Assembly (NCBI GenBank): GCA_965226795.1
Contig: CBDDDZ010000005.1
Coordinates: 2,272,001-2,336,000 of the forward strand
Direction: 5' to 3'
Source of the DNA: Candidatus Latescibacterota bacterium
Lineage (GTDB): Bacteria; Latescibacterota; UBA2968; GCA-2709665
Length of the DNA: 64,000 bases
The translations under genes were made by a program, and so were the position numbers. Positions 1 through 64,000 of this stretch are shown piece after piece (position 1 is the first letter of the stretch; each line of letters starts with the position of its first letter). The notes beneath the pieces are model-generated. The model was not told the origin of the DNA. It saw only the letters and a list, made by a program, of their open reading frames with translations, and made no database searches.

Positions 1-345
1 CATGGGTCTGAATGGGATCACGACCAGGGGATATTGATCGCCAAGACAAAGGGTCCTAAAATCTCCCTCTACAACTCGTACTCTGCGTTTTACGGCGGCA
101 GATTCGTCGGCGAGCTTTGCCCGCAGGACCTCCAGCATCGCGCGAGATGCATCTATCCCCGTGACGTCAACACCCTGCCGCGCAAGCGGCAAAGTGATTC
201 TACCGGTCCCGCAGCCAAGCTCGAGTACAGGTCCGCCATACTCCTTGGCCAGATCCAGATAGAATTCCCTGTCAACCAGGTCTTCCTTGGCGCTGTACGC
301 GGCGTCGTAGTGCTTCGCTGCCAAACTGTAGGAATCATCAGTCAT
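1..345 (-). CDS. class I SAM-dependent methyltransferase (runs off left edge)
   Basis: Manual translation MTDDSYSLAAKHYDAAY...GGPVLELGCGTGRITLPLARQGVDVTGIDAS; SAM motif I. Confidence 0.85.
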   Translation of the reverse strand, partial: MTDDSYSLAAKHYDAAYSAKEDLVDREFYLDLAKEYGGPVLELGCGTGRITLPLARQGVDVTGIDASRAMLEVLRAKLADESAAVKRRVRVVEGDFRTLCLGDQYPLVVIPFRPM

Positions 346-384
346 TGTGAGTTGCCTATCGTGCTGTCAGGGTCTGTCCATTTG

Positions 385-530
385 TTGTAGCGGTGTGCCG
401 GTCTGCGATCCCGGAACCAGGCTGCTGACCCTGAACCCTGAGCTTGCGGTCCCTGAGCCTGCGGTCCCTGAGCTTGTCGAAGGGTCGAAGGGCAGTCGAA
501 GGGTGTCGAAGCCGGGCACGGGATCTTTTT
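385..530 (-). repeat. degenerate attC-like site containing a nested stack of palindromic elements
   Basis: Ends with GAAGCCGGGCACGG like intact sites (58634-58648); centre has 3-4 nested CCCTGAGC(T/C)TG...TCGAAGGG units. Confidence 0.6.
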
Positions 531-545
531 CGCTGGCTGTTTCAC

Positions 546-1358
546 TCATGCCGTGCCAACGAGTTTCTCCCTCAGTTTGACCGCAGTCTGGTACGCATCG
601 GCAAGAAACTCAGTCGGCGGTTGAGCGCGATCCCGGGGCACGGCCTCAATCATGACTGGACCATCGTACGATGTGGGATATCCTTTCGAAACTGCATCCC
701 AATCTACGATTCCTTTCATCGGCAACCAGTGAACGTCGACCTGTCCGTCGGTGTCTGAAAAGTGCGTTGTGATGAGACGCTTCGCCCACTTCCCAAGTAC
801 AGCGGTGGGAGTGCCGGAATGCAGATAGTCGTGTGAGCTATCGTAGCACAAGCCCAGGCTCTCCAGGGGTACTTCATTTAAGATGAAGTCCAGGTGAGTG
901 GTTGCCCTTGTATTCTCAAGCGCCAATTTGATTCCAGCGTTTGCTGCCTCCTCGCCCAACCGTTGAAAAATCTCCAGTCCTTTCACGTGAGGCGGAGGCG
1001 GTGTTGGTCCCCTGGTTACGTGAAGCACAATGGACGAAATCATATGCCGACTGCAGTATTCAATCAACTCAAGGTTCTCATGAACCAATGCATCGCGTTC
1101 GCTGGGCTTGTCAGACCAGAAAGCATTCGCGGTTTCGAATGTTGCGTGGGCGTGATCCACCTTAAGCCCGGCATCGGCAACCATTCCCGGCATTTCGTGC
1201 GCACGACCGGATTCCACCATGGGTTCCTGGCTACCCATCCACAAAAATGTGTGACTGAAACCACTCTGCCTGATCAGACTCAGGCGCTCGGTAAGAGGCA
1301 GTTCGTAGCCGAACCAGACAAATGTGCCGAGGGAGGCCTCGGCTCTACCGGAAGTCAT
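546..1358 (-). CDS. sugar phosphate isomerase/epimerase family (xylose isomerase-like TIM barrel)
   Basis: LALENT, LCYDSSH, THFSD, HWLP..G.VDW, MIE motifs. Confidence 0.85.
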   Translation of the reverse strand: MTSGRAEASLGTFVWFGYELPLTERLSLIRQSGFSHTFLWMGSQEPMVESGRAHEMPGMVADAGLKVDHAHATFETANAFWSDKPSERDALVHENLELIEYCSRHMISSIVLHVTRGPTPPPPHVKGLEIFQRLGEEAANAGIKLALENTRATTHLDFILNEVPLESLGLCYDSSHDYLHSGTPTAVLGKWAKRLITTHFSDTDGQVDVHWLPMKGIVDWDAVSKGYPTSYDGPVMIEAVPRDRAQPPTEFLADAYQTAVKLREKLVGTA

Positions 1359-1477
1359 GAATTGTTCTTCTCATCATATTGCGCCTGACCGCGCATTAGG
1401 GAACAGATGCAACAATCCAGACCAGATCTGAGGAATCGTGGCGAGCGTCGTCGAAAAAGCTTTTGCCGGCATGCGGG

Positions 1478-1870
1478 TCAACCCACCGGGCCAGCGTCCG
1501 CGAGGGGTTGCTCCCGCGCTGCACGTCGGAATAACCAGGACGAAACGACCCACAAAGCAATGAAGAACCCGTTCAGACCGAGGATCTCAAGCGGCCCGCT
1601 CGCGGGGTACCCCAACCTGCCAATTAGCGCGACCGCGGTGACCAACGCCTGGGCGAGCGCCGTCGCGAACAGTGCGAGTGCCATTCCCCGAGGCTGGAAG
1701 CGCGCGGTGACGGCACCGATGATTCCGACGGCGAGTACCCCGAAATACATCAGGTTTGCGTCGTTGTTCTCGGATCCGATCATGCCGACTGCGCCATTCA
1801 CCCAGAGGAGGATGACCGCTGTCGCGAGCGCGATGCCGATGGCAAATCGGTAGGGATTACACGTAGTCAT
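1478..1870 (-). CDS. small integral membrane protein
   Basis: 130 aa, about four hydrophobic segments, GGAG upstream. Confidence 0.7.
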   Translation of the reverse strand: MTTCNPYRFAIGIALATAVILLWVNGAVGMIGSENNDANLMYFGVLAVGIIGAVTARFQPRGMALALFATALAQALVTAVALIGRLGYPASGPLEILGLNGFFIALWVVSSWLFRRAAREQPLADAGPVG

Positions 1871-1990
1871 TGCTTCTCCTATCGTCCCGGCGGGGTTGTT
1901 TGACCATCAGGAGTTTCGGATTCCTGGTTACGATACACTGTGCACACGGAATGAGCCGAATCCTCAGCCTTTTTCGGCGTCGATATTGCC

Positions 1991-2146
1991 GCTGACGTTC
2001 CCGAGCCCCTGCAAAAACCCCGAGCTGGGCCGCTGAGCCTGCGCCCTGAGCCGCTCCCTGAGCTTGTCGAAGGGTCGGCGAAGGGTGACGATGAGTTGCC
2101 GGAGGCCTGGGTGCCGCAGGCGCTTAGTGGTAACTGGTTGTTATAG
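1991..2146 (-). repeat. degenerate attC-like site with nested palindromic insertions
   Basis: GCTGAC...GTTATAG ends; GTTGCCGGAGGCC core; nested CCCTGAGC...CGAAGGG. Confidence 0.6.
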
Positions 2147-2154
2147 GCAACGGA

Positions 2155-2649
2155 TCACCCACATCTCAAATGCTTGATCATGATCAGGCAGGGGTTCTCC
2201 TCGCCCCATAGGTTCGTTTCCTCAATGGGCCGGAAACCAGCGGTCTCATAGAATGCGCGGGTCTGCGCATAGTGTGCAGACGGCCTGGAGGGGCCGAGCG
2301 TTTTGACTTCCAAATATTCCACGCCCAGGGAATTAAGGGATTGTTCCACGTGGTTTACCAGGTTTCGCCCAATACCCTTCCTGTGAAAATCCTTCCTGAC
2401 GGCCATCACGTGAATTTCCGCCGTATACGGATTGTGCTGCTGAATCGTGATGAAGCCCACGACCTTCCTGTTCACTTCAACAACATATGAATCCATTGCC
2501 TTGATATCTTGAGAGTACTGCACAATCGACTCTTCAATGCCAAACCAATCGGGAAGGGATCGCATGATGGCTTCGCAGTCCGTTGCTTCTTCACCTGCCA
2601 GGGGGCGGATGACAAATGGTATTTCCTGCAGGTGGCTTCGTTTTTCCAC
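2155..2649 (-). CDS. GNAT family N-acetyltransferase
   Basis: HVMAVRKDFHRKGIG (motif A), FYETAGF. Confidence 0.88.
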   Translation of the reverse strand: MEKRSHLQEIPFVIRPLAGEEATDCEAIMRSLPDWFGIEESIVQYSQDIKAMDSYVVEVNRKVVGFITIQQHNPYTAEIHVMAVRKDFHRKGIGRNLVNHVEQSLNSLGVEYLEVKTLGPSRPSAHYAQTRAFYETAGFRPIEETNLWGEENPCLIMIKHLRCG

Positions 2650-2690
2650 AGTGGCCTTAAGACGTTAATCGGTAGTGGTGATTCCAGTTT

Positions 2691-2842
2691 CTATAACTTC
2701 CCGTCGGTTTGAGAACCCCGAACTCGGCCTTGGTGCCTGCACCCTCAGCCTTGCCCTGAGCTTTTACTCTAAGCCTGTCGGAGAGATGCAGAGGGCGTTG
2801 CCGAAGGCCCATGCGGCGCGCTACAGGAACCGGATGTCATGC
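2691..2842 (-). repeat. degenerate attC-like site with decayed palindromic insertions
   Basis: CTATAAC...GGTTTGAGAACC...GTTGCCGAAGGCC...GTCATGC. Confidence 0.55.
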
Positions 2843-2857
2843 GATGGGGTTCATTTC

Positions 2858-3661
2858 CTACGCGAGCGGCCGTCCCCAGGAAATCCGCGTTTGCAGATCG
2901 AAGCTTAGAATCCCGCCTTCGTCAGCGTACTCGAAGAGGATGCTCGATAGCTCGGCATCAAATGCCGCTGCATTGTCCTCCCCCATGTGTTTGACGGACA
3001 TGCTCTCACGCGAATGAAAGGATCCGACGTAGTCCCGAATCGATTGCGAGAAACGAACAGGCCTGGTTAGTTTGTCGTCCAACGGCTGGAAGTGGCCCCG
3101 GTCCTGAAGTTCCTGAATCAGGTCGATATCCTCATAGTGCGGGTTCGTCGAATACTTGCGAATCAACGCAAGTTCAGCTTCTCGCCAGGGCGGGGCCATG
3201 GGTCGATCTCCTTCGACAATGACGACGCACCCGCCATCCGACAACGCATTCTTGAATCTTGGAAAGACTGTCCTCCACTCCATCCAGTGAATACTTGCGC
3301 CCGCTGTCACCATGGAGTAGGGCGGGTTCAATTCCGCCTCCTCGACCCGTCCCTGGATCCATGTGAGGCGTGGATGGCCACCGTTGACCAGTGACTTTCC
3401 CACCCGAATCATCTCCTCTGAAAAGTCGATTGCATCCACACCTTCTGAGTATTCCACAAGCAACCGCGCGATCTTCCCCGGACCGCATCCGACGTCCAGA
3501 ACCCTGCCCGGAGACTCGCCAAGCAGAACCCTCAGTATTTCATACGTCTCTTCCGGATATGGTGGACGAAGTTCGTAGGCATCGGCCAGGCTCTTATGCT
3601 TGAATCGGCTCGCGTGATCATCCCAGTATTGCCGCGGCCTCGCGGAGATATCTGTGGCCAT
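2858..3661 (-). CDS. class I SAM-dependent methyltransferase
   Basis: YELRPPYP, VLDVGCGPG; start MATDISARP after AGG; paralog at 8575-9380. Confidence 0.88.
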   Translation of the reverse strand: MATDISARPRQYWDDHASRFKHKSLADAYELRPPYPEETYEILRVLLGESPGRVLDVGCGPGKIARLLVEYSEGVDAIDFSEEMIRVGKSLVNGGHPRLTWIQGRVEEAELNPPYSMVTAGASIHWMEWRTVFPRFKNALSDGGCVVIVEGDRPMAPPWREAELALIRKYSTNPHYEDIDLIQELQDRGHFQPLDDKLTRPVRFSQSIRDYVGSFHSRESMSVKHMGEDNAAAFDAELSSILFEYADEGGILSFDLQTRISWGRPLA

Positions 3662-4018
3662 CCTGACCGACCTTCCAATGTTTTTTGGATGGTCGACCCG
3701 ATTCGCGAGCGCCGTGACCTCGAAGGACGGCTGGGCGACATGGCGAAAGCCCAAACGGGCCGTGCCACAACGTTAGCCGATCGGCCGGCTCCACGTGCGC
3801 CGAGAGGAAAGACGCCTGTACGGGCTGCTCTCAGAGCGGCACGACCCAAATTTATATCCGGATAAATGGCATTATTCCTGCCTCGCCAATCCCAGATGAC
3901 GGCTCCGGATACGAGGGGAATATTCTCCCAGTTTATGGAATAATTCTGCAAAGCGAGGAGCTCAGCGCGCACACCGAGAGCTGATTCAAGACCGTAGAGA
4001 GAGCCGCCAGTTTGACCT

Positions 4019-4576
4019 TCACGAGCGCCGGGTCCGTTTCATATCATAAGCGAATTGGTATAGTTCCCCGAAGTCCGCCGACGCCGGGCCGAACAGCTCT
4101 GCCGCCTGTCTGAAATGGACGGCCCGAACTTCCACAATCCTGCTATGCGGATCCGGATCGGGTCTGTCCTCGGGTCTTCCAACCACATCCGCCCAGGAGA
4201 CGATTCGCACATGTACCGGGTGTGGGACATGGGGCAACCTGGGTCGGTCGTTTCGGGAAACGCAGTGATACATCCCGATCGGATGAAGTTTCCCCGGGAT
4301 GCTCCCGGTTTCTTCCAGCAGTTCGCGACGACCGGCCTCGCCCCAATTCTCGCCGGGTTCGAGGGTGCCTCCCGGCAGGACCCATTTCCCGTTCGCCCGC
4401 CGGGTCACGAGACATTCACTGTCCGAGACAAAGGGAATGATATAGGATGCGCCGCAAATGGTCGAAGCCAGTTCGTTTTGGAATCTGCGGAAGTGGACAC
4501 CGGGACGCAGCTGCTCCTGCTCCTCGCTCAAGACAAGGTATTTAGAGATGATCTTGTCGAAGTGCGTACGGTCCAT
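4019..4576 (-). CDS. NUDIX hydrolase
   Basis: Nudix box PGGTLEPGENWGEAGRRELLEETG. Confidence 0.88.
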   Translation of the reverse strand: MDRTHFDKIISKYLVLSEEQEQLRPGVHFRRFQNELASTICGASYIIPFVSDSECLVTRRANGKWVLPGGTLEPGENWGEAGRRELLEETGSIPGKLHPIGMYHCVSRNDRPRLPHVPHPVHVRIVSWADVVGRPEDRPDPDPHSRIVEVRAVHFRQAAELFGPASADFGELYQFAYDMKRTRRS

Positions 4577-4654
4577 GTTCAGCCTGTGTCTGGTCATCCG
4601 GCGACGCGTCGTGCGCCTCAACGCTTGTCTAGCGCGTGATTTCCAAAGTTCATC

Positions 4655-5539
4655 TCAAAGCATTCCCATAACACGCTCAGCCCTGTTGTGGATTTCCCCA
4701 CTCTCTGCAAGTTTGAGGCTTTCCTCCGCCCAGGACGGAAATCTGGGCCGACGGAAGGCTTCAACGAGGGCATACAGGGGAGCCCTTACGTCGTCCAAGA
4801 CTTTCTCCCCGGGATCGGTCTCGCCGTATGCAGACCGGAATGCATCCGCAGCAACCGGGCCAAGAGAGCCCGTAACGTTTCTGTAATCCGAATACCGCAA
4901 TCCAATCCCCAGAAGATGATAGTCAAACACCACGGCGCTGATCGGCTTCACGTTCCGAGACAATGCCAGATTGGTCCAATGAAAGTCATTGTAAGTTAGC
5001 GTCTCAGCGGAAGTTATCGCGGCGATCCTGATTCTGTCGATATTGTCGGCGAGCGTGACCCACCTGGACTTATATGGGCCGCCAACCTTCGAGGCCACTT
5101 CCAGGATCGAAGCGGGCGAAATTTCGTCGATCTCACGCCGCATGAATAAATGCCCGTGCTGACGAGTCCAACCCCTCCAGTCTGCACCGTGGAGTGCTTG
5201 ATACCAGGCTGCTAGCGCGACGCCAACTTCCGGATTCCCGATATCCTCCTCACAGGCAAGCCTGAGATGTTCGCTGACGTCAAGATCCTCAAGCAGAAGT
5301 GCATCATTCGTACTCGAAATGACGCGAAGGGTCGGAATCCCAAGATCCTTGAGCATCGCATAGGCCCCGACTTCCCTCGACGCATCCGGATCTACGAATA
5401 CTTTCAGTATGTACGAAGAACCATCTAACGCGATCCGAAAGAGATGGCGACCAGGTTTCTTCCGGATTGGCTCGACTTTTTCCAAATGGGAGTCGCATAA
5501 CCCCGTCTTTGCCAGGGTAACGCACACATCGTCGGACAT
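4655..5539 (-). CDS. aminoglycoside phosphotransferase/choline kinase-like protein
   Basis: YILKVF, YNDFHWTN (Brenner-like), VFDY. Confidence 0.75.
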   Translation of the reverse strand: MSDDVCVTLAKTGLCDSHLEKVEPIRKKPGRHLFRIALDGSSYILKVFVDPDASREVGAYAMLKDLGIPTLRVISSTNDALLLEDLDVSEHLRLACEEDIGNPEVGVALAAWYQALHGADWRGWTRQHGHLFMRREIDEISPASILEVASKVGGPYKSRWVTLADNIDRIRIAAITSAETLTYNDFHWTNLALSRNVKPISAVVFDYHLLGIGLRYSDYRNVTGSLGPVAADAFRSAYGETDPGEKVLDDVRAPLYALVEAFRRPRFPSWAEESLKLAESGEIHNRAERVMGML

Positions 5540-5657
5540 CTTGATCAGCCTCTATACGTCGCCTTGCTCGTTGACCCTTTTTGCGTAGCGGAATTCACGG
5601 CGCTATTACCAGAAGCGGAAAATAGTTGACGTTTTTTCCTCTGCTATAGAGGAGGAT

Positions 5658-5844
5658 GTAAACCATACGGTGTTCCCCGAACCTGTGGCCCGTAGCCCTG
5701 CCCTGAGCCGCTCCCTGAGCCTGTCGAAGGGTCGATGGAGCGAAGGGCTGACGAAGCATGTCGAGCGGATCCGGGACGCCAAAGGGGCCCTTCGACAGGC
5801 TCAGGATAAACTCCGCGACGCAGCGTAACACGGTACTGTCAGAT
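5658..5844 (-). repeat. degenerate attC-like site with two palindromic insertions in opposite orientations
   Basis: Nested CCCTGAGC...CGAAGGG at ~5696-5747, CCCTTCGACAGGCTCAGGATAAACTCC at ~5788-5814, then GCAGCGTAACACGG. Confidence 0.6.
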
Positions 5845-5938
5845 ATCGCTGTGTGTGTCCAACAGGTCTTCACTTTGCCAATTTACTTCGAAGATCATGA
5901 GTTGGAATGGCAGTCGACATCATTGGCATTCAACGGCA

Positions 5939-6352
5939 TCAAAGCCGTTGCTGTTGCTTGAGTTCGGGGACGATGTACTTCCGCAAGATAGGATTCAGTG
6001 GATATTTCCCTGATTCGAGATCCTCCATAGATGCCCAGGCGATCTCGAGCACCTCGTCCTGGTCCGGAACAGGTTCTCCCTCAAAACCTGCTACGTATGC
6101 TCGAACTCTAACCCTGTACCTCTCACCGGTTTTCGAAGGGTAGGCCAGACGCTCGTATTCGCCGAAGAATTCAGGATCCGTGGTCGTAATGTTGAGCTCT
6201 TCCATCAGTTCTCTCCGCAACGAATCCAGATCCGACTCACCGTCCTCGAGCTTTCCGCCGGGCAAGAGGTAATCCTGGATGCCATCGCACTTCACAAGCA
6301 AGAGGCCATCCTGCGTAATCAGAATCCCCGAGATGCGAACGATCGTCTTCAT
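5939..6352 (-). CDS. NUDIX hydrolase
   Basis: PGGKLEDGESDLDSLRRELMEEL. Confidence 0.88.
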   Translation of the reverse strand: MKTIVRISGILITQDGLLLVKCDGIQDYLLPGGKLEDGESDLDSLRRELMEELNITTTDPEFFGEYERLAYPSKTGERYRVRVRAYVAGFEGEPVPDQDEVLEIAWASMEDLESGKYPLNPILRKYIVPELKQQQRL

Positions 6353-6376
6353 TCTTTCCTTTACCAGGTCTGGCAC

Positions 6377-7201
6377 TCAAATCAGACCGCTCTTTTTGAA
6401 CAGAAACAGGGCTTCCACGGTAAAACTCGCTCGGTGTTTTTCTCCATGATTTGTGATCCAGCCCCCATCACTTTGTTGATTGCTCTTCACCCTGGCAAGT
6501 GACAATTCAAAGAGGTCTTCCGCAACATTACCGGCAAGAAGGCTGGCGTAGGCAATCGAGATTATGTCTCCAGGATCTGCCTCGTCTCTCTCCACAGCCT
6601 CATACAGCCTCTTCTTACATCCTCTGATAATCTGCTCATCTGTCCCACTGCCGGACCCTTGTAGACGAAACAGAGGCATTGCCATCCAATGCGTGTGCGC
6701 GTAGTCTGGAAATCTCTCGCCGTTCCATCCCCGTCGGACGAATTCCAGTACTTTTGTAAAATCCACTTGATGTGCCTGGCCTAATTCCTTCAATTTGCAG
6801 CATATTGCAGAGGTCAACCACACCTGGTTCCCGTAGCGGCCTGGCAACATCCAAAAAGGTGGGTTGAAACTGACAATCTCTTCTGGCTCATCCCAGCATC
6901 CATCTTCACGCTGGGTCCTTCGGAGAAAGTCCAGCGTGTTCAGTAGCACAGAGCTTTTCCGATCTCCAATCCAGTTCAACCATTGCAGCGTGACAAATGT
7001 TGCGGTGATGATGGACAAATCTCCCTGAAAATCCTTGTCAGTTCTGGTCCAGCCACCATCCTCTCTCTGATTGATCCTGAGAGCTTCGATTGCCTCCTCA
7101 CGACTGCAATCGCCAGTTGCATATTTGGCTAAACCTGAAAGAACGGGATCATTCGCGTTAAGAACGAAAGTCATCGCTCTGTCCAGATCAACGGTGCTCA
7201 T
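6377..7201 (-). CDS. prenyltransferase/squalene cyclase-like repeat protein
   Basis: Repeated QxxDGxW motifs (NQREDGGW, TQREDGCW, QQSDGGW). Confidence 0.75.
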   Translation of the reverse strand: MSTVDLDRAMTFVLNANDPVLSGLAKYATGDCSREEAIEALRINQREDGGWTRTDKDFQGDLSIITATFVTLQWLNWIGDRKSSVLLNTLDFLRRTQREDGCWDEPEEIVSFNPPFWMLPGRYGNQVWLTSAICCKLKELGQAHQVDFTKVLEFVRRGWNGERFPDYAHTHWMAMPLFRLQGSGSGTDEQIIRGCKKRLYEAVERDEADPGDIISIAYASLLAGNVAEDLFELSLARVKSNQQSDGGWITNHGEKHRASFTVEALFLFKKSGLI

Positions 7202-7320
7202 TATTCTTTCCTCCAACTGTCATTTGAACCGGATCGCGGCAGGTCGAGTCTGACGCAAATTTGCTCGGCGACAGGATAAGATGGGCGCGTCGAACATCGA
7301 CAGACAATTGAATACCCGGG

Positions 7321-8382
7321 CTATTTCAAGAAGTCCTCGCAACCCCAATCCACGAAGGCTTCGATTGCGAATTTCATCGAAATCACTCGCTTCCAGATCA
7401 GCGGACAAAAGACGCACGAAATGATCGAAAGCTGGAAGTCGTATTCGAATTCGTCACGGGAATAGTCGCTGATTCCACCGGCAATCAGTCCATCGTAATA
7501 CTGGTTCATCAGGCCGCTCTCAAATTGGCGCCGCCCACTCGTACCATGAACCAGCAGATATGCGAGATCATAGGCGCCGATGCCGCGTTTATACGTCTCC
7601 CAGTCAAAAAGGATCAGCTTGTCAGACGCCTTATTCTTCGGGTAGTAGAGATTCCACATATGGGCATCGCCGTGCAATAAAGTGATATTCCGCCCATCTG
7701 AGACGCGTGCGAGAAATACTTTAGGGTATCTTGCAATCGCCCGTTCGGTTGTCTCGATCCAGGCGGGCTGCAGTTCGTCGCCTGCCTCTTTCACGAAATC
7801 CTCAAGCGCAGGTTCGAACGCGCGACAACTCGCATGAACGTCCTTTTCGGCGATGGCCTGCGCCATCCGTAGCGGACCGCCATGGCGAACGTAAAAGGGC
7901 CATGTTTCCAGCCGTGGATGGTTCCACCACCGAACGTGGTATTTGAGCAATTCCGCGACGACCTGGTCGTGGGGGCGATCCTTTGCGTTCATTGGCGGTT
8001 CGGTATGCGTCCTGGAAAGGTCGGCCATTATAAGGTGGCAAATCTTATTTTCATGGTCGATTCCGCCGTCATAGACGGGGCAGACATGCGCTCCGGGTGT
8101 ATTGGTCGCAAGTTCGTTGTAAAAAGCCCACTCGAGGACGCCGCCCCCAAACCACCCTTTTCGAAAGACCTTCAGCACAAGCGCATTCGATACACCGCCA
8201 TCGCAATCATCGCTGAATTCAACGGTGAGCCGATCCCATTCTGCGGCAGAGGTTTCGAAGGAATCGGTCTTCTCGACGGAAAGGACCCGTCCGGATCGAA
8301 TGAAACCGTTCCGGGCCAATCTTCCGGTCAGTTCTGCTGGCGTGATTTGCTTCGCTTCGGTGATTGGATCCGATAGCTCCAT
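7321..8382 (-). CDS. phosphotransferase (APH/EcKinase-like)
   Basis: LVLKV, LLHGDAHMWN, ILFDWE, DLAYLL. Confidence 0.85.
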   Translation of the reverse strand: MELSDPITEAKQITPAELTGRLARNGFIRSGRVLSVEKTDSFETSAAEWDRLTVEFSDDCDGGVSNALVLKVFRKGWFGGGVLEWAFYNELATNTPGAHVCPVYDGGIDHENKICHLIMADLSRTHTEPPMNAKDRPHDQVVAELLKYHVRWWNHPRLETWPFYVRHGGPLRMAQAIAEKDVHASCRAFEPALEDFVKEAGDELQPAWIETTERAIARYPKVFLARVSDGRNITLLHGDAHMWNLYYPKNKASDKLILFDWETYKRGIGAYDLAYLLVHGTSGRRQFESGLMNQYYDGLIAGGISDYSRDEFEYDFQLSIISCVFCPLIWKRVISMKFAIEAFVDWGCEDFLK

Positions 8383-8439
8383 CCGTGAGTCTCCTCATAA
8401 TTCCATTTGATTTGGCTCTATCGATACACAATACACACG

Positions 8440-8529
8440 GTGACCGCTGGCGGCCTCGCCGTGCGCGAACTGCCGGAATCAGTTGGGCGGGGGTGCGGAT
8501 GCACCGAACCGCGCACGGACGTGTTAGCC
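8440..8529 (-). repeat. attC-like site (left core degenerate)
   Basis: CCGTGCGCG...CGCGCACGG stem ending GTGTTAGCC. Confidence 0.65.
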
Positions 8530-8574
8530 GAAGCTGCCAGTCTCCGCAACACTTTAGGCGTCGCGGGTCACTTT

Positions 8575-9380
8575 TCAGGCGCGCGGCCTTCCCCAGGATA
8601 CCCGCGTTTGCAGATCGAAGCTGAGAATCCCGGCTTCGTCAGCATACTCGAGGAGGATGCTCGACAACCTGGCGTCAAAGGCCGTTGCGTTATCCGGTCC
8701 CATGTGTTCAACTGACAAACTCTCCCGCGAATGAAACGATCCGACGTAGTCCCGAATCGATTGTGAAAAACGAACGGGGCTGGTCAGCTTATCGCCCAGC
8801 GGCAGGAAGTCGTCACGGTTCCGGAGTTCCTGAATCAAATCGATGTCCTCGTAGTGCCGGTTGGTCGAATACTTGCGGATCAGCTGAAGCTCTGCTTCAC
8901 GCCAGGGCGACTCCAAAGGACGGTCTCCTTCGATAATGACGACGCGCCCACCACATCCGACATCGCATTCTTGAATCGTGGAAAGACTACGCTCCACTCC
9001 ATCCAGTGAATACTTGCGCCCGCTGTCACCAGGGAGTACGGCGGGTTCCATTCTACGTCCTCGACGCGTCCGTGGATCCATCTCAGGCGTGGATGGTCAC
9101 CGTTCCGTAGCGACTTTCCCACACGGATCATTTCCTGTGAAAAGTCGATTGAGTCCACGCCTTCCGTGTAATCCACAAGCAGCCGCGCGATCTTCCCAGG
9201 ACCGCATCCAGCATCCAATACCCTGCCCGAAGACTCACCAAGTAAGTCCCTGAGTATGTCGTACGTCTCTTCCGGATATGGAGGTCGAAGTCCGTAGGCG
9301 TCGGCCAGGCTTTTGTTCTTGAATCGGGACGCGTGACTATCCCAGTATTGGCGCGGCCTCGCGGAGATTCCTGTGGCCAT
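8575..9380 (-). pseudogene. frameshifted paralog of the 2858-3661 methyltransferase
   Basis: ORFs 8880-9389 and 8575-9081 match its N- and C-terminal halves; 806 bp vs 804 bp. Confidence 0.85.
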
Positions 9381-9719
9381 CCTGATCAACCTCCTAACCT
9401 GATCAATTCATGAAATGTCACGGTTAGCTGCTTTATTCGCCAATCAATCAGCTCCGCCGCCGCACAATGGCGTGTCGAGCCATTGAAGATGCGCGTGTGA
9501 AGGTGGGGTAGTCATTCCTGTCTGCGCTTCTCATTGTCCTTCTGCCGGAATGCAGACAGAAGTGATCCAATAGATAGCGCCCTCCTTTTTCCAGTGGAGG
9601 TGACGGCGGCGAGTTTTGGTGTGCCCCGACACAGGATTCCGAGGTTCCGGATTCAGGTACGTGAGCAGACAAGAATGTCCGCTCCACCATTTCAAGCGTG
9701 TATTGTCGGGATTCCGACT

Positions 9720-10475
9720 CTACAATATCGGCTTGAATCCGGCTTGAAGAATCCTCTGGGCTGATGACTCGCCAAAGGGCGCGCCACACCCCCTGAGGTC
9801 GCCCACGACGGTGTGGTAATTGTAGTTCAATCTGTGATTCGCCACGTGCCATTCCCGCCCATCCCACGACACCGTGGCATATCCGACCCGATGGTCGCCG
9901 TCAAACGGAAACCCGACGGAATCGATGATCGCATAACGCTGGCCGCAAGGCGCGCCACTGGACGCGTAGTGGAGGTGCCCCGCCACAATCAGATTGGCCT
10001 CCGCATCCCCGAGCAGGACCCTGGCCTCCTCCTCCGGTGTAACCGTCAGAAGCCCGAAAGGATCAGGCTGGAGAACCAGCACACCGGTCACGTCAGCAGG
10101 CGTCGCGTGGACGATGAGAAGATCATCTTCCGGAGATGTGCCTCCCGGCGGGGTTATCCTGCGCTCAAACGGCAGACGCTTCAGATAGTTCAATCCATCT
10201 GATCCAAGCCTCTCTCTCACCCAGTCCACGCCGTCGAAGGAATATTCTTCATCAAAGACGAACAGGTCTGCGTTGCCGTAAATCGTGGGTGCATCTAGAT
10301 CCCGTATCGTGTCCAGGCTTTCGCGCGGGCGGGGTCCGTTCAGCACCAGGTCGCCAGCGACCACCAGACAGTCATACGGTCGACGCTTGAGATCCTCGAG
10401 AACGGCGTTGAGCGCAACGGCGTTGCCGTGAATATCTGCAATTACCGCAACTGTATATGGCACGGAATCACTCAT
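9720..10475 (-). CDS. metallophosphoesterase (calcineurin-like)
   Basis: DIHGN, GDLV, GNAD, VHA, GHLH motifs. Confidence 0.9.
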   Translation of the reverse strand: MSDSVPYTVAVIADIHGNAVALNAVLEDLKRRPYDCLVVAGDLVLNGPRPRESLDTIRDLDAPTIYGNADLFVFDEEYSFDGVDWVRERLGSDGLNYLKRLPFERRITPPGGTSPEDDLLIVHATPADVTGVLVLQPDPFGLLTVTPEEEARVLLGDAEANLIVAGHLHYASSGAPCGQRYAIIDSVGFPFDGDHRVGYATVSWDGREWHVANHRLNYNYHTVVGDLRGCGAPFGESSAQRILQAGFKPIL

Positions 10476-10620
10476 TCAAAGCTCGAAATCCTGGCGGCGC
10501 AACGTGAAATCCGCCGGCGGCGGGGCGGAACGAAGTGAAGCTGCGGCTTGAATTTATCTGACACGCAGGCTTTTCACAAGAACCATCAGTCAGGCATTTG
10601 TACAATGTTTTCAGGCGCTG

Positions 10621-10730
10621 TGATAACGTCCCACGGTCTGCGAACACCGACGGGGTTGCCGAAAGTCAAGGCGCCCTTCCACAAGCTCAGAATGAATTCC
10701 GCGCCGGAGCCGGGCACGGTCGTGATAATG
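10621..10730 (-). repeat. attC-like site with one palindromic insertion and a mutated core
   Basis: TGATAAC...GGTTGCCGAAAGTCAAGGCGCC[CTTCCACAAGCTCAGAATGAATTCC]GCGCCGGAGCCGGGCACGGTCGTGATA. Confidence 0.7.
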
Positions 10731-10755
10731 GATGTGGGATGCATTCAACCGTTAG

Positions 10756-11225
10756 TCAAACTGAAGTCAGGTCAAGAGCAAGGTGAACCTCGCCGCCAAA
10801 GTGACCCTCCTGATGGTGTGTGACACGAAAACCGAATCGCTTGTAGAACTCGATAATGTCAGACCAGGTAGAAGTCGTTTCCAGGACAATGCGTTGAAAT
10901 CCCAACTCTTTAGCCTCCTGACAGAGCCTTTCCGGCATTTTTCCACCGATTCCTCGTCTCCGAATCTCCGGTGCCACGGACATCCTGGCTATCTCTGCGA
11001 CCTGGTCTGACCTGGGATCAGTGCACCCGAGCCGATAATTCTGCCATCAAGCCAGGCTACCAGAAACGTGGCATCGTTGTAACTGTCACGGATGTCGTTC
11101 AAATCCGGATTTAATGTCGGATCAATTTCCCCCCCGTGTTCGGCAAGTCCAGCTAAAATTAGACTCCGGACAGCGTCTTGATCCTCGCTCTCAAATGGCT
11201 TTATCAATTTTGCCTTTACGTCCAC
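10756..11225 (-). pseudogene. GNAT family acetyltransferase, frameshifted
   Basis: N-half 10989-11225 and C-half 10756-10983 (MSVAPEIRRRGIG...FYKRFGF) join after a 1-bp shift near 11012. Confidence 0.8.
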
Positions 11226-11252
11226 GCTAACCTCAATGATTTTTTCATTTCA

Positions 11253-11393
11253 TGTAGCGTTCTCGGCACCCGCGAACCTGCCGACCCATCGCGAATGCTG
11301 TCAACGGATCCCCATAGTTGCAGACCAGCTACGCGGGTGGCAGGTTTCAGCGCAGGCGCGAACGCGCCGAAGCCGTGGGTGCTCGTGTTAGCT
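11253..11393 (-). repeat. attC-like site
   Basis: GCACCCGCG-AACCTGCC...GGCAGGTT...GGCGCGAACGCGCC-GAAGC-CGTGGGTGC-TCGTGTTAGCT. Confidence 0.75.
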
Positions 11394-11583
11394 GCTGTTT
11401 GCGACTTGGAGGGGCACCCCGCAAAAGGTCCGATGTCAGAAAAGGGTGAGTGGTGTTATATTCTTCCTGAAAAAGATAGGTGGAAATTCGCCCTTCTCCA
11501 AGTTTTCTGTCACCTTTCCGAACCTGAATGACACTTTATATCGAAGGCCTTCGAGCGAATTCTTCTTGGTGAAGGAACATTGC

Positions 11584-12108
11584 ATGCAGTCAAGTTGTGA
11601 CCTTGTCAGGGCTGCCTCCGACGGTGACCCGACGAAGCGGCATGCCGCGTTTGAGTGTCTGGTACGTCAGTTTCAAAACGTGGCTTACGGATGCGCGTAC
11701 GGGATTTTGGGTAATTTTCATCTCGCTCAGGACGCTTCACAGGATGCGTTCCTTACCGCGTACACCGAGCTCGGAAAATTGGAAGCTCCCGAGGCGTTTC
11801 CCGGATGGTTTAAGCGAATTGTGATACGGAAGGCACTCCGCCTTATTCAGACTCGCCGTCTCCCGTTCGAGCCGATTGAGGTAGCCTTGAGTGTTTCCAC
11901 AGATGGTCCGGACCAGATGGAACAGATAGAAACTCAGGAAACGCAGTCGTTGGTTCACGCGGCTATCGAGGCTCTCCCTGAGCACGAGCGGACTGTCACG
12001 GTACTGTTCTACTTGACTGAATACTCTCAAAAGAAGATCGCCGAATTCTTGGACCTGTCGCTGCCATCGGTGAAGAAACGGCTACTAGAGGTCCCGGAAG
12101 CGGCTTGA
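11584..12108 (+). CDS. ECF-type RNA polymerase sigma-70 factor (probably N-terminal part of a frameshifted sigma-ankyrin fusion)
   Basis: AFECLVRQFQ...AQDASQDAF...FPGWFKRI (region 2); ALPEHER...YSQKKIAEFL...VKKRL (region 4). Confidence 0.85.
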   Translation: MQSSCDLVRAASDGDPTKRHAAFECLVRQFQNVAYGCAYGILGNFHLAQDASQDAFLTAYTELGKLEAPEAFPGWFKRIVIRKALRLIQTRRLPFEPIEVALSVSTDGPDQMEQIETQETQSLVHAAIEALPEHERTVTVLFYLTEYSQKKIAEFLDLSLPSVKKRLLEVPEAA

Positions 12109-12124
12109 GGAAAGGATAATAAGG

Positions 12125-13051
12125 ATGGTGGATGATACGCTTGAGGGCCATCGGCCTTCCAGAGACGATAGATTCGCCAACGAGGTGGTGGAGATAATTC
12201 GGGCGACAGAAGCGGGCGATCTTTCCAAACTCGCAGCTCTCCTGGCCCGCAACCCAGGTCTAGTCGATTCTAATGCACCTCTGTCAAACTCGTATCCCGT
12301 ACAGGCAAGGGGCTGGAAACCTCTGCATATAGCAGCTTGGCACGGCCATACAAAGGCCGTTGAGTTTCTCCTTGAACAAGGAGCAAAAATTAACGCTCCG
12401 TGCGGATCGAACCGGACACCGCTCCATTACGCAATCGAAGCGGGAAGTCAGGAAACCCGGCAACTACTGTTAGATAACGGAGCAGATGTCGACATTACGA
12501 TTGCGTCCATACTAGGTATGACGGACCGAGTGAAGGACTTGCTTGCGAAAGATCCCAAACTGGCGAATGACAGTTCCAAGGGGCATACTCCGTTGGAGTG
12601 GGCTGCTTGGGGTGGGAGAGTTGATGTAGCCCAGATTCTGTTGGAACACGGAGCCAAGATTCGAGGAGAGGCCATATTCATCCCAGCGGCCAACGGAAGT
12701 GTGACGTTCCTCCGCTTTCTATTGGATCATGGCGCAAACCCCAATGCCCGATCTGGAGGTCGAAATGACGCTCCTCAGTTTGACCATACCGTGCTCCACG
12801 CGGCTGTTAGGATGCCATTCACCAGTGACAACACAGGAGTGATAGAGCTACTGATAGAGCGCGGTGCGGACGTGAATGCGTTGGACGAAGCGGGTAGGAC
12901 GCCTTTGGATCGAGCGCTCGAGAAGGGAGCCGATGGGCCGTATACCGCAAATCCCTATGAAACATCGAATGAGCAGAAGGAATACGACAAGATCATCGCT
13001 CTGTTTGGTAAACACGGAGGGAAGACAAGCGAAGAGCCTGTATCGGCTTAG
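12125..13051 (+). CDS. ankyrin repeat protein
   Basis: Multiple G.TPLH.AA..G...V..LL..GA.IN repeats. Confidence 0.9.
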   Translation: MVDDTLEGHRPSRDDRFANEVVEIIRATEAGDLSKLAALLARNPGLVDSNAPLSNSYPVQARGWKPLHIAAWHGHTKAVEFLLEQGAKINAPCGSNRTPLHYAIEAGSQETRQLLLDNGADVDITIASILGMTDRVKDLLAKDPKLANDSSKGHTPLEWAAWGGRVDVAQILLEHGAKIRGEAIFIPAANGSVTFLRFLLDHGANPNARSGGRNDAPQFDHTVLHAAVRMPFTSDNTGVIELLIERGADVNALDEAGRTPLDRALEKGADGPYTANPYETSNEQKEYDKIIALFGKHGGKTSEEPVSA

Positions 13052-13076
13052 TCAGACGAGAATGCAATCGAAAACT

Positions 13077-13105
13077 GGCGGTCCCAGTGCGGGGCCGCCT
13101 TTTTA
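13077..13105 (+). terminator. rho-independent terminator
   Basis: GGCGGTCCC-AGTGC-GGGGCCGCC followed by TTTTT just after the ankyrin stop. Confidence 0.7.
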
Positions 13106-13264
13106 CTGTCGCAAATTGCAGCTAACGACGGCATTAGCGAACAGATACGGCAATACGGATCAGATCCGAGGATTCCCGAACGCATGGTAACATATCGGTT
13201 TGACGGCGGCCTGGTACCGGAACGTGATGAATCCACTCAAGCCCCGTCAGCTTCCATAAGACAC

Positions 13265-14581
13265 CTAATCATCCCCGTTTTCGCTTTTCGCCAGACTGGC
13301 ACAGACCAGTTCTTCATCGTTTCGGGCGAACACATGTTTGTAAGCAAACGCAGGATGCGCCCACGTGACGCCGCCTCTACGATTCAACTGGTCGCGCGTC
13401 GGTTCGATCAGTTTCGCGCGGCTGATGATATCCAGTCCGTCGGGCGAAAGCGTGGTAATCAGGAGTTCGCCGCGCTCATTGAACATCCAGACCCTATCGC
13501 CGTTCCTGATAAAATGGATGTTGCTCCAGCGGGCCTTGGGTACCGCTGTCAGGTCTTCCCAGATCCGATCGCCGTTTCGGGCATCGAGACAGCGGAGTTC
13601 CCCGTAGCTATCCACACCGTATATAAAATCGCCAAGTCGGATCGGAGTTGACATCGTGGAATGGAGGGCCTCCGTGTTCCTCTCGTCCTTACCCTTCCGG
13701 TGCCACCCGAATTGCATCGTCGGCTTAGCCGGATTCAGTTTCAACAGCAACGAACCTTCATAGAAATCAGTAAAAAACAACTCGTTCCCATAAAGAACCG
13801 GACTTGCGATCCCGATCTCCATACGAGTCGGCGGGAACGGATGGAGCCAATACACGCTGCCTGTCTGCGGGTTGAGACCGGCGATTTGCGTACCTGTCCA
13901 ACAGACCAGTACACGCTGGTTACCCTGTGAGATCACAATCGGGGCCGAGTACGATGCCTTGTCGTCAAGGGCCTTCCATCTTTCAGTTCCGGTTTCGCGG
14001 TCGAAAGCGACGATGCAGGCTCCGGGCGTACCGCCGATCTGGACGATCAGGTTTGAACCTTCAACGATAGGCGCGCTCGCAATTCCCCACGTTGGCATCG
14101 CGATATTGTAGTCGGTTTTAAGATCCCTTTTCCACTTCAATTCGCCCGTCGCCGCATCAAAGCAGTGGAGATGCCCCATCGCTCCCAGGGAATAAGCAAG
14201 GCCATTGTGAACGGTAACTGTCGCGCGGGGACCTGCAACATATTCAATCCTGTACTCGCAATCGTACGTGTAGGACCAGATCGGTTCTCCCGTTTCCCAC
14301 GCAAAACAGTGAACCCGCTCGACCTGTTTCGGTTTCGCAAGACGGTCAGTAACGTAAACGCGCCCGTCCGCGACGCTCGGGCCGCTATAACCGCTGCCGA
14401 TCGGCACTCGCCAGCGGATCGGGATCTTGGGTCCGTCGAATGCTTCCAATATCCCGGTTTCACTCCAGACTCCGTCTCGTGCCGGTCCTCGCCACTGCGG
14501 CCATTCATCGGCCAAAACCGAAGAGAGGGGGATCAACACAGCGAGCAACAATAGTGTAAATCTCAATTGTAACCGGTTCAT
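13265..14581 (-). CDS. secreted PQQ-binding-like beta-propeller repeat protein
   Basis: Signal peptide, then DEWPQWRGPARDG and repeated G...W blades. Confidence 0.88.
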   Translation of the reverse strand: MNRLQLRFTLLLLAVLIPLSSVLADEWPQWRGPARDGVWSETGILEAFDGPKIPIRWRVPIGSGYSGPSVADGRVYVTDRLAKPKQVERVHCFAWETGEPIWSYTYDCEYRIEYVAGPRATVTVHNGLAYSLGAMGHLHCFDAATGELKWKRDLKTDYNIAMPTWGIASAPIVEGSNLIVQIGGTPGACIVAFDRETGTERWKALDDKASYSAPIVISQGNQRVLVCWTGTQIAGLNPQTGSVYWLHPFPPTRMEIGIASPVLYGNELFFTDFYEGSLLLKLNPAKPTMQFGWHRKGKDERNTEALHSTMSTPIRLGDFIYGVDSYGELRCLDARNGDRIWEDLTAVPKARWSNIHFIRNGDRVWMFNERGELLITTLSPDGLDIISRAKLIEPTRDQLNRRGGVTWAHPAFAYKHVFARNDEELVCASLAKSENGDD

Positions 14582-14741
14582 GGTTTATCCTGTCCTTTCC
14601 ACTGTCACGTCCATCTGTTCAACGAAAACGATGTCCCCGGCCTTCGGGTCGGCAGGGCGCGACGTGTGTACCCGGGTTGCCGGACGGTTTGCAAACCGGG
14701 AAAGGGGTGCCCGGGACCAGGGAACGTAGTAATTGAAGAAC

Positions 14742-14776
14742 AAGCCGGCTATCACCGGTTGTGCCGGCTTTTTTTA
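14742..14776 (+). terminator. terminator-like hairpin
   Basis: AAGCCGGC...GCCGGCTT followed by a T-run. Confidence 0.5.
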
Positions 14777-14987
14777 TCGGAAAAAGAAAAAAGGAACTGC
14801 CACCGGCTGCCGAAACTCCCGTGCATATGCAGGATGCGGCTGGTAAGTCACAAACCTCCTTTTCTCTTCATCAAGGTAACAAGACGATGGATGTCCACCA
14901 AATCGGGTCAAGTCCCATAAACACCAGACGCCGTATGGCGCAGCGCAAATGGATGTGACAGCGGGCGTTGGAATTTTCACGAATGAT

Positions 14988-15776
14988 TCAGCCCGACAAG
15001 GGCGTTATGACTATTTCATCATTGATTTTGTCAATATCGCAGAATAATAACTCCTCCTCAGTGTATGAAGCTCTCACCAGAATCCGTCCCGAAGCATCAC
15101 AAATGATCGAACTTCCCAATATGCGATCTTCAGCCATCGCACTAATCTGAGCAACATAGTTTGACTGAATCACGGGAATACCAAACGTCTGAGATATCGT
15201 CTGGGCTCCGTCGCCACATCCGTCTTCGGTAATGCGCCGCTCCGAATCTATGGTACTTGTCGATACCGATGGCCATAAGATCACATCGCTATCCTCCAAG
15301 CCTCTACCTTTCACTCGATCAAGAAAGCTCGACTCTGCGCAGAAAACAGAGCCGAAGCGAAATGGACCAATTCGTATGGGCGAACGATCCTGCGCTTCGA
15401 CAAATGCCCACACCTTCTTCCAGCCGTCAACGAGAAAGGTTCTGGCCCCCCCTAAAACGGGTGCTTTTCCGGGCTGGAGCAGTAACAACGCGTTGAGATA
15501 GCCTTTTCCCGATGAATACGGCGTACCGATGAGGGTTCTGACATTTACTCTACAAGCAGCGTCGTTTATTTCCGATATCGCATTCTCGACGCCTTGATAC
15601 CAATTGGGTTCTCTAAAAAAGCTGTGCAGGTGAAAATCATAGCCTATTAGCATCATCTCCGGAAAGACCATTAACTCGGCATTGTGCTCCGATGCTTTCT
15701 CCATCCATCTTGTAATCGTTGCGACATTCTCAGCTATAGTCGCTGACATCACCGGCTGTACTGAGCAGACCTTCAT
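14988..15776 (-). CDS. carbon-nitrogen hydrolase (nitrilase family)
   Basis: VFPEM..GY, FCAE, GSSIICDASG. Confidence 0.85.
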   Translation of the reverse strand: MKVCSVQPVMSATIAENVATITRWMEKASEHNAELMVFPEMMLIGYDFHLHSFFREPNWYQGVENAISEINDAACRVNVRTLIGTPYSSGKGYLNALLLLQPGKAPVLGGARTFLVDGWKKVWAFVEAQDRSPIRIGPFRFGSVFCAESSFLDRVKGRGLEDSDVILWPSVSTSTIDSERRITEDGCGDGAQTISQTFGIPVIQSNYVAQISAMAEDRILGSSIICDASGRILVRASYTEEELLFCDIDKINDEIVITPLSG

Positions 15777-15807
15777 TTGTACCCCGCCATGGAAGTTATC
15801 CAATGTC

Positions 15808-15886
15808 CTCTAACGATCTTGCAGGCTCCTACCCGGCGCAGACGGCTTCTGCGAATGCACCGGAGCCGCAGCCTGTCGCGTTGGCC
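15808..15886 (-). repeat. attC-like site
   Basis: CTCTAAC...GCAGGCT...AGCCTGT...GTTGGCC. Confidence 0.55.
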
Positions 15887-16069
15887 ACCCGACGTACCCG
15901 ATGCGTGCCTGCCAGAACGCCACGCCCGCATGCTCACAGGAATCACTGTAACGTTCCGTTCGCTGCACAAGGTCACATCGTGTCCGAAGCATTCAACGGG
16001 ATCCAATGACCTATACAGGTTGTCCACGGCCCATGAATGTGCACACGCCACGGGGCTTCGGGTTCCAGT

Positions 16070-16440
16070 TGACCGGCCTGAATCCGGCTTGAACAATCCC
16101 CGGGGCGGAAGACTCACCAGGTGGCGCACCGCAGCGCCGAACATCCTCGACAACCCTGCGGTAATCGCAACTCAATCTGTTATGCGATGTCTCTCCTCGT
16201 GACAACGAGAAGAATGTGGTCGCCAACCGAGATGTCCTTCTCGATGAGTGACCGACGCACGAAGGCACGAACCGTCTCTCTGACATCTTTCGTAGCCATT
16301 TTAGTCCTGCACATTGGCATAGAAATTGACGATGTTCCGGTCCGGATCCCGAAACCAGAAGGATTGGCGCACCCACGGTTGGGTTGTCGGCGGCTTGACC
16401 CGCGGCTCCGTCGTGCCCACCACAACATAAGAAAATTTGA
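16070..16440 (-). pseudogene. mosaic of gene remnants (metallophosphoesterase C-terminus; VOC/glyoxalase C-terminus)
   Basis: RLSCDYRRVVEDVRRCGAPPGESSAPGIVQAGFRP resembles the end of 9720-10475; KPPTTQPWVRQSFWFRDPDRNIVNF is a VOC tail. Confidence 0.65.
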
Positions 16441-16444
16441 ATAC

Positions 16445-17257
16445 TCACGGCTCGATCGCTGGACACCAGTCGGCGGCAAAATCATTGGCCGAGCTATTGG
16501 AGAGATTAATCAGATTCCCGCCGTCGAAATCGATCCGGTAAATCTGCTGACGGCCGTCTCTGTTGGCCGTAAAGACGATTTGCTGACCCGTCGGAGACCA
16601 TGAAAGTTCTCCAACGCCCTTTTCAAGGTCCGTGAGGCGTCTGGGGTGGGACCCATCCGCCTTCATGACGTAGACGTGCCTTTCACCGTCACGGTCCGAG
16701 TTGAAGGCAATCCACCTGCCGTCCGGTGACCAGGCAGGATCCCCGTCGTCGCCCTGCGAAACGTGCAGCCGTCGCTGCCCGCTGCCATCCGAGTTCATCA
16801 CGTAGATTTGCGATTTTCCATCACGGTCCGTGGTGAACGCAATCTGAGAGCCGTCAGGGGAATAGGTCGATTCCAGTTCGCGCGCCGGATGATTGGTCAG
16901 GTTTCTCTGGTTTGAGCCGTCGCGGTTCATCGCGTAGATTTCTACGTTGTCGTTGCGATCAGTGGTAAAGATGATCGTCTGTCCATCCGGCGACCAATGC
17001 GGACGAAGATCGGGTGCGGAATTGCGGGTCAGTCGCTTTGGATTCCTCCCATCTGCATCGATCAGGTAGATTTCCCCCTTACCGTGACGGCGGTCGCAGT
17101 ACGCGATGCACGTGCCGTCGGGCGACCAGCGAGGATGATCTTCCTCCCATTCCGCGGTACGGGTAATATTCTTCTGATTGCTTCCGTCCGCGTTCATTAA
17201 GAAGAGATCAAAGGTCCCGTCCCGATCGCTGACAAACGTGATCTTCGAAGACTCCAT
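16445..17257 (-). CDS. TolB-like PD40/WD40 beta-propeller protein
   Basis: Repeated P.WSPDG..IAF.SDRDG..IY.M..DGS units. Confidence 0.9.
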   Translation of the reverse strand: MESSKITFVSDRDGTFDLFLMNADGSNQKNITRTAEWEEDHPRWSPDGTCIAYCDRRHGKGEIYLIDADGRNPKRLTRNSAPDLRPHWSPDGQTIIFTTDRNDNVEIYAMNRDGSNQRNLTNHPARELESTYSPDGSQIAFTTDRDGKSQIYVMNSDGSGQRRLHVSQGDDGDPAWSPDGRWIAFNSDRDGERHVYVMKADGSHPRRLTDLEKGVGELSWSPTGQQIVFTANRDGRQQIYRIDFDGGNLINLSNSSANDFAADWCPAIEP

Positions 17258-17396
17258 GGCTGTGCTCTCTCAGGCGATCAATGTGACAATGCAGAGCGGT
17301 TAACGTCCAGGTTGGCCCGAAGGTGCAGCCGCGGCGTGTGTGCTGCGGTGATGTGTTGCGACAAGTCCGTGAGCCAAGTCCCTGAAATAAAAGAAG

Positions 17397-18077
17397 CTAG
17401 ACTTCATGTTTCCTCAGGACGAGAAGCTCATCTTCCGTCAGAGCCTCAAGCGTAAAGTTGAACCGGTCCGCATCCAGACACATTTCAACATCTCGTGGAT
17501 TCACTCCCTTGTACCCCGCCGCTGCGGCCTGACGGATGTCGATCGCTGCTTTGGACTCGGAAGCTCTTCGGATATATGGGGCTGGATCAATTGCGGGATC
17601 TCGAATGAGAGCATCGATATATTCGGCGCACGCCAGATCCTCTTCAGCCGTCCCCTCCTCACCCGTCACGACATAGGTCAACTCCGTCGGCGTCAGTTCG
17701 CGCAACCTCCGAGCGGCGGCCGATGCGCAGACGAAGCCCGTGCAGAGTAGTGGTTTGCAATGGCGAACGGCGACGGCGCCAATCGTTCCGGCAGTTGTCC
17801 GCTGCACGATGGTTTTGCCGCGAATATCCACTTCCTGCAGGTCCGCGGGTGAATTATACAGATCGAAACCCTTTGCTGGCGCACCATCCTTCAATGCCAG
17901 GGATCCCGGAAATCGTGCCTTGATTTGCAGTGCTTCTTCAAGATCTTTAACCAGAATCATACGGGACGCGCCTTTGTGCATGGCCCATGCGGCAACGGTA
18001 TATGCTCGCATTACGTCGATTACAACTGCTGCGCCCGAAACAGATTCACACTCCCCGATACCTACAAATCTTGCCAT
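17397..18077 (-). CDS. 2-phosphosulfolactate phosphatase family protein
   Basis: VVIDVMRAYT, NSP, RTTAGT, EDLACA. Confidence 0.85.
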   Translation of the reverse strand: MARFVGIGECESVSGAAVVIDVMRAYTVAAWAMHKGASRMILVKDLEEALQIKARFPGSLALKDGAPAKGFDLYNSPADLQEVDIRGKTIVQRTTAGTIGAVAVRHCKPLLCTGFVCASAAARRLRELTPTELTYVVTGEEGTAEEDLACAEYIDALIRDPAIDPAPYIRRASESKAAIDIRQAAAAGYKGVNPRDVEMCLDADRFNFTLEALTEDELLVLRKHEV

Positions 18078-18089
18078 GGAATATCCGCC

Positions 18090-18926
18090 TCACTTTTCAT
18101 GTGGTTTGCTATGGGATTGAAATTGATCGAACTCCGGATAAGGGTTTTCGGAGAGCCTGACTCCCCCTACCCAGGTCACATGGTGTGTGGTCGCGATCTC
18201 ACCGGATGAGGTGGTATTGCGTTCGGCGAACAGCTTCAGGCGTGGGTCATCGTAGCGAGGAAGGGATTCGCCGCCCCAGGCCCAGATGGAACATTGGAAA
18301 TGGAGCCATTCGCAGACATCCGGATAGATTCGCTTCTCGATGATGTCGGCTGCAAATCGAATCCCTACGCCGTTCCTTTCCATTGAAACGCGCATCTGGT
18401 CTTGAACGGTAATCATCTGGCTTAGCCGTGTCTTGTCGCCAAAAACCTCGCCCACCTCCTGATGGTGCAGTTCCCCTATCAGTTCACAGAAGATGAGACC
18501 TCCCGGCTTCAGAACTCGGAGAGCGGCCTGTACCCCGAAACTGTCATACCCGATGGGTGCCCGTTCGGAGTAGACAAAGTCAAACGATTCCGGCGCCAGG
18601 GCCTCTCCTTCCGCAAGGAAGTCGAGAAGCCTGAACTCTACGTTCCTCGTTTTGCTGTTTCTCAGGGCCTCTTCAGCCAGTTCTATGTGGCTGGGGTCGT
18701 TGTCGACACCGAGAGCTGAGTCAAAGCAATTGGCATAATGTACCAGAGTTCCGCCGTTCCCGCACCCGATATCCAGAACTCGCATCTCCGGGCGAAACTG
18801 CGACGCGATAATCTCTGTTGCCCGTGGCGCGATGTTTGAATCAGTGCGGTACTTCGCCGGCCGAGAGCCGTAGAAGGAGTGTTCCTGATTCAGAATCGAC
18901 TTCAGGCGATCTTCGTCAAGACGCAT
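18090..18926 (-). CDS. class I SAM-dependent methyltransferase
   Basis: VLDIGCGNG, SFDFVYS, RVLKPGG. Confidence 0.88.
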   Translation of the reverse strand: MRLDEDRLKSILNQEHSFYGSRPAKYRTDSNIAPRATEIIASQFRPEMRVLDIGCGNGGTLVHYANCFDSALGVDNDPSHIELAEEALRNSKTRNVEFRLLDFLAEGEALAPESFDFVYSERAPIGYDSFGVQAALRVLKPGGLIFCELIGELHHQEVGEVFGDKTRLSQMITVQDQMRVSMERNGVGIRFAADIIEKRIYPDVCEWLHFQCSIWAWGGESLPRYDDPRLKLFAERNTTSSGEIATTHHVTWVGGVRLSENPYPEFDQFQSHSKPHEK

Positions 18927-19013
18927 TTATTGGACCTCCATTCGTGTGTGGCTGCGCCAAGTGCGCGAGCACGGGGCAGGATGTTAGCCGAATGCCGCTC
19001 TGACAGATCTCAC

Positions 19014-19676
19014 CTATAACCGCTCGTTTCTGACAGAATAGAAAAATGGGTGAACCTCATCCAGCGCATCGACACGGGTAAGCCCCGCTCCTACGATACC
19101 TTCCCGTTCGATCTCAAACCCGGTCTCAGCAAGAAACTTCCTGTAGGTCGAGGGGCCGAAGTTGCTCCAGTACATCGTCTCCCCGAAGAAGCCTTCTTCA
19201 GTATATCCAGGCCCGTCGTTCTTCCTGGCAACCGTAAACAGAAGAAGCCCACCGGGCCGAAGCCACCGTGCGAATCGCCGAAAGAGATTCAGATGTTCCT
19301 GTCTCGGGATGTGGAAAATGGCGTAAAAGCTGACAATCGCATCGAAGCTGGCTACGGGAAATTCCATCTCCATCATGTCGGCGGTGACAAACCTTGCTGC
19401 GGGTACGTTTTTTCTGGCCAGCGCTATCATGCTCGAGGAGATGTCGATACCCGTGACGCGAAATGTCGTCGCAAGTTGCCGCGCGACCGGGATACCAGCG
19501 CCGCAGCCAACGTCAAGGATCCTGGAACCAGGTGTCAGACGTTCGGTTATCAGCTTGAACTCAGTGTCGGCCATGGTGCACCGTTGCTCGGCGTATTCTA
19601 TGGCGCATCGGTCATAAGCCGCCCTGACGAGCGCCCGATAATCCGTATTCGGATCGTCAGGAATCTTGAATGGCAT
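19014..19676 (-). CDS. class I SAM-dependent methyltransferase
   Basis: ILDVGCGAG, SFDAIVSFYAIFH, LRPGG. Confidence 0.9.
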   Translation of the reverse strand: MPFKIPDDPNTDYRALVRAAYDRCAIEYAEQRCTMADTEFKLITERLTPGSRILDVGCGAGIPVARQLATTFRVTGIDISSSMIALARKNVPAARFVTADMMEMEFPVASFDAIVSFYAIFHIPRQEHLNLFRRFARWLRPGGLLLFTVARKNDGPGYTEEGFFGETMYWSNFGPSTYRKFLAETGFEIEREGIVGAGLTRVDALDEVHPFFYSVRNERL

Positions 19677-19852
19677 TATGTCACATACCTGACCTGAGTA
19701 TCTCGTTTCAATGAAGGTTTTCGGCTTTCGTTATGCCGGATTGTGATCCAAAGGCGTGGGAGGCAGGCCTTTCCAGGGATGTGTGACCAGGGTTCCCTGC
19801 AGGACGAAGCGAAAGAACCCAGGGCGAACAATGTCGTCATATCAGGCGGAAA

Positions 19853-20239
19853 CTATCCGTTTTTGTCTTGAGCAATACAAAGACTGTTTCCGTCGGGAAC
19901 TTCGAAACTGAACTCAATATTGCCCCAGCTTTGGTCCCAGAGCCGTCCAACCGGGATACCCGCTTGCTTGAACTCCTCGTAGACGGCTGCCGCGTCCTCG
20001 ACGTAGATCTGAACAGTCCGCGTCCCGGGCGGACCATCGCCGGGAAATGAGGATATGACGATGTGGGCCGCATCCCGGCCGACGCCCATGTAGCAGGGGT
20101 CGAGCCTGGTCGGATGGGGCCTCCACGCGTACCGGCGACGGAACCCGAGTTTTCCGCAGTAGAATTCCTCGGCAGCCCTGGAACTCGACACGCCCAAAAT
20201 CGGTATCGCCTCTTTAAACACGCCATTTCCTCCAATCAA
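19853..20239 (-). CDS. VOC/glyoxalase (bleomycin resistance-like) protein
   Basis: AIPIL...FYCGKLGF, DQSWGNIEF...PDGNSL. Confidence 0.8.
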   Translation of the reverse strand: MIGGNGVFKEAIPILGVSSSRAAEEFYCGKLGFRRRYAWRPHPTRLDPCYMGVGRDAAHIVISSFPGDGPPGTRTVQIYVEDAAAVYEEFKQAGIPVGRLWDQSWGNIEFSFEVPDGNSLCIAQDKNG

Positions 20240-20323
20240 ATTAACTTCAGCACTCGCGAACAGGCACGGTAATACGGACCGGTCAGAAAAATCCCCGAAT
20301 GTTCGTGTGGGATTTAACTATCG

Positions 20324-20710
20324 TCAATCCGATTCAAATACATGTTGGGTCAACCACTCAACCAGACTCTCCTTTGAAACCTGGCCGGAAGCAACACCTA
20401 AAATAAGCGACTCTTGTTCATCCACACTGGCTCTGATTTCATGACCTTTCAGAATCAGAAATACCTCCATCGCTGCATGGCCCAATCTCTTATTCCCATC
20501 CACGAACGGGTGGTTTTGCACGAGGGAAAAGCATAACGCACCGGCTTTCTCGATCAACGAAGGATAGAGATCACGCCCCCCATAAGTGATACGGGGTTGC
20601 GCGACGGCCGACTCTAATCTGCCTGTATCGCGCAACCCCGATGCTCCGCCACTTTGATCAACAACGCGTCCGTAAAGTTCGATCACCTCTGCCAAAGAAA
20701 GATACCTCAT
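20324..20710 (-). CDS. doc: Fic/Doc family (death-on-curing) toxin
   Basis: G.RD.G.LESA, HPFVDGNKRLG Fic motif. Confidence 0.9.
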   Translation of the reverse strand: MRYLSLAEVIELYGRVVDQSGGASGLRDTGRLESAVAQPRITYGGRDLYPSLIEKAGALCFSLVQNHPFVDGNKRLGHAAMEVFLILKGHEIRASVDEQESLILGVASGQVSKESLVEWLTQHVFESD

Positions 20711-20904
20711 TAACTCAGCCTTCTATAGAGTTCCTCATTCTTGCGTAAAACACGCTGTGCTGCAACTTCAAAATCCTCTTGAAGCTTATCAAGCAAATCG
20801 TCCAACGCAGCTTTTGCAAGCTGCTCCGGACGTATGCCAAGGCGTTTTGCGGTTGAATCCAACTTTTCGTTTTGTGATTCTGTGAGATCCAGATAAAGCT
20901 TCAT
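20710..20904 (-). CDS. putative antitoxin (ribbon-helix-helix-like) paired with Doc
   Basis: 64 aa, overlaps the toxin start (TAATG), ends NEELYRRLS. Confidence 0.8.
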   Translation of the reverse strand: MKLYLDLTESQNEKLDSTAKRLGIRPEQLAKAALDDLLDKLQEDFEVAAQRVLRKNEELYRRLS

Positions 20905-21149
20905 TTCAGTTCCTCCGTGCGTTGTTGGTTATTCCACATAATCGCAAATTACAGACCAGGGTTCAAGAGTGTTTTTTCTTTTCGGTTTGTCTGCAAATAC
21001 CGCTTCTGGGGGCTTTGCCAGTTTGCGAACCCCGACCCGTGCCCTGATCACAGCCTCCTGGTTTTCGGTTTTCATCATTAGCCACCAGGAGTCAAGATTA
21101 ACGACGTGTCCCGGCCCGATCATTGCAATCTTCAATTGGGGCTTTCTAT

Positions 21150-21235
21150 ATCGGTTGACCTATATCAATTCGGTTGCCATCAGAATCTGCGATGACAAAG
21201 TCCCGAAGACCGTATCTTTGATCGCGTAGTCCCTC
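21150..21235 (-). pseudogene. VOC/glyoxalase C-terminal remnant
   Basis: Manual translation GLRDQRYGLRDFVIADSDGNRIDIGQ. Confidence 0.55.
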
Positions 21236-21316
21236 CAGATTGCGAGAAACCGCTCCCGGCTGCTGCGAACCGTGCATCGTTGGACGAAGGGCCAAATGGC
21301 CCATAGCCGGGCATGG

Positions 21317-22144
21317 TTACGTCTTGTCGGCGACATTTGGTCCGTTCTGTGATACTGAATGCTCCTTGACGATCATTCTATCCGCATGAAGGGAGACAAA
21401 ATTGAAGCAAGGCGGGTGCTCTGCGTCAAAGTTCACTTTCTGTTCATCAGGCCAATAGTTGAGCTGGCAGAAAGTGCTTCCTACGCTGATATACGCAATG
21501 CCGTCTTTCTGGATATGGGTCCCTCGATGAACATGACCGAAAAACACGCCTCGCAGCCGATCTCTTGCCGGCAACAGTGCATCATGTAATTCGGCGCCAT
21601 TGAGCATGCCTACGTATTTGGAATACCACCTGGAATCCATATCGAGAGGCGAGTGATGAATGAAGACAGTCAATGAGCCGCTCCGCCGGCCAACTTCCGC
21701 TCGAACAATATCAAGCTGGTCTTCCGTAACTTTTCCGAAGTGGCCCACTTCATCGTATGGCTGCTGGGAATCCAGAACCAGAAACCGTTCGCTTGCAATT
21801 GAGAATCGATAACAGTTCAGGTCCGATCTGGATAGAACATCCTCTTTGGGCCCCATCTTTAGATGTTTGCGCATATAGGCACGCGTATCGTGGTTTCCTG
21901 TCACGAAGTACATGTGAATATTGATCTTAGCAAATGCCTCCGCAGCCAACTCGTAAGCGACTTCGGTGTCATGGTTCGCTATGTCGCCTGTATGGATTAT
22001 GAATCGAGGTTGGGTAGGAAGGCCATTTATGGCTTCAAGGACCCGCAGCAGATTGCGGTAAGGATTGTTGCCCAGCACGGCCCAATCTCTCGAATGCCCT
22101 AAGTGTGTGTCACTGATATGCACGAAATACAGGGGATCTGCCAT
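21317..22144 (-). CDS. metallophosphoesterase, CpdA/Icc-like phosphodiesterase
   Basis: HISDTH, TGDI, GNHD, HH.P, GHVH. Confidence 0.88.
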   Translation of the reverse strand: MADPLYFVHISDTHLGHSRDWAVLGNNPYRNLLRVLEAINGLPTQPRFIIHTGDIANHDTEVAYELAAEAFAKINIHMYFVTGNHDTRAYMRKHLKMGPKEDVLSRSDLNCYRFSIASERFLVLDSQQPYDEVGHFGKVTEDQLDIVRAEVGRRSGSLTVFIHHSPLDMDSRWYSKYVGMLNGAELHDALLPARDRLRGVFFGHVHRGTHIQKDGIAYISVGSTFCQLNYWPDEQKVNFDAEHPPCFNFVSLHADRMIVKEHSVSQNGPNVADKT

Positions 22145-22360
22145 TTCTTCCTCCTCTACCGGGCGTTGCGGATCCAATGATTCATACATGTTGACCGCGG
22201 TCCTCGGATGGGCAGCGCCGGCTGTTCGAGGGCGCGCTTTCGGCTATTGACTCTCGCCGTACCCGAAGCCGGGGTCATGGATCTGCTATACGGCCCCCAA
22301 CGACCCACGCGGGAGAAACGAGCGGGATGTTTGCGATTGCAGTCCGACGTAAAAAAGCAC

Positions 22361-22912
22361 TCATTGCCTGGATCCATGCCTGGACTCAAATTCAGTCTTT
22401 AACAAACCGAACAAGAGCCTATCCCATCGGCAATTGGACCAATATGCAGCCTCACGCTCCCGTCCTTCCTGTGCAAATCCAAGCTTCTCAAGAACTCTTA
22501 TAGCGCCTGCATTGTTTGAAGTCGTCGCAGCCGAAATCCTGTACAAGTCCAATTCTTCGAACCCGAACCGAAGCATGACCAGCGCAGCATCCGTGCAATA
22601 CCCCTTCCCCCTGTCCTGTCTGAGTGCGATTCCAAAACCGAGACTCGCTGTGCGACTCCTCCAGTCGATTCCCGAAAGCTGAATATCACCGACGAGATTT
22701 CCATCATTATCGAAGATGCCCAGGTAAATTTGACTCTTGCCCTGTTGCTGCTGGATCTCGTCAAACCATTTCTCCGAGCCCTCGAGTGAATGACCAGGCC
22801 TCACCGGTTCGGTCGGAATTGGCTCCTCGAGCTCATACTGTTCCCATAGTGTGCGGCAATGCTGGCGTTCCATTGTCCGCAATACCGCTTTTTTGCCACG
22901 CAATTCAATCAT
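22361..22912 (-). CDS. GNAT acetyltransferase, RimJ/RimL family
   Basis: RGKGYCT...GFEELDLYRI...N.GAIRVLEKLGF..EG. Confidence 0.88.
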   Translation of the reverse strand: MIELRGKKAVLRTMERQHCRTLWEQYELEEPIPTEPVRPGHSLEGSEKWFDEIQQQQGKSQIYLGIFDNDGNLVGDIQLSGIDWRSRTASLGFGIALRQDRGKGYCTDAALVMLRFGFEELDLYRISAATTSNNAGAIRVLEKLGFAQEGREREAAYWSNCRWDRLLFGLLKTEFESRHGSRQ

Positions 22913-23072
22913 GAAAGGTAACCTGTCAACGTATTCACGATCTGGATATCCTCGCCGATGGATTTCAACAACATCGCTGCTGAGTTGGCATAGCAGTTTG
23001 GAGCATTTCCTGCATATTCGAGCATCGTCTTCTCCCCTCACTCGACGAACGTTCAGGCAGGAAAGGCGTTGC

Positions 23073-23195
23073 GCATAGCGTCCAGCAGGGCTGATGGCCG
23101 GTTTGGGAACCCGCGAAGCGGGTTGCGCAGGCCAGGGCGCCCGTCGGCAAGCGTAGGACAGGCTCCGCGCCGAAGCACAAGAGGACTTGTTATAG
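23073..23195 (-). repeat. attC-like site with a decayed palindromic insertion
   Basis: GAACCCGCGAAGCGGGTTGCGCAGGCCAGGGCGCC[CGTCGGCAAGCGTAGGACAGGCTCC]GCGCC...TGTTATAG. Confidence 0.7.
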
Positions 23196-23268
23196 GTCTA
23201 CAAAGGTCTTCGGAGTTGCAACATCCAATTGGACACCCTCGCCGAGTCCCGGTTTTATCTTAAAGTCC

Positions 23269-23841
23269 TCATTCGCTGGCGCGAGCAAGGTATTGCAATG
23301 CCAACGAAATTGCAGAAACCCACGACAAGACCTTGAACTCTCCGGAGCCTAACGCATCTTCCAACTCCTGCCGAGAAAGAAACAGAAGTTGTTGATCCTC
23401 AATGTCATCACTGCAAGGTTCAGTTACTTGCCGTGCCTTACGAGCCAGGAACAAGTGCCGAACGCCAACACCGCGATTGGGGTCGACCTTGTAGCTGCCA
23501 AGGTCGATCCATTCCGTCGCTTCGAATCCAGTCTCCTCCAGCAGTTCACGCTTTGCAGCCGTTAATGGATCCTCACCGGGTTCAACCATACCTGCTACAG
23601 GCGCCAGAGTCGTTCCCTCGACCGCGTATTTCGTCTGCCGAAAACAAAGGAACCTGCCGTCAGAATCGACCGCGAGAATGATCGATGCGTCCGGGCCGAC
23701 TATCCAGGGCCAGTCGGCGATGACCTGTCCATCCGGCCATTGTACTGTGTGACGCTCTACATTCAGATATGGTCCGTGATTTAGAATTGTGCGACGCGAA
23801 AGGGTCTTGAACGGTCGCAGTTCCTTGCCATCGGTTGTCAT
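23269..23841 (-). CDS. NUDIX hydrolase (ADP-ribose pyrophosphatase-like)
   Basis: AGMVEPGEDPLTAAKRELLEETG. Confidence 0.9.
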   Translation of the reverse strand: MTTDGKELRPFKTLSRRTILNHGPYLNVERHTVQWPDGQVIADWPWIVGPDASIILAVDSDGRFLCFRQTKYAVEGTTLAPVAGMVEPGEDPLTAAKRELLEETGFEATEWIDLGSYKVDPNRGVGVRHLFLARKARQVTEPCSDDIEDQQLLFLSRQELEDALGSGEFKVLSWVSAISLALQYLARASE

Positions 23842-24109
23842 TTGTCCTCCCTCAGAATGCTGGGGCGTGGTGGATACAGTTCTTGCGGTTATCTACATGG
23901 TCTTGTCGATCCGGAAACCGGTGTTGTGTATGACGTTCAGCAATGGCTGGTGGCTGCCGACCGCCGCAGGCGGTTGGTGCGCCGCTTGCTTCTCTCGCTC
24001 TCACAGCAAGCGGTGTGACAAAGGCAGCTATACCTATAGGCCGAGGGGCGTCCGAACGGCGGCACCGCAAAAACCGTGAGGTCGACCGCAGTGCTCAGCC
24101 TGACCACGG

Positions 24110-24922
24110 CTAACCGAACTGTTCTTCCAGCCATGCGATCGCGAAGTCTGCCAGATCCTTGGCGTCGAACAGATACGAGTCCGCTGCACCAACCCGCCCC
24201 TCCGCGCAGCGTCCGAGAGCCATATACTCTTTTGAAATGGACTGGAAATAGCTGCCGTCGGGCCAGTCAACGATTCCGTTGGAAGTATCGAACTGCTCGA
24301 ACTCGATCCATTCGCACTTGCCACCGCGCAAGACCGGCCATCGATAGCGCTCGGTTCTCTTGTTGGGCACGTCAGCAACGTGTTCCGCGTAGTGGAGAAT
24401 GGTGAGGCTATCGAAAAGCGGTCCAAGCAGGAGTATTTTTCCCCGAACTTCGCACAACTTCTCGAGGGGGGAATCCGCGCCATAACCGAACTGTAGCGGA
24501 TGGTTTGACGTTATCCAATCCGCCCTCGCGCCAACTGCTGCCACTCGTGCCTCAGGATGGGCGCTGCAACGTGACCCTGGCCACGTGCGCAGGTACTCTG
24601 TAAGGATGCTCCACTCACGAAATGCGCGAGTCCGGGAAGGACCAAACGGTGGACACTCTGCGAGATAGGCTTTCTGCCAGTCCTCCGGCCACTCATCGAA
24701 TTCGTTCAGAGGCTCCTCGCACTTCACGTACATCATCAGGGTCCCCGATGAACCGAGCACGTCCAGGATCGCCCGAAGCACCATATCAGGCCCCCCGACG
24801 ATCCAACCGACTGCCTTGACAGAAGCATGCAGCATCACGGTGTCGCCTGAGGCAATCCCCAGTTTCGATAAGTCAGATACCAATCTGCTTCGTGTAATCG
24901 CCGGCAGATTTGTGTTGGCCAT
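24110..24922 (-). CDS. AAC(3) family aminoglycoside N(3)-acetyltransferase-like protein
   Basis: GDTVMLHASVKAVGWIVGG, S.HP, YGADSP, TILHYAE; 813 bp; start MANTNLP. Confidence 0.88.
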   Translation of the reverse strand: MANTNLPAITRSRLVSDLSKLGIASGDTVMLHASVKAVGWIVGGPDMVLRAILDVLGSSGTLMMYVKCEEPLNEFDEWPEDWQKAYLAECPPFGPSRTRAFREWSILTEYLRTWPGSRCSAHPEARVAAVGARADWITSNHPLQFGYGADSPLEKLCEVRGKILLLGPLFDSLTILHYAEHVADVPNKRTERYRWPVLRGGKCEWIEFEQFDTSNGIVDWPDGSYFQSISKEYMALGRCAEGRVGAADSYLFDAKDLADFAIAWLEEQFG

Positions 24923-25036
24923 GCCGCTTGCCTCCCGTGTCAGGGAAGTCATTTTATTGCAGAAAACGTCGTCCGTGACCACGAACCGCGCAACGTTAAC
25001 AGGCCTGCTGAGCTGTTGGCTTTCTACGAACTTTAG

Positions 25037-25196
25037 CAGCCCGTTGAAAAAGTCCATCCGGTCTGCGGCCGGCTCTTGTGGCCGAATTACTGCGTTGCGC
25101 TCCCTCTCCGAATCCCCGGATTCGGCTCGGTCGCGCGCCTTGTCTTCGGTCACAATGGCTCGGCCTCGCCTGCAGAGCAACTTTTTCAACGGACTG
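25037..25196. mobile_element. 160-bp MITE with terminal inverted repeats
   Basis: CAGCCCGTTGAAAAAGT ... ACTTTTTCAACGGACTG (16/17 match), flanked by TTAG on both sides. Confidence 0.75.
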
Positions 25197-25314
25197 TTAG
25201 ACGTATGTCCACTCATTCTTGGGGCGCACTGCTTAGGGTTAAATCCTATTTGGACAAGGAACCGCGTCAAATCCTGCCTCAACTTCTGACCAATTCCCGG
25301 TCCGCACCCCCCCT

Positions 25315-25615
25315 GTACCAGCACCGGTATTTCCGACCGTGTCCGCCCGGGGATATTTGGATCGGCTCCCACGTGCAGCAAGAACCGGACGACTTCAACC
25401 CTTTTGCCGCGTGTTGCTTCCCACAGAAACGTCCTGTTGTGACCGCCGCTCTTGGCCAGCAGCAGCGACGGGTCCCGCTTCAGATGCCGTTTTACAGCGT
25501 TCGAATCTCCGCGTCGTGCATCCTTTAAAATCCTGTCGATACCGAAGCGGCCGCTGTGGCCTGAACGCGGCTTGACTTCATCTCCCCATTCGTGGTCGTC
25601 CGGAGCAGTACCCAT
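25315..25615 (-). pseudogene. ankyrin-repeat protein 5' fragment
   Basis: DARRGD..AVK..L...P...NRTFLWEATRGKRVEVVRFLLHVGADPN, then unrelated sequence. Confidence 0.6.
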
Positions 25616-25853
25616 CGTCTCTGTACCTGATTCAGCCGGCTATTTCGGACTACTGACGTTACGTCGATTTCCGAACCCCGCGCTCGGCCGCGGCGCATGC
25701 CCTGAGCCGCTCACATTTGCACAAGTGGATGTAATGGAAGAGGTACGAACCCGAGAGATCGCCAAAAGAAACAACGGGGCGGTCATCACCCCGTTTCGTG
25801 TTTTTTTCCTGATAGGCGTACCAATTTTGCCGTAGACGATGTTGGAAATCAGT

Positions 25854-26080
25854 TCACATCAGGGCTCGAAATTCTTCCACGGTCAAACCGGCCTCGCGAA
25901 TGATCGCTCGAAGAGTTCCGCTTTGGCTACTTGTCTATGATTGGGGACTACGATACGGCGATAGGGTTCTCGATTCAGTCGTAATACGATGTGGCTTCCG
26001 CGTTGACGATCGTACTCATAGCCGATCTTTCCTAATGCGCTGACAACATCGCGACCGGACACAACCGGGAGCGGGCTCAA
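25854..26080 (-). pseudogene. hicA: HicA toxin, frameshifted near the C-terminus
   Basis: RQRGSHIVL...VVPNH; removing 2 nt at ~25920 restores KGTLRAIIREAGLTVEEFRALM*. Confidence 0.85.
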
Positions 26081-26298
26081 ATTTTAATCTCGATGATTTC
26101 TTCCGTAATCGCGGGAGGAATCGGGTCCCCATGGGCTTCCAGACTCTCAATATAGAGCTCCATCGCTTCCTGCGCATTTTCCAGGGCTTCCTTTCGAGTA
26201 GACCCTTGCGAAATGCACCCTGGTAAAGCGGGAACCTCGGCCACAAAAATACCGTCTTCGTCTTGCTCGATGTGTACCCTGAATTTGATTTTGCTCAT
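26077..26298 (-). CDS. hicB: HicB family antitoxin
   Basis: DEDG.FVAEVPALPGCISQGSTRKEALENAQEA. Confidence 0.9.
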   Translation of the reverse strand: MSKIKFRVHIEQDEDGIFVAEVPALPGCISQGSTRKEALENAQEAMELYIESLEAHGDPIPPAITEEIIEIKI

Positions 26299-26702
26299 TT
26301 CGCTGTCCCCGACTATCGACTATTCCCTCCAAATATGCTTTCCAACGCATCAAAGATAGCCATTATTCAATACCGTTGCAATCAGTATTGGAGTTTTTTG
26401 TCTTCCTCGATCAGAAAACCTGAACTACCATCTAATTGCGATTGGACCGTCTTCAGATCGCCTTGCGTGGCGCCTTCCAGGTTTACGGAAGACCGTGGCG
26501 GCTTAGCCGCCGCATTGGCGTACACGTTGTTTCCGGAAATCGGACATCACTTGGTACACTCGCAGTGCTCTTCCCGCGATCATTCCAGCCCGAGTCTTTG
26601 TTCCACCTATAGGGGTTATCCATATACGCTGACGTTTCCGACGCGCGGTCGTGTTACCCTGCGCGCATCGCCCAGTAACCAACACTTTCTATGCAATTGA
26701 AT

Positions 26703-27776
26703 CTACTCGGTCGCTTCAATAAGCGCGAGTGCCGCTTTGACACTGGCAATTGCGTTTCGTTCCGCCTGGAGCGCGGTAGAGATAAGCCTGCTCGCCTCGG
26801 CGCGGGCGTCATCGGTAAATTCGTCCGCATCCCCGGAGCACTCGCAGACCAAAAGGAGCTTACCCGACGCTTCGGCAACGCGATCATAGTGACCGGCTGC
26901 TGACCGGAGTTCGGAGTCGGCCACCGGGAATACATCGGTGAGATCCCGCAAATAAGCTGCGGCGTAGCGCCGGAGGGACGTCAGTACTCCTGCGTGGCTT
27001 TGAGTATCCTTAACGATTCCGTGGCTCCTCGGATGCCGCTGACCGGGATCGGGACTCGCTCCCGAATCGATGGCGTCCCGCCAGAGTTCGAAGGCGGCGA
27101 GGCCCCGAGCGTCCACTTTGATTGGGGCTTTGTCGGTATCGTATCGAGTCCCGTTCGCAAACGCGACCGCGTTCCTTAGCGCCTTGACGTGGGTGCTCGG
27201 CACATCGCCCTGCTCCGATCCATCGTAGACGAACACACAGAAATCTTCGGGAGGGTCGACGTCTCCGATCTCGTCGTAGCGAACGCCAAATTCCCCGCCG
27301 CGACGGCGAACGATGTAGGATTCGTCCGCCTCGTCGTAACCCACCAGGAGACCCCAATCGCGGGCCGAATCCTCTTTTGGATACATAGGGGCCCACGCAG
27401 CCGCCGGTATCCCACGGTCGATGCTTTCCCGAACGGCATCCCAGGCGGCAGCCTTGATCTTCCTGCTTTCGTCGGGGTCGGTGTCCCCCTGGCGCGCCTG
27501 AAAGCGCTGAATTCGGCAGCCCAGTTCCGCTTCCGGGCGGGCCTCGAAGACCAGCCACCAGTCCAGGTTCCCCTCCTGCCAGACGTCCCCGCCGCCTTTC
27601 TTCATTTCGAAACTGAAGGCATTGCCCAGTACGCCTTGAAGCCGCGCAGGCGACCATTCCGTTTGCCCCGGCGCCCGAAGCATGTCGTGGAAGGCACTGA
27701 TGATACGGGTCCAGACTTTCGTCCTCTCGATGTCCAGAACCTTGCGCAGATGCCCTCTTTTCGATTCGGATACCAT
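26703..27776 (-). CDS. hypothetical protein (start uncertain; frame is open to 28181)
   Basis: Long ORF with GAGGAG before MVSESKRG; WGLLVGYD motif loosely resembles C39/BtrH-like folds. Confidence 0.65.
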   Translation of the reverse strand: MVSESKRGHLRKVLDIERTKVWTRIISAFHDMLRAPGQTEWSPARLQGVLGNAFSFEMKKGGGDVWQEGNLDWWLVFEARPEAELGCRIQRFQARQGDTDPDESRKIKAAAWDAVRESIDRGIPAAAWAPMYPKEDSARDWGLLVGYDEADESYIVRRRGGEFGVRYDEIGDVDPPEDFCVFVYDGSEQGDVPSTHVKALRNAVAFANGTRYDTDKAPIKVDARGLAAFELWRDAIDSGASPDPGQRHPRSHGIVKDTQSHAGVLTSLRRYAAAYLRDLTDVFPVADSELRSAAGHYDRVAEASGKLLLVCECSGDADEFTDDARAEASRLISTALQAERNAIASVKAALALIEATE

Positions 27777-28035
27777 TTTCTTCTCCTCTATCACGTTCGC
27801 GCCGGGCGTTTCGAGCGCAACGACTGCGACGACCAGGGTAACTGAAATACGGACAAGGAAGGAAAGTACGATGTTTGGCAGCCCTCGCCGTACTTTTCCG
27901 CCATCAAGGACAAAGAGCCGTCGGACGCGTGATAGGACGGCGCCGCACGTTGCGACCAGAGCCAATATCGGGCTCATAGAGGCTTCCCGCTTGACAATCA
28001 CCTCCGCGTGCCGCTTGCGACCCGACTCCGGCGAT

Positions 28036-28200
28036 TCAGGTTGTTTCTCGCAATTCATAACCCAGGCGCTCCAGGCTCCTTTGAGGCCACGCTTTGTTCC
28101 TGTCGTATCCTTCTTCAAACTGAGAAACATGAGCCGGCAGCTCGAGCCAGGCATGCTTTTCTTTGGTCCAGATGTGCGCATTTATCTCAAGAAACCTCAT
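28036..28200 (-). pseudogene. short ORF, possible GFA-family C-terminal remnant
   Basis: GGAGG RBS; AHIWTKEKHAWLELP. Confidence 0.35.
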
Positions 28201-28246
28201 ATCCTCCAATGTCTCATCCGAAACAACACCTCTGTGTTAAACACGA

Positions 28247-29191
28247 TTACCCCAACCGTTTCACCAGGTGGTAATCCACCAGTTGTCTCACCCTGTATCC
28301 GGCGCCGAAATAGATCTCCTGAGCCGGATTATTCAGTCCCGTATGGAGCGTATTGCGTACCATACCCCGTTTCTTGAACTCCGCACACATCAAATTGAAC
28401 AGCACCGTACCGATCTTGCCCCGCCGGTAGTCCGGATGTGTCCCGATCCCGGTAAAACCGCCGCTTCCATCCTTGCCCACCCGGATCGGCCCGGCAAAAC
28501 CCACCACTGTCGGCCCGTCCGTGGCGATCAGCACGGGATATGGCGGGTCTCCGTCCATACATCCTTGCACAGAAGCCTCCCAACCGCCCGGGAACAGTGC
28601 CTTCATAAACCCACACAACGCGTCCCGATGTCCGGCTTCGCACAACCCGAACAGGATGCCTCGATGTCGGTTCTTTTCAATAAAACCTTCTATCTCCTCC
28701 CGAAGTTCAAACTCGGCAAACGTCGCTTCCATAAACAGACTCACCGACCCGCTGTTGCGGAATCCCCGATTCAAGAAGAACGTATAGGCCGGCGTCTTTA
28801 CATCGACCCCAGTTGCAAATGACATCGGATTTCCCTTATAACCAATCCGAATTTCCGTACATCCGCAACCTGCCAGAAATCCCTCCGCGGCATCCAGGAG
28901 CATACCCCCAACCCATTTTTGACGAAAATCCGAATCCACCATCAACACGCTCAGGTAGCCTGTCTCTCCCGGCCCGGGCGCCACCGCCAGAACAAACCCG
29001 ACAACCCTGCCCTCCACGCTTGCAATTAACGCACCCTCGGGGTCAAAATCCGGATGAGCCAGGACGCGCTGCCGAAACCCCGCTTCATCCATCCGGAAAT
29101 CATATTTCCGGTCTGCAAACACCCGCTGCCAGAGATCCATAACCGGCTCCAGGTCTTTGTCTTTCCAGGGAGCAATCGCTAAAGTGTCCAT
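28247..29191 (-). CDS. two-domain GNAT acetyltransferase
   Basis: Two motif-A regions (VDSDFRQKWVG; THPDYRRGKIG). Confidence 0.85.
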   Translation of the reverse strand: MDTLAIAPWKDKDLEPVMDLWQRVFADRKYDFRMDEAGFRQRVLAHPDFDPEGALIASVEGRVVGFVLAVAPGPGETGYLSVLMVDSDFRQKWVGGMLLDAAEGFLAGCGCTEIRIGYKGNPMSFATGVDVKTPAYTFFLNRGFRNSGSVSLFMEATFAEFELREEIEGFIEKNRHRGILFGLCEAGHRDALCGFMKALFPGGWEASVQGCMDGDPPYPVLIATDGPTVVGFAGPIRVGKDGSGGFTGIGTHPDYRRGKIGTVLFNLMCAEFKKRGMVRNTLHTGLNNPAQEIYFGAGYRVRQLVDYHLVKRLG

Positions 29192-29271
29192 AACTTTAAT
29201 CCACCAATCCCTTTGACTGCTTGTGAATTCCTGGACCTTTGGGGCCCCTCTTAGAAGCCCGGTCGGCGCTT

Positions 29272-29667
29272 CTAAGAGGGTGGGAGGAACGCTACGGCTT
29301 CAATCTCGACCAGATAATCGGATTGAGCGAGGCCGCTGACGAACAACAGCGTGTTCGGGGGGAACGGGTCCCTGAAGAAGCGGTTGCGGACACGACGAAG
29401 GGCCTCAAGGTGACTGCGTTCGGTCAGATAGGTGGTCAACTTGACGATGTCTTCCAGACGACCTCCGAGCTCCTCGAGAATGGCCTGAAGATTCGCGTAG
29501 ACCTGGTGTGTCTGTGCCTCGATATCGCCTTTCCCTACCAGGTTGCCGCCCGCGTCCAGGGCGATTTGACCGGCGATGTAGACGGTGTCGCCGGCCTTCG
29601 CTACGTGAGAGTAACCCACCCCTGCCGTCGAGTGTACGCTTGCCGGATGAATGATCTCTCGGGCCAT
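29272..29667 (-). CDS. RidA/YjgF/UK114 family protein
   Basis: YSH...YIAGQ...P.NTL..V.GL....LVEIEAVA. Confidence 0.92.
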   Translation of the reverse strand: MAREIIHPASVHSTAGVGYSHVAKAGDTVYIAGQIALDAGGNLVGKGDIEAQTHQVYANLQAILEELGGRLEDIVKLTTYLTERSHLEALRRVRNRFFRDPFPPNTLLFVSGLAQSDYLVEIEAVAFLPPS

Positions 29668-29747
29668 CGCTCTCCACCTCCTGTGTTATTGTTGTGTTCG
29701 GCTCCAAAGGCTGCGGGTTCCGTGCGCAAGCGTTTAACCTGCACGAA

Positions 29748-29994
29748 CCTCTCCCCCCAGCCCCCTCTCCTGCGAGGAGAGGGGGAGTTGATCCAAGCGT
29801 TGCGTAAATGCTGTATCATATAAGCTCTGATTGATTGGAGGACGCCATCTCGTCACTTTCCAAGCGCAACTCGCCGACCAATCACGATATTTCGCCCGGG
29901 TTTTTTCATCAATCGAGACCTCTTCATCCTATCCAATCGTTCATCAACCGAACACAGTTCCCCCTTCCTCTCAGGAAGGGGGATAGGGGGTAGG
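29748..29994. repeat. inverted pair of C/G-rich REP-like palindromes
   Basis: CCTCTCCCCCCAGCCCCCTCTCC-TGCGA-GGAGAGGGGGAG and TTCCCCCTTCCTCTCAGGAAGGGGGATAGGGGGTAGG. Confidence 0.6.
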
Positions 29995-30132
29995 TCTCGT
30001 CTGTTTTGAACAATTCAAATCCAGAATGGATTATACATTGGGATTCGCTCGGAAGCTGTCTCTGCTTCGTGAAATCGCAATCCGTGACAGTTCATGCATT
30101 ATTCAGGTTGAATAGACACAAAGAGTTGTACC

Positions 30133-30543
30133 TTACGTTCTTCCGGTTAATCTTCCACCAATACACGCCATGGGCACGTAAGCGCAAACCAGGTCCACGA
30201 CGTTGAACAGGACCGGGCCCCCTATCATGATGACATTGACGATGCCGCCGATCAGGAAGAGTCCCCCAACCACCATCGCCGCTGCCATCCTGCAGCTTGC
30301 GGCGATTTGGGCGGCCAGATACGCGCCCGCAAGGGTCCCAAGCGCATGAGCGAGAAACGGGAATATGAAGTGCTTGAACTCGAACAGGTGCATGGAAGAC
30401 CTGATGGACTCCACATTGGTCACGTCGACGCCATCAGGAGGAGGAATTATTACAGGGCCTACCATGACCACAATCATATTTGCGATACTGCCGACAACAA
30501 CACCAACAATGACGGCCAGGACATTCTTCAGTTTTGAACCCAT
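30133..30543 (-). CDS. small integral membrane protein
   Basis: 136 aa with about four TM segments; PFLAHALGTLAG. Confidence 0.75.
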   Translation of the reverse strand: MGSKLKNVLAVIVGVVVGSIANMIVVMVGPVIIPPPDGVDVTNVESIRSSMHLFEFKHFIFPFLAHALGTLAGAYLAAQIAASCRMAAAMVVGGLFLIGGIVNVIMIGGPVLFNVVDLVCAYVPMACIGGRLTGRT

Positions 30544-30680
30544 AGATCACCTCATCTGTTAGAATTCCTTTTCGAATGCCTCTCCTTCACATCCTGTAGC
30601 TTTAGCCTTGATTCGCAAGAAATCGGATGAACCCGTGCCGCAATAAGCTACGGTGGATCACCACCGCTGCCGTTTGCCGC

Positions 30681-30703
30681 GCGCCCACAAGGGGCGCCCC
30701 TAC
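30681..30703 (-). repeat. GTAG-type REP element
   Basis: Minus strand GTAGGGGCGCCCCTTGTGGGCGC: GTAG tetranucleotide plus imperfect palindrome. Confidence 0.55.
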
Positions 30704-31049
30704 AACGCGACGAGGAGTCAGTCAGGGCTGAAGGTGCTTGATCCGGTACCGCAAACTGGCAGTTTGCGGTCCGATAGCCGGACCATCGCCTCTAACGTAC
30801 CAAGCGGACCTCAAGCCTTCAAAAACAAGCAATTTACAGCCCTGCCAATCCGCGAAAATTGGGGAATGCACAGCGTTCAAATGTGCCGTCTATCGTTTCA
30901 CATTCGGTAAAATCGAGAACCGCCGCTTTGTGACGTCAAATCGCCTTTGTTCTTCTATATAAATCCAGGCTAATGTAGCCGAAGGCAAGGGCCCCGAAGG
31001 GCGGCCGTCTGCGCCCCAGCTTTGACCGCTATGCGTGGCTTGACCAGGT

Positions 31050-31862
31050 CTAGCCGAGATGTTTTTCCAGCCACGCGACCGCGAAATTCGCCAGATCCCG
31101 CGCGTCGAACAGATACGAGTCCGCGGCTCCAACCCGCCCCACCTCGTAGCGTCCCTGAGCCATATATTCTTTCGAAATGGTCTGGAAATAACTACCATCG
31201 GGCCAATCAGTGATTCCATTGGAAGTATCAAACTGCTCGAACTCTATCCATTCGCGCTTGCCGTCGCGCAAGACCGGCCATCGATATCGCTCGGTTCTCT
31301 TGTTGGGTATGTCAGCCATATGTTCCGCATAGTGAAGAATGGTCAGGCTGTCGAACAGGCGTCCCAGCAGGAGTATTTTACCCCCAACGTCGCACAGCTT
31401 CTCGTGCGGGGAACCTGCGCCATAACCAAACTGAAGCGGGTGATCTGACGTTATCCAATCCGCGTCTGCGCCGACTGCCGCGACTCGCGCTTCGGGATGG
31501 TCGCTGCATCGCGCCCCGGGCCACGTACGCACGTACTCAGTAAGGATGCGCCACCGGCGATTGGCGCGAGTCCGGTACGGGTCGAACGGCGGACATTCTG
31601 CCAGATAGGCCTTCTGCCAGTCCTCCGGCCAATCATCAATTTCGTTCAAAGGCTCCTCGCACTTCACGTACATCATCAAGGTCCCCGTTGTACCGAGCAC
31701 GTCCAGCATCGCCCGGAGCACCATGTCAGGCCCCCCTACGATCCAGCCGACTGCCTTGACGGAAGCATGTAGCATCACCGTGTCACCCGAGGCAAGCCCC
31801 AGTTTCGACAAGTCAGATAACAATCTGCTTCGTGTAATCACTGGCAGGGCTGTGTTGACCAT
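31050..31862 (-). CDS. AAC(3) family aminoglycoside N(3)-acetyltransferase-like protein (second copy)
   Basis: Same length (813 bp) and closely similar protein to 24110-24922. Confidence 0.88.
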   Translation of the reverse strand: MVNTALPVITRSRLLSDLSKLGLASGDTVMLHASVKAVGWIVGGPDMVLRAMLDVLGTTGTLMMYVKCEEPLNEIDDWPEDWQKAYLAECPPFDPYRTRANRRWRILTEYVRTWPGARCSDHPEARVAAVGADADWITSDHPLQFGYGAGSPHEKLCDVGGKILLLGRLFDSLTILHYAEHMADIPNKRTERYRWPVLRDGKREWIEFEQFDTSNGITDWPDGSYFQTISKEYMAQGRYEVGRVGAADSYLFDARDLANFAVAWLEKHLG

Positions 31863-31900
31863 TATGTTTGCTTCCCCCGTCAGGGAAGACCTTGCACTGG

Positions 31901-31985
31901 GGTTAACGATTCGATGTCCAGAATCGCGAAGTGGTTGGACGAGGGCGCCAATGTGCACAAGTGCTTGAAGCACGAAAGTGTAACC
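31901..31985 (-). repeat. degenerate attC-like site
   Basis: GGTTAAC...GAATCGCGAAGTGGTTGG...GAAGCACGAAAGTGTAAC. Confidence 0.5.
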
Positions 31986-32016
31986 ACCGGCAAAATGGCC
32001 ACTGGCGCTTCCGGGG

Positions 32017-32781
32017 CTACGTCGATGCGGCGTGGGCAATCAAATTCCTAAGTTCATCGAGGGTCAGCGCCCGCTTGGCCTTCCTGTGGATCATACGATG
32101 GCAATTGCTGCAGACCACCGCCAGGTCTTGGTCCGGATCGACATCAAGTCCTTCATCTGGCGCAGTACTGAGCTCTTGGATGTGATGTACCTCCGCGAAA
32201 TTACGCCCCCATTTGCCGTAAAACTCCTCAAAGACAAATCCACACACTTGACACTTGTTTCCATGAATTCGTAGCGCGGCAGTCCGAAGTCGAGGGCTAC
32301 GTTCGCGCCTTCGTGACACTACAGCTTTGGTATTCCCCTCAATGCCCACGTTTACGATCTCGTAGTCCTCATCCGACTCGGCCTGAAGATCGCTCAGCAC
32401 GGACGACGGAATGGGTGCGACGTCGACTTCCACAAGGTGGCGTACCGCTTCCCAGACCTCAGCGTCGGTCCGCGCTTCCCACTGTTTGAGCACCCGAGCA
32501 TCTCGTTTTGGAAGAGGCTTCGGTTGTTCCCCTACCCGCCAGCCGCGACGTCCGGAGTCCACGTGACTGTCGAACTGATCGCGCGTGGCCTTTAGGCTAT
32601 TGTGGAAGGATCGCAGACTCCGTCCAGTCCCAAGTGCATCGAAGAAGGACGCGTAGGCCGCTGCCCAAGAATCGGTTCCCAATTCCGCAGGAGGAAGAGG
32701 GTTTTCCGCGTCTACCTTGCGACCGCAGCGAGAGAGGAATAAAGCTGCGAGAATGAAATCTTCACTTCGTTCGATCGACAT
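32017..32781 (-). CDS. HNH endonuclease (McrA-like C-terminus)
   Basis: ERSPRLR, CQVCGF.FEEFYG, EVHH, CSNCHRMIH. Confidence 0.88.
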   Translation of the reverse strand: MSIERSEDFILAALFLSRCGRKVDAENPLPPAELGTDSWAAAYASFFDALGTGRSLRSFHNSLKATRDQFDSHVDSGRRGWRVGEQPKPLPKRDARVLKQWEARTDAEVWEAVRHLVEVDVAPIPSSVLSDLQAESDEDYEIVNVGIEGNTKAVVSRRRERSPRLRTAALRIHGNKCQVCGFVFEEFYGKWGRNFAEVHHIQELSTAPDEGLDVDPDQDLAVVCSNCHRMIHRKAKRALTLDELRNLIAHAAST

Positions 32782-32820
32782 CCGTGTTTGCCCGGTTTCG
32801 TTAGGTTGATATTCAGTTTA

Positions 32821-32873
32821 AGATAACTTCTGCTCGTCCCCGAACTGCGGAGCCCAATTTGCTAGGGTTATAC
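32821..32873 (-). repeat. internally deleted attC-like site
   Basis: AGATAAC...CCCCGAAC...GTTATAC between two cassettes. Confidence 0.5.
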
Positions 32874-32891
32874 GGCGTGCATCTGAGAAAT

Positions 32892-33893
32892 CTAGAATGG
32901 AAGGTCATTGGGACCTTTAAATTCCTTTCCCTTATTCACGTTTTCCTGATCGAAGATGAAGTCCATACCGACCGTGAGATTAAGGATATCATCTCGATCC
33001 AAGAAAATCACCTGGCGTCGGCTATCGATGTCAAGACGCTGCCCAAGCCAGGTTTTCGCTTGCTTCGTTATCTGTCCCGCAGAAATGATGAACACATGAT
33101 CGACCAAGACACGCTTGTTGGTCTCGGGATCCCAGATGGGATAATCAAGGACCATGTGAATCTGATTCAAGACTTCCGAGATATTTGTGTTCCCACTCTT
33201 TCCCGCAGAGTCCAATTTGCCTTTCTTAACTTGAGCAGCGAAGTACAAGTAATGAGTGGTTGGAAGCTGAAACTTCATCCACAAGTCGTTCCCGAACTCT
33301 AAGGCTTTATCAGAGTGCCCACTGATCGAAATTCGAGAAAAACCCAACTGTGCGAAAAGTGGCTGCAGAAACTCCTCGATGATCTGGTCCTCACTCATTT
33401 TGTCAAGGTGTCGACTGAGATCAGCACGCCGCTCGACTTCCTGGGGCGTCCACTTCCTCGCTGAATCTTGCGGTACGGAAGTAACTTGTGTTCCTGTGCT
33501 TCTTATGTAGCACTTCTTGTTCTCGTCATAGAATACACTCAAGCCGTCTCGAGCCAGTGTGAGATTGACATCGGCGAGTGCTCCATCTGGGTCTATCTCA
33601 TTCTGCTTGAGTTCTGCATAGTCTAGTAACTCCTGGATAATTCTTGTAATCTCAGGCGAAGGGAGTTGTGGCTGCGGTGCTGGTAATCCGTTTAGTTCAT
33701 TCAGTCGATCGACAACCCAATTCTTTCTAGTTGATCCATCGTGCGAATAATCAAATCCGCTGGCCTCGAAGAATTCGGTAAGGTACGTACTCGATCTGTA
33801 CGGGAAATTGTCCCACGCAAATCCTCCCATACCGCCAGATGCGCCACAGATCATTTCTGCAAGTGTCTGAATTGATCGCTTGGTGAGTTTCAA
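32892..33893 (-). CDS. putative defence protein: AbiJ-like N-terminal domain plus restriction-endonuclease-like (PD-(D/E)xK) domain
   Basis: N-term YRSS.YLT.FF...HDGSTR..WV; C-term E.GND...AQVK. Confidence 0.65.
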   Translation of the reverse strand: MKLTKRSIQTLAEMICGASGGMGGFAWDNFPYRSSTYLTEFFEASGFDYSHDGSTRKNWVVDRLNELNGLPAPQPQLPSPEITRIIQELLDYAELKQNEIDPDGALADVNLTLARDGLSVFYDENKKCYIRSTGTQVTSVPQDSARKWTPQEVERRADLSRHLDKMSEDQIIEEFLQPLFAQLGFSRISISGHSDKALEFGNDLWMKFQLPTTHYLYFAAQVKKGKLDSAGKSGNTNISEVLNQIHMVLDYPIWDPETNKRVLVDHVFIISAGQITKQAKTWLGQRLDIDSRRQVIFLDRDDILNLTVGMDFIFDQENVNKGKEFKGPNDLPF

Positions 33894-34722
33894 GATTCAA
33901 ACCTCTTTTTTCAACAAACCGTTCAACGAATGACGTCGTTTATCTCCACAAATTGAAATGCGATGAACCACATCAGTGGGAGCAGAGTAAGTGATCCATC
34001 AACACCGTCAGGCAGACCTCGAAATCTGTTGGGAAGCCAGCGTCAATAGACGTCTTCATCGCAGCCAAACCTGTTACGTACTGTTTTTGTCGTGCTTTCC
34101 GACTCTCTGCAAACGGGATAATCCGTCAAGGATCTCTCGTTCTCCCCCTGTAATTTCACGAACCCTTTCAACCACGTGGACAAGGACTTTGCGTATAGTA
34201 CTCGCCAGCTCTAAGCACTCCTTGTCGGTTAGATTTCCGTGAATCCCTTTACTCAGCGCATCATGCAAAACAACCAAAGGATTATGGGTTCCGATGTACA
34301 CGGATCTAGGAATTAAGACTTTTATTTCGTCGATTGATTGTGAAAACTTCCAATGGCCCTTTGTTTCCCGCAGCGGGAGCACAAAATCGACATCAGTTAC
34401 TTCAGCAGCCTTTATCATCTGGTCTATCAGACAGTCCCTCTGGTTCTCAAGTGCTAGCCGGTAGTAGGCAAAAGCCCCGATACCAAGACCTTGATTTTCG
34501 GACCTTTTCCCTTTAAGTAGAACATCAACATCTGATCGGTCAAGATTGCGCAATACCGAATTCGGGAATTTCTGACCGTAACCAGGATATTCTCCAACTT
34601 TGAACACAACCCAAGTGATTAGCGACATTTAGAAATCCGTTCTAACGACAATTAAAATTCCCGGTATGGCAAGCGGTTCGTAAACTAACCCAGACCCCTT
34701 CCCCAAGCGATAGGAGGGCTGG

Positions 34723-36215
34723 ATGGTTACGGACCAGCAAGTGAGGAGACTCATGGCGCTGATCCCGAGAGAACCGACGTTGTGCTTGGCAGCAGCAAAG
34801 GCCGGGATGGACGAGAAGACGGCACGAAAATACAGGAGGTCAGGTCAGTTACCCAGCGAGGTTCAAGCCCCCCATACGTGGCGGACCCGTCCAGACCCAT
34901 TCGCCGAGGTGTGGGGCGAGGTCGTGCTGCTTCTGGAGGTGAACCCGGGGCTTCAGGCCAAAACGGTGTTTGAGCACCTGCAGCGTCAGTATCCGGGTCG
35001 GTTTTCGGATGGCCAGTTGCGCACGTTACAGCGCCGCGTGAAGGTGTGGCGTGCCACAGCCGGTCCTCCTCGGGAGGTATTTTTCCCTCAGGTGCACTAT
35101 CCCTCAGACCGTTGCCAATCGGATTTTACGTGTCTCAACGACCTATGTGTGACCCTCGGTGGCTTGCCTTTCGATCATTTGGTCTACCACTTCGTGCTGA
35201 CGTATTCCAACTGGGAGACGGCCTCCATCTGCTTCTCCGAGAGCTTTGAGAGCCTCAGTGGAGGGCTGCAGCAGGCGCTTTGGGAGCTTGGCGGCGTGCC
35301 CCGTACCCACCAGACGGACCGGCTCAGTGCGGCGGTTCAGGACGTGGGGCGCCAGGAGATCTTCACCGCACGTTATCGGGCGCTGCTGTCCCACTACGGC
35401 CTGGAAGCCCGTGCGACCCAGGCTGCGCCAGTCCTCACGAGAATGGCGACGTGGAGCAGCGTCACTACCGCTTCAAGCAGGCCCTGGACCAGGCCCTGAT
35501 GTTGCGTGGCTCCCGGGCGTTTGACACCCGCAGATCCTATGAGCGCTTTGTACGCCGTCTGCTTTCCCAACTCAACGCCGGCCGGAAGGATCGCGTGCAG
35601 GAAGAGTTGGCCCTGTTGCGTCCCCTTCCCCAAAGGCGCCTGGAGACCTGCAAGCGCCTGCGGGTCAAGGTCGGGAAAAGCAGCACCATCCGCGTGGTCC
35701 ACAACGTCTACTCGGTCAACAGCCGCCTGATCGGGGAGACGGTGGATGTGCGTGTCCACACCGAACACATCGAGGTCTGGTATGGCTCCCGCCGTGTAGA
35801 GCGCCTGCCCCGGCTGCGTGGGGAAAGCCACCACCTGATCCAGTACCGGCACATCATCGACTGGCTGGTGCGTAAGCCCGGCGCTTTTGAAAACTATCGC
35901 TACCGTGCGGACCTGTTTCCCACCAGCCGCTTCCGGATGGCCTACGACAGCCTGCGAGCCCATCATACCCCACGGCGTGCCGACAGTGCATATCTGCGCA
36001 TCCTCCACCTTGCCGCCAAGGAGAGCCAAACCAAGGTGGAACAGGCCCTTTGTCATCTTCTGCGACAGGATAGCCTCAAAAGCGCCGAAGCCGTCGAAAC
36101 GCTCATCGGGCAGCAACAAGCCGACGTGCCCATCATCCCCGACGTCGCCATCCCTTCGGTAGATCTGAACCCCTACGATGGGCTCCTGCACCCACTGGAG
36201 GTGGCCGCCCGATGA
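34723..36215 (+). pseudogene. istA: IS21 transposase IstA, 1-bp frameshift near 35430
   Basis: HTH, QSDFT, TD, then PHENGDVEQ in the next frame. Confidence 0.88.
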
Positions 36216-36976
36216 GCACCGATCGTTTGCGATCCGACCTGGTGGGCTGTCTCAAGACGTTGCGCCTGCCCACCATACGGCAAGCCTTTGCACAGCAGGC
36301 CGAACTGGCAAGACGGGAAGGACAAAGCTATGAGCACTATCTCCTGGACCTGCTTCAGCAAGAATGCGAGGTGCGCCAACACAACCGCACCCTCCGCTTC
36401 CTACGCGAGTCGAAGCTGCCGTTGGAGAAAAGCCTGGAGATGTTTGACCGCACACGACTGCCCGCACCCCAAAACGCCCTCGTCGCAACCCTTGTGGACG
36501 GCGCCTTCCTCGACCGCACGGAAAATGTGCTCGCCTTCGGGCCCCCGGGCAGCGGGAAAACCCATCTGCTTTGTGCCATCGCGCAGACCCTCATCCATCA
36601 GGGACGCCGCATCCTGTTCACGCCCTGCAACCTGCTGGTACAGGAACTCCTTCTGGCCAAACGCGATCTGCGCTTGCCACGCCTCCTCAAACGCTTTGCC
36701 AAATACGATGCCCTCCTCCTCGACGATATCGGCTACGTCCAGCACAGCCGCGAAGAGATGGAAGTCCTCTTCGCCCTCCTGGCACATCGCTACGAGCGAG
36801 CAAGCGTCATGATCACTTCAAACCTGCCCTTCTCCGGATGGGAGGCCATCTTCAAGGACCCGATGACCACCGCCGCGGTGATCGACCGGCTCGTACATCA
36901 CGCCATCATCATCGATATGAACCTCAAAAGCTACCGACTCGAACACGCACAAAAATACCACAAACATCACCACTGA
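36212..36976 (+). CDS. istB: IS21 helper ATPase IstB
   Basis: GPPGSGKTH, LLLDDIGY, ITSN, DRLVHH. Confidence 0.95.
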   Translation: MSTDRLRSDLVGCLKTLRLPTIRQAFAQQAELARREGQSYEHYLLDLLQQECEVRQHNRTLRFLRESKLPLEKSLEMFDRTRLPAPQNALVATLVDGAFLDRTENVLAFGPPGSGKTHLLCAIAQTLIHQGRRILFTPCNLLVQELLLAKRDLRLPRLLKRFAKYDALLLDDIGYVQHSREEMEVLFALLAHRYERASVMITSNLPFSGWEAIFKDPMTTAAVIDRLVHHAIIIDMNLKSYRLEHAQKYHKHHH

Positions 36977-37502
36977 TCGGGAATTCTAATTGTCGTTGAA
37001 TAGAAAAAATAGTTGACGTTAGTCACCCAAGATCTGTTAGAAAAAGCTTCGCGATTTGCGGTCATCGGAGACTGTTCCATCTGCACTAACAACGAGTACA
37101 TCTTTTCGTGCTGCTCACATTCCGGACAAGAAAATAAAAGCGTAATGTGTCCCATAGCGTGCTGCATGTCAGGTATTGAAGTATCGAATTGCTCGACTAT
37201 AAATCCCGTATCAGTAATATGACTCCGTGGTATGTATTCTCCCTCAGGCAGCCGGTGCCTCCGTGGACCGCCACAGTTACGGCATTCGACGAGTGGTCTT
37301 CCTGGTGCGAAGCGTACTTTGGGTGGCAATGGTTGTCTCGCATGGATGTCGGCGGGCTCAATTTCCCATAGAGTCTTCACTCTTCTAGCATTGCCCGGTG
37401 GAACTTGCTCTAGAAAGTCGTTAATGCTTAAGGGATCAGAGGTAACTCCGTGGTCACTCATAATATCACCTCTTAGAATCTGTTTGTCGGTTTTTCCGTC
37501 TC

Positions 37503-37571
37503 GCAATACGTCGAAGTTTCGCGAACCGCGAACGCATGGAAGCGCCGAAGCCAAGCACGAATCAGTTAGGC
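37503..37571 (-). repeat. degenerate attC-like site overlapping the upstream stop codon
   Basis: TTTCGCGAACCGCG...GCGCCGAAGC...GTTAGGC. Confidence 0.55.
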
Positions 37572-38070
37572 GAGGCCGACCTTCTCTTTGGCCTGTTTAA
37601 TTTTGCGAATTTGGATTTCCGTAAGAACGGCTCCCGGTACCCTTTCCAATTCACCAACTATATCATCAAACTCCTCGATTGCCTGGTGAATGCCCACGAC
37701 CTTCGCACAGATCACCGTCGCCTCGAGAAAATACCCTTGAGACAAACTGTGGGCTAATCCAAACATCGTTTCGAGAGTTTGCTCTCTAAGGCCAGCATAG
37801 ATCGTTGCGCCAGAATGGGCGGACCAGCATCCAAAACGATAATCGTAGAGATATTTGGCTTCGCACGAGGGTCCGAATTTGCTCGCCCGCTCTCTAACGT
37901 TCATACCAGACCAATGGTCTGGTCGGTTGGGCCGCCCGTTTCTCTTTCGTCCCCAGTGTCTAACTACTATTTCCTCTATTTGGCGCTCCGTTTCCGGTTG
38001 CTCCACAAACTTTCGATGGTTATCAACTTCAAGAGGCACTTCGGGGTGTTCGTCCGAAAACGCGACTAGT

Positions 38071-39951
38071 CCTTAAACAAGCGTGATGGTGAGATTTTTC
38101 TGGTCCAAGAGACCGGAAAGGCCTACCGTTGTTGGAGATAGATGGATTGCGCTAGAAATCATCACTCCAACGCAGGAGACCTTTCCGGTGAAAAGAATAT
38201 CGGTTGATGACAGCCGCAGGAACAGTGCTCGTCGCAAACGCAAAGTGGCCGCCCGCCACGGTCGAGCGGGGCATTGGCAGGCGCAGCCCCGGCCCATGTT
38301 CAGTCCTGGCAAAGTGCACTACGAGGTGGGCGCCTACACCGACGCGATGAGTTACGGAGGCATCGGCGCCGTGCATCGCCTGGTCACCAAGCTGGGACTG
38401 CCCAAGCGCATCGACGCGTCGCTGTCCCTGTTGAAGGTGCATCTGCCCTATCATGAGTCGGACCACGTGCTCAACATCGCTTACAACGTGTTGTGCGGCG
38501 GCACGCGCCTGGAGGATATCGAGCGTTTGCGACATGACGGGGCCTACATGAATGCCCTGGGTGCTCAGTTGATTCCCGATCCGACCACGGCGGGTGACTT
38601 TTGCCGACGCTTCTCGGAACGGGACATCGTCGAACTGATGGCGTGCATCAACGCGGTGCGATCCTCCTTGTGGGCATCGCGTGGCCGCAAATTGCTTTGT
38701 GACATCACCTATATCGACGTGGACGGCACAAACGTGCCGACGTATGGAAAGCGCAAGAGGGGTATGGACATCTCTTACCAGGGCATCTGGGGCTACCATC
38801 CGCTGGTGATCTCACTGGCCAACACGAAGGAAGTGCTCTTCCTGGTCAACCGACCGGGGAATGTGCCCAGCCACACCGGTGCGGCACCCTGGATCGACGC
38901 GGCCTTGGCGCTGGTGCAGCCCCACGCCAAGCGCCTCTGTGTACGTGGCGACACCGACTTTTCCTTGACCCGACATTTTGATCGATGGGCCAAAAGCGTC
39001 GACTTCATCTTCGGGATGGACGCCAACGCGACGATGCGTTCCCGTGCTGAGGCCCTCGACGAGGCACAATGGCAGCCCCTGCAACGCAAACCCCGTTATC
39101 ACACCGTGACCGACCAGAAGCGGAAGCGCAATCAGCCCCACGAGAAACAGCGCATCGTCCGCAAACGGGCCTACGCCAACCTGGTCCTCAACCACGAACA
39201 CGTGGCCGAGTTCAACTACCAACCCACGCGCTGTAAACGTGTGTATCGCGTCGTGGTCCTGCGCAAGAACATCAGTAAAATGAAGGGCGACCTTGTCCTG
39301 TTCGACGAATGCCGTTATTTCTTCTATATCACGACACGCACGGACGTAAGCCCCGCCGAGATCGTCGCCTGTGCCAACCAACGCTGCGATCAGGAGAACG
39401 TCATCGAGCAACTCAAAAACGGCGTCAACGCCTTGCGCGTGCCCCTGTATGACCTGGTCAGCAACTGGGCCTACATGGTCATCGCCGCCCTGGCCTGGAA
39501 CCTCAAATCCTGGTTTGCCATGATGATGCACCGACACCTGGACCGACAGCAGTACGTCCGCATGGAATTCCGGCGCTTCATCCACAGCATCATCTTGATT
39601 CCCTGCCACGTCATCCAACGCGCGCACACCACCACGTTGCGCCTCATCGGCTATCAACCCACCCTCGATCGCCTCTTCAGCACCTGGCGTATCATTGAAC
39701 GCACCGGATTTGGATAACACCCATGCAGCACGACCGATGACACACACACGCCGCGCCATCCCCACACCCCTCAACGGACCGGTGTGTCCACCACGCGCCT
39801 GACCGACACTTCGGATACTCAATTCACGATAGCGACCACGACAAACACCGCCCCAAAGATCATCCAAAACGCCAATTCCATATAAATCGACACCAACGCC
39901 TCACCACAAACACAGATCGATGTGCCGCACACGAAACTCGCTTATTTTAGG
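38071..39951 (+). mobile_element. IS1380 family insertion sequence
   Basis: IRs CCTTAAACAAGCG / CGCTTATTTTAGG; ACTAGT duplicated on both flanks. Confidence 0.9.
38188..39717 (+). CDS. IS1380 family DDE transposase
   Basis: PDPTT..DF, IDVDGT, GYHPL, RGDTDF, R...EN.IEQLK. Confidence 0.9.
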   Translation: MKRISVDDSRRNSARRKRKVAARHGRAGHWQAQPRPMFSPGKVHYEVGAYTDAMSYGGIGAVHRLVTKLGLPKRIDASLSLLKVHLPYHESDHVLNIAYNVLCGGTRLEDIERLRHDGAYMNALGAQLIPDPTTAGDFCRRFSERDIVELMACINAVRSSLWASRGRKLLCDITYIDVDGTNVPTYGKRKRGMDISYQGIWGYHPLVISLANTKEVLFLVNRPGNVPSHTGAAPWIDAALALVQPHAKRLCVRGDTDFSLTRHFDRWAKSVDFIFGMDANATMRSRAEALDEAQWQPLQRKPRYHTVTDQKRKRNQPHEKQRIVRKRAYANLVLNHEHVAEFNYQPTRCKRVYRVVVLRKNISKMKGDLVLFDECRYFFYITTRTDVSPAEIVACANQRCDQENVIEQLKNGVNALRVPLYDLVSNWAYMVIAALAWNLKSWFAMMMHRHLDRQQYVRMEFRRFIHSIILIPCHVIQRAHTTTLRLIGYQPTLDRLFSTWRIIERTGFG

Positions 39952-40542
39952 ACTAGTTCCTCCGCCCATCGAAATCGCTCCACTTCTGGGAACCCATGAA
40001 ACTTCGCAACCAACCTTCCATCGGCATCGGAGGCTAGTAGCTTAAGGTCAAGAAGAAGCTCGAATAAGACCCTCGTTGCGGTTGCTGCAGCCTGAAAATG
40101 AAGAGGGTCATTTATGCTGGTCAGAGACTTTATCCAACAGTACATACGATAATATAAACCGGTCACTGCCTGTTCTCGGTCATCTGGTTTCAGTCGTCCC
40201 GTGAGATTCGGCACCATTACTTTCTCGGCGAAATTACCAATGGCATCAGTGCCTTTGCAAAAGGCCTCAACTCGCTCCTGGACTGAAAATTCAGGTTCAT
40301 CGGCGTCGAACATTTCATCAAGAGTGGACATATCTTCCTGCCTTAGTCTTTGCGTTTCGTCAAATGCCGGCGGTGGCCAACGGGCTGTATAAGAAGAACC
40401 GGATTAATCGGTCTCAGCGTTGTATTCTAAAGTTGTTGATTAAGCACGAAAAGACCGTATCCGCCGCGAGAGCCAGGTACGATGCGGCCACCAGCGATCT
40501 TTTGTCAGCACCCGCAGCTTTGAAGGGAATAGTGGCGGGAGA

Positions 40543-41160
40543 TCAGGAGCGCATTCGTTCAAGGCAATCCTCATAAGCCTCAAAGAGCTCTCCTTCTTGT
40601 TCCTCGGGATCAACCTTCTTGAGGAACAACGCGCTGCCCGGCTTCTTGCCGGTAAACTCAAGGTGGCTCTTGATATGTGCCGGGTCCTCACCGATCCACT
40701 TGACCTCGCCATCCTGCAGATACACGAAATTCCCTCCGTGTTCCTCGATCATCGCCTGCATCCGATCGCGATTGAAGAGTCCCTGTTCGCAAGCCGTTTC
40801 CCTTACAGTGGCCATGATGCCAGGCGGATCTTCCTCGACAGAGTCGAATTCGTTCAATGGACCCTCGACCTCACTCTCGAAGTCGATTTCGTCGAGACTG
40901 ACCGTTCCAAATCCGCTCTGCGCCGCAACGAGGAGATGGTTTCGGTCGCGTCGGAATGGCGGCGTCGGCCAATCGGACGCGGGATCGTGCCCCATCAGGC
41001 TGGCGCCGACGGCATCGGTGGCGATGATCTGGTCGCCCGCGATGAGGGTGTTGCACACGCGGCCCTCGCCGCCCCGCTCACGACCCCATTGACCGGTCGT
41101 GGCGTCCACGATATCGAGACACGGGTTGGTTATGCACGCCAGATCGGGAGTACGTAGGAC
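40543..41160 (-). pseudogene. 3' half duplicate of the DUF362 gene at 43147-44355
   Basis: Near-identical C-terminal ~200 aa; homology stops at ~41161, next to the upstream gene's stop. Confidence 0.85.
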
Positions 41161-41166
41161 AATGAG

Positions 41167-42069
41167 TTATGCGTTCGTTTGCGCTTCAAGGTTGCGACAG
41201 ACTTTCAGCAAAGCCTCTTGAACGTTCAGGAACTCAAGGCACCCAGGAGGGAGTGGGTACTCTGCGATGTCGAAGTGCTCGAATGGATTGATGATTTTCT
41301 GCCTTGCAAAGATATAGAGCGCTTTCTGTTGATCTGTAGCTTCAGGCACCTCCTCAAAGGGGATACAACAATTATTCCGCCACAGTCGAGGGTCAACCGC
41401 CTCAACCATCGCCTGAATTCGTGAAGGGCGGTTCTCAAACCTCAAGTTCAGGAATTCAGACAATCTCCCGGCCTGCTCACGTGGTTTGCGCATGATGTCT
41501 TCGTAGCCAAGAAAGATCCGGTGCGCCGCATTTTCTGTGTGGTGAAGTATCAGTGTCATCATGCGCTGCCAACGCAACAAATTCAACGCGACGAAAGAGA
41601 CCCGAACTTTCCCGTTGGACGGCATAATGAACTTCTGCCACGACACTGCTGCATCGAGAGGGTTGCGAATCGTGATTACATAAACCGCCTCTTACCATAT
41701 CTGTTTCCAAAATGGCAAAAAATGGGCGAGCGCAGGGTCCTTCCAGAAAAAGGGACCACCGTTATGCATTTCTGACATCAGTTTAACGGCTTTAATTCTG
41801 TTCCCTGGTTCAGTGGCTTTGTCTTCTATTCGCTGCTGGAAGTCAGAGTCCCACCACGTCGCTCCGGAAGCAAAGTCACCTAACTCGGCCAGAAAATCCC
41901 ATAACGGCAGATATTCCCAATATCCTCTGGGCGCATGGGTATCAGCTTCGTGCAGTCTTTCGGAAGCGCCAGCATAGGCGCCCCATCTATGTACCATCTC
42001 GGCAACGACAGAGGTCCCGCTGCGCTCTACCCCCAGCACGATAATTGGACGGCTTTCATATCTGATCAT
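41167..42069 (-). pseudogene. sulfotransferase-family protein with an internal TAA
   Basis: VLGVERSGTS (PAPS loop), WKDP, IW*EAVYVITIRNPLDAAVS in one frame. Confidence 0.8.
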
Positions 42070-42222
42070 TCAGAAGCCCCTCAAGGCGTTAGCCTTGATT
42101 CGTCATATTTCGGCGAAGTTAGTTTGAATTTGCCCAGAAGAACAAAGGCGATTTGACTTTACAATTGGACAATTCTTGAGTTCACCGGATGTGACCGGAG
42201 AATAAGTGCAACCGATTCTCCT

Positions 42223-42762
42223 TCAAGACTCGTCCAGTGATGTTCTCCACTCAGATTCCAAGATGCTCATCTGATAAAGACTCCAGTATTCGTCGCCTAT
42301 CTTGCGACATTCTCTGAAACACCCTTCTTTTACGAAGCCAAGCTTCTCGTAGCATTTGATAGCGGACGTATTGAAGTCAAACACAACCAAATCGATGCGA
42401 TGCAAACCGTACTGATTGAATCCCAGGGCCAGGATTTGCTTCATCATCTGAGTGCCAATTCCTTTCCCTCTATAGGATGGATCGCCAACCAAAACACGGC
42501 AAACTCTCGCACTTTTGTTCTGTAGATCAATGCCGCTAAGTTCAATATGACCAATAACTGAATCGGAAGCGGTATCCACCGACTTGAAAATCTTCCTTTT
42601 AGGCCGATGACCTTCCGACTCCCGAATGTACATTTCAAGCTGTGTTTTATCCAACGGATAAGTAAAGCTCGGACCTCCCCACTGCAATAGAAGCTCCGGA
42701 GAAGGGATCCAATTGATCAGACGTTCAAAATCGTCTCTTGCGAAAGGTTTCAATTCCAGCAC
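42223..42762 (-). CDS. GNAT acetyltransferase, RimJ/RimL family
   Basis: YRGKGIG, LHRIDL.VFDFN.SAIKCYEKLGF. Confidence 0.9.
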   Translation of the reverse strand: MLELKPFARDDFERLINWIPSPELLLQWGGPSFTYPLDKTQLEMYIRESEGHRPKRKIFKSVDTASDSVIGHIELSGIDLQNKSARVCRVLVGDPSYRGKGIGTQMMKQILALGFNQYGLHRIDLVVFDFNTSAIKCYEKLGFVKEGCFRECRKIGDEYWSLYQMSILESEWRTSLDES

Positions 42763-42934
42763 GTCAATATCCTTAACCTGGACTCTCAGAAAACACTCAG
42801 TATGGAGATAATCGCATCTTCAGGACAATCCTCAACGAGAATATCGCCATGATAGCTGGATCGGTGAGGGCAGGGATTGGGGTCTTGTGCGTCATCGGGC
42901 TGGGGTCGTTGGGTTTCGCTCTTGCGCCAGTTTC

Positions 42935-43039
42935 GCAAAACATATCGCCGTGCCCGAAACCGCGGAGCGGTTGGGCGAAGGGTCCTTCGACAGGCTCAGG
43001 ACAAACTCCGGCCCGTAGCCGGGCATGGTCGTGATATAG
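42935..43039 (-). repeat. attC-like site with one palindromic insertion
   Basis: CCGTGCCCG-AAACCGCGGAGCGGTT-GGGCGAAGGGT[CCTTCGACAGGCTCAGGACAAACTCC]GGCCCGTAGC-CGGGCATGG. Confidence 0.75.
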
Positions 43040-43146
43040 GATGTCCGATGCCTTCAATCGTTAATCAGGCCGAAGTCAGGTCGGACCTCACCGCCAAAGT
43101 GACCCTCCTGCTGGTGTGTGCTTGACGGGAAATGGTCGTTGGAGAC

Positions 43147-44355
43147 TCAGGCGCGCATGCGTTCAAGGCAATCCTCATAAGCTTCAAAGCGCTCTCCTTC
43201 GCGTTCCTCGGGATCGACCTTCTTGAGGAACAACGCGCTGCCGGGCTTCTTGCCGGCGAACTCGCGGTGGCTCTTGATGTGTGTCGGGTCCTCACCGCTC
43301 CACTTGACCTCGCCATCCTGCAGATACACGAAGTTCCCTCGGTGTTCCTCTATCATCGCCTGCATGCGATCTCGATAAAAGAGACCCTGCTCGCAAGCCG
43401 TTTCCCTTACCGTGGCCATGATAGCAGGCGGATCTTCCTCTACAGAGTCGAATTCGTTCAAGGGACCCTCGACCTCACTCTTGAAGTCAATTTCGTCGAG
43501 ATTGACCGTTCCGAATCCGCTCTGCGCGGCGACGAGCAGATGGTTGCGGTCGCGACGGAACGGTGGCGTGGGCCAATCGGACGCGGGATCGTGCCCCATC
43601 AGGTGGGCGCCGACGGCATCGGTGGCGATGATCTGGTCGCCCGCGATGAGGGCGTTGCACAGGCGGCCCTCGCCGCCCCACTCACGACCCCATTGACCTG
43701 TCGTGGCGTCGACGATATTGAGACACGGGTTGGTAATGCGCGCCAGATCGGGGAGCACGTAGGACAGCCGGATTGCGTGGTGGAAGTATGTGCGCACGCG
43801 TCCCTCCGGCGGAATCGTGGGTGTGAGGCCAAACAGGTTCTTTGTGCAAAGCGTGACTCCCATGAAGAGGTGGTTCTTCATCTTGGCGACAGAGACGACC
43901 TCATCTGCTTCGCTGAAGCACCGGCTGAGCGTGTAGCGCTGAAACATGCAGCCGCCACCCGGCACGTCATACTCGGCGAAGGGGGGCAGGTTTGACTCCG
44001 CGAACTCAACGTCGAATTCCTCGAGCAGCGGAAGGTAGTTGAAGTAGTCCGTCACGGCCCCGGACGCGTCTCGGCAGAATGTGTCGGCTGCGACAAGCGT
44101 CGCTGAGGTCCGCTCGCGCAGGAGCCGAAGGACGGCGCGGCAGACAGCGTCGTCGACGAGCTCTCGACGGCGGCCCTCGAAATGAATCACATTCGTATGC
44201 CCCATGTTGAACTTGAGAGCGATGCGGCCCGCCTTCCGCAGCTTCTCCCAGGAGCGCTCAAGGGGGGCGGTGGCCCGTACCAGGTTCTCGTAGACCTCCT
44301 CGTCGGAGGCCCGGTGATCGCAATGGACTGCACGAACGCTGAATTCATGGTTCAT
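43147..44355 (-). CDS. DUF362 domain protein
   Basis: LKFN, VVSVAKMKNH...GVTL.TKNLFG, L.IVD, ATDAVGA.LMG. Confidence 0.85.
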   Translation of the reverse strand: MNHEFSVRAVHCDHRASDEEVYENLVRATAPLERSWEKLRKAGRIALKFNMGHTNVIHFEGRRRELVDDAVCRAVLRLLRERTSATLVAADTFCRDASGAVTDYFNYLPLLEEFDVEFAESNLPPFAEYDVPGGGCMFQRYTLSRCFSEADEVVSVAKMKNHLFMGVTLCTKNLFGLTPTIPPEGRVRTYFHHAIRLSYVLPDLARITNPCLNIVDATTGQWGREWGGEGRLCNALIAGDQIIATDAVGAHLMGHDPASDWPTPPFRRDRNHLLVAAQSGFGTVNLDEIDFKSEVEGPLNEFDSVEEDPPAIMATVRETACEQGLFYRDRMQAMIEEHRGNFVYLQDGEVKWSGEDPTHIKSHREFAGKKPGSALFLKKVDPEEREGERFEAYEDCLERMRA

Positions 44356-44588
44356 CTCTATGCTCTCCTCGCGTAAACGGCGGTTCTGGAGTGGACCCAT
44401 CATACGATGGGACGCCCGAGCGGGTCAACAGGCTGGGATGAAAAACGAGGCTGAATGGGAGCGTGCCTCATTTGAGGCAGAACTGGTGAACGCTCGGAAT
44501 ATGATAGCCACGTCTCCTATTCCAGCCAAGCAATAAAGTCCGCTGGAAAACGGCGTTGACGAAGCGGCTTTTCGTCAACGCCGCCAAA

Positions 44589-45298
44589 TCAGTCTTTGAT
44601 TTCGTCCCGAACACAACGGAATCCCAGATTGCCCGACCCACCTTTCAAACGCACACCCCCCCGTCGGGAGCATCTCTTATGAAACGGGCTGGAATACCAG
44701 TCGCGCCTCCCCGCGCCGACCGCGTTTCACCTCCCAGGGGGCCTACGAGATGGTGTCTGCGGTCATTGGAATAGAGTCTCCTGTCATCTCTGCACCATTG
44801 CTACAAGGAGCCAACCATGTCGTAAAGACCATACCCGTTTGGTGGAAACATGCCGACGTCCGGAGGGCCTTCTTCTTTCTTGCGATCTGCCGCTTGGGTT
44901 CCATTGAATGCATCGTCACCCCACGGATACAGCATGTTGACCAGCCCTCCTCGGGCTGCCTTCTCCCATTCAGCCTCTGTGGGTAGCTTTTTTCCCGCCC
45001 AATCACAATATTCAAGAACATCTGACAATGATATACTCCTTACAGGCTGCAGGGGGGCATTCAGCCAACGGTCCTGCCAGGTCTCAGGGCGATAGTCTGC
45101 TGCCTGCATGAATCTGTGATACTGCTCTACGGAAACCAGATGGGTATCGATCGTGTATGCTTCCAGATTGACTATGTGCTGGGGCTTCTCTTCAAGGAAG
45201 GCTCCGGTGTAGCCCATATCATCGTCATTTACAGCGCCCATCAAGAATTCCCCGGATGGTATCAGTACCATTTCGGGAACGTCGTTCCAGATGCACAT
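44589..45298 (-). pseudogene. formylglycine-generating enzyme (SUMF1) family, nonsense codon plus frameshift
   Basis: LPTEAEWEKAARGG, PPNGYGLYDMVGSL*QWC, RGG, GFRCVR in a shifted frame. Confidence 0.85.
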
Positions 45299-45467
45299 GC
45301 CTGTTTCTCCCTCTTTCTACTTACATTTCTTCATCGTGTGTGCCCGGATTTTTCATTGGGTTCAAAGGTTCCACCGGGCGCCTGGATCCCTTCATTCGGA
45401 GATCCGGGCTGCGTGAAGACAAGCAGCCGGTTTCAATGAGTGATGTAGGCGTAATTACGATGACGTG

Positions 45468-46193
45468 TTAAGTGAAGTGTGTCCAGTCCAATTGTTCGAG
45501 GATTGGCTTTAGGTCAAGCAAGGATCGGATTACGATTCCCGAACTCACATCCACGTGACCGATTCGGTCGATGAGCACGGGAATCATTCTTGCCCGTTTC
45601 GCCCCTATAACGTCCCACTTTGGATTGTCACCGACGAACAGGCACTCCTCTGGTTTGCATCCGAAATGATCCAATGCGCGGCGAAACATAGGTTGGGCCG
45701 GCTTCCGCCACCCCACATCCGAACAAAAGATAGCCAACTCGCATCGCGTCAAAAGACCGTGTCGCCCCAGTTCTTCAAACCAGGGCTCGCTCGGTGCACC
45801 CCAGGGACAGTTCGATAGGATTCCTATGCGGCAACCATCCGCCAGGTGCGTATCCAGAGCCGGAAGGGTGTCTTCATAGATCTCAGCAATAGAAAAGATC
45901 GGACCGAGGAAGGCACGGCAGATAGGCAGCCACTCTTCCTCAGTGACGCAGCTTGCGACGGAAAAAATACGACCAAGCCTTTCGTGGAGTGGGCGGACGC
46001 GACTGTTCCTGGCTTCGTAGTTCTCAGCCGCGACACCACGCTCGATCTCGGAATCCGAAGGTAAGTCGTGTCCTGAGCGCTCCAGTGCCTCTTTGGCTGC
46101 CTGAATTCCTGCCCGTAGCAGTGGAGGAAACGCATCCAGGCGATAGTACCGGACAAGGGTGTCGCCAAGGTCAAACAACAGAACTGGTCTCAA
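45468..46193 (-). CDS. HAD family hydrolase
   Basis: FDLGDTL, LSN, RKP, FVGDN..WD. Confidence 0.88.
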   Translation of the reverse strand: MRPVLLFDLGDTLVRYYRLDAFPPLLRAGIQAAKEALERSGHDLPSDSEIERGVAAENYEARNSRVRPLHERLGRIFSVASCVTEEEWLPICRAFLGPIFSIAEIYEDTLPALDTHLADGCRIGILSNCPWGAPSEPWFEELGRHGLLTRCELAIFCSDVGWRKPAQPMFRRALDHFGCKPEECLFVGDNPKWDVIGAKRARMIPVLIDRIGHVDVSSGIVIRSLLDLKPILEQLDWTHFT

Positions 46194-46227
46194 ACCCGAA
46201 AATCCTTCTCGCCTATTTATGCATTTC

Positions 46228-46375
46228 TCTTAACGTTTCCGCCACTTGCGAACCCACCAAAGCGTCGGGAAGGTGGGTTGCCGGCAGGCCATGGATCCCC
46301 TCCGCGAGCTCATGATAAACCCTTCGGCAGGCTCAGGACAGGCTCCGCGTCGCAGCACAAACCGCGCTGTTACTC
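46228..46375 (-). repeat. attC site with tandem palindromic insertions
   Basis: TCTTAAC...GCGAACCCACC...GGTGGGTTGCC...[CCTCCGCGAGCTCATGATAAAC][CCTTCGGCAGGCTCAGGACAGGCTCC]...GTTACTC. Confidence 0.8.
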
Positions 46376-46466
46376 GATGTGGGATATGACTTCCGCTCAA
46401 GCATTGCCGGGGTTTCCCTTCGACGCTTCGGTTCACTCAGAAAGACACCACACGCGAGATTCAGGC

Positions 46467-47072
46467 CTACGACTTCAGTCCATTGGCATGAGAAAATGCG
46501 GCAACTTCGGCCGATGATCCAAGACGTATGAACTGTATGTGCTTCCAACGGGGCTCTGACATGCAGGTTCGCATGTTCCGACGTTTACGCCTATGCTGCG
46601 TAACAATCCACCACACGAGAGAGCCTTCCTTGTTCCAAACCTTCAGTGTGGGCCAAAACCGTTCATGGTTGGTGCCCCAAAGCAGTTCCTTTGACCGCCA
46701 GCGTCGCCACGATCGCGATAGTACGCGGCAGACGAGCCGGTACATGGGAAAATCCAGCCAAACCACCGTTTCCAATCGCGGCCAAAAAACACGTTGCGAA
46801 AAACTCATATATGAACCAGCGACAACCCATCCGTCACGATCAGTCGCCTTCACTATGAGACCCTCAAACTCCTCCGGATTTGTTTCGTTTAACCCCACCC
46901 AGCCGGGTCGCCAATTGAGTGCATCCAACTCCACAAACGGGACCTGAAGGGCAGTCGCCAACTGTTTGCCCAGAGTACTCTTTCCAGAGCAACTATTGCC
47001 AACCACATGGACCCGCCGACCAATCTGGTGCTTCGGAGGACCGAGTCTAACTCGTCGATGTCCCATTACCAT
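46467..47072 (-). CDS. adenylate kinase-like P-loop protein (FlaR/topology modulation-like)
   Basis: GNSCSGKST, ELD.L.W.PGW, VVWLD. Confidence 0.82.
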   Translation of the reverse strand: MVMGHRRVRLGPPKHQIGRRVHVVGNSCSGKSTLGKQLATALQVPFVELDALNWRPGWVGLNETNPEEFEGLIVKATDRDGWVVAGSYMSFSQRVFWPRLETVVWLDFPMYRLVCRVLSRSWRRWRSKELLWGTNHERFWPTLKVWNKEGSLVWWIVTQHRRKRRNMRTCMSEPRWKHIQFIRLGSSAEVAAFSHANGLKS

Positions 47073-47075
47073 GTC

Positions 47076-47250
47076 GCGTAACGTTTTGCCGGTGTTCGAA
47101 TCGGCCTTTATATGCCGCTAACGGCGGGAGAGCGCGAAGTAGCCGCGCATTACAAAAAGAGATTGGTGGTTTTCACAATTGGCCAAACCCATCAGTCGTG
47201 GCCACGTGGGGGTGTTGGGTAAGGAGAGATCGTGCACACATTGTTATGTG
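47076..47250 (-). repeat. degenerate attC-like site(s)
   Basis: GCGTAAC start and GTTATGT end, each complementary to the far end of the adjoining cassette. Confidence 0.55.
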
Positions 47251-47329
47251 CTGCTGGCGCGCCCGCTTCACGGCGAAGCCTTTCACGGGGCTAAAATACA
47301 ATGCACGCCATCGATGTCTACCTACACCT

Positions 47330-48055
47330 CTATCGCTGGCACCACAGATAGGTCGATCCACCCCTTGTCACCTCGTACTTCCCTCTCTGGAATACATCAG
47401 TCAGAGCGGCAGTTGGATCTGAGATCGATCGCGGATTATGGCCATTGTATATCTCGGTTAGCTTCAGATCAAGCAGAGGTCTATATCGCTCTTTCATCTC
47501 GGATTCGGGAACCACACGTGGCATGTACAGCCTAATGCCATCCGCCTGCATCCAAAACTTCGGCTTGTATCCTGCGAAACCGCCTGGATCCGTCTGGCCA
47601 TAGATCGTGTCACCACTAAACAGGAGTCTCTTTCGCCCCGTGTTCCACAGAAACCACATCTCACCATCCTCATGACCTGGGGCAATGGCCACTATACCTC
47701 CAGGCAGTTCGCCCTCCGTGAATGTCCGATTCGCAGACTTCCGGGCTCGTGAAGGGCTAAGACTTGAGACAAGGACGGGGGCCTTGACCTGGTTCCCGAA
47801 CCATCTCGCATCCCGGTCATGATTCGGGCAGGTTGTCACCACAGCTACAACCTCATCAACCAATCCCCTCAGATAGTCGAGGCCTTCCGGTGGGAGCCTC
47901 ACTGGATCGATCGCTATCCCTCCCTTGTCAGTTATCAAAAAATAGGACTGACGGAGATCGTTGTTCCCTCACCAGGTAGTCCATCGGATCACGCGTGGTC
48001 GCGTTGGGGTTCCCACGGCGCATTCGATTTTGGTGCCAATCTTTATGAAGTCCAT
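47330..48055 (-). pseudogene. metallo-beta-lactamase-fold-like protein with an in-frame TGA at 47969-47971
   Basis: IAIDP, T..NHDR, PGH, LFSGD, GH. Confidence 0.65.
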
Positions 48056-48221
48056 ATAATATCCAATGAATTTCGCCACGAACAATCCCTAAGGGGCACT
48101 TGAGCAATGGGGATCGCTGTCAAATGACGCTTGCTATAAAGGCATTCGCCTGGTCGAGGTGCTTTGTGTTTTTCGTGCACGATTTACCGGGATGGGGTGT
48201 CTGAGTTCATGCGCCAGTTGC

Positions 48222-48315
48222 ACATAACGTCTAGCAGATTGCCGAACTCGCCCAAGGCGAGTTGCCGAAGGCCAAGGCGCCATCGGCGCCGCAGCGCAAC
48301 ACCGTTCTGTTACAG
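48222..48315 (-). repeat. attC site (empty counterpart of 51241-51370)
   Basis: ACATAAC...GAACTCGCC..GGCGAGTTGCCGAAGGCCAAGGCGCC-ATCG-GCGCCGCAGCGCAACACCG...GTTACAG. Confidence 0.85.
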
Positions 48316-48328
48316 GACGTGTGGTCTG

Positions 48329-48769
48329 CTACTGGAGCGCGTCCATCGACTCAATCAGCAAGTCGATCTTATCGTCGTAATTGGCAACGAGCTTTGGAAG
48401 TGCTCTGACATTGGCCCAGAAAAAATCGAACGGGATTCTCACAGATCCGTCCTCCGCCAACTCTCCTTGCCTCCAGGTGTCCCTGGGTCGTCCTCCCACA
48501 GATAGGTGATAGAACCAACGGTACTGTAATTCATCCACCCCGCAATCCCTCATGTCGCGAGTGTCTTGCGCCAGAAACTTCTCGTATTTGAGTTCCGTCA
48601 AGCCCGTCTCCTCCCTTGCTTCCCGCATCACAGCATCTTCGGGACTCTCTCCCGGTTCAATCGTTCCGGCCGGAACCTGAATACCCGCTTCCGGCGACTC
48701 CGGGTGAGTAAAGAGGAGCAGACGGTTTCCGTTGGTTATATAGGCGTAAGCTCTGTGACGAATCTTCAT
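48329..48769 (-). CDS. NUDIX hydrolase
   Basis: PAGTIEPGESPEDAVMREAREETG; paralog at 51384-51824. Confidence 0.9.
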   Translation of the reverse strand: MKIRHRAYAYITNGNRLLLFTHPESPEAGIQVPAGTIEPGESPEDAVMREAREETGLTELKYEKFLAQDTRDMRDCGVDELQYRWFYHLSVGGRPRDTWRQGELAEDGSVRIPFDFFWANVRALPKLVANYDDKIDLLIESMDALQ

Positions 48770-48810
48770 CATAGTGTGGGGGAATATGGAAATTCCGTGT
48801 CTCACATGTC

Positions 48811-48902
48811 CTCTAACGTCTGTCTGTCCCCGAACCGCGAAGCGGGTTGCCCGTAGGCCACGCTGCCTGAAAAGCGGCGTAGCGCAAGTGGACGTGTTAG
48901 CA
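48811..48902 (-). repeat. attC site
   Basis: CTCTAAC...GAACCGCGAAGCGGGTTGCCCGTAGGCC...GTAGCGCAAGTGGACGTGTTAGCA. Confidence 0.85.
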
Positions 48903-48954
48903 GCCGTCGTGCCCTGAAGCGTCAATAAGATCCGGAAGTTTATCACTCGATAAT

Positions 48955-49593
48955 TCACTCCAATCGAAGCGCTCTAACGAGATCGTGGAAAGAATCGTAA
49001 ACCTCACAGTCCACGCTGGCAAATCGAAACCTATCTTGGTGTCCTTGGAGAACGGCAACTGGACGGCAGCCCACGGCGCTCGCTACCTCAACATCATGGT
49101 CAGTGTCGCCTATGAAAAGTGTCACGGATGGATCAAGATCGAAGTCTGCTATCAGGTCGCGACATCTCTGCTCCTTCGACGTAGCCAATCGATCAGAAAG
49201 CCCGTACACACCCTTGAAACGTCCCTGAACTCCCAGCATATGAACCCAGGACACGAGCATCTCTTCCTCAGCAGCCGACAACACGAACTGATCAATTCCA
49301 TATTCTCCCAGGTACTCCAAAGCCTCCGTGATTCCCGGATTGAATGAACAACATCCAATACCGGACTGGTACACCTTATGAAATTCATCAGAAATGTCGC
49401 AATGTTCCTCTCTGACCAGATCGAATCCCAAATGACGATAGTAATCAGATACGGGGAACTGAAAGATCCGTCTATGTGTTGCGCTGTCTATTGTCGGGAG
49501 ACTCCTCTTGCGCAACAGTTCATTCATCGAATTTGCTGCCCATTCTAGATCATTTAAGATGGTTCCGTTGAAGTCCCAAATGACTGATTTCAT
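48955..49593 (-). CDS. HAD family hydrolase (phosphoglycolate phosphatase-like)
   Basis: IWDFNGT, LSA, K, FIGDTDHD. Confidence 0.88.
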   Translation of the reverse strand: MKSVIWDFNGTILNDLEWAANSMNELLRKRSLPTIDSATHRRIFQFPVSDYYRHLGFDLVREEHCDISDEFHKVYQSGIGCCSFNPGITEALEYLGEYGIDQFVLSAAEEEMLVSWVHMLGVQGRFKGVYGLSDRLATSKEQRCRDLIADFDLDPSVTLFIGDTDHDVEVASAVGCRPVAVLQGHQDRFRFASVDCEVYDSFHDLVRALRLE

Positions 49594-49654
49594 GATTTTC
49601 TCACGAAAAACCAAGATCTGTAATGGGGCCGCAGAAACGTAGGAGCACGATGGC

Positions 49655-49735
49655 TGCTAACGTTTCAGCCGTTCCCGAACCGAGCAGCGGATGCTCGAGG
49701 GCGAGAGCCCGAGCGGGGCTACGAGCGTGTTATCT
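49655..49735 (-). repeat. attC site
   Basis: TGCTAAC...CGAGCA..TGCTCG-AGGGCGAGAGCCC-GAGC...GTGTTATCT. Confidence 0.8.
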
Positions 49736-49761
49736 GCCGTGCGCGATACAGAATCGCCCAT

Positions 49762-50454
49762 TCACGGCTTAACAAGCTCAATGACGATGAGGAATGGAAC
49801 ATTATGCCATCTACTCCGAAGATTATCGGGGGCGTCCATATTGGGAGGGAGATCCACCAATGTGCGGAGCAGCAAGCCATTTTCTCGGAAAGCGTCGATA
49901 TACTCAGTCATCGTTCTATGATAGTAATACACCTCAACGCCCGCATTGGCCATTCCCCGGTAAAGCACAGAGGTTCCAGACTCGAAGTAGCTTGAGGCTT
50001 TCTCCCGAAATACCGCGGAATATGGGTTGTTTAGCGAGAAAACCATCCGCCCACCTCGCTGCGTAACCGATGCAAGAGTTCGAATGAACCCTTTGTAATC
50101 TGGCACATCATTGAGTCCATAGTTGCTGACAGCAAAGTCGAACCGGCTCTCGAAGTCAGGTAGCGGCTGGCTAAGATCAGCTACTCGAAAATCGATCTGC
50201 CCTTCAGGGTCCTTGCCCCTACCGATTTCGACCATCGGCTCCGAAATGTCAATCGCGGTTACCTTCGCACCACGAGTATTCAAAACACGTGCCGCGAATC
50301 CCTCCCCACACCCAGCGTCAAGCACATACAACCCTTCCACCTCACCGATAAGATCGAAGATCAGCTTTGAGTCCCCTTCGAGGACGTTCTCATCTCGAGA
50401 GCCGCATAATACAGAATATTCTTGGGCAAACTGGTCGTAGGTATTGCGTTCCAT
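49762..50454 (-). CDS. class I SAM-dependent methyltransferase
   Basis: VLDAGCGEG, AIDIS, FDFAVS. Confidence 0.9.
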   Translation of the reverse strand: MERNTYDQFAQEYSVLCGSRDENVLEGDSKLIFDLIGEVEGLYVLDAGCGEGFAARVLNTRGAKVTAIDISEPMVEIGRGKDPEGQIDFRVADLSQPLPDFESRFDFAVSNYGLNDVPDYKGFIRTLASVTQRGGRMVFSLNNPYSAVFREKASSYFESGTSVLYRGMANAGVEVYYYHRTMTEYIDAFRENGLLLRTLVDLPPNMDAPDNLRSRWHNVPFLIVIELVKP

Positions 50455-50499
50455 TTATTGGATCTCAAGCTAACGAAGGGTATCACTTACATGCATGGC

Positions 50500-50585
50500 G
50501 GATAACGTTTCAGTGCTCCTGAACCGGCGCAGCGGGTTGCAACGAAGGCACGTCAGCGCCGAAGCCGGACACGAACGTGTTATGA
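50500..50585 (-). repeat. attC site
   Basis: GGATAAC...GAACC...GGTTGC...GAAGCCGGACAC...GTGTTATGA. Confidence 0.82.
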
Positions 50586-50646
50586 GAAGTGCGTCCAAGA
50601 TTCAATTGCCCGGCTCTCGAAGTGACGGAGCGGCACGGATTGGCGA

Positions 50647-51219
50647 TCATCGCGCCCAGCATGACGACCGAGCTGCACATGCTCGAACCAACCTCCGTGC
50701 TTCTCTCGGGGAACCGAGCCTGATCACCTTTAGATGCCCTGCCTCACCGTGAACCATGTCCCAATAGTGTCGTCTAAGTTGTGGGTGCTGTCGAAACAGA
50801 AACAAGAAGATGGACCTCTTGCTAAAAAATTGCCTGTAAAATGACTCACGGTTTCCAGCCCACAGCTCTTTTCGAGTAACGGTGCGGATGACCGTTCGCC
50901 GTAGGAGCCTCAGCAGGCATACGGGGAGTGAATAGTCCAGCCACACAAGGGTGGTTGTCCGCGGAAGCTGGATCTCTCGAAATTTTCCGTAGTTCCCGTC
51001 CGACACCCAGCGGTCCGCAGCCATGGCCTTGACTATGCGGTGCTTGACAACCTCGTAATTGCCGGGCGTCCAATTCGATTCCCAACAATGCGAGTCGAGA
51101 TCGAGATATGCCGCGCCCACGTTCCGAGCGAGCGATTTTGCGAACCTGGTTTTTCCGCTACCTGCCGGACCAACAACGGCGACGCGCAAATCTTCATCTG
51201 TTAGAGCGGAATCACCCAC
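50647..51219 (-). CDS. adenylate kinase-like P-loop protein
   Basis: GPAGSGKT, DLD, WVSDGNY, VWLD. Confidence 0.82.
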   Translation of the reverse strand: MGDSALTDEDLRVAVVGPAGSGKTRFAKSLARNVGAAYLDLDSHCWESNWTPGNYEVVKHRIVKAMAADRWVSDGNYGKFREIQLPRTTTLVWLDYSLPVCLLRLLRRTVIRTVTRKELWAGNRESFYRQFFSKRSIFLFLFRQHPQLRRHYWDMVHGEAGHLKVIRLGSPREARRLVRACAARSSCWAR

Positions 51220-51240
51220 ACGCTATCTCTCAAGCATTTC

Positions 51241-51370
51241 TCATAACGATTCGCCAGTTTGCGAACCCCCGAAGAGGGTTGCCGAAGGCGAAGGCGCCCT
51301 TCGACAAGCTCAGGATAAACCCTTCGGCAGGCTCGGCTCCGCGCCGCAGCGCAACACCGTGCCGTTATAG
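51241..51370 (-). repeat. attC site with palindromic insertions
   Basis: TCATAAC...AAGGCGCC[CTTCGACAAGCTCAGGATAAACCCTTCGGCAGGCTCGGCTCC]GCGCCGCAGCGCAACACCG...GTTATAG. Confidence 0.85.
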
Positions 51371-51383
51371 GACGTGTGGTCTG

Positions 51384-51824
51384 CTACTGGAGCATGTCCA
51401 TCGACTCAATTAGCAAGTCGATCTTATCGTCGTAATTGGCAACCAGCTTTGGAAGTGCTCTGACATTGGCCCAGAAAAAATCGAACGGAATTCTCACGGA
51501 TCCGTCCTCCGCCAACTCTCCATGCCTCCAGGTGTCCCTGGGCCGTCCCCCCACAGATAGGTGATAGAACCAACGGTACTGTAATTCATCCTCCCCGCAA
51601 TCCCGCATGTCGCGGGTATCCTGGGCCAGAAACCGTTCACATCTGAGCTCGGCTAAACCCGTCTCCTCTTTTGCTTCCCGCATCACCGCATCCCGAGGAT
51701 TCTCTCCGGGCTCAATCGTCCCCGATGGAACTTGAATGCCGGCTTCCTGCGCGCCGGGTTGAGTAAAGAGGAGCAGGCGGCTCCCGTTCGTGATATAGGC
51801 GTAAGCTCTACGGCGGGTCTTCAT
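51384..51824 (-). CDS. NUDIX hydrolase (paralog of 48329-48769)
   Basis: Same 441-bp length; near-identical C-terminal half. Confidence 0.9.
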   Translation of the reverse strand: MKTRRRAYAYITNGSRLLLFTQPGAQEAGIQVPSGTIEPGENPRDAVMREAKEETGLAELRCERFLAQDTRDMRDCGEDELQYRWFYHLSVGGRPRDTWRHGELAEDGSVRIPFDFFWANVRALPKLVANYDDKIDLLIESMDMLQ

Positions 51825-51868
51825 TCCAATCGATCCTGTTATTGATACACACCGGTGCCATGTATCTC

Positions 51869-51947
51869 CGATAGCATTTCCGTGCCACCAACCGCGTAGC
51901 GGTTGCACGAAGGGCGCAAGCCCGAAGCCGGAGGCGCGTTGTTAGAG
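51869..51947 (-). repeat. attC site
   Basis: CGATAGC...AACCGCGTAGCGGTT-GCACGAAGGGCGCAAGCCC-GAAGC...GTTAGAG. Confidence 0.8.
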
Positions 51948-51959
51948 GCTGTGCACGAC

Positions 51960-52538
51960 TCAGATTTCCCAGTTCGACACATATGATCGGCTCTTGAGTC
52001 GCTCCGCAAGCTCAATCAGTACAGATAACGACTTGTTTAACCTGGCTGTAGTTGCGTCGTCGAGTTCGCCTCCCGCATCCCAATTACCGTCGTGGGCATA
52101 CACATTATACGGGCTGACAATGCACTTGAAATCCAGCATAAGAGACGTTGCCAGCGACGCAAACGCCATATAGCTGTGCGGCAAGCCACCCGAATTGACA
52201 AACATCACTACCTTGTCATAGAAAGCGCCTCTGAGCGATACGCCTGGTGGCGTAGAGCCTATATATTCGACAAATTTCTTGAGCTCGGAGCAACACGCCC
52301 AGTTGTATACTGGACTTGCCAATATTACCGCATCAGATGCCGCAATAATCCTGTGGCACGATTGGTACACCTCGGATGAATAGATCTCGTCGTCGTCGAA
52401 ATTTGGCGGATCAAATTGCCGAAGATCGATGAAATCAACGGAAATGCCCTTGTCCTCCAGGGCGGTCCGACACATGGCAGCAAGCACCCTGCTGTGACTA
52501 TTGGCATTGAGACTGCTGCTGACGACTGAAATCCTCAT
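51960..52538 (-). CDS. NAD(P)H-dependent FMN reductase (flavodoxin-like)
   Basis: SSL...SHS, ASPVYNW...ELK, K..M..NSGG. Confidence 0.88.
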   Translation of the reverse strand: MRISVVSSSLNANSHSRVLAAMCRTALEDKGISVDFIDLRQFDPPNFDDDEIYSSEVYQSCHRIIAASDAVILASPVYNWACCSELKKFVEYIGSTPPGVSLRGAFYDKVVMFVNSGGLPHSYMAFASLATSLMLDFKCIVSPYNVYAHDGNWDAGGELDDATTARLNKSLSVLIELAERLKSRSYVSNWEI

Positions 52539-52575
52539 CTGAAACTTTCTTCCAGATCGGCCCGCTTCGCATGGC

Positions 52576-52671
52576 CTCTAACGTTTTCCGGTTTGCGAAC
52601 CGCGAGCTTGGAGAGGGGTTGCCGCAGGCCAAGGCGCCAAAGGCGCCGCAGCGCAAACCGCGCTGTTATCC
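52576..52671 (-). repeat. attC site (well-paired example)
   Basis: CTCTAAC...CGGTTTGCG-AACC...GGTT-GCCGCAGGC-CAA-GGCGCCAAAGGCGCC-GCAG-CGCAAACCG...GTTATCC. Confidence 0.88.
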
Positions 52672-52685
52672 GACGTGAAAACAAC

Positions 52686-53459
52686 CTATGTGAGTATGTT
52701 TCGAAGCGCACCTAACGACGAAATAATCTGTACGCCATCCATACATGCTGTGCTGGAACCTGGCTCAGTTTCCGAATTCTCGCTGCCAAAATCCCTTGCG
52801 GCCGGCTCGGTGCCCTTGCCTTTCCTATCAATCAGAATTGGAGTCATTCCAATTGCTTTAGCCCCTACGATGTCGTCCTCAATAGAATCGCCAATGAACG
52901 CAACGTCCTCTGCTGCCATTCCAATCTTGTCCAGCGCCAGGGAGAAGATCCCTGGATCGGGTTTTTTTGTACCTACCTCTCCCGATACTACAACAGCATC
53001 GAAATACTGTCTGAGTCCCAGTTGCGCGAGTCGAGTGTGTACATGGGGTGGATGATCGAAATTCGTGATTAGGGCTATTCGATGCGAGCCCCTCAAATCA
53101 TTCAGTAGGCTTTGGGCTTGAGGATCGGGAAAGGTGTGCCGTGACCAAGAGTGTACACTGCTTTCCGAAATATCTGACATCTCTCGCGCTGTAAATTCGA
53201 CTCCAAGCTGTTCTCCCAAAGCCCCAATACGTCGCTCATACGGCGTTAGGCCTTTGGCGCCATCCATAGGTGGTTCCGGTTTGCTGAAAAATCCAGTGCA
53301 GATTGTTCGAAGGCGGCCTTTCTCGACTTTCACCCCAAATTCCTTCAGTGAATCACGGATGGAGTCAAACCACTCTTCCCAAGCCAATTTCATGTCCCCG
53401 TAAACAAGGATCGTACCATAAAGGTCAAAGAAAAGACCACTAAATCTGTGCGTTTTCAT
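52686..53459 (-). CDS. HAD family hydrolase
   Basis: FDLYGT, ITN, KKPDPGIF, FIGDSIEDD. Confidence 0.9.
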   Translation of the reverse strand: MKTHRFSGLFFDLYGTILVYGDMKLAWEEWFDSIRDSLKEFGVKVEKGRLRTICTGFFSKPEPPMDGAKGLTPYERRIGALGEQLGVEFTAREMSDISESSVHSWSRHTFPDPQAQSLLNDLRGSHRIALITNFDHPPHVHTRLAQLGLRQYFDAVVVSGEVGTKKPDPGIFSLALDKIGMAAEDVAFIGDSIEDDIVGAKAIGMTPILIDRKGKGTEPAARDFGSENSETEPGSSTACMDGVQIISSLGALRNILT

Positions 53460-53462
53460 GTT

Positions 53463-53555
53463 GGATAACGTTCTGGCCACTTGCGAATCCGCGCAGCGGG
53501 TTGCCGAATGGCCGAGGGAGCGAACCCGACCGGAGCGAAAGTGGACCTGTTATTC
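53463..53555 (-). repeat. attC site
   Basis: GGATAAC...CCACTTGCG...CGAAAGTGG...GTTATTC. Confidence 0.85.
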
Positions 53556-53603
53556 GGCGTGGTGCTCTACCTGAGCCGGCCTCTTGGTGGGCAGGCTTCT
53601 TCT

Positions 53604-53852
53604 TTATGCAAAAGCTAGATTGTACAGCCTCGCGGCTTGCTCGAAAGCAAGCCTCACGAATTCATCCCTTTCCTTCACCCTCGAATGTTCTGTCAGAACC
53701 TCAAGAGTTACTGGTCCACCGTAGTCGGTGTTGCGGATAAGCCCGCACAGATTCTCCCAGTCAATGAAGCCATCGCCGGGGATGACATGGTCAACATACT
53801 CCCGGACCCGATCTGACAAGTGAAGTGCCAGAAGCCGATCTGACATACGGTA
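53604..53852 (-). pseudogene. 3' fragment of a sugar phosphate isomerase/epimerase, 5' part lost at IS3
   Basis: LHLSD...DH.IPGDG.IDW...Y.GPVTLEV. Confidence 0.75.
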
Positions 53853-53887
53853 TGTGTCAAGTATTTTGAGACAGCGAGCCCAAAAAA

Positions 53888-54910
53888 TCAGAGTAGAATG
53901 TCCGGTGGCAGATCCTCGGTTTTCGGTTTGTTGATCCAAACGGCGTCAGGTAAGTCCGGCGGTGTGGGCAGGCCTCTCACAAACCGTTCCGGATGTGCCG
54001 CGTAGGCCGCTGTCAACACGCGCTGACGATGTGCGTGAACCTTTGGTGCGTGTCCATAGTGTACCGTTGCAGGTGTCATCAATCCCAATCCCGTGTGATG
54101 ATGCTCAAAGTTGTACCACGAAAAGAAGCGGCGTGCCCAGCCTCTGACATCTTCGGGACAGCCAAAGCGATCCGGATAATCCGGTCGATACTTCATCGTT
54201 TTGTATTGCGCCTCTGAATAGGGATTGTCATTGGGCACGTGCGGTCTGGCGTGAGATTTGGTCACGCCCAGATCCGACAGCAACAGGGCGAGACTTTTGG
54301 CGATCATCGGACCGCCGCGGTCTGAATGAATGGTCAACTGCTGCGGATCCACCTCCTGATTTCGGCAACTTTGCTGGATCAATTCTGTAGCCAGGGCAGC
54401 CGACTCTCGCCTGGTCACCATCCAGCCCACGACAAATCGGCTGAAGATGTCCAGCAGCACATATAGATAGAAGTAGGTCCATTTGACCGGTCCTCTCAAT
54501 TTGGTGATATCCCAACTCCACAGTTGGTTGGGACCTTGCGCCAGCAGTTCCGGCTTCTTGTAGGTGGGGTGGGAAAGCTGGTTGCGTCGTTCACGCACCT
54601 GGTCGTTTGCCTCGAGGATACGATACATCGAGCGCCAGGAGCACAGATACGTGCCTTCATCAAGCAACTGTGCCCATACCTGGCGGGGTGCGGCATCCTG
54701 GAACCGTCCGCTGTTGAGTACATCCAGGACGTGTGCGCGTTCCCGCTTCTCCAATGCACGTGACGGCGTCGGTCGCTTTTTGGACAAGCTTTGTCCCGGG
54801 TCTTGCCGTGTCCTTCGGTGGCGGTAAACACTGGATCGAGGTACACCCAACACCTGACAGGCACGGCCTACGCCTACGTCTATGGCCAAATGCTCAGCTG
54901 TCTGTCTCAT
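53888..54910 (-). CDS. IS3 family transposase OrfB (DDE)
   Basis: PNQLWSWDIT, HSDRG, DNPYSEAQYKT.K. Confidence 0.93.
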   Translation of the reverse strand: MRQTAEHLAIDVGVGRACQVLGVPRSSVYRHRRTRQDPGQSLSKKRPTPSRALEKRERAHVLDVLNSGRFQDAAPRQVWAQLLDEGTYLCSWRSMYRILEANDQVRERRNQLSHPTYKKPELLAQGPNQLWSWDITKLRGPVKWTYFYLYVLLDIFSRFVVGWMVTRRESAALATELIQQSCRNQEVDPQQLTIHSDRGGPMIAKSLALLLSDLGVTKSHARPHVPNDNPYSEAQYKTMKYRPDYPDRFGCPEDVRGWARRFFSWYNFEHHHTGLGLMTPATVHYGHAPKVHAHRQRVLTAAYAAHPERFVRGLPTPPDLPDAVWINKPKTEDLPPDILL

Positions 54911-55365
54911 GTGCCGTCGGCCTTCTCGGTATTGTCGTTGCCCAGCCCAAGCAGATCCGAAAGTTTTTTTTGGACGTCGATGATGACTTCGGCTTGCGCC
55001 AGCTTTTTGGCAAGCCGCTCATTTTCAACGCGCAACCGGGCAAGCTCTCTTTCTGACGGATCCGCACCAGGACGGCCACGCTTCTTCGTTCCCAATTCCC
55101 CGGCTTCCCGCTGCCGTCGCCATTGGGCCAGACTGGAAGAATACAACCCTTCACTGCGCAAGAGGGCTCCGATCTGTCCGGGCTGGGTACACGCATCAGC
55201 CTGCTTCAGAATGCGCAGCTTATAGGTCTTGGTGAACCGTCGTCGCTTCGCCTTCAGCACCACCTCAGGATCCGCCACTTGATCCGCGCTGGCTGAAACC
55301 GACGGCTCCACTCCCGCTGCTTTCGCCCCGTTTTGGGACGACGTCTTTGCTCCTGTATCCATCAT
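54907..55365 (-). CDS. IS3 family transposase OrfA (HTH plus leucine zipper)
   Basis: RRRFT..YKLRIL...GLYSS.L..WR; ATGA overlap with orfB. Confidence 0.9.
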   Translation of the reverse strand: MMDTGAKTSSQNGAKAAGVEPSVSASADQVADPEVVLKAKRRRFTKTYKLRILKQADACTQPGQIGALLRSEGLYSSSLAQWRRQREAGELGTKKRGRPGADPSERELARLRVENERLAKKLAQAEVIIDVQKKLSDLLGLGNDNTEKADGT

Positions 55366-55438
55366 GGCCTCATGCTCCTTTGCCCTCTCAATTGCTCACT
55401 GATTTACGGGGAAACGCTGTCTCACTAATATAGGCACA

Positions 55439-55991
55439 GAGGGTCCGCCATTCCAGGAAGGAGTGCGAACTCACAATGCTTCACACCTGCGTCAGGGCGG
55501 AGTCGATCATGGGTGTATAACAGTCTCATGGCTTCAGCTATTCCAGACTCTTCTAAACCCTCCAAAGTATTACCCACAGGACAGAGAACGAGAGCTCTTT
55601 CCATAGAGAGTCGTGGAAATGGGTAGGTCTCTTTGGCGAATGTGTACTCGTAGGCATAGCCACAGACCCAAACCCGGTCGAACCATCCCTTCAACTTTGC
55701 TGGACAGTCGCTCCACCAAACGGGAAAAACAAAGGCCAGACCGTCTGCCCGGCTGATCTTGCTGTGTTCGACTTCCACGTATGATGGTATGGGGAGGGTG
55801 GATCGATTACCCTGAACGTTCATCTCGCGAGTGTACTCATCCAGATTCATTTCGGATTGGAAATCCATTTCATACAAGTCTCCGATCTCGTATGAATGCC
55901 CTCCGTCCTCGAGTCCTCGACACAATTCGTCTAAAGCCTCCCCGGTAAAGGACCGCCTCGCAGGGTGCGCGAAGACTATATATGCGTGCAT
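55439..55991 (-). pseudogene. NAD(P)H-dependent oxidoreductase (flavodoxin_2), 3' end cut by IS3
   Basis: IVFAHP..SF, DLY, FPVWW.DCPA.LKGWFDRVW. Confidence 0.82.
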
Positions 55992-56057
55992 AAAAAGATC
56001 TCCTTTAGGAGCGTAAATGAACACGCCGTGCGTGTTTTCTAACTTAGGCCCGGTGAC

Positions 56058-56161
56058 GTGTAACGTTTCGGCCACTTGCGAACCCACCGAGCGCGGCGAA
56101 GGGGGTTGCCCCTCAGGGCAATGGCACGAACGCGCTCGCAGCGCAAACCGTCCCGTTAACT
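56058..56161 (-). repeat. attC site
   Basis: GTGTAAC...CCACTTGCGAACCC...GGGTTGCC...GCAGCGCAAACCG...GTTAACT. Confidence 0.85.
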
Positions 56162-56199
56162 GACGTCACCCCCTTAAGGCTAAACAGACCAGCAGCCGG

Positions 56200-57651
56200 T
56201 TAGACCCTGGACGCGGAAGTCTTAGGCGTCGCGTCGATTAGGATGATGTCAGGGTGTCCCGTAAGTCCCAACTCCTTGAGGATGCCTTCAACTCGAGCAA
56301 GCTCCTTATTGCTGAAGTGGACGATTACCCTTAAGCCCGCCTGGGCGTCGCTGGCCTTCTGATAGATCGCGGCTTGCTTCTCAAGGTTCTGTTTGAGGTT
56401 TGTGTTCTTCGCGAGCTTGAATTCGATTACCGTCTTGTCCCAACGACCGCGGGAGACCTTGAAATCCGCAGGACCACGCCCATCGTCGACTTCATGGCTA
56501 ACGTCCGAAGGCGTGCCAAACCATGTCAGTCGGAACAAGATGTGAACATCTGTTTCCCGCCGAACTGGTTGATCGTTCACGTAGAAGAAGCGCCACCCAC
56601 CCTTGTTCTCGATGTTGTCTTTGAGGTACTCGACGCGTTGCCTAGCCTCCTCCTTGGTGTCCCCTGGCGTTGCGTAGAACCCCACTTTCTCAAGCATGGA
56701 GACGAATTTGGCCAGTTGTTCCACGAACAGGCTGTGCGTTTCAGCAACTCGCTGGTCGCTGATGGCCCGTGCCTGATCCCCACGGTCCTCCTTATAGCGG
56801 ATATAGTGTTCAATGAACTGCGGGTAGTTACGGATGGCTTTGAGAATTGCCTTGTGCCGGTCCTGTCTGGTGGGCTCTTTGGGCAAGACCTGAAAAATAT
56901 AGTTGTTTAGCTGATCGCGGAGTTGCTCGTTGGGAAGGGAGTTCAGGACTGCATCAAAGTCGCCATACAGACCATGCTTGTTGATCCACCCGTCGTCCTT
57001 TGTGAGGATGTCCTTCGGCGTAAGGAGCACGAAGTCGTCTCCGAGCGAAGGCAACTCGTACCTCTCGGATCTCCACGTTTGGGTCCGGTAGTTGAACTTG
57101 ACCTTGGGAACGGTGAACACGTCGCGTAGAGTGGGATCAATGTGCTGCAGAGCGAAGGTCTGCGTGTAGTTGAGTAGGAAGTGTTTTATCAGGTTGGTGG
57201 TGAAGTCGCTGATGTTATCTCGCCCGACGCCACTCTCGATCAGACAGAGCTTTTCCAGATGGCTTCCGCGCGTGACCTGCTCATCACCGAAGTTTGAGAA
57301 CACCGACGCCAGATTAGCCCGCATCGCCTTCGCAAACTTCATCCCTAAACCGGAACCCTCGTTGCCCACTAACGAGTACCCGAGCCAGTTTTGCTTTACC
57401 TCAGGAAATTTGTACCAAGCCTCAAGCAGCCCAGGCCGGATGGCGTCCCGGTCAGATTTGTCACGTAGGAACTTGAGGTATCGGATCATCTCCGAGTGAA
57501 GACCTTGGTACTCGGGTTTCTCCGAATTGAAGAGGAGAAACGGGTCCACAAAGAGAGGCAGGTCATTTATGAGGGAGATGTTGAAGGCTCCACACGCATT
57601 CAGTTCGTCAGGGTCGACTCGGAAGAAGTCCGTGAAGTGGACGTTGATCAT
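56200..57651 (-). CDS. 483-aa protein with a C-terminal PD-(D/E)xK nuclease-like domain; putative defence cassette
   Basis: N-term DLPLFVDPFLL; C-term E.D.GRG.ADF...IEFKLA. Confidence 0.65.
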   Translation of the reverse strand: MINVHFTDFFRVDPDELNACGAFNISLINDLPLFVDPFLLFNSEKPEYQGLHSEMIRYLKFLRDKSDRDAIRPGLLEAWYKFPEVKQNWLGYSLVGNEGSGLGMKFAKAMRANLASVFSNFGDEQVTRGSHLEKLCLIESGVGRDNISDFTTNLIKHFLLNYTQTFALQHIDPTLRDVFTVPKVKFNYRTQTWRSERYELPSLGDDFVLLTPKDILTKDDGWINKHGLYGDFDAVLNSLPNEQLRDQLNNYIFQVLPKEPTRQDRHKAILKAIRNYPQFIEHYIRYKEDRGDQARAISDQRVAETHSLFVEQLAKFVSMLEKVGFYATPGDTKEEARQRVEYLKDNIENKGGWRFFYVNDQPVRRETDVHILFRLTWFGTPSDVSHEVDDGRGPADFKVSRGRWDKTVIEFKLAKNTNLKQNLEKQAAIYQKASDAQAGLRVIVHFSNKELARVEGILKELGLTGHPDIILIDATPKTSASRV

Positions 57652-57712
57652 TTTGCTCTCTCCTTCAGGGGGCGTCTAACTTGCGGGTCGTCGCTCTTGT
57701 TCCCGCGATGAC

Positions 57713-57799
57713 AGTAAACGGTCAGGCACCCACGAACCTGCCACAGGCAGGTTGGGCGTAGGCGCGAACGCGGGGAAGCCGTGGGTGAGCGTGTTATGT
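57713..57799 (-). repeat. attC site
   Basis: AGTAAAC...CACCCACG-AACCTGCC.CAGGCAGGTT...GAAGC-CGTGGGTG...GTTATGT. Confidence 0.82.
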
Positions 57800-57820
57800 G
57801 CCGGCCAGATTGGGGGTCTT

Positions 57821-58531
57821 TCAATCTAAGTTCAGTTTTTTTCCGACCTCATCAGCGACTTTGATCATGTAACTCGCAGCCCATGAAGACCACCTGTTAA
57901 AGCGGGGCGGGGCCAGACTGTCGATGACGGTGATCCAACATGAGTATTCTTCTCCGGCTGCCTCCACGAAGCTCACGTGGTCGGGCGTCTCCGATGGCAT
58001 CGGCAACTTGCCGTCTTCAATGGACATTTCAAGCTCCTGTAAGACCGATTGGAGTTTGTCACGAGTACCCTTGCCGTGAGCAATTAAGACACGAGGTTGT
58101 ATCCATTTCATCAACACCTTGAAGATCGCGCTACCGCGTTCTCGGCCCCCCTTGTGACGAACCGATGAAAGGTCGGAACTCATAGGCGAAGAGTAGCATA
58201 TCACATTGGTCTCAAGAATGTTGCGGATTCCTCTATCCTCAAGTTGCCCAGCCAGTAGGTCGGTGTTCCTGCGTGTCGGCGATGGCTTCCCCTCCGTCAT
58301 CTCATTGTAGAGCCTTCGACAGCCTTCTCGCCCTCGGTTGAAATGCGCGTTCACGTGTCGTTCGTGTGAGCGCACCTTGTCCACCAAGTATCCATTTCTC
58401 TGGTTCTTCCCAACGATGAAGACATTTGCGTTCAAAGGGTCTTTCAGTTTAGTCATCCAAGGCCGCGGAAACTGCCCGTTAACAGGTTTGGTTAGATCTC
58501 GAATCAGTTCCTCGAATTCGGCCTCCGACAT
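57821..58531 (-). CDS. hypothetical protein, possible uracil-DNA glycosylase-like fold
   Basis: VFIVGKN, ETNVICY, QPRVLIAHGK resemble UDG-superfamily motifs. Confidence 0.55.
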   Translation of the reverse strand: MSEAEFEELIRDLTKPVNGQFPRPWMTKLKDPLNANVFIVGKNQRNGYLVDKVRSHERHVNAHFNRGREGCRRLYNEMTEGKPSPTRRNTDLLAGQLEDRGIRNILETNVICYSSPMSSDLSSVRHKGGRERGSAIFKVLMKWIQPRVLIAHGKGTRDKLQSVLQELEMSIEDGKLPMPSETPDHVSFVEAAGEEYSCWITVIDSLAPPRFNRWSSWAASYMIKVADEVGKKLNLD

Positions 58532-58576
58532 TGGGATATCCCTCCAAGTAGGTAAGCAAGCAAAGGCCCGGCTGGC

Positions 58577-58658
58577 ACAAAACGTCCTCGCCGTGTCCGA
58601 GCCGCGGAAGTGGTTGCGCGAAGGGCGTAGCCCGAAGCCGGGCACGGGCGTGTTAGGC
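58577..58658 (-). repeat. attC site
   Basis: ACAAAAC...CCGTGTCCG...GGGCGTAGCCC-GAAGC-CGGGCACGG...GTTAGGC. Confidence 0.82.
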
Positions 58659-58919
58659 GTCCGCCCATGGTCGCAATGAGCCAGGTGGATCTGCCGCGTA
58701 CAGATGCCAATTTGAGAGCCAACGCTGTACGTCGAGTTGTTGATCCCGGAACACGATGACGTCAATATCATCGTGGTCCCTGACGCGCTTTCCCACGAAC
58801 TGTTCAACCGCATAGCCACCCGCGAGTCCCCACAGGAAAGGAGCGTTGGCGAACAATTGCGTCAATTCCTGGACTGACAAGGGTTGCCATTGGCTGAAGG
58901 GAATCTCAGGAGTGGTCAT
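58653..58919 (-). pseudogene. truncated nucleotidyltransferase (ANT(2'')/Lnu-like N-terminus)
   Basis: W.LAGGYA...G...R.HDDIDV; only 88 aa; stop codon lies in the attC core. Confidence 0.7.
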
Positions 58920-58949
58920 ACAGTTCGCATTCTGCGCTTAAACGATGTC

Positions 58950-59035
58950 CGCTAACGGCCCGGCCTCCGCCCAACCTGGCGAAGCCAGGTTGGGCGGAGG
59001 CCGGATGGCCGGAGCCGTGGGTGCTCGTGTTATGC
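58950..59035 (-). repeat. attC site with a perfect 21-bp hairpin
   Basis: CGCTAAC...CCGGCCTCCGCCCAACCTGGC-GAA-GCCAGGTTGGGCGGAGGCCGG...GTTATGC. Confidence 0.8.
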
Positions 59036-60060
59036 GAAGGTGAGTTCGCTGGATACGCAATCCGGCTCGTTCGAGACCACCTCGGCCCATATGGATGCTG
59101 TTTGATCCAGTGACAACTTGAGTTGAGACTTGTGTAGATCCTCGTTGAGGAGCCACGAACCAGTTTCACCAGTACGAACTGCATACCACGTATAGGCATA
59201 CAGGACATCGCGTTTGTCATCGAGCTCCGTGATCTCCTCGCCCACGGCCAGGCGGGATGGATACGATGTGATGTGCCGCTCCACAACATTAGCGGGAGCC
59301 TTCGCGTACCTTGCTTCTACCTCATCCGCCGTAAGAGAGAACAGACGAATGAGACGATTCGCAATTCCTTCTTCCTGGTGCTCGTGAGCCAGAACGCAAA
59401 AACGAGTGAAAACCCTTCCAAAGGACCGATCTCCATGCCCCCACCTTTCCTTCAGATATGGGATTATAACACGCGCGAGTTCCTGTATAGAGATCCCTGC
59501 CTCAATCAGACGACCTGCCTGCAGATGTGACTTCACTCGATGGGCGGAGACTGGTTACACGTCTGACTCGCTCGATTTGGCGTGCCCGGACAACCGTTGG
59601 GTCAAATCGACCATCGGAAAGTAGCACAACAAATGCAGGAGTATCGCAATCCTCAGACGCGTGAACTGATTGACCGAGGTGGCTCTTGTCGGTCGCATGG
59701 AAAATCCTCTCACTGGCCATCAGCTTATCCAAGTGACGCTTGCCTTTGATCAAGTCGTCTGCCTCATCGGCTGTAAAATGGAGTCGGCCTGCGTCAACAG
59801 ACGTCGGCCACGTGTCCCGAGCCCACTCCCTTGTGATGGACAACGCAAGCTCGTCAACTCTTTTTGGGAGACTGTTGTCCGTCCCCCTGGTAGTAATGTA
59901 GATGAGGTCTATATCTGATATAGGCCACGCCATTCCTCGCCCAATGCTACCCCCAAGAATCACACCCGCAACGCCAGGAACAGACGCGATCCGTTCGATG
60001 GCTTCAACGGTTCGCTCCTGCAGAATGAGTTCCCAGTTTTCCAGGTGCGCATGGAAGAGA
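59030..60060 (-). pseudogene. nucleotidyltransferase-domain protein, probably frameshifted (ORFs 59502-60110 and 59030-59536)
   Basis: GVILGGSIGRG....SDIDL (pol-beta NTase motif); both ORFs lie within one cassette. Confidence 0.6.
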
Positions 60061-60089
60061 TCCGCTCTAAACAAATCGAACTCACTTTC

Positions 60090-60214
60090 GCATAACGGTG
60101 ATGGCCCCAAAGGAGCCGTGCATCAAACAAGAAATCAGTGTTTTTACAGTCAGCCAACTCTTCGCTCACGGCTCTTTTGGTCGAGCGAGGCGAGCCGGGG
60201 GCCATGTGTTACAC
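60090..60214 (-). repeat. attC site
   Basis: GCATAAC..ATGGCCCC-AAAGGAGCCGTG...CACGGCTCTTT...GGGGCCAT-GTGTTACAC. Confidence 0.8.
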
Positions 60215-60343
60215 GATTGCGGCGCGCCCCCTTCAGGCCAAGCCCTAAGAGTGCTGGAACACAATGCACGTCCGAAAGGTTTTTGGCTCTCTGCCCGTTG
60301 TGCCTCTGGAATGGCTCTCAGTCATTTGGCGTTGCGCTGCTCT

Positions 60344-61088
60344 CTATCGAATCTTGCAGGTGACCACTTGCTTGCTCGCGTTACCGGAGAATGCCGCGCC
60401 GTCGAAGTTCCCAACTCGGGATTCAATGAGAAATCCATTGTAGTGAAGTAGAGCTTCAAGCTCGGCGGGGAACAGCATTCTTAATCGCAACTCATGCCGA
60501 GAGACCTCTTGGTCGGCTTCGTCGAGAATCCGGTACGTGCCTGCACTTACCTGAAGCGCACGGTCGTACCGCCCCTGTAATTCAATGCGGAGCCGATAAC
60601 CTGTTCGTGGATCTGAGATGGTCTTGACCGGGGACCACCTGTCAGGATCGAGACTGTGCCATGACAGGCTCGGGTTGAACACATCAAACGCGAAACATCC
60701 GCCTTCCGCCAGAGACTCCCGCACGCACCCAAGCGCGCGCTCCATGTCATCGCGAGTGTGCAGATGGAGGAGCGGAGTTGTTGGCTACGAAAATGAGCCT
60801 CTGTGGTATGGGCGGCCGATATGAACGGAAGTCGTCTTCAACCCAGGCAATTGTCAGACCTTCCTCCGCAGCCTTCTTCTTTGCCGTTTCGAGCATCGAA
60901 CGTGACAGGTCCGCAGCGGTTACCGAAAACCCGTGCTTCGCTGGCGGTATCGCTATCCGACCGGTGCCCGCGCCAAGTTCGAGAACAGGTCCAGGGTGCT
61001 GCGCAGCAAGAGCCAAGTAGAACTCGATGCCGTCATCGTGACCAAACAAGGCGTCGTAGAGGAAACCGTCGTCGTAGATCGTAGACAC
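60344..61088 (-). pseudogene. class I SAM-dependent methyltransferase, frameshifted
   Basis: N-part GPVLELGAGTGRIA; C-part FAFDVFNP...LR..FP.ELEALLHYNGF. Confidence 0.82.
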
Positions 61089-61189
61089 GCTGACACGTCG
61101 TTGGAAGGGACTTGCTTTGGATAGGTTGGCTGCTGGTTTTGTGCACGATTCTCCGAGGTTGGGTGGTTGGGCAATCCATCGCTACTTGC

Positions 61190-61259
61190 GTGCAACATTC
61201 TCGTCTTGCGCGAACTGTCGCAGGCCGTCAGATCTTAACCGCAAGCGGACGTGTTAGGC
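61190..61259 (-). repeat. attC site (short)
   Basis: GTGCAAC...CTTGCG...CGCAAG...GTGTTAGGC. Confidence 0.75.
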
Positions 61260-61269
61260 GATTGCCGCA

Positions 61270-61743
61270 CTAACCGGTCCAGATATGCTCAAAGTTCTCG
61301 GTTTCATCTGGACGCTCAAACTGAGTCACGAAGCTCAAAAATGCATCTTCGTTAATCCAAAGCGAATTCTCATCCTCGTTGGTGCGGCTCAGTACCCGAG
61401 CCTCTAAGACATCAATCGGCGCGTCCAGATAATAGAGCCTTGACTCCACGCCAATGTAGTCTACGGACTCCCTCATCGCGTCTCGATCCTTACGGCGCCA
61501 GAACCCGTAGTCAAAGATCACGTCATTTCCAAGCACGAGATTCCGTGAGGCGTTCTGCCAGATTAGATCCGCCACCTTGCGGTAATGGGTCTCGAACTCT
61601 TGCTTCGGCGGACACCGCCCGAAAAGATGAGCGAGCCACTCATCGTGCGAATACCGGACCGCCCGTTGCGTTTCTTCAAGTTCAATCGCAAACGTAGTCT
61701 TGCCAGCTCCAGGCAAGCCACAGAGTAGGTGAGCAGTCGTCAT
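61270..61743 (-). CDS. AAA_33-like P-loop kinase
   Basis: CGLPGAGKTT, S.DEW, VIFDYGFW.R..R. Confidence 0.85.
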   Translation of the reverse strand: MTTAHLLCGLPGAGKTTFAIELEETQRAVRYSHDEWLAHLFGRCPPKQEFETHYRKVADLIWQNASRNLVLGNDVIFDYGFWRRKDRDAMRESVDYIGVESRLYYLDAPIDVLEARVLSRTNEDENSLWINEDAFLSFVTQFERPDETENFEHIWTG

Positions 61744-61757
61744 TCGATTCTGCCTTC

Positions 61758-61854
61758 GCCTAACGCTTCAGGGTTTGCGAACCCGGAGCGAAGCGAAGGG
61801 TTGCCCGATAGGGCCAAGCGGCGTATGCCGCACCGCGCAAGATCGGTGTTAACG
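61758..61854 (-). repeat. attC site
   Basis: GCCTAAC...TTTGCGAACCC...GGGTTGCCCGATAGGGCC...GCGCAAG...GTTAACG. Confidence 0.85.
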
Positions 61855-61866
61855 GAAGTACGATCA

Positions 61867-62081
61867 TCACAGAAGCTTACGAAATTCTTCAGTGGTTAAT
61901 CCGGCATCCCTAACAATTCCTCCCATTGTAAAGGCATTCACAGGGTTGTTTCGTGGAACAGTCAGAATTCGTACTCCCTCCGTCATAATGATATGCTTTT
62001 GCCCTGGCGTGCAATGCGAAACCCCGCTTTCTCAAAAGCTCGCACGGCATTCAAATGGCTGACACCTGGAATTTTTGGCAT
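61867..62081 (-). pseudogene. hicA: HicA toxin with a +2 frameshift
   Basis: MPKIPGVSHLNAVRAFEKAGFRIARQG, then KHIIMTEGVRILTVPRNNPVNAFTMGGIVRDAGLTTEEFRKLL* after removing AA at ~61998. Confidence 0.85.
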
Positions 62082-62082
62082 C

Positions 62083-62280
62083 CTATACCGTCAACTCGAT
62101 CTCTCGTATCTCCGCGCCATCTAACAGATCGTCAACGACAGTAAGATATTCACGAATTGCTGTTTCGATGTTTGCAACCGCCTCATCTTCCGTGTTTCCT
62201 TGTGACCAACAACCTGGCAAGCCAGGCACCGAAACGCTAAAGCCTTCGTCGGATTTATGAAGGGCAACTTTGTACCTCAT
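62083..62280 (-). CDS. hicB: HicB family antitoxin
   Basis: EGFSVSVPGLPGCWSQGNTEDEAVANIETAIREYL; GGAGG RBS. Confidence 0.9.
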   Translation of the reverse strand: MRYKVALHKSDEGFSVSVPGLPGCWSQGNTEDEAVANIETAIREYLTVVDDLLDGAEIREIELTV

Positions 62281-62371
62281 TGGGACCTCCATGCGGTTGT
62301 TAATTCGGGTGTTTGATAACAAACCTTGTTATCTTGATTTGCAGGCCGATACTGTGATTTTGGTCTCTTCA

Positions 62372-62453
62372 AGATATCGTTCTCGCCGTGCCCGAACCGC
62401 GAAAGTGGTTGCACGAAGGGCGCAGCCCGTCGCCGTGCACGGTCGTGTTATGT
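62372..62453 (-). repeat. attC site
   Basis: AGATATC...CCGTGCCCG-AACCGCGAAAGTGGTT-GCACGAAGGGCGCAGCCC...GCACGG-TCGTGTTATGT. Confidence 0.8.
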
Positions 62454-62477
62454 GAAGTCACCTCTCTCCCTACGAGG

Positions 62478-62705
62478 CTATGGTAAGGCGTTTCCTATTC
62501 CTGCCTTGATCGCTTTGTAGGCCAGGGGTGAGAGTAAGGGCTTCCCTCGCTCAACTTTGGCCTCGAACGTGTCAAGTTCCTCAACCGTGAAATGGGATCT
62601 CGGCATGAATTCCAGTAGCGCAATCGCGATCTCCTCCGTCGCCTTCAGCAGCGCGTTGCCGATCACCTCGAACTGGATCGGATTGACTTCGGTCTTCGCA
62701 TGCAA
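62478..62705 (-). pseudogene. chimeric remnant beginning like a hydantoinase B/oxoprolinase N-terminus
   Basis: VNPIQFEVIGNAL.KATEE followed by unrelated sequence; strong AAGGAG RBS. Confidence 0.45.
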
Positions 62706-62734
62706 CTACGGAATCTCCTTTAAGAAATGCCCTA

Positions 62735-63862
62735 TCAGGCCGGTGTTCCGTGCCAGAAATCGTTGTACGCCGCCAGCGGCCCGTCCCCGTGCGGCCCGGT
62801 AGCCAGATCCAGCCCCCCGAAGAGATAGACGGACTCGCCCCCCACTGTCATAACGGGGATTCGCCTGACACCGGGACGTTCGGCGCCAGCAGAGTAATCC
62901 TCCGCACCGTTGTGTGGATATAGACAGTCCCACCGGCCGGCACGAAGATCGTACTGCCACAGATCGTTCAGCTGGGGGTGCTCCCCTTCCCCTCCTGCAA
63001 ATCCTCCGAACAGATACAGGTGATCTCCGATCACAGCGTATCCCAGCCCGTACCGAGGGGAAGGCCGTGCAACATCATCCGACCGGTTCTCCTGAATGCA
63101 GGTCCAGGCGCCTCCGTCGGGATCGTATTCCCACAGATCGTTGTAGAACTCCGGCGCTCGACCCTGACTGTCCCGACCGCCCCACAGGTAGAGCCTGCCG
63201 TTCCAGCCGGCCAGCACGGGACAGTATCGTTTCGGCGGCCAACCGTTGCGTCCATTCGATGCAGGCCCCAGGTGCTCCCATTTCCCGGCCGGCGCCTTGT
63301 AGGTCCACAGCTGTGCGTGCGTCATCGCGCCATGGCCCCCCATCAGATACAGGTAATCACCCAGAACGGCCGCCCCCATCCCGCCCGAACCGGCGGGACG
63401 ATGCCCATCCGCCGTTATTCCTGATGCGCGCCCGTCGTCGGGCTCTAACAGCTCCCACGAGGCTGTCTTCGGATCGTAGGCCCAGAGATCGTTCAGCTTG
63501 ATCTCCCTCTTGCCGGGGCCCCGCACTGAGGACCCGCCAAAAAGATAAAGCCTGCCGTTCACGGGCAGCCAGGTCGTGAGCTTCCGGGTACACGGTCTGG
63601 TATCGGACGGTCTGAACCCGATGCGCCCATCGTGGTCTTCCAACCGCGTCCACCGGCCTCGACCCGGGTCGTAGCGCCACAGGTCGTTCAATGAGCCCTG
63701 GACGGAAAGATCTCCAGGCCCTTTCGGCCGGCCGTACATCACTTTTATCCCCCCGAACAGGTAGACGCATCCATTGTAGCTCAACATCCCGCCGAAGGCC
63801 GCCCGCCTACAGGGTACATCCTCGGCTTGCTCCTGGTCCGGATGCAGCAGTTCCCACTTCAT
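62735..63862 (-). CDS. kelch repeat beta-propeller protein
   Basis: Repeated LYLFGG...NDLW.YD....W. Confidence 0.88.
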   Translation of the reverse strand: MKWELLHPDQEQAEDVPCRRAAFGGMLSYNGCVYLFGGIKVMYGRPKGPGDLSVQGSLNDLWRYDPGRGRWTRLEDHDGRIGFRPSDTRPCTRKLTTWLPVNGRLYLFGGSSVRGPGKREIKLNDLWAYDPKTASWELLEPDDGRASGITADGHRPAGSGGMGAAVLGDYLYLMGGHGAMTHAQLWTYKAPAGKWEHLGPASNGRNGWPPKRYCPVLAGWNGRLYLWGGRDSQGRAPEFYNDLWEYDPDGGAWTCIQENRSDDVARPSPRYGLGYAVIGDHLYLFGGFAGGEGEHPQLNDLWQYDLRAGRWDCLYPHNGAEDYSAGAERPGVRRIPVMTVGGESVYLFGGLDLATGPHGDGPLAAYNDFWHGTPA

Positions 63863-64000
63863 AGTGGACCTCCGCACGGCCTGACTTGTGATTCTGCGGA
63901 GAAAGTTCGGCATATTCCATTCGTAGCCGAAAAACTTGATACAGTTTATTCGCCGTGGAAGACTTCAAAATAAGGTGGTTGTTGCCTTTTGTGCGCGATT

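Follow-up and report, generated by a model that had tools for sequence, protein, structure and literature searches.

The attC site downstream of one NUDIX cassette in this Latescibacterota contig carries a short repeat in a hairpin loop, and the attC of its paralogue lacks it, which raises the question of what the repeat is, where it goes and what moves it. An earlier note on this DNA had proposed a palindromic parasite of attC loops, mobilised in trans. The proposal was followed up in the window, i.e., the whole stretch of 64,000 nucleotides, in the Latescibacterota genome (G000), in its relatives and across other taxa. Both loops quoted in that note, at 48274-48295 and 51291-51350, are present as it described them.

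The repeated unit and the attC sites that carry it

The short unit is real, but where about 20 nt had been claimed it measures 23 nt, with fixed ends and TCC after it. In its general form it is a hairpin of 23/24 nt with fixed ends, and its element strand consists of a G-YYTR tag, a 3-nt stem and TGAGC-N3/4-YCGAA. The tags seen were GCCTG, GCTTG, GCGGT, GTGGT, GTTTA and similar ones. The sequence CCTTCGRCARGCTCAGG, with at most two mismatches allowed, has 9 matches in the window (0.05 expected). The unit is not a Watson-Crick palindrome as had been thought: ViennaRNA gave no stable fold for it, and only an outer stem of 3-4 bp covaries, around an invariant core. At 23 nt it carries no ORF. A single weak Rfam match was obtained (AaHKsRNA41, E 0.58), and no description of the unit, its peptides or UPF0213-linked repeats was found in the accessible papers searched. 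In the following list hp1 and hp3 denote the first and the third mini-hairpin of an attC.

420..512, plus strand: resident-type units in a nested stack, within an attC-like remnant that keeps a right arm of the second subtype
2017..2100 (approximate), plus strand: resident-type units in a nested stack, within hp1 of attC 1990-2144
2715..2800 (approximate), plus strand: degenerate nested stack in hp1 of attC 2691-2839
5678..5770 (approximate), plus strand: resident-type units in a nested stack, within hp1 of the decayed attC that also holds the next unit
5789..5814, minus strand: unit and TCC in hp3 of the decayed attC
10675..10700, minus strand: degenerate unit and TCC in hp3 of attC 10621-10729
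23141..23166, minus strand: degenerate unit and TCC in hp3 of attC 23091-23195
25652..25715, plus strand: attC left half whose hp1 holds a truncated nested stack
42984..43009, minus strand: unit and TCC in hp3 of attC 42935-43039 (second attC subtype)
46298..46346, minus strand: tandem units (46298-46320, a degenerate/intact pair with 46321-46343) and TCC in hp3 of attC 46228-46375
48222..48315, plus strand: NUDIX-A cassette attC; its hp3 (48276-48290) is without unit and has an ATC loop, possibly a deletion remnant
48329..48958, minus strand: NUDIX-A cassette ORF, sister of NUDIX-B (87.7% amino acid identity, 100/100 support)
51241..51370, plus strand: NUDIX-B cassette attC, hp3 filled; its bottom strand is the plus strand
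51298..51320, minus strand: mobile 23-nt unit with a GTTTA tag and a TCC stem, located in hp3 of the NUDIX-B attC
51321..51337, minus strand: second, tandem unit with a 6-nt deletion, in the same tandem order as at 46298-46343
51338..51340, plus strand: TCC triplet, which together with the unit replaces a GNA(N) loop
51384..51908, minus strand: NUDIX-B cassette gene (PF00293)

Altogether 12 of 49 attC-like sites are occupied, in two different loops (hp1 and hp3), and each filled hp3 site ends in TCC ahead of the right arm. The units reported earlier at the equivalent loop were all recovered in hp3, at 5789-5811, 10675-10697, 23141-23163 (degenerate), 42984-43006 and 46298-46343. The earlier account does not hold for the copies at 467, 2057 and 5714, which lie on the opposite strand, in nested stacks within attC-like sites, with hp1 filled at 2057 and 5714. 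The host sites have R'' and R' core boxes and lie downstream of single-gene cassettes in one orientation; an integrase candidate (C5:2359978-2360754, TIGR02249 at 205 bits with a cut-off of 265) is on the cassette strand. Occupancy of sites distal and proximal to the integrase was compared by a rank test, replacing a Fisher test on a post-hoc boundary. The same tandem filled architecture sits on two unrelated cassettes, in agreement with the earlier suggestion that the unit spreads with cassettes. Altered attC folding through the unit is possible; no effect was demonstrable at distal sites when folding with and without the unit was compared, a comparison that could not reveal one because L boxes there are already poor (0-6 bottom-strand pairs, whether the site is filled or empty, as against about 9 at proximal sites).

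Empty and filled alleles do coexist, at one orthologous attC in relatives and in a MITE family. This attC is empty, of the GGAGC-GAAC-GCGAC type, in four relatives (G009, G011, G014 and G004), filled in G010 and re-inserted in G002 and G012. Cassettes homologous to the one with attC 23091-23195 show empty, filled and nested states in relatives, and the orthologue of attC 10621-10729 is filled in G013 (L033). The two NUDIX attC sites are paralogues with different left halves. The ATCG site of NUDIX-A, presented as the empty allele, is probably not a pre-insertion loop, and may be a remnant. Nor do the empty loops follow the proposed CTTCG/CGAAG target; on the bottom strand of attC they read GNA or GNAN. 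That the unit entered, by clean insertion, a TCC loop already present was rejected, as none of the empty attC sites, whether catalogued or from relatives, has such a loop, and the GCGAC arm was discarded as the mark of one founder event, since it belongs to the empty sites. For the cassettes at 2155, 5939 and 43147 a search for orthologues yielded no empty attC suited to comparison. In contigs of runs X1, X9, X11 and X2, which drop rare variants, no 23-nt gain or loss over 42000-53000 was seen among the rows listed.

Copies and junctions in the genome and across taxa

The genome-wide mapping proposed in the note gave 154 exact-core copies in G000, at 100 loci. With this copy number, and with the empty and filled alleles in the MITE family and at the orthologous attC, its description of a non-autonomous REP-like unit is borne out. 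By a motif rule 33 of the 100 loci are dimer-like. The unit is present in about 20 phylum-level groups, where its hosts are other repeats, a MITE, the unit itself and some genes. That it avoids genes is nearly true in G000, where two of the 154 copies lie deep inside long ORFs (28/154 overlap crude ORFs of at least 100 aa), but does not extend to other genomes, in which in-frame copies occur within genes; PHROGs provided a name for none of six proteins with in-frame inserts. Of the 45 G-YYTR copies in G000, 41 are preceded by T, and the remaining four, all in attC, are the only ones with a TCC stem. G-YYTR copies number 63 and 65 in G042 and G044. The core is abundant in two cyanobacterial genomes, G046 and G047 (132 and 54 matches), and is nested in a Nostoc flagelliforme plasmid, while the N. 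punctiforme plasmid pNPUN01 gave no core matches.

Unit ends and junction bases were defined on 156 junctions from viral contigs and five genomes. Two outcomes were recognised: either the unit is inserted cleanly before a purine, any duplication being limited to one G, or the unit plus TCC takes the place of a GNA-type loop on the opposite strand. The base adjoining the unit tracks the donor stem, being T in 31/66 junctions of AGGA type versus 2/86 of AGGG type (p 1e-11). Matching empty alleles were found for 42 of the 125 TCCG-class junctions, against a search background of 12-20/125, with C+GNA as the commonest loop (19) and C+TCC in two; other junctions had one in 27/137, ten being clean insertions. 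When the triplet was left free in a viral scan, TCC appeared in 11 of 20 matches (9 distinct), which were the ones in repeat context, and TTC, TGC and TAC did not appear. Unit and loop in same-strand arrangement gave 0 matches. Inversion of the loop, i.e., GNA turned into its own reverse complement, was rejected, as the triplet is TCC irrespective of the loop. When viral sequences were scanned for the left junction in SRM-like repeats, 16 matches were obtained, none with the unit directly after. The hairpin-loop preference that the note had suggested for testing is seen in G000, where 38/154 junctions lie in a look-alike hairpin versus 0.39% of random positions. Across taxa 15 of 152 junctions are in a loop closed by at least 6 bp (2.1 expected) and 8/152 in a look-alike hairpin on the same strand; many targets thus have no evident hairpin structure.

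Two readings centred on attC itself have to be weighed against these distributions. That the unit is an attC-directed parasite, perhaps aided by the integron integrase, as first proposed, would suit the 12 filled sites and their two loops, and the attC-subtype pattern has matches in 5/14 relatives, where 10 of 11 copies are in attC context. We nevertheless regard it as highly unlikely. Only 7 of the 100 loci in G000 are attC and 93 lie elsewhere, subtype and junction recur in other repeats in about 20 phylum-level groups, the insertions sit in terminal loops and not at the G|TT crossover, and a crude heuristic, which also missed the known decayed attC L106, detected no credible attC at 269 junctions from other taxa. 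Still more improbable is a filled state ancestral to the attC family, with empty loops arising by loss. The nested allele of G002 does branch outside the empty ones in one cassette-family tree, and the ATCG allele resembles the start of the filled allele in G008. The cassette gene tree does not polarise empty and filled states; a single clade of filled and nested alleles is rejected (p-AU 3e-44), all 21 catalogued attC sites nearer the integrase are empty, only 2 of 16 NUDIX homologues are filled at hp3, and the unit ends are identical in unrelated repeats. The best reading is that attC is a recurrent but non-exclusive target.

A candidate GIY-YIG partner and its alternatives

Among the classes of trans-acting enzyme named earlier, GIY-YIG has a counterpart in relatives, where the hairpin borders a UPF0213-type gene. 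In G005 and G012 the gene encodes 101-103 aa and in G009 it is frameshifted; in all three it has the unit on both sides. The proteins are single-domain (L004, 101 aa; L005, 103 aa; PF01541). Among 72 distinct metagenomic relatives, 42 have the core within 700 nt of the gene (0.9 expected), 19 of them on both sides, and 30 have no core nearby. The 3-nt-loop unit of G000 occurs in 7, 4 and 3 copies around the UPF0213-type genes at L004, L005 and L013. Copies beside the nuclease mostly have CGGT-type tags, unlike the G-YYTR tag of solitary inserts. Four nuclease loci had no Rfam match. The closest solved proteins are UPF0213 (1zg2, 1ywl), and in the tree the nuclease clade (93/94) is separate from Ssn-like proteins (94/89); solved relatives and tree together point to a predicted nuclease outside the cd10448 clade. 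One unit-flanked GIY-YIG, L435, falls outside this clade. In G000 no GIY-YIG gene was detected by HMM, motif scan or tblastn, an uninformative absence because the xerD-kinase-uvrC region, where relatives carry the gene, is missing from the assembly.

We give an even chance to the reading that the unit is a fixed-end, non-autonomous hairpin of 23/24 nt, copied into look-alike single-stranded hairpins after a cut in trans by the predicted UPF0213-type GIY-YIG nuclease. The core would fold with tandem G.A pairs and a bulged pyrimidine, and the nuclease would bind it as single-stranded DNA and make its cut there or close by, just as SsnA cleaves on the 5' side of its hairpin. At the foot of a donor hairpin 1-3 bases of the target 3' end would then anneal, and copying would run across the hairpin as far as the tag. 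GIY-YIG enzymes hydrolyse DNA and to our knowledge have no strand-transfer step, hence the copying step is inferred. The attC sites would be hit because mini-hairpins of GNA(N) and G.A type make up their variable terminal structure in this lineage. A subtype foreign to the rest of the genome may have filled hp3 on three or more arm backgrounds, the filled hp3 then travelling with attC copies, and hp1 may have grown through nesting of the resident subtype. A bolder version, possible but held only tentatively, is that a UPF0213-type GIY-YIG of about 100 residues drives a minimal homing system, cutting single-stranded mini-hairpins that resemble its own binding site, and that repair then leaves a 23-nt copy of this site in the break. 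The copying model does not account for the origin of the invariant TCC.

Other movers would leave the same unit in the same targets. The mobiliser could be an Ssn-type (cd10448-like) nuclease, or either GIY-YIG clade, which we think unlikely. The enzyme link is not unique, because Ssn-like genes in the same genus (L007, L011) also have flanking repeats, which share the core and have a TGTCATT tag and a 4-nt loop, and many TCC-class insertions lie within such repeats; moreover, the small GIY-YIGs of the copy-rich G042 and G044 are Ssn-like, with no UPF0213 type among the matches listed. Against this, the 3-nt-loop unit is absent or rare around most Ssn-like genes (a viral control search for such loci gave two fragments), and the published SRM pattern overlaps 0/154 copies and 0/72 flanks, with sensitivity limited because it also misses an SRM-looking repeat at L006. 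Spread by RNA-templated or plain microhomology gene conversion, with the nuclease gene a passenger or serving a separate restriction function, is distinctly unlikely in our view. Such a model is said to have been proposed for cyanobacterial SDR repeats, and it would suit the replacement of whole blocks seen at orthologous positions, namely the unit tail that differs between G000 and G013 in 97%-identical surroundings and the near-identical genes of G010 and G012 that yet differ by a nested unit; the invariant TCC, too, fits copying from filled donors. It does not account for the tight linkage of the hairpin to one nuclease clade, and ends that stay constant in unrelated targets, coding sequence among them, require a cut that sets them. 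Peel-and-paste mobilisation of a REP by an HUH/RAYT (Y1) transposase is improbable: the tag-plus-hairpin layout, the REPIN-like dimers and three Y1_Tnp matches in G000 speak for it, but all three 3-kb windows around these matches are free of copies, the GTAG tag is absent, the flanked gene in relatives is a GIY-YIG, and the flanking 5' base differs between lineages.

Relation to known repeats and mobile elements

The closest parallel to a nuclease-linked hairpin is the Ssn system with its NTS/SRM repeats (Chenal et al., 2025; PMC11893778), in which GIY-YIG nucleases of cd10448 are described, mobility is raised as a hypothesis and SsnA cuts single-stranded DNA a few bases 5' of its hairpin. Both have a single-domain GIY-YIG of about 100 aa flanked by oriented tag-plus-hairpin repeats dispersed in high copy. 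They differ in that the present nuclease is of a UPF0213-like branch and its hairpin is not matched by the SRM pattern; the solitary 23/24-nt unit with empty and filled sites, nesting and junction rules has no counterpart in the available sections of that paper (PMC11893778).

In REP, BIME and REPIN families short tagged extragenic hairpins, dimers and high copy number recur (PMC3116915, PMC3733652), and some REP families sit inside small palindromes (PMC3116915, PMC3733652). The present unit differs from REP/REPIN-RAYT systems in having no GTAG/CGTC tag, a 3-4-bp stem, a non-canonical core, a single hairpin and no linked RAYT. CGTC-tagged REPs have a CGTC/TGTC tag and a stem of 8-9 bp, here replaced by other tags and the shorter stem, and their survey found no dedicated transposase (PMC3733652). 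Transport of bacterial repeats of 20-30 nt without RAYT is an open question, to which this case contributes a candidate enzyme with intact genes in G005 and G012, natural donors and targets, two sharply defined predictions for the junctions and an attC series with empty, filled and nested orthologues. The question of mobility thereby becomes a direct assay. The case may also give a function to the UPF0213 branch of GIY-YIG proteins and a new specificity of single-strand nucleases, and, if the homing reading is true, mobility to GIY-YIG-linked repeats that lack a transposase.

SDR1-8 of Nostoc and relatives, from the 2008 work of Elhai et al., are reportedly mobile repeats of 21-27 nt without target duplication, said to insert also inside genes and other repeats, to be restricted to cyanobacteria and to have no assigned enzyme. 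The present unit resembles them in size, in mobility and in the lack of target duplication, and differs from these reported features by its range of about 20 phylum-level groups, its candidate nuclease and its attC targets. Since the core is abundant in G046 and G047 and nested in the N. flagelliforme plasmid, the unit may be one of the SDR families. The nuclease would then, on the homing reading, be the missing enzyme of very small cyanobacterial elements of SDR type.

For integrons, the unit illustrates the growth of attC terminal loops and possibly the way in which old cassettes become immobile; with homing, older cassettes would be locked in place via attC refolding. Group IIC-attC introns insert at TTGT/T near R'' (PMC7923331) and, like IS1111-attC elements, are kilobase-sized mobile DNA in attC that encodes its own enzyme. 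Lodging in attC sites is shared with them, but the present 23-nt unit has no coding capacity, goes into terminal loops and shows no specificity for attC. In-frame insertion in protein-coding genes recalls the Rickettsia palindromic elements (PMC3733652); these are longer or of SRM/CGTC type, while the present unit adds 7-8 residues, and homing, if true, would be a source of protein insertions of this size.

Hairpin units in the attC sites of the array

The studied genome (G000; 5.41 Mb in 5 contigs, 95.9% complete) carries a long minus-strand cassette array, a section of which is the window (C5:2272001-2336000), with one gene per cassette (NUDIX, GNAT, methyltransferases, HAD and others). On the same contig, C5:2359978-2360754 (-) holds an integrase-like gene that shares the strand of the cassettes and scores 205 bits against TIGR02249, below the cut-off of 265. 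Sites of this attC family have up to three mini-hairpins, hp1 to hp3, in their terminal structure; the bottom strand of the sites is the + strand. The earlier note had quoted two loops from the attC sites of paralogous NUDIX cassettes, an ATCG loop (NUDIX-A, 48222-48315) and one filled with the 23/24-nt hairpin unit (NUDIX-B, 51241-51370), and both were recovered at these places. Its unit pattern matched nine times in the window, with 0.05 matches expected. At every hp3 site in the window, TCC and then the right arm come after the unit.

Copies of the unit in and near the window
5789: unit in hp3
10675: unit in hp3
23141: unit in hp3
42984: unit in hp3
46298 and 46321: units in hp3
51298 and 51321: units in hp3
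C5:2209682: seventh hp3 unit site
467: unit on the opposite strand, in a nested stack
2057: unit on the opposite strand, in a nested stack
5714: unit on the opposite strand, in a nested stack
about 2715: further nested stack
about 25700: further nested stack
C5:2258715: further nested stack

Most of the nested stacks, i.e., units within units, were found in hp1. The unit was present in 12 of 49 attC-like sites of the array. These 49 were curated by hand, partial and weak sites among them, and some sites close to the integrase are probably missing from the set. Compared with empty sites, filled ones were situated farther from the integrase (rank test, p 0.0012), and none of the 21 sites listed beyond 51.4 kb was filled. 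In hp3, at least three arm backgrounds were filled, always by replacement of the loop with the unit and TCC. Empty loops were mostly GNA or GNAN, and no TCC loop was found in empty attC sites of G000 and its relatives. The hp1 loops of empty sites were often look-alike hairpins and, when filled, held the resident unit subtype. In silico, the insert at 51298 paired with the adjacent GAAGG hairpin, and the L box was unformed with or without the insert. Two filled attC sites were located far outside the main arrays, in the congeneric genomes G008 (L035, G008:C1:2048718) and G013 (L029, G013:C1:1653015).

Several other features of the array were recorded. A second integrase-like fragment lies at C5:2342071-2342307. 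Aminoglycoside 3-N-acetyltransferase domains (PF02522) occur in two cassettes and a phosphotransferase (PF01636) in one (window 24110-25615, 31050-32039, 7321-8382). An IS3-family-like transposase pair (rve, HTH_Tnp_1) is present at 53888-55365, sigma-70 and ankyrin-repeat genes run against the array strand at 11446-13051 (+), and the DUF362 gene at 43147-44403 has a partial second copy, 91% identical, at about 40520-41160. Inserts unrelated to the unit were found between the CCTGCC/GGCAGG arms of hp1 (11252-11393, 57714-57799 and G000:C5:2357849), and another repeat family forms purine/pyrimidine-tract hairpins of the CCCCTCTCC...GGAGAGGGG type (29735-29790, 29945-29990).

Anatomy, distribution and junctions of the unit

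Read along the element strand, the unit opens with a tag (G-YYTR, or else GCGGT, GTGGT and the like), which leads into a stem arm of 3 nt, TGAGC, three or four variable positions, YCGAA and finally 2-3 bases from the second arm. Near nuclease genes the outer stem covaried (CCC/GGG 34, GCC/GGC 14, GGC/GCC 14, CAT/ATG 14, GGT/ACC 13). Standard DNA parameters gave no stable fold of the unit; since the invariant GA and GA oppose each other, established DNA structure suggests a core of predicted tandem sheared G.A pairs with a bulged pyrimidine.

Mapping of the core TGAGC(C/T)TGTCGAA in G000 gave 154 exact copies in 100 loci, which motif rules assigned to REPIN-like dimers (33), a single MITE family or its immediate flanks (31), attC sites (7), a different repeat family (6) and other places (23). 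The idea of a REP-like unit, mobilised in trans into attC hairpin loops, holds in outline, the unit being a real feature, whereas attC is only one among many targets. Twenty-eight copies overlapped ORFs of at least 100 aa (crude calls), and two lay deep inside long ones. At two positions, the MITE family had alleles with the unit as well as alleles without it. Its members (e.g., G000 C5:50980-51160 and C3:353280-353490) are about 80-210 nt long with ends GTTCTGTCCCGGAAATAG and GAATGGTGACATATTT, and number about 40 copies, including internally deleted forms.

Exact copies of a 15-nt core numbered 32-106 in each of the other 14 genomes of the genus, and mostly 0-2 in 26 more distant relatives (10-26 in three). 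The attC-type subtype with a TCCG junction was found at no fewer than 119 loci in GTDB genomes, most of them within other repeats; 80 listed loci represented about 20 phylum-level groups. A crude test, which also missed the decayed attC of L106, revealed no credible attC among 269 junctions of GTDB and viral loci. In genes, in-frame copies were found at seven loci (L077, L260, L178, L269, L169, L258, L267), translated as PSTGSGQA, PSAALRTGS or LRQGSGQA. In three viral-contig genes homologous to each other the copy occupied the identical place, and the repeat protein of L077 provided an internal control, with eight residues added by the unit. At L119:320-429 (-), a 5S rRNA gene (RF00001, 69 bits) has the unit with TCC close to its 3' end.

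The mobility signature and the junctions could be read directly. Viral contigs and five genomes supplied 156 junctions. Directly 3' of the unit, as read on the element strand, 122 of them had G, 33 had A and one had another base; the 5' base was mostly A (75). The 3' base tracked the donor stem (31/66 vs 2/86, p 1e-11) and is therefore brought or selected by the element. Two outcomes were distinguished. Clean insertion was seen in 10 of the 27 non-TCCG junctions having a findable empty allele (137 examined). For loop replacement, an empty allele was located for 42 of 125 TCCG junctions, mostly picked by a pattern requiring TCCG, where 12-20 chance finds were expected; C+GNA was the commonest empty loop at 19 of the 42 junctions, the unit's own short loop at 7 and C+TCC at 2. 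When the triplet was left free in a viral scan, TCC was found in 11 of 20 hits (9 distinct), and the remaining nine were without repeat context. Empty loops of the repeat concerned were GTA (6), GGA (5), GCA (4), GAA (3) and other (2), and a search for the unit in same-strand arrangement there found none.

The preference for hairpin loops, proposed in the earlier note, was borne out in G000, where 38 of 154 junctions fell in look-alike hairpins compared to 0.39% of random positions. Across taxa the bias is weaker: loops closed by at least 6 bp held 15 of 152 junctions (2.1 expected), loops closed by 5 bp held 18 (7.3 expected), and 3-4 bp gave no excess.

History of filled and empty attC sites

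The NUDIX cassette at 23269 has relatives with an empty attC of the GGAGC-GAAC-GCGAC type in G009, G011, G014 and, twice, in G004, with a filled attC in G010, and with another 23-nt unit nested inside the filled attC in G002 and G012. A single clade of filled and nested members was rejected (p-AU 3e-44), but the gene tree of this family gave no polarity of empty and filled states, and attC sites appear to have been exchanged between cassettes. The NUDIX-A and NUDIX-B genes are sisters (100/100), and hp3 was filled in 2 of 16 NUDIX homologues. One filled allele of G008 starts with GGCGCCATTCG, so the ATCG allele may, judging from the sequence, be a deletion remnant. The tandem order of units is common to 46298-46343 and 51298-51337, on unrelated cassettes; filled alleles are therefore also copied. 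A T precedes 41 of the 45 G-YYTR copies in G000, and the remaining four, all in attC, are the sole ones with a TCC stem; the hp3 subtype is hence foreign to the remainder of the genome. It was found in 5 of 14 relatives, with 10 of its 11 copies there in attC context.

A candidate nuclease and a proposed mode of spread

Genes flanked by arrays of the unit, which the earlier note had proposed to look for, do exist: arrays of the hairpin border a small GIY-YIG gene on both sides in G005 (L004:1489-1794) and in G012, and likewise a frameshifted gene of this kind in G009. No GIY-YIG gene was matched in G000, the assembly of which lacks the xerD, kinase and uvrC region where G005, G008, G009 and G012 carry small GIY-YIG genes. 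PF01541 matches were found in 13 of 15 genus genomes, many being UvrC. The unit-flanked protein has at least 2682 relatives, the solved ones being UPF0213 proteins. In 42 of 72 metagenomic loci (the distinct ones among the best 80) the core was present within 700 nt of the nuclease gene, with 0.9 expected: on both sides in 19, on one in 23 and on neither in 30. This gene linkage is a direct observation. In a tree of 33 proteins (15 from the 72 loci and 18 others), the UPF0213-type clade (93/94) was separate from Ssn-like proteins (94/89), while one unit-flanked GIY-YIG protein, from L435, was placed outside the UPF0213-type clade.

Folding, cleavage and copying are the steps we infer. A nuclease acting in trans would cut single-stranded DNA at or near hairpins resembling its own site, the 3' end of the target would anneal via 1-3 bases to the foot of a hairpin in the donor and copy across, and copying would end at the tag, which, if SsnA is a guide, would be where the donor is cut. 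Such cutting and copying, to which we give about an even chance, would account for the fixed ends, the covarying 3' base, the absence of duplication and the nesting. Copying of filled donors, bounded by short homologies of the stem, would be the best reading of the invariant TCC.

An Ssn-type enzyme as mobiliser is unlikely. Two findings nevertheless speak against an exclusive role of the UPF0213 type: in the genus, repeats sharing the unit core, with a 4-nt loop, border Ssn-like genes, and neither of two acidobacterial genomes with many G-YYTR copies yielded a UPF0213-type match. Gene conversion without a nuclease seems somewhat less probable still. We consider mobilisation by RAYT very improbable, as none of the three Y1 hits in G000 had a unit nearby, and the same low probability applies to a parasite directed to attC, since just 7 of the 100 loci are attC sites. 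That the filled state is ancestral in attC is the most doubtful proposal.

According to sections of PMC11893778, Ssn cleaves ssDNA near SRM hairpins and mobility was merely hypothesised. Passages of PMC3733652 report that no transposase was found for CGTC repeats and that REPs were noted within small palindromes, and IIC-attC introns are described in part of PMC7923331. Our literature search found no account of the unit in attC or of UPF0213-linked repeats, and the supplements of PMC11893778 may list similar repeats. The present analysis contributes a link from the solitary inserts to the nuclease clade, as well as two junction rules and a series of orthologous attC sites; in combination, these open the mechanism to testing.

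Quite possibly, the unit is itself a family of the cyanobacterial small dispersed repeats (SDR). Two cyanobacterial genomes have its core in abundance and a Nostoc plasmid has it in nested form, but plasmid pNPUN01 has none. The SDR study of Elhai et al. (2008) is cited in passages of PMC3116915 and PMC3184786.

The published SRM pattern did not match the TGTCATT/TGTCATC-tagged repeats which flank Ssn-like GIY-YIG genes at L007, L008, L009, L011, L012, L017 and L018. The Y1_Tnp domains of G000 are located at C2:154196, 164316 and 170050, two of them within open frames of about 1200 aa. Finally, the consensus ends of RF02901 (AaHKsRNA41), an Aggregatibacter 'sRNA', carry the unit hairpin as an inverted pair, so this family may be a repeat dimer; a related match lies at window 5713-5806.
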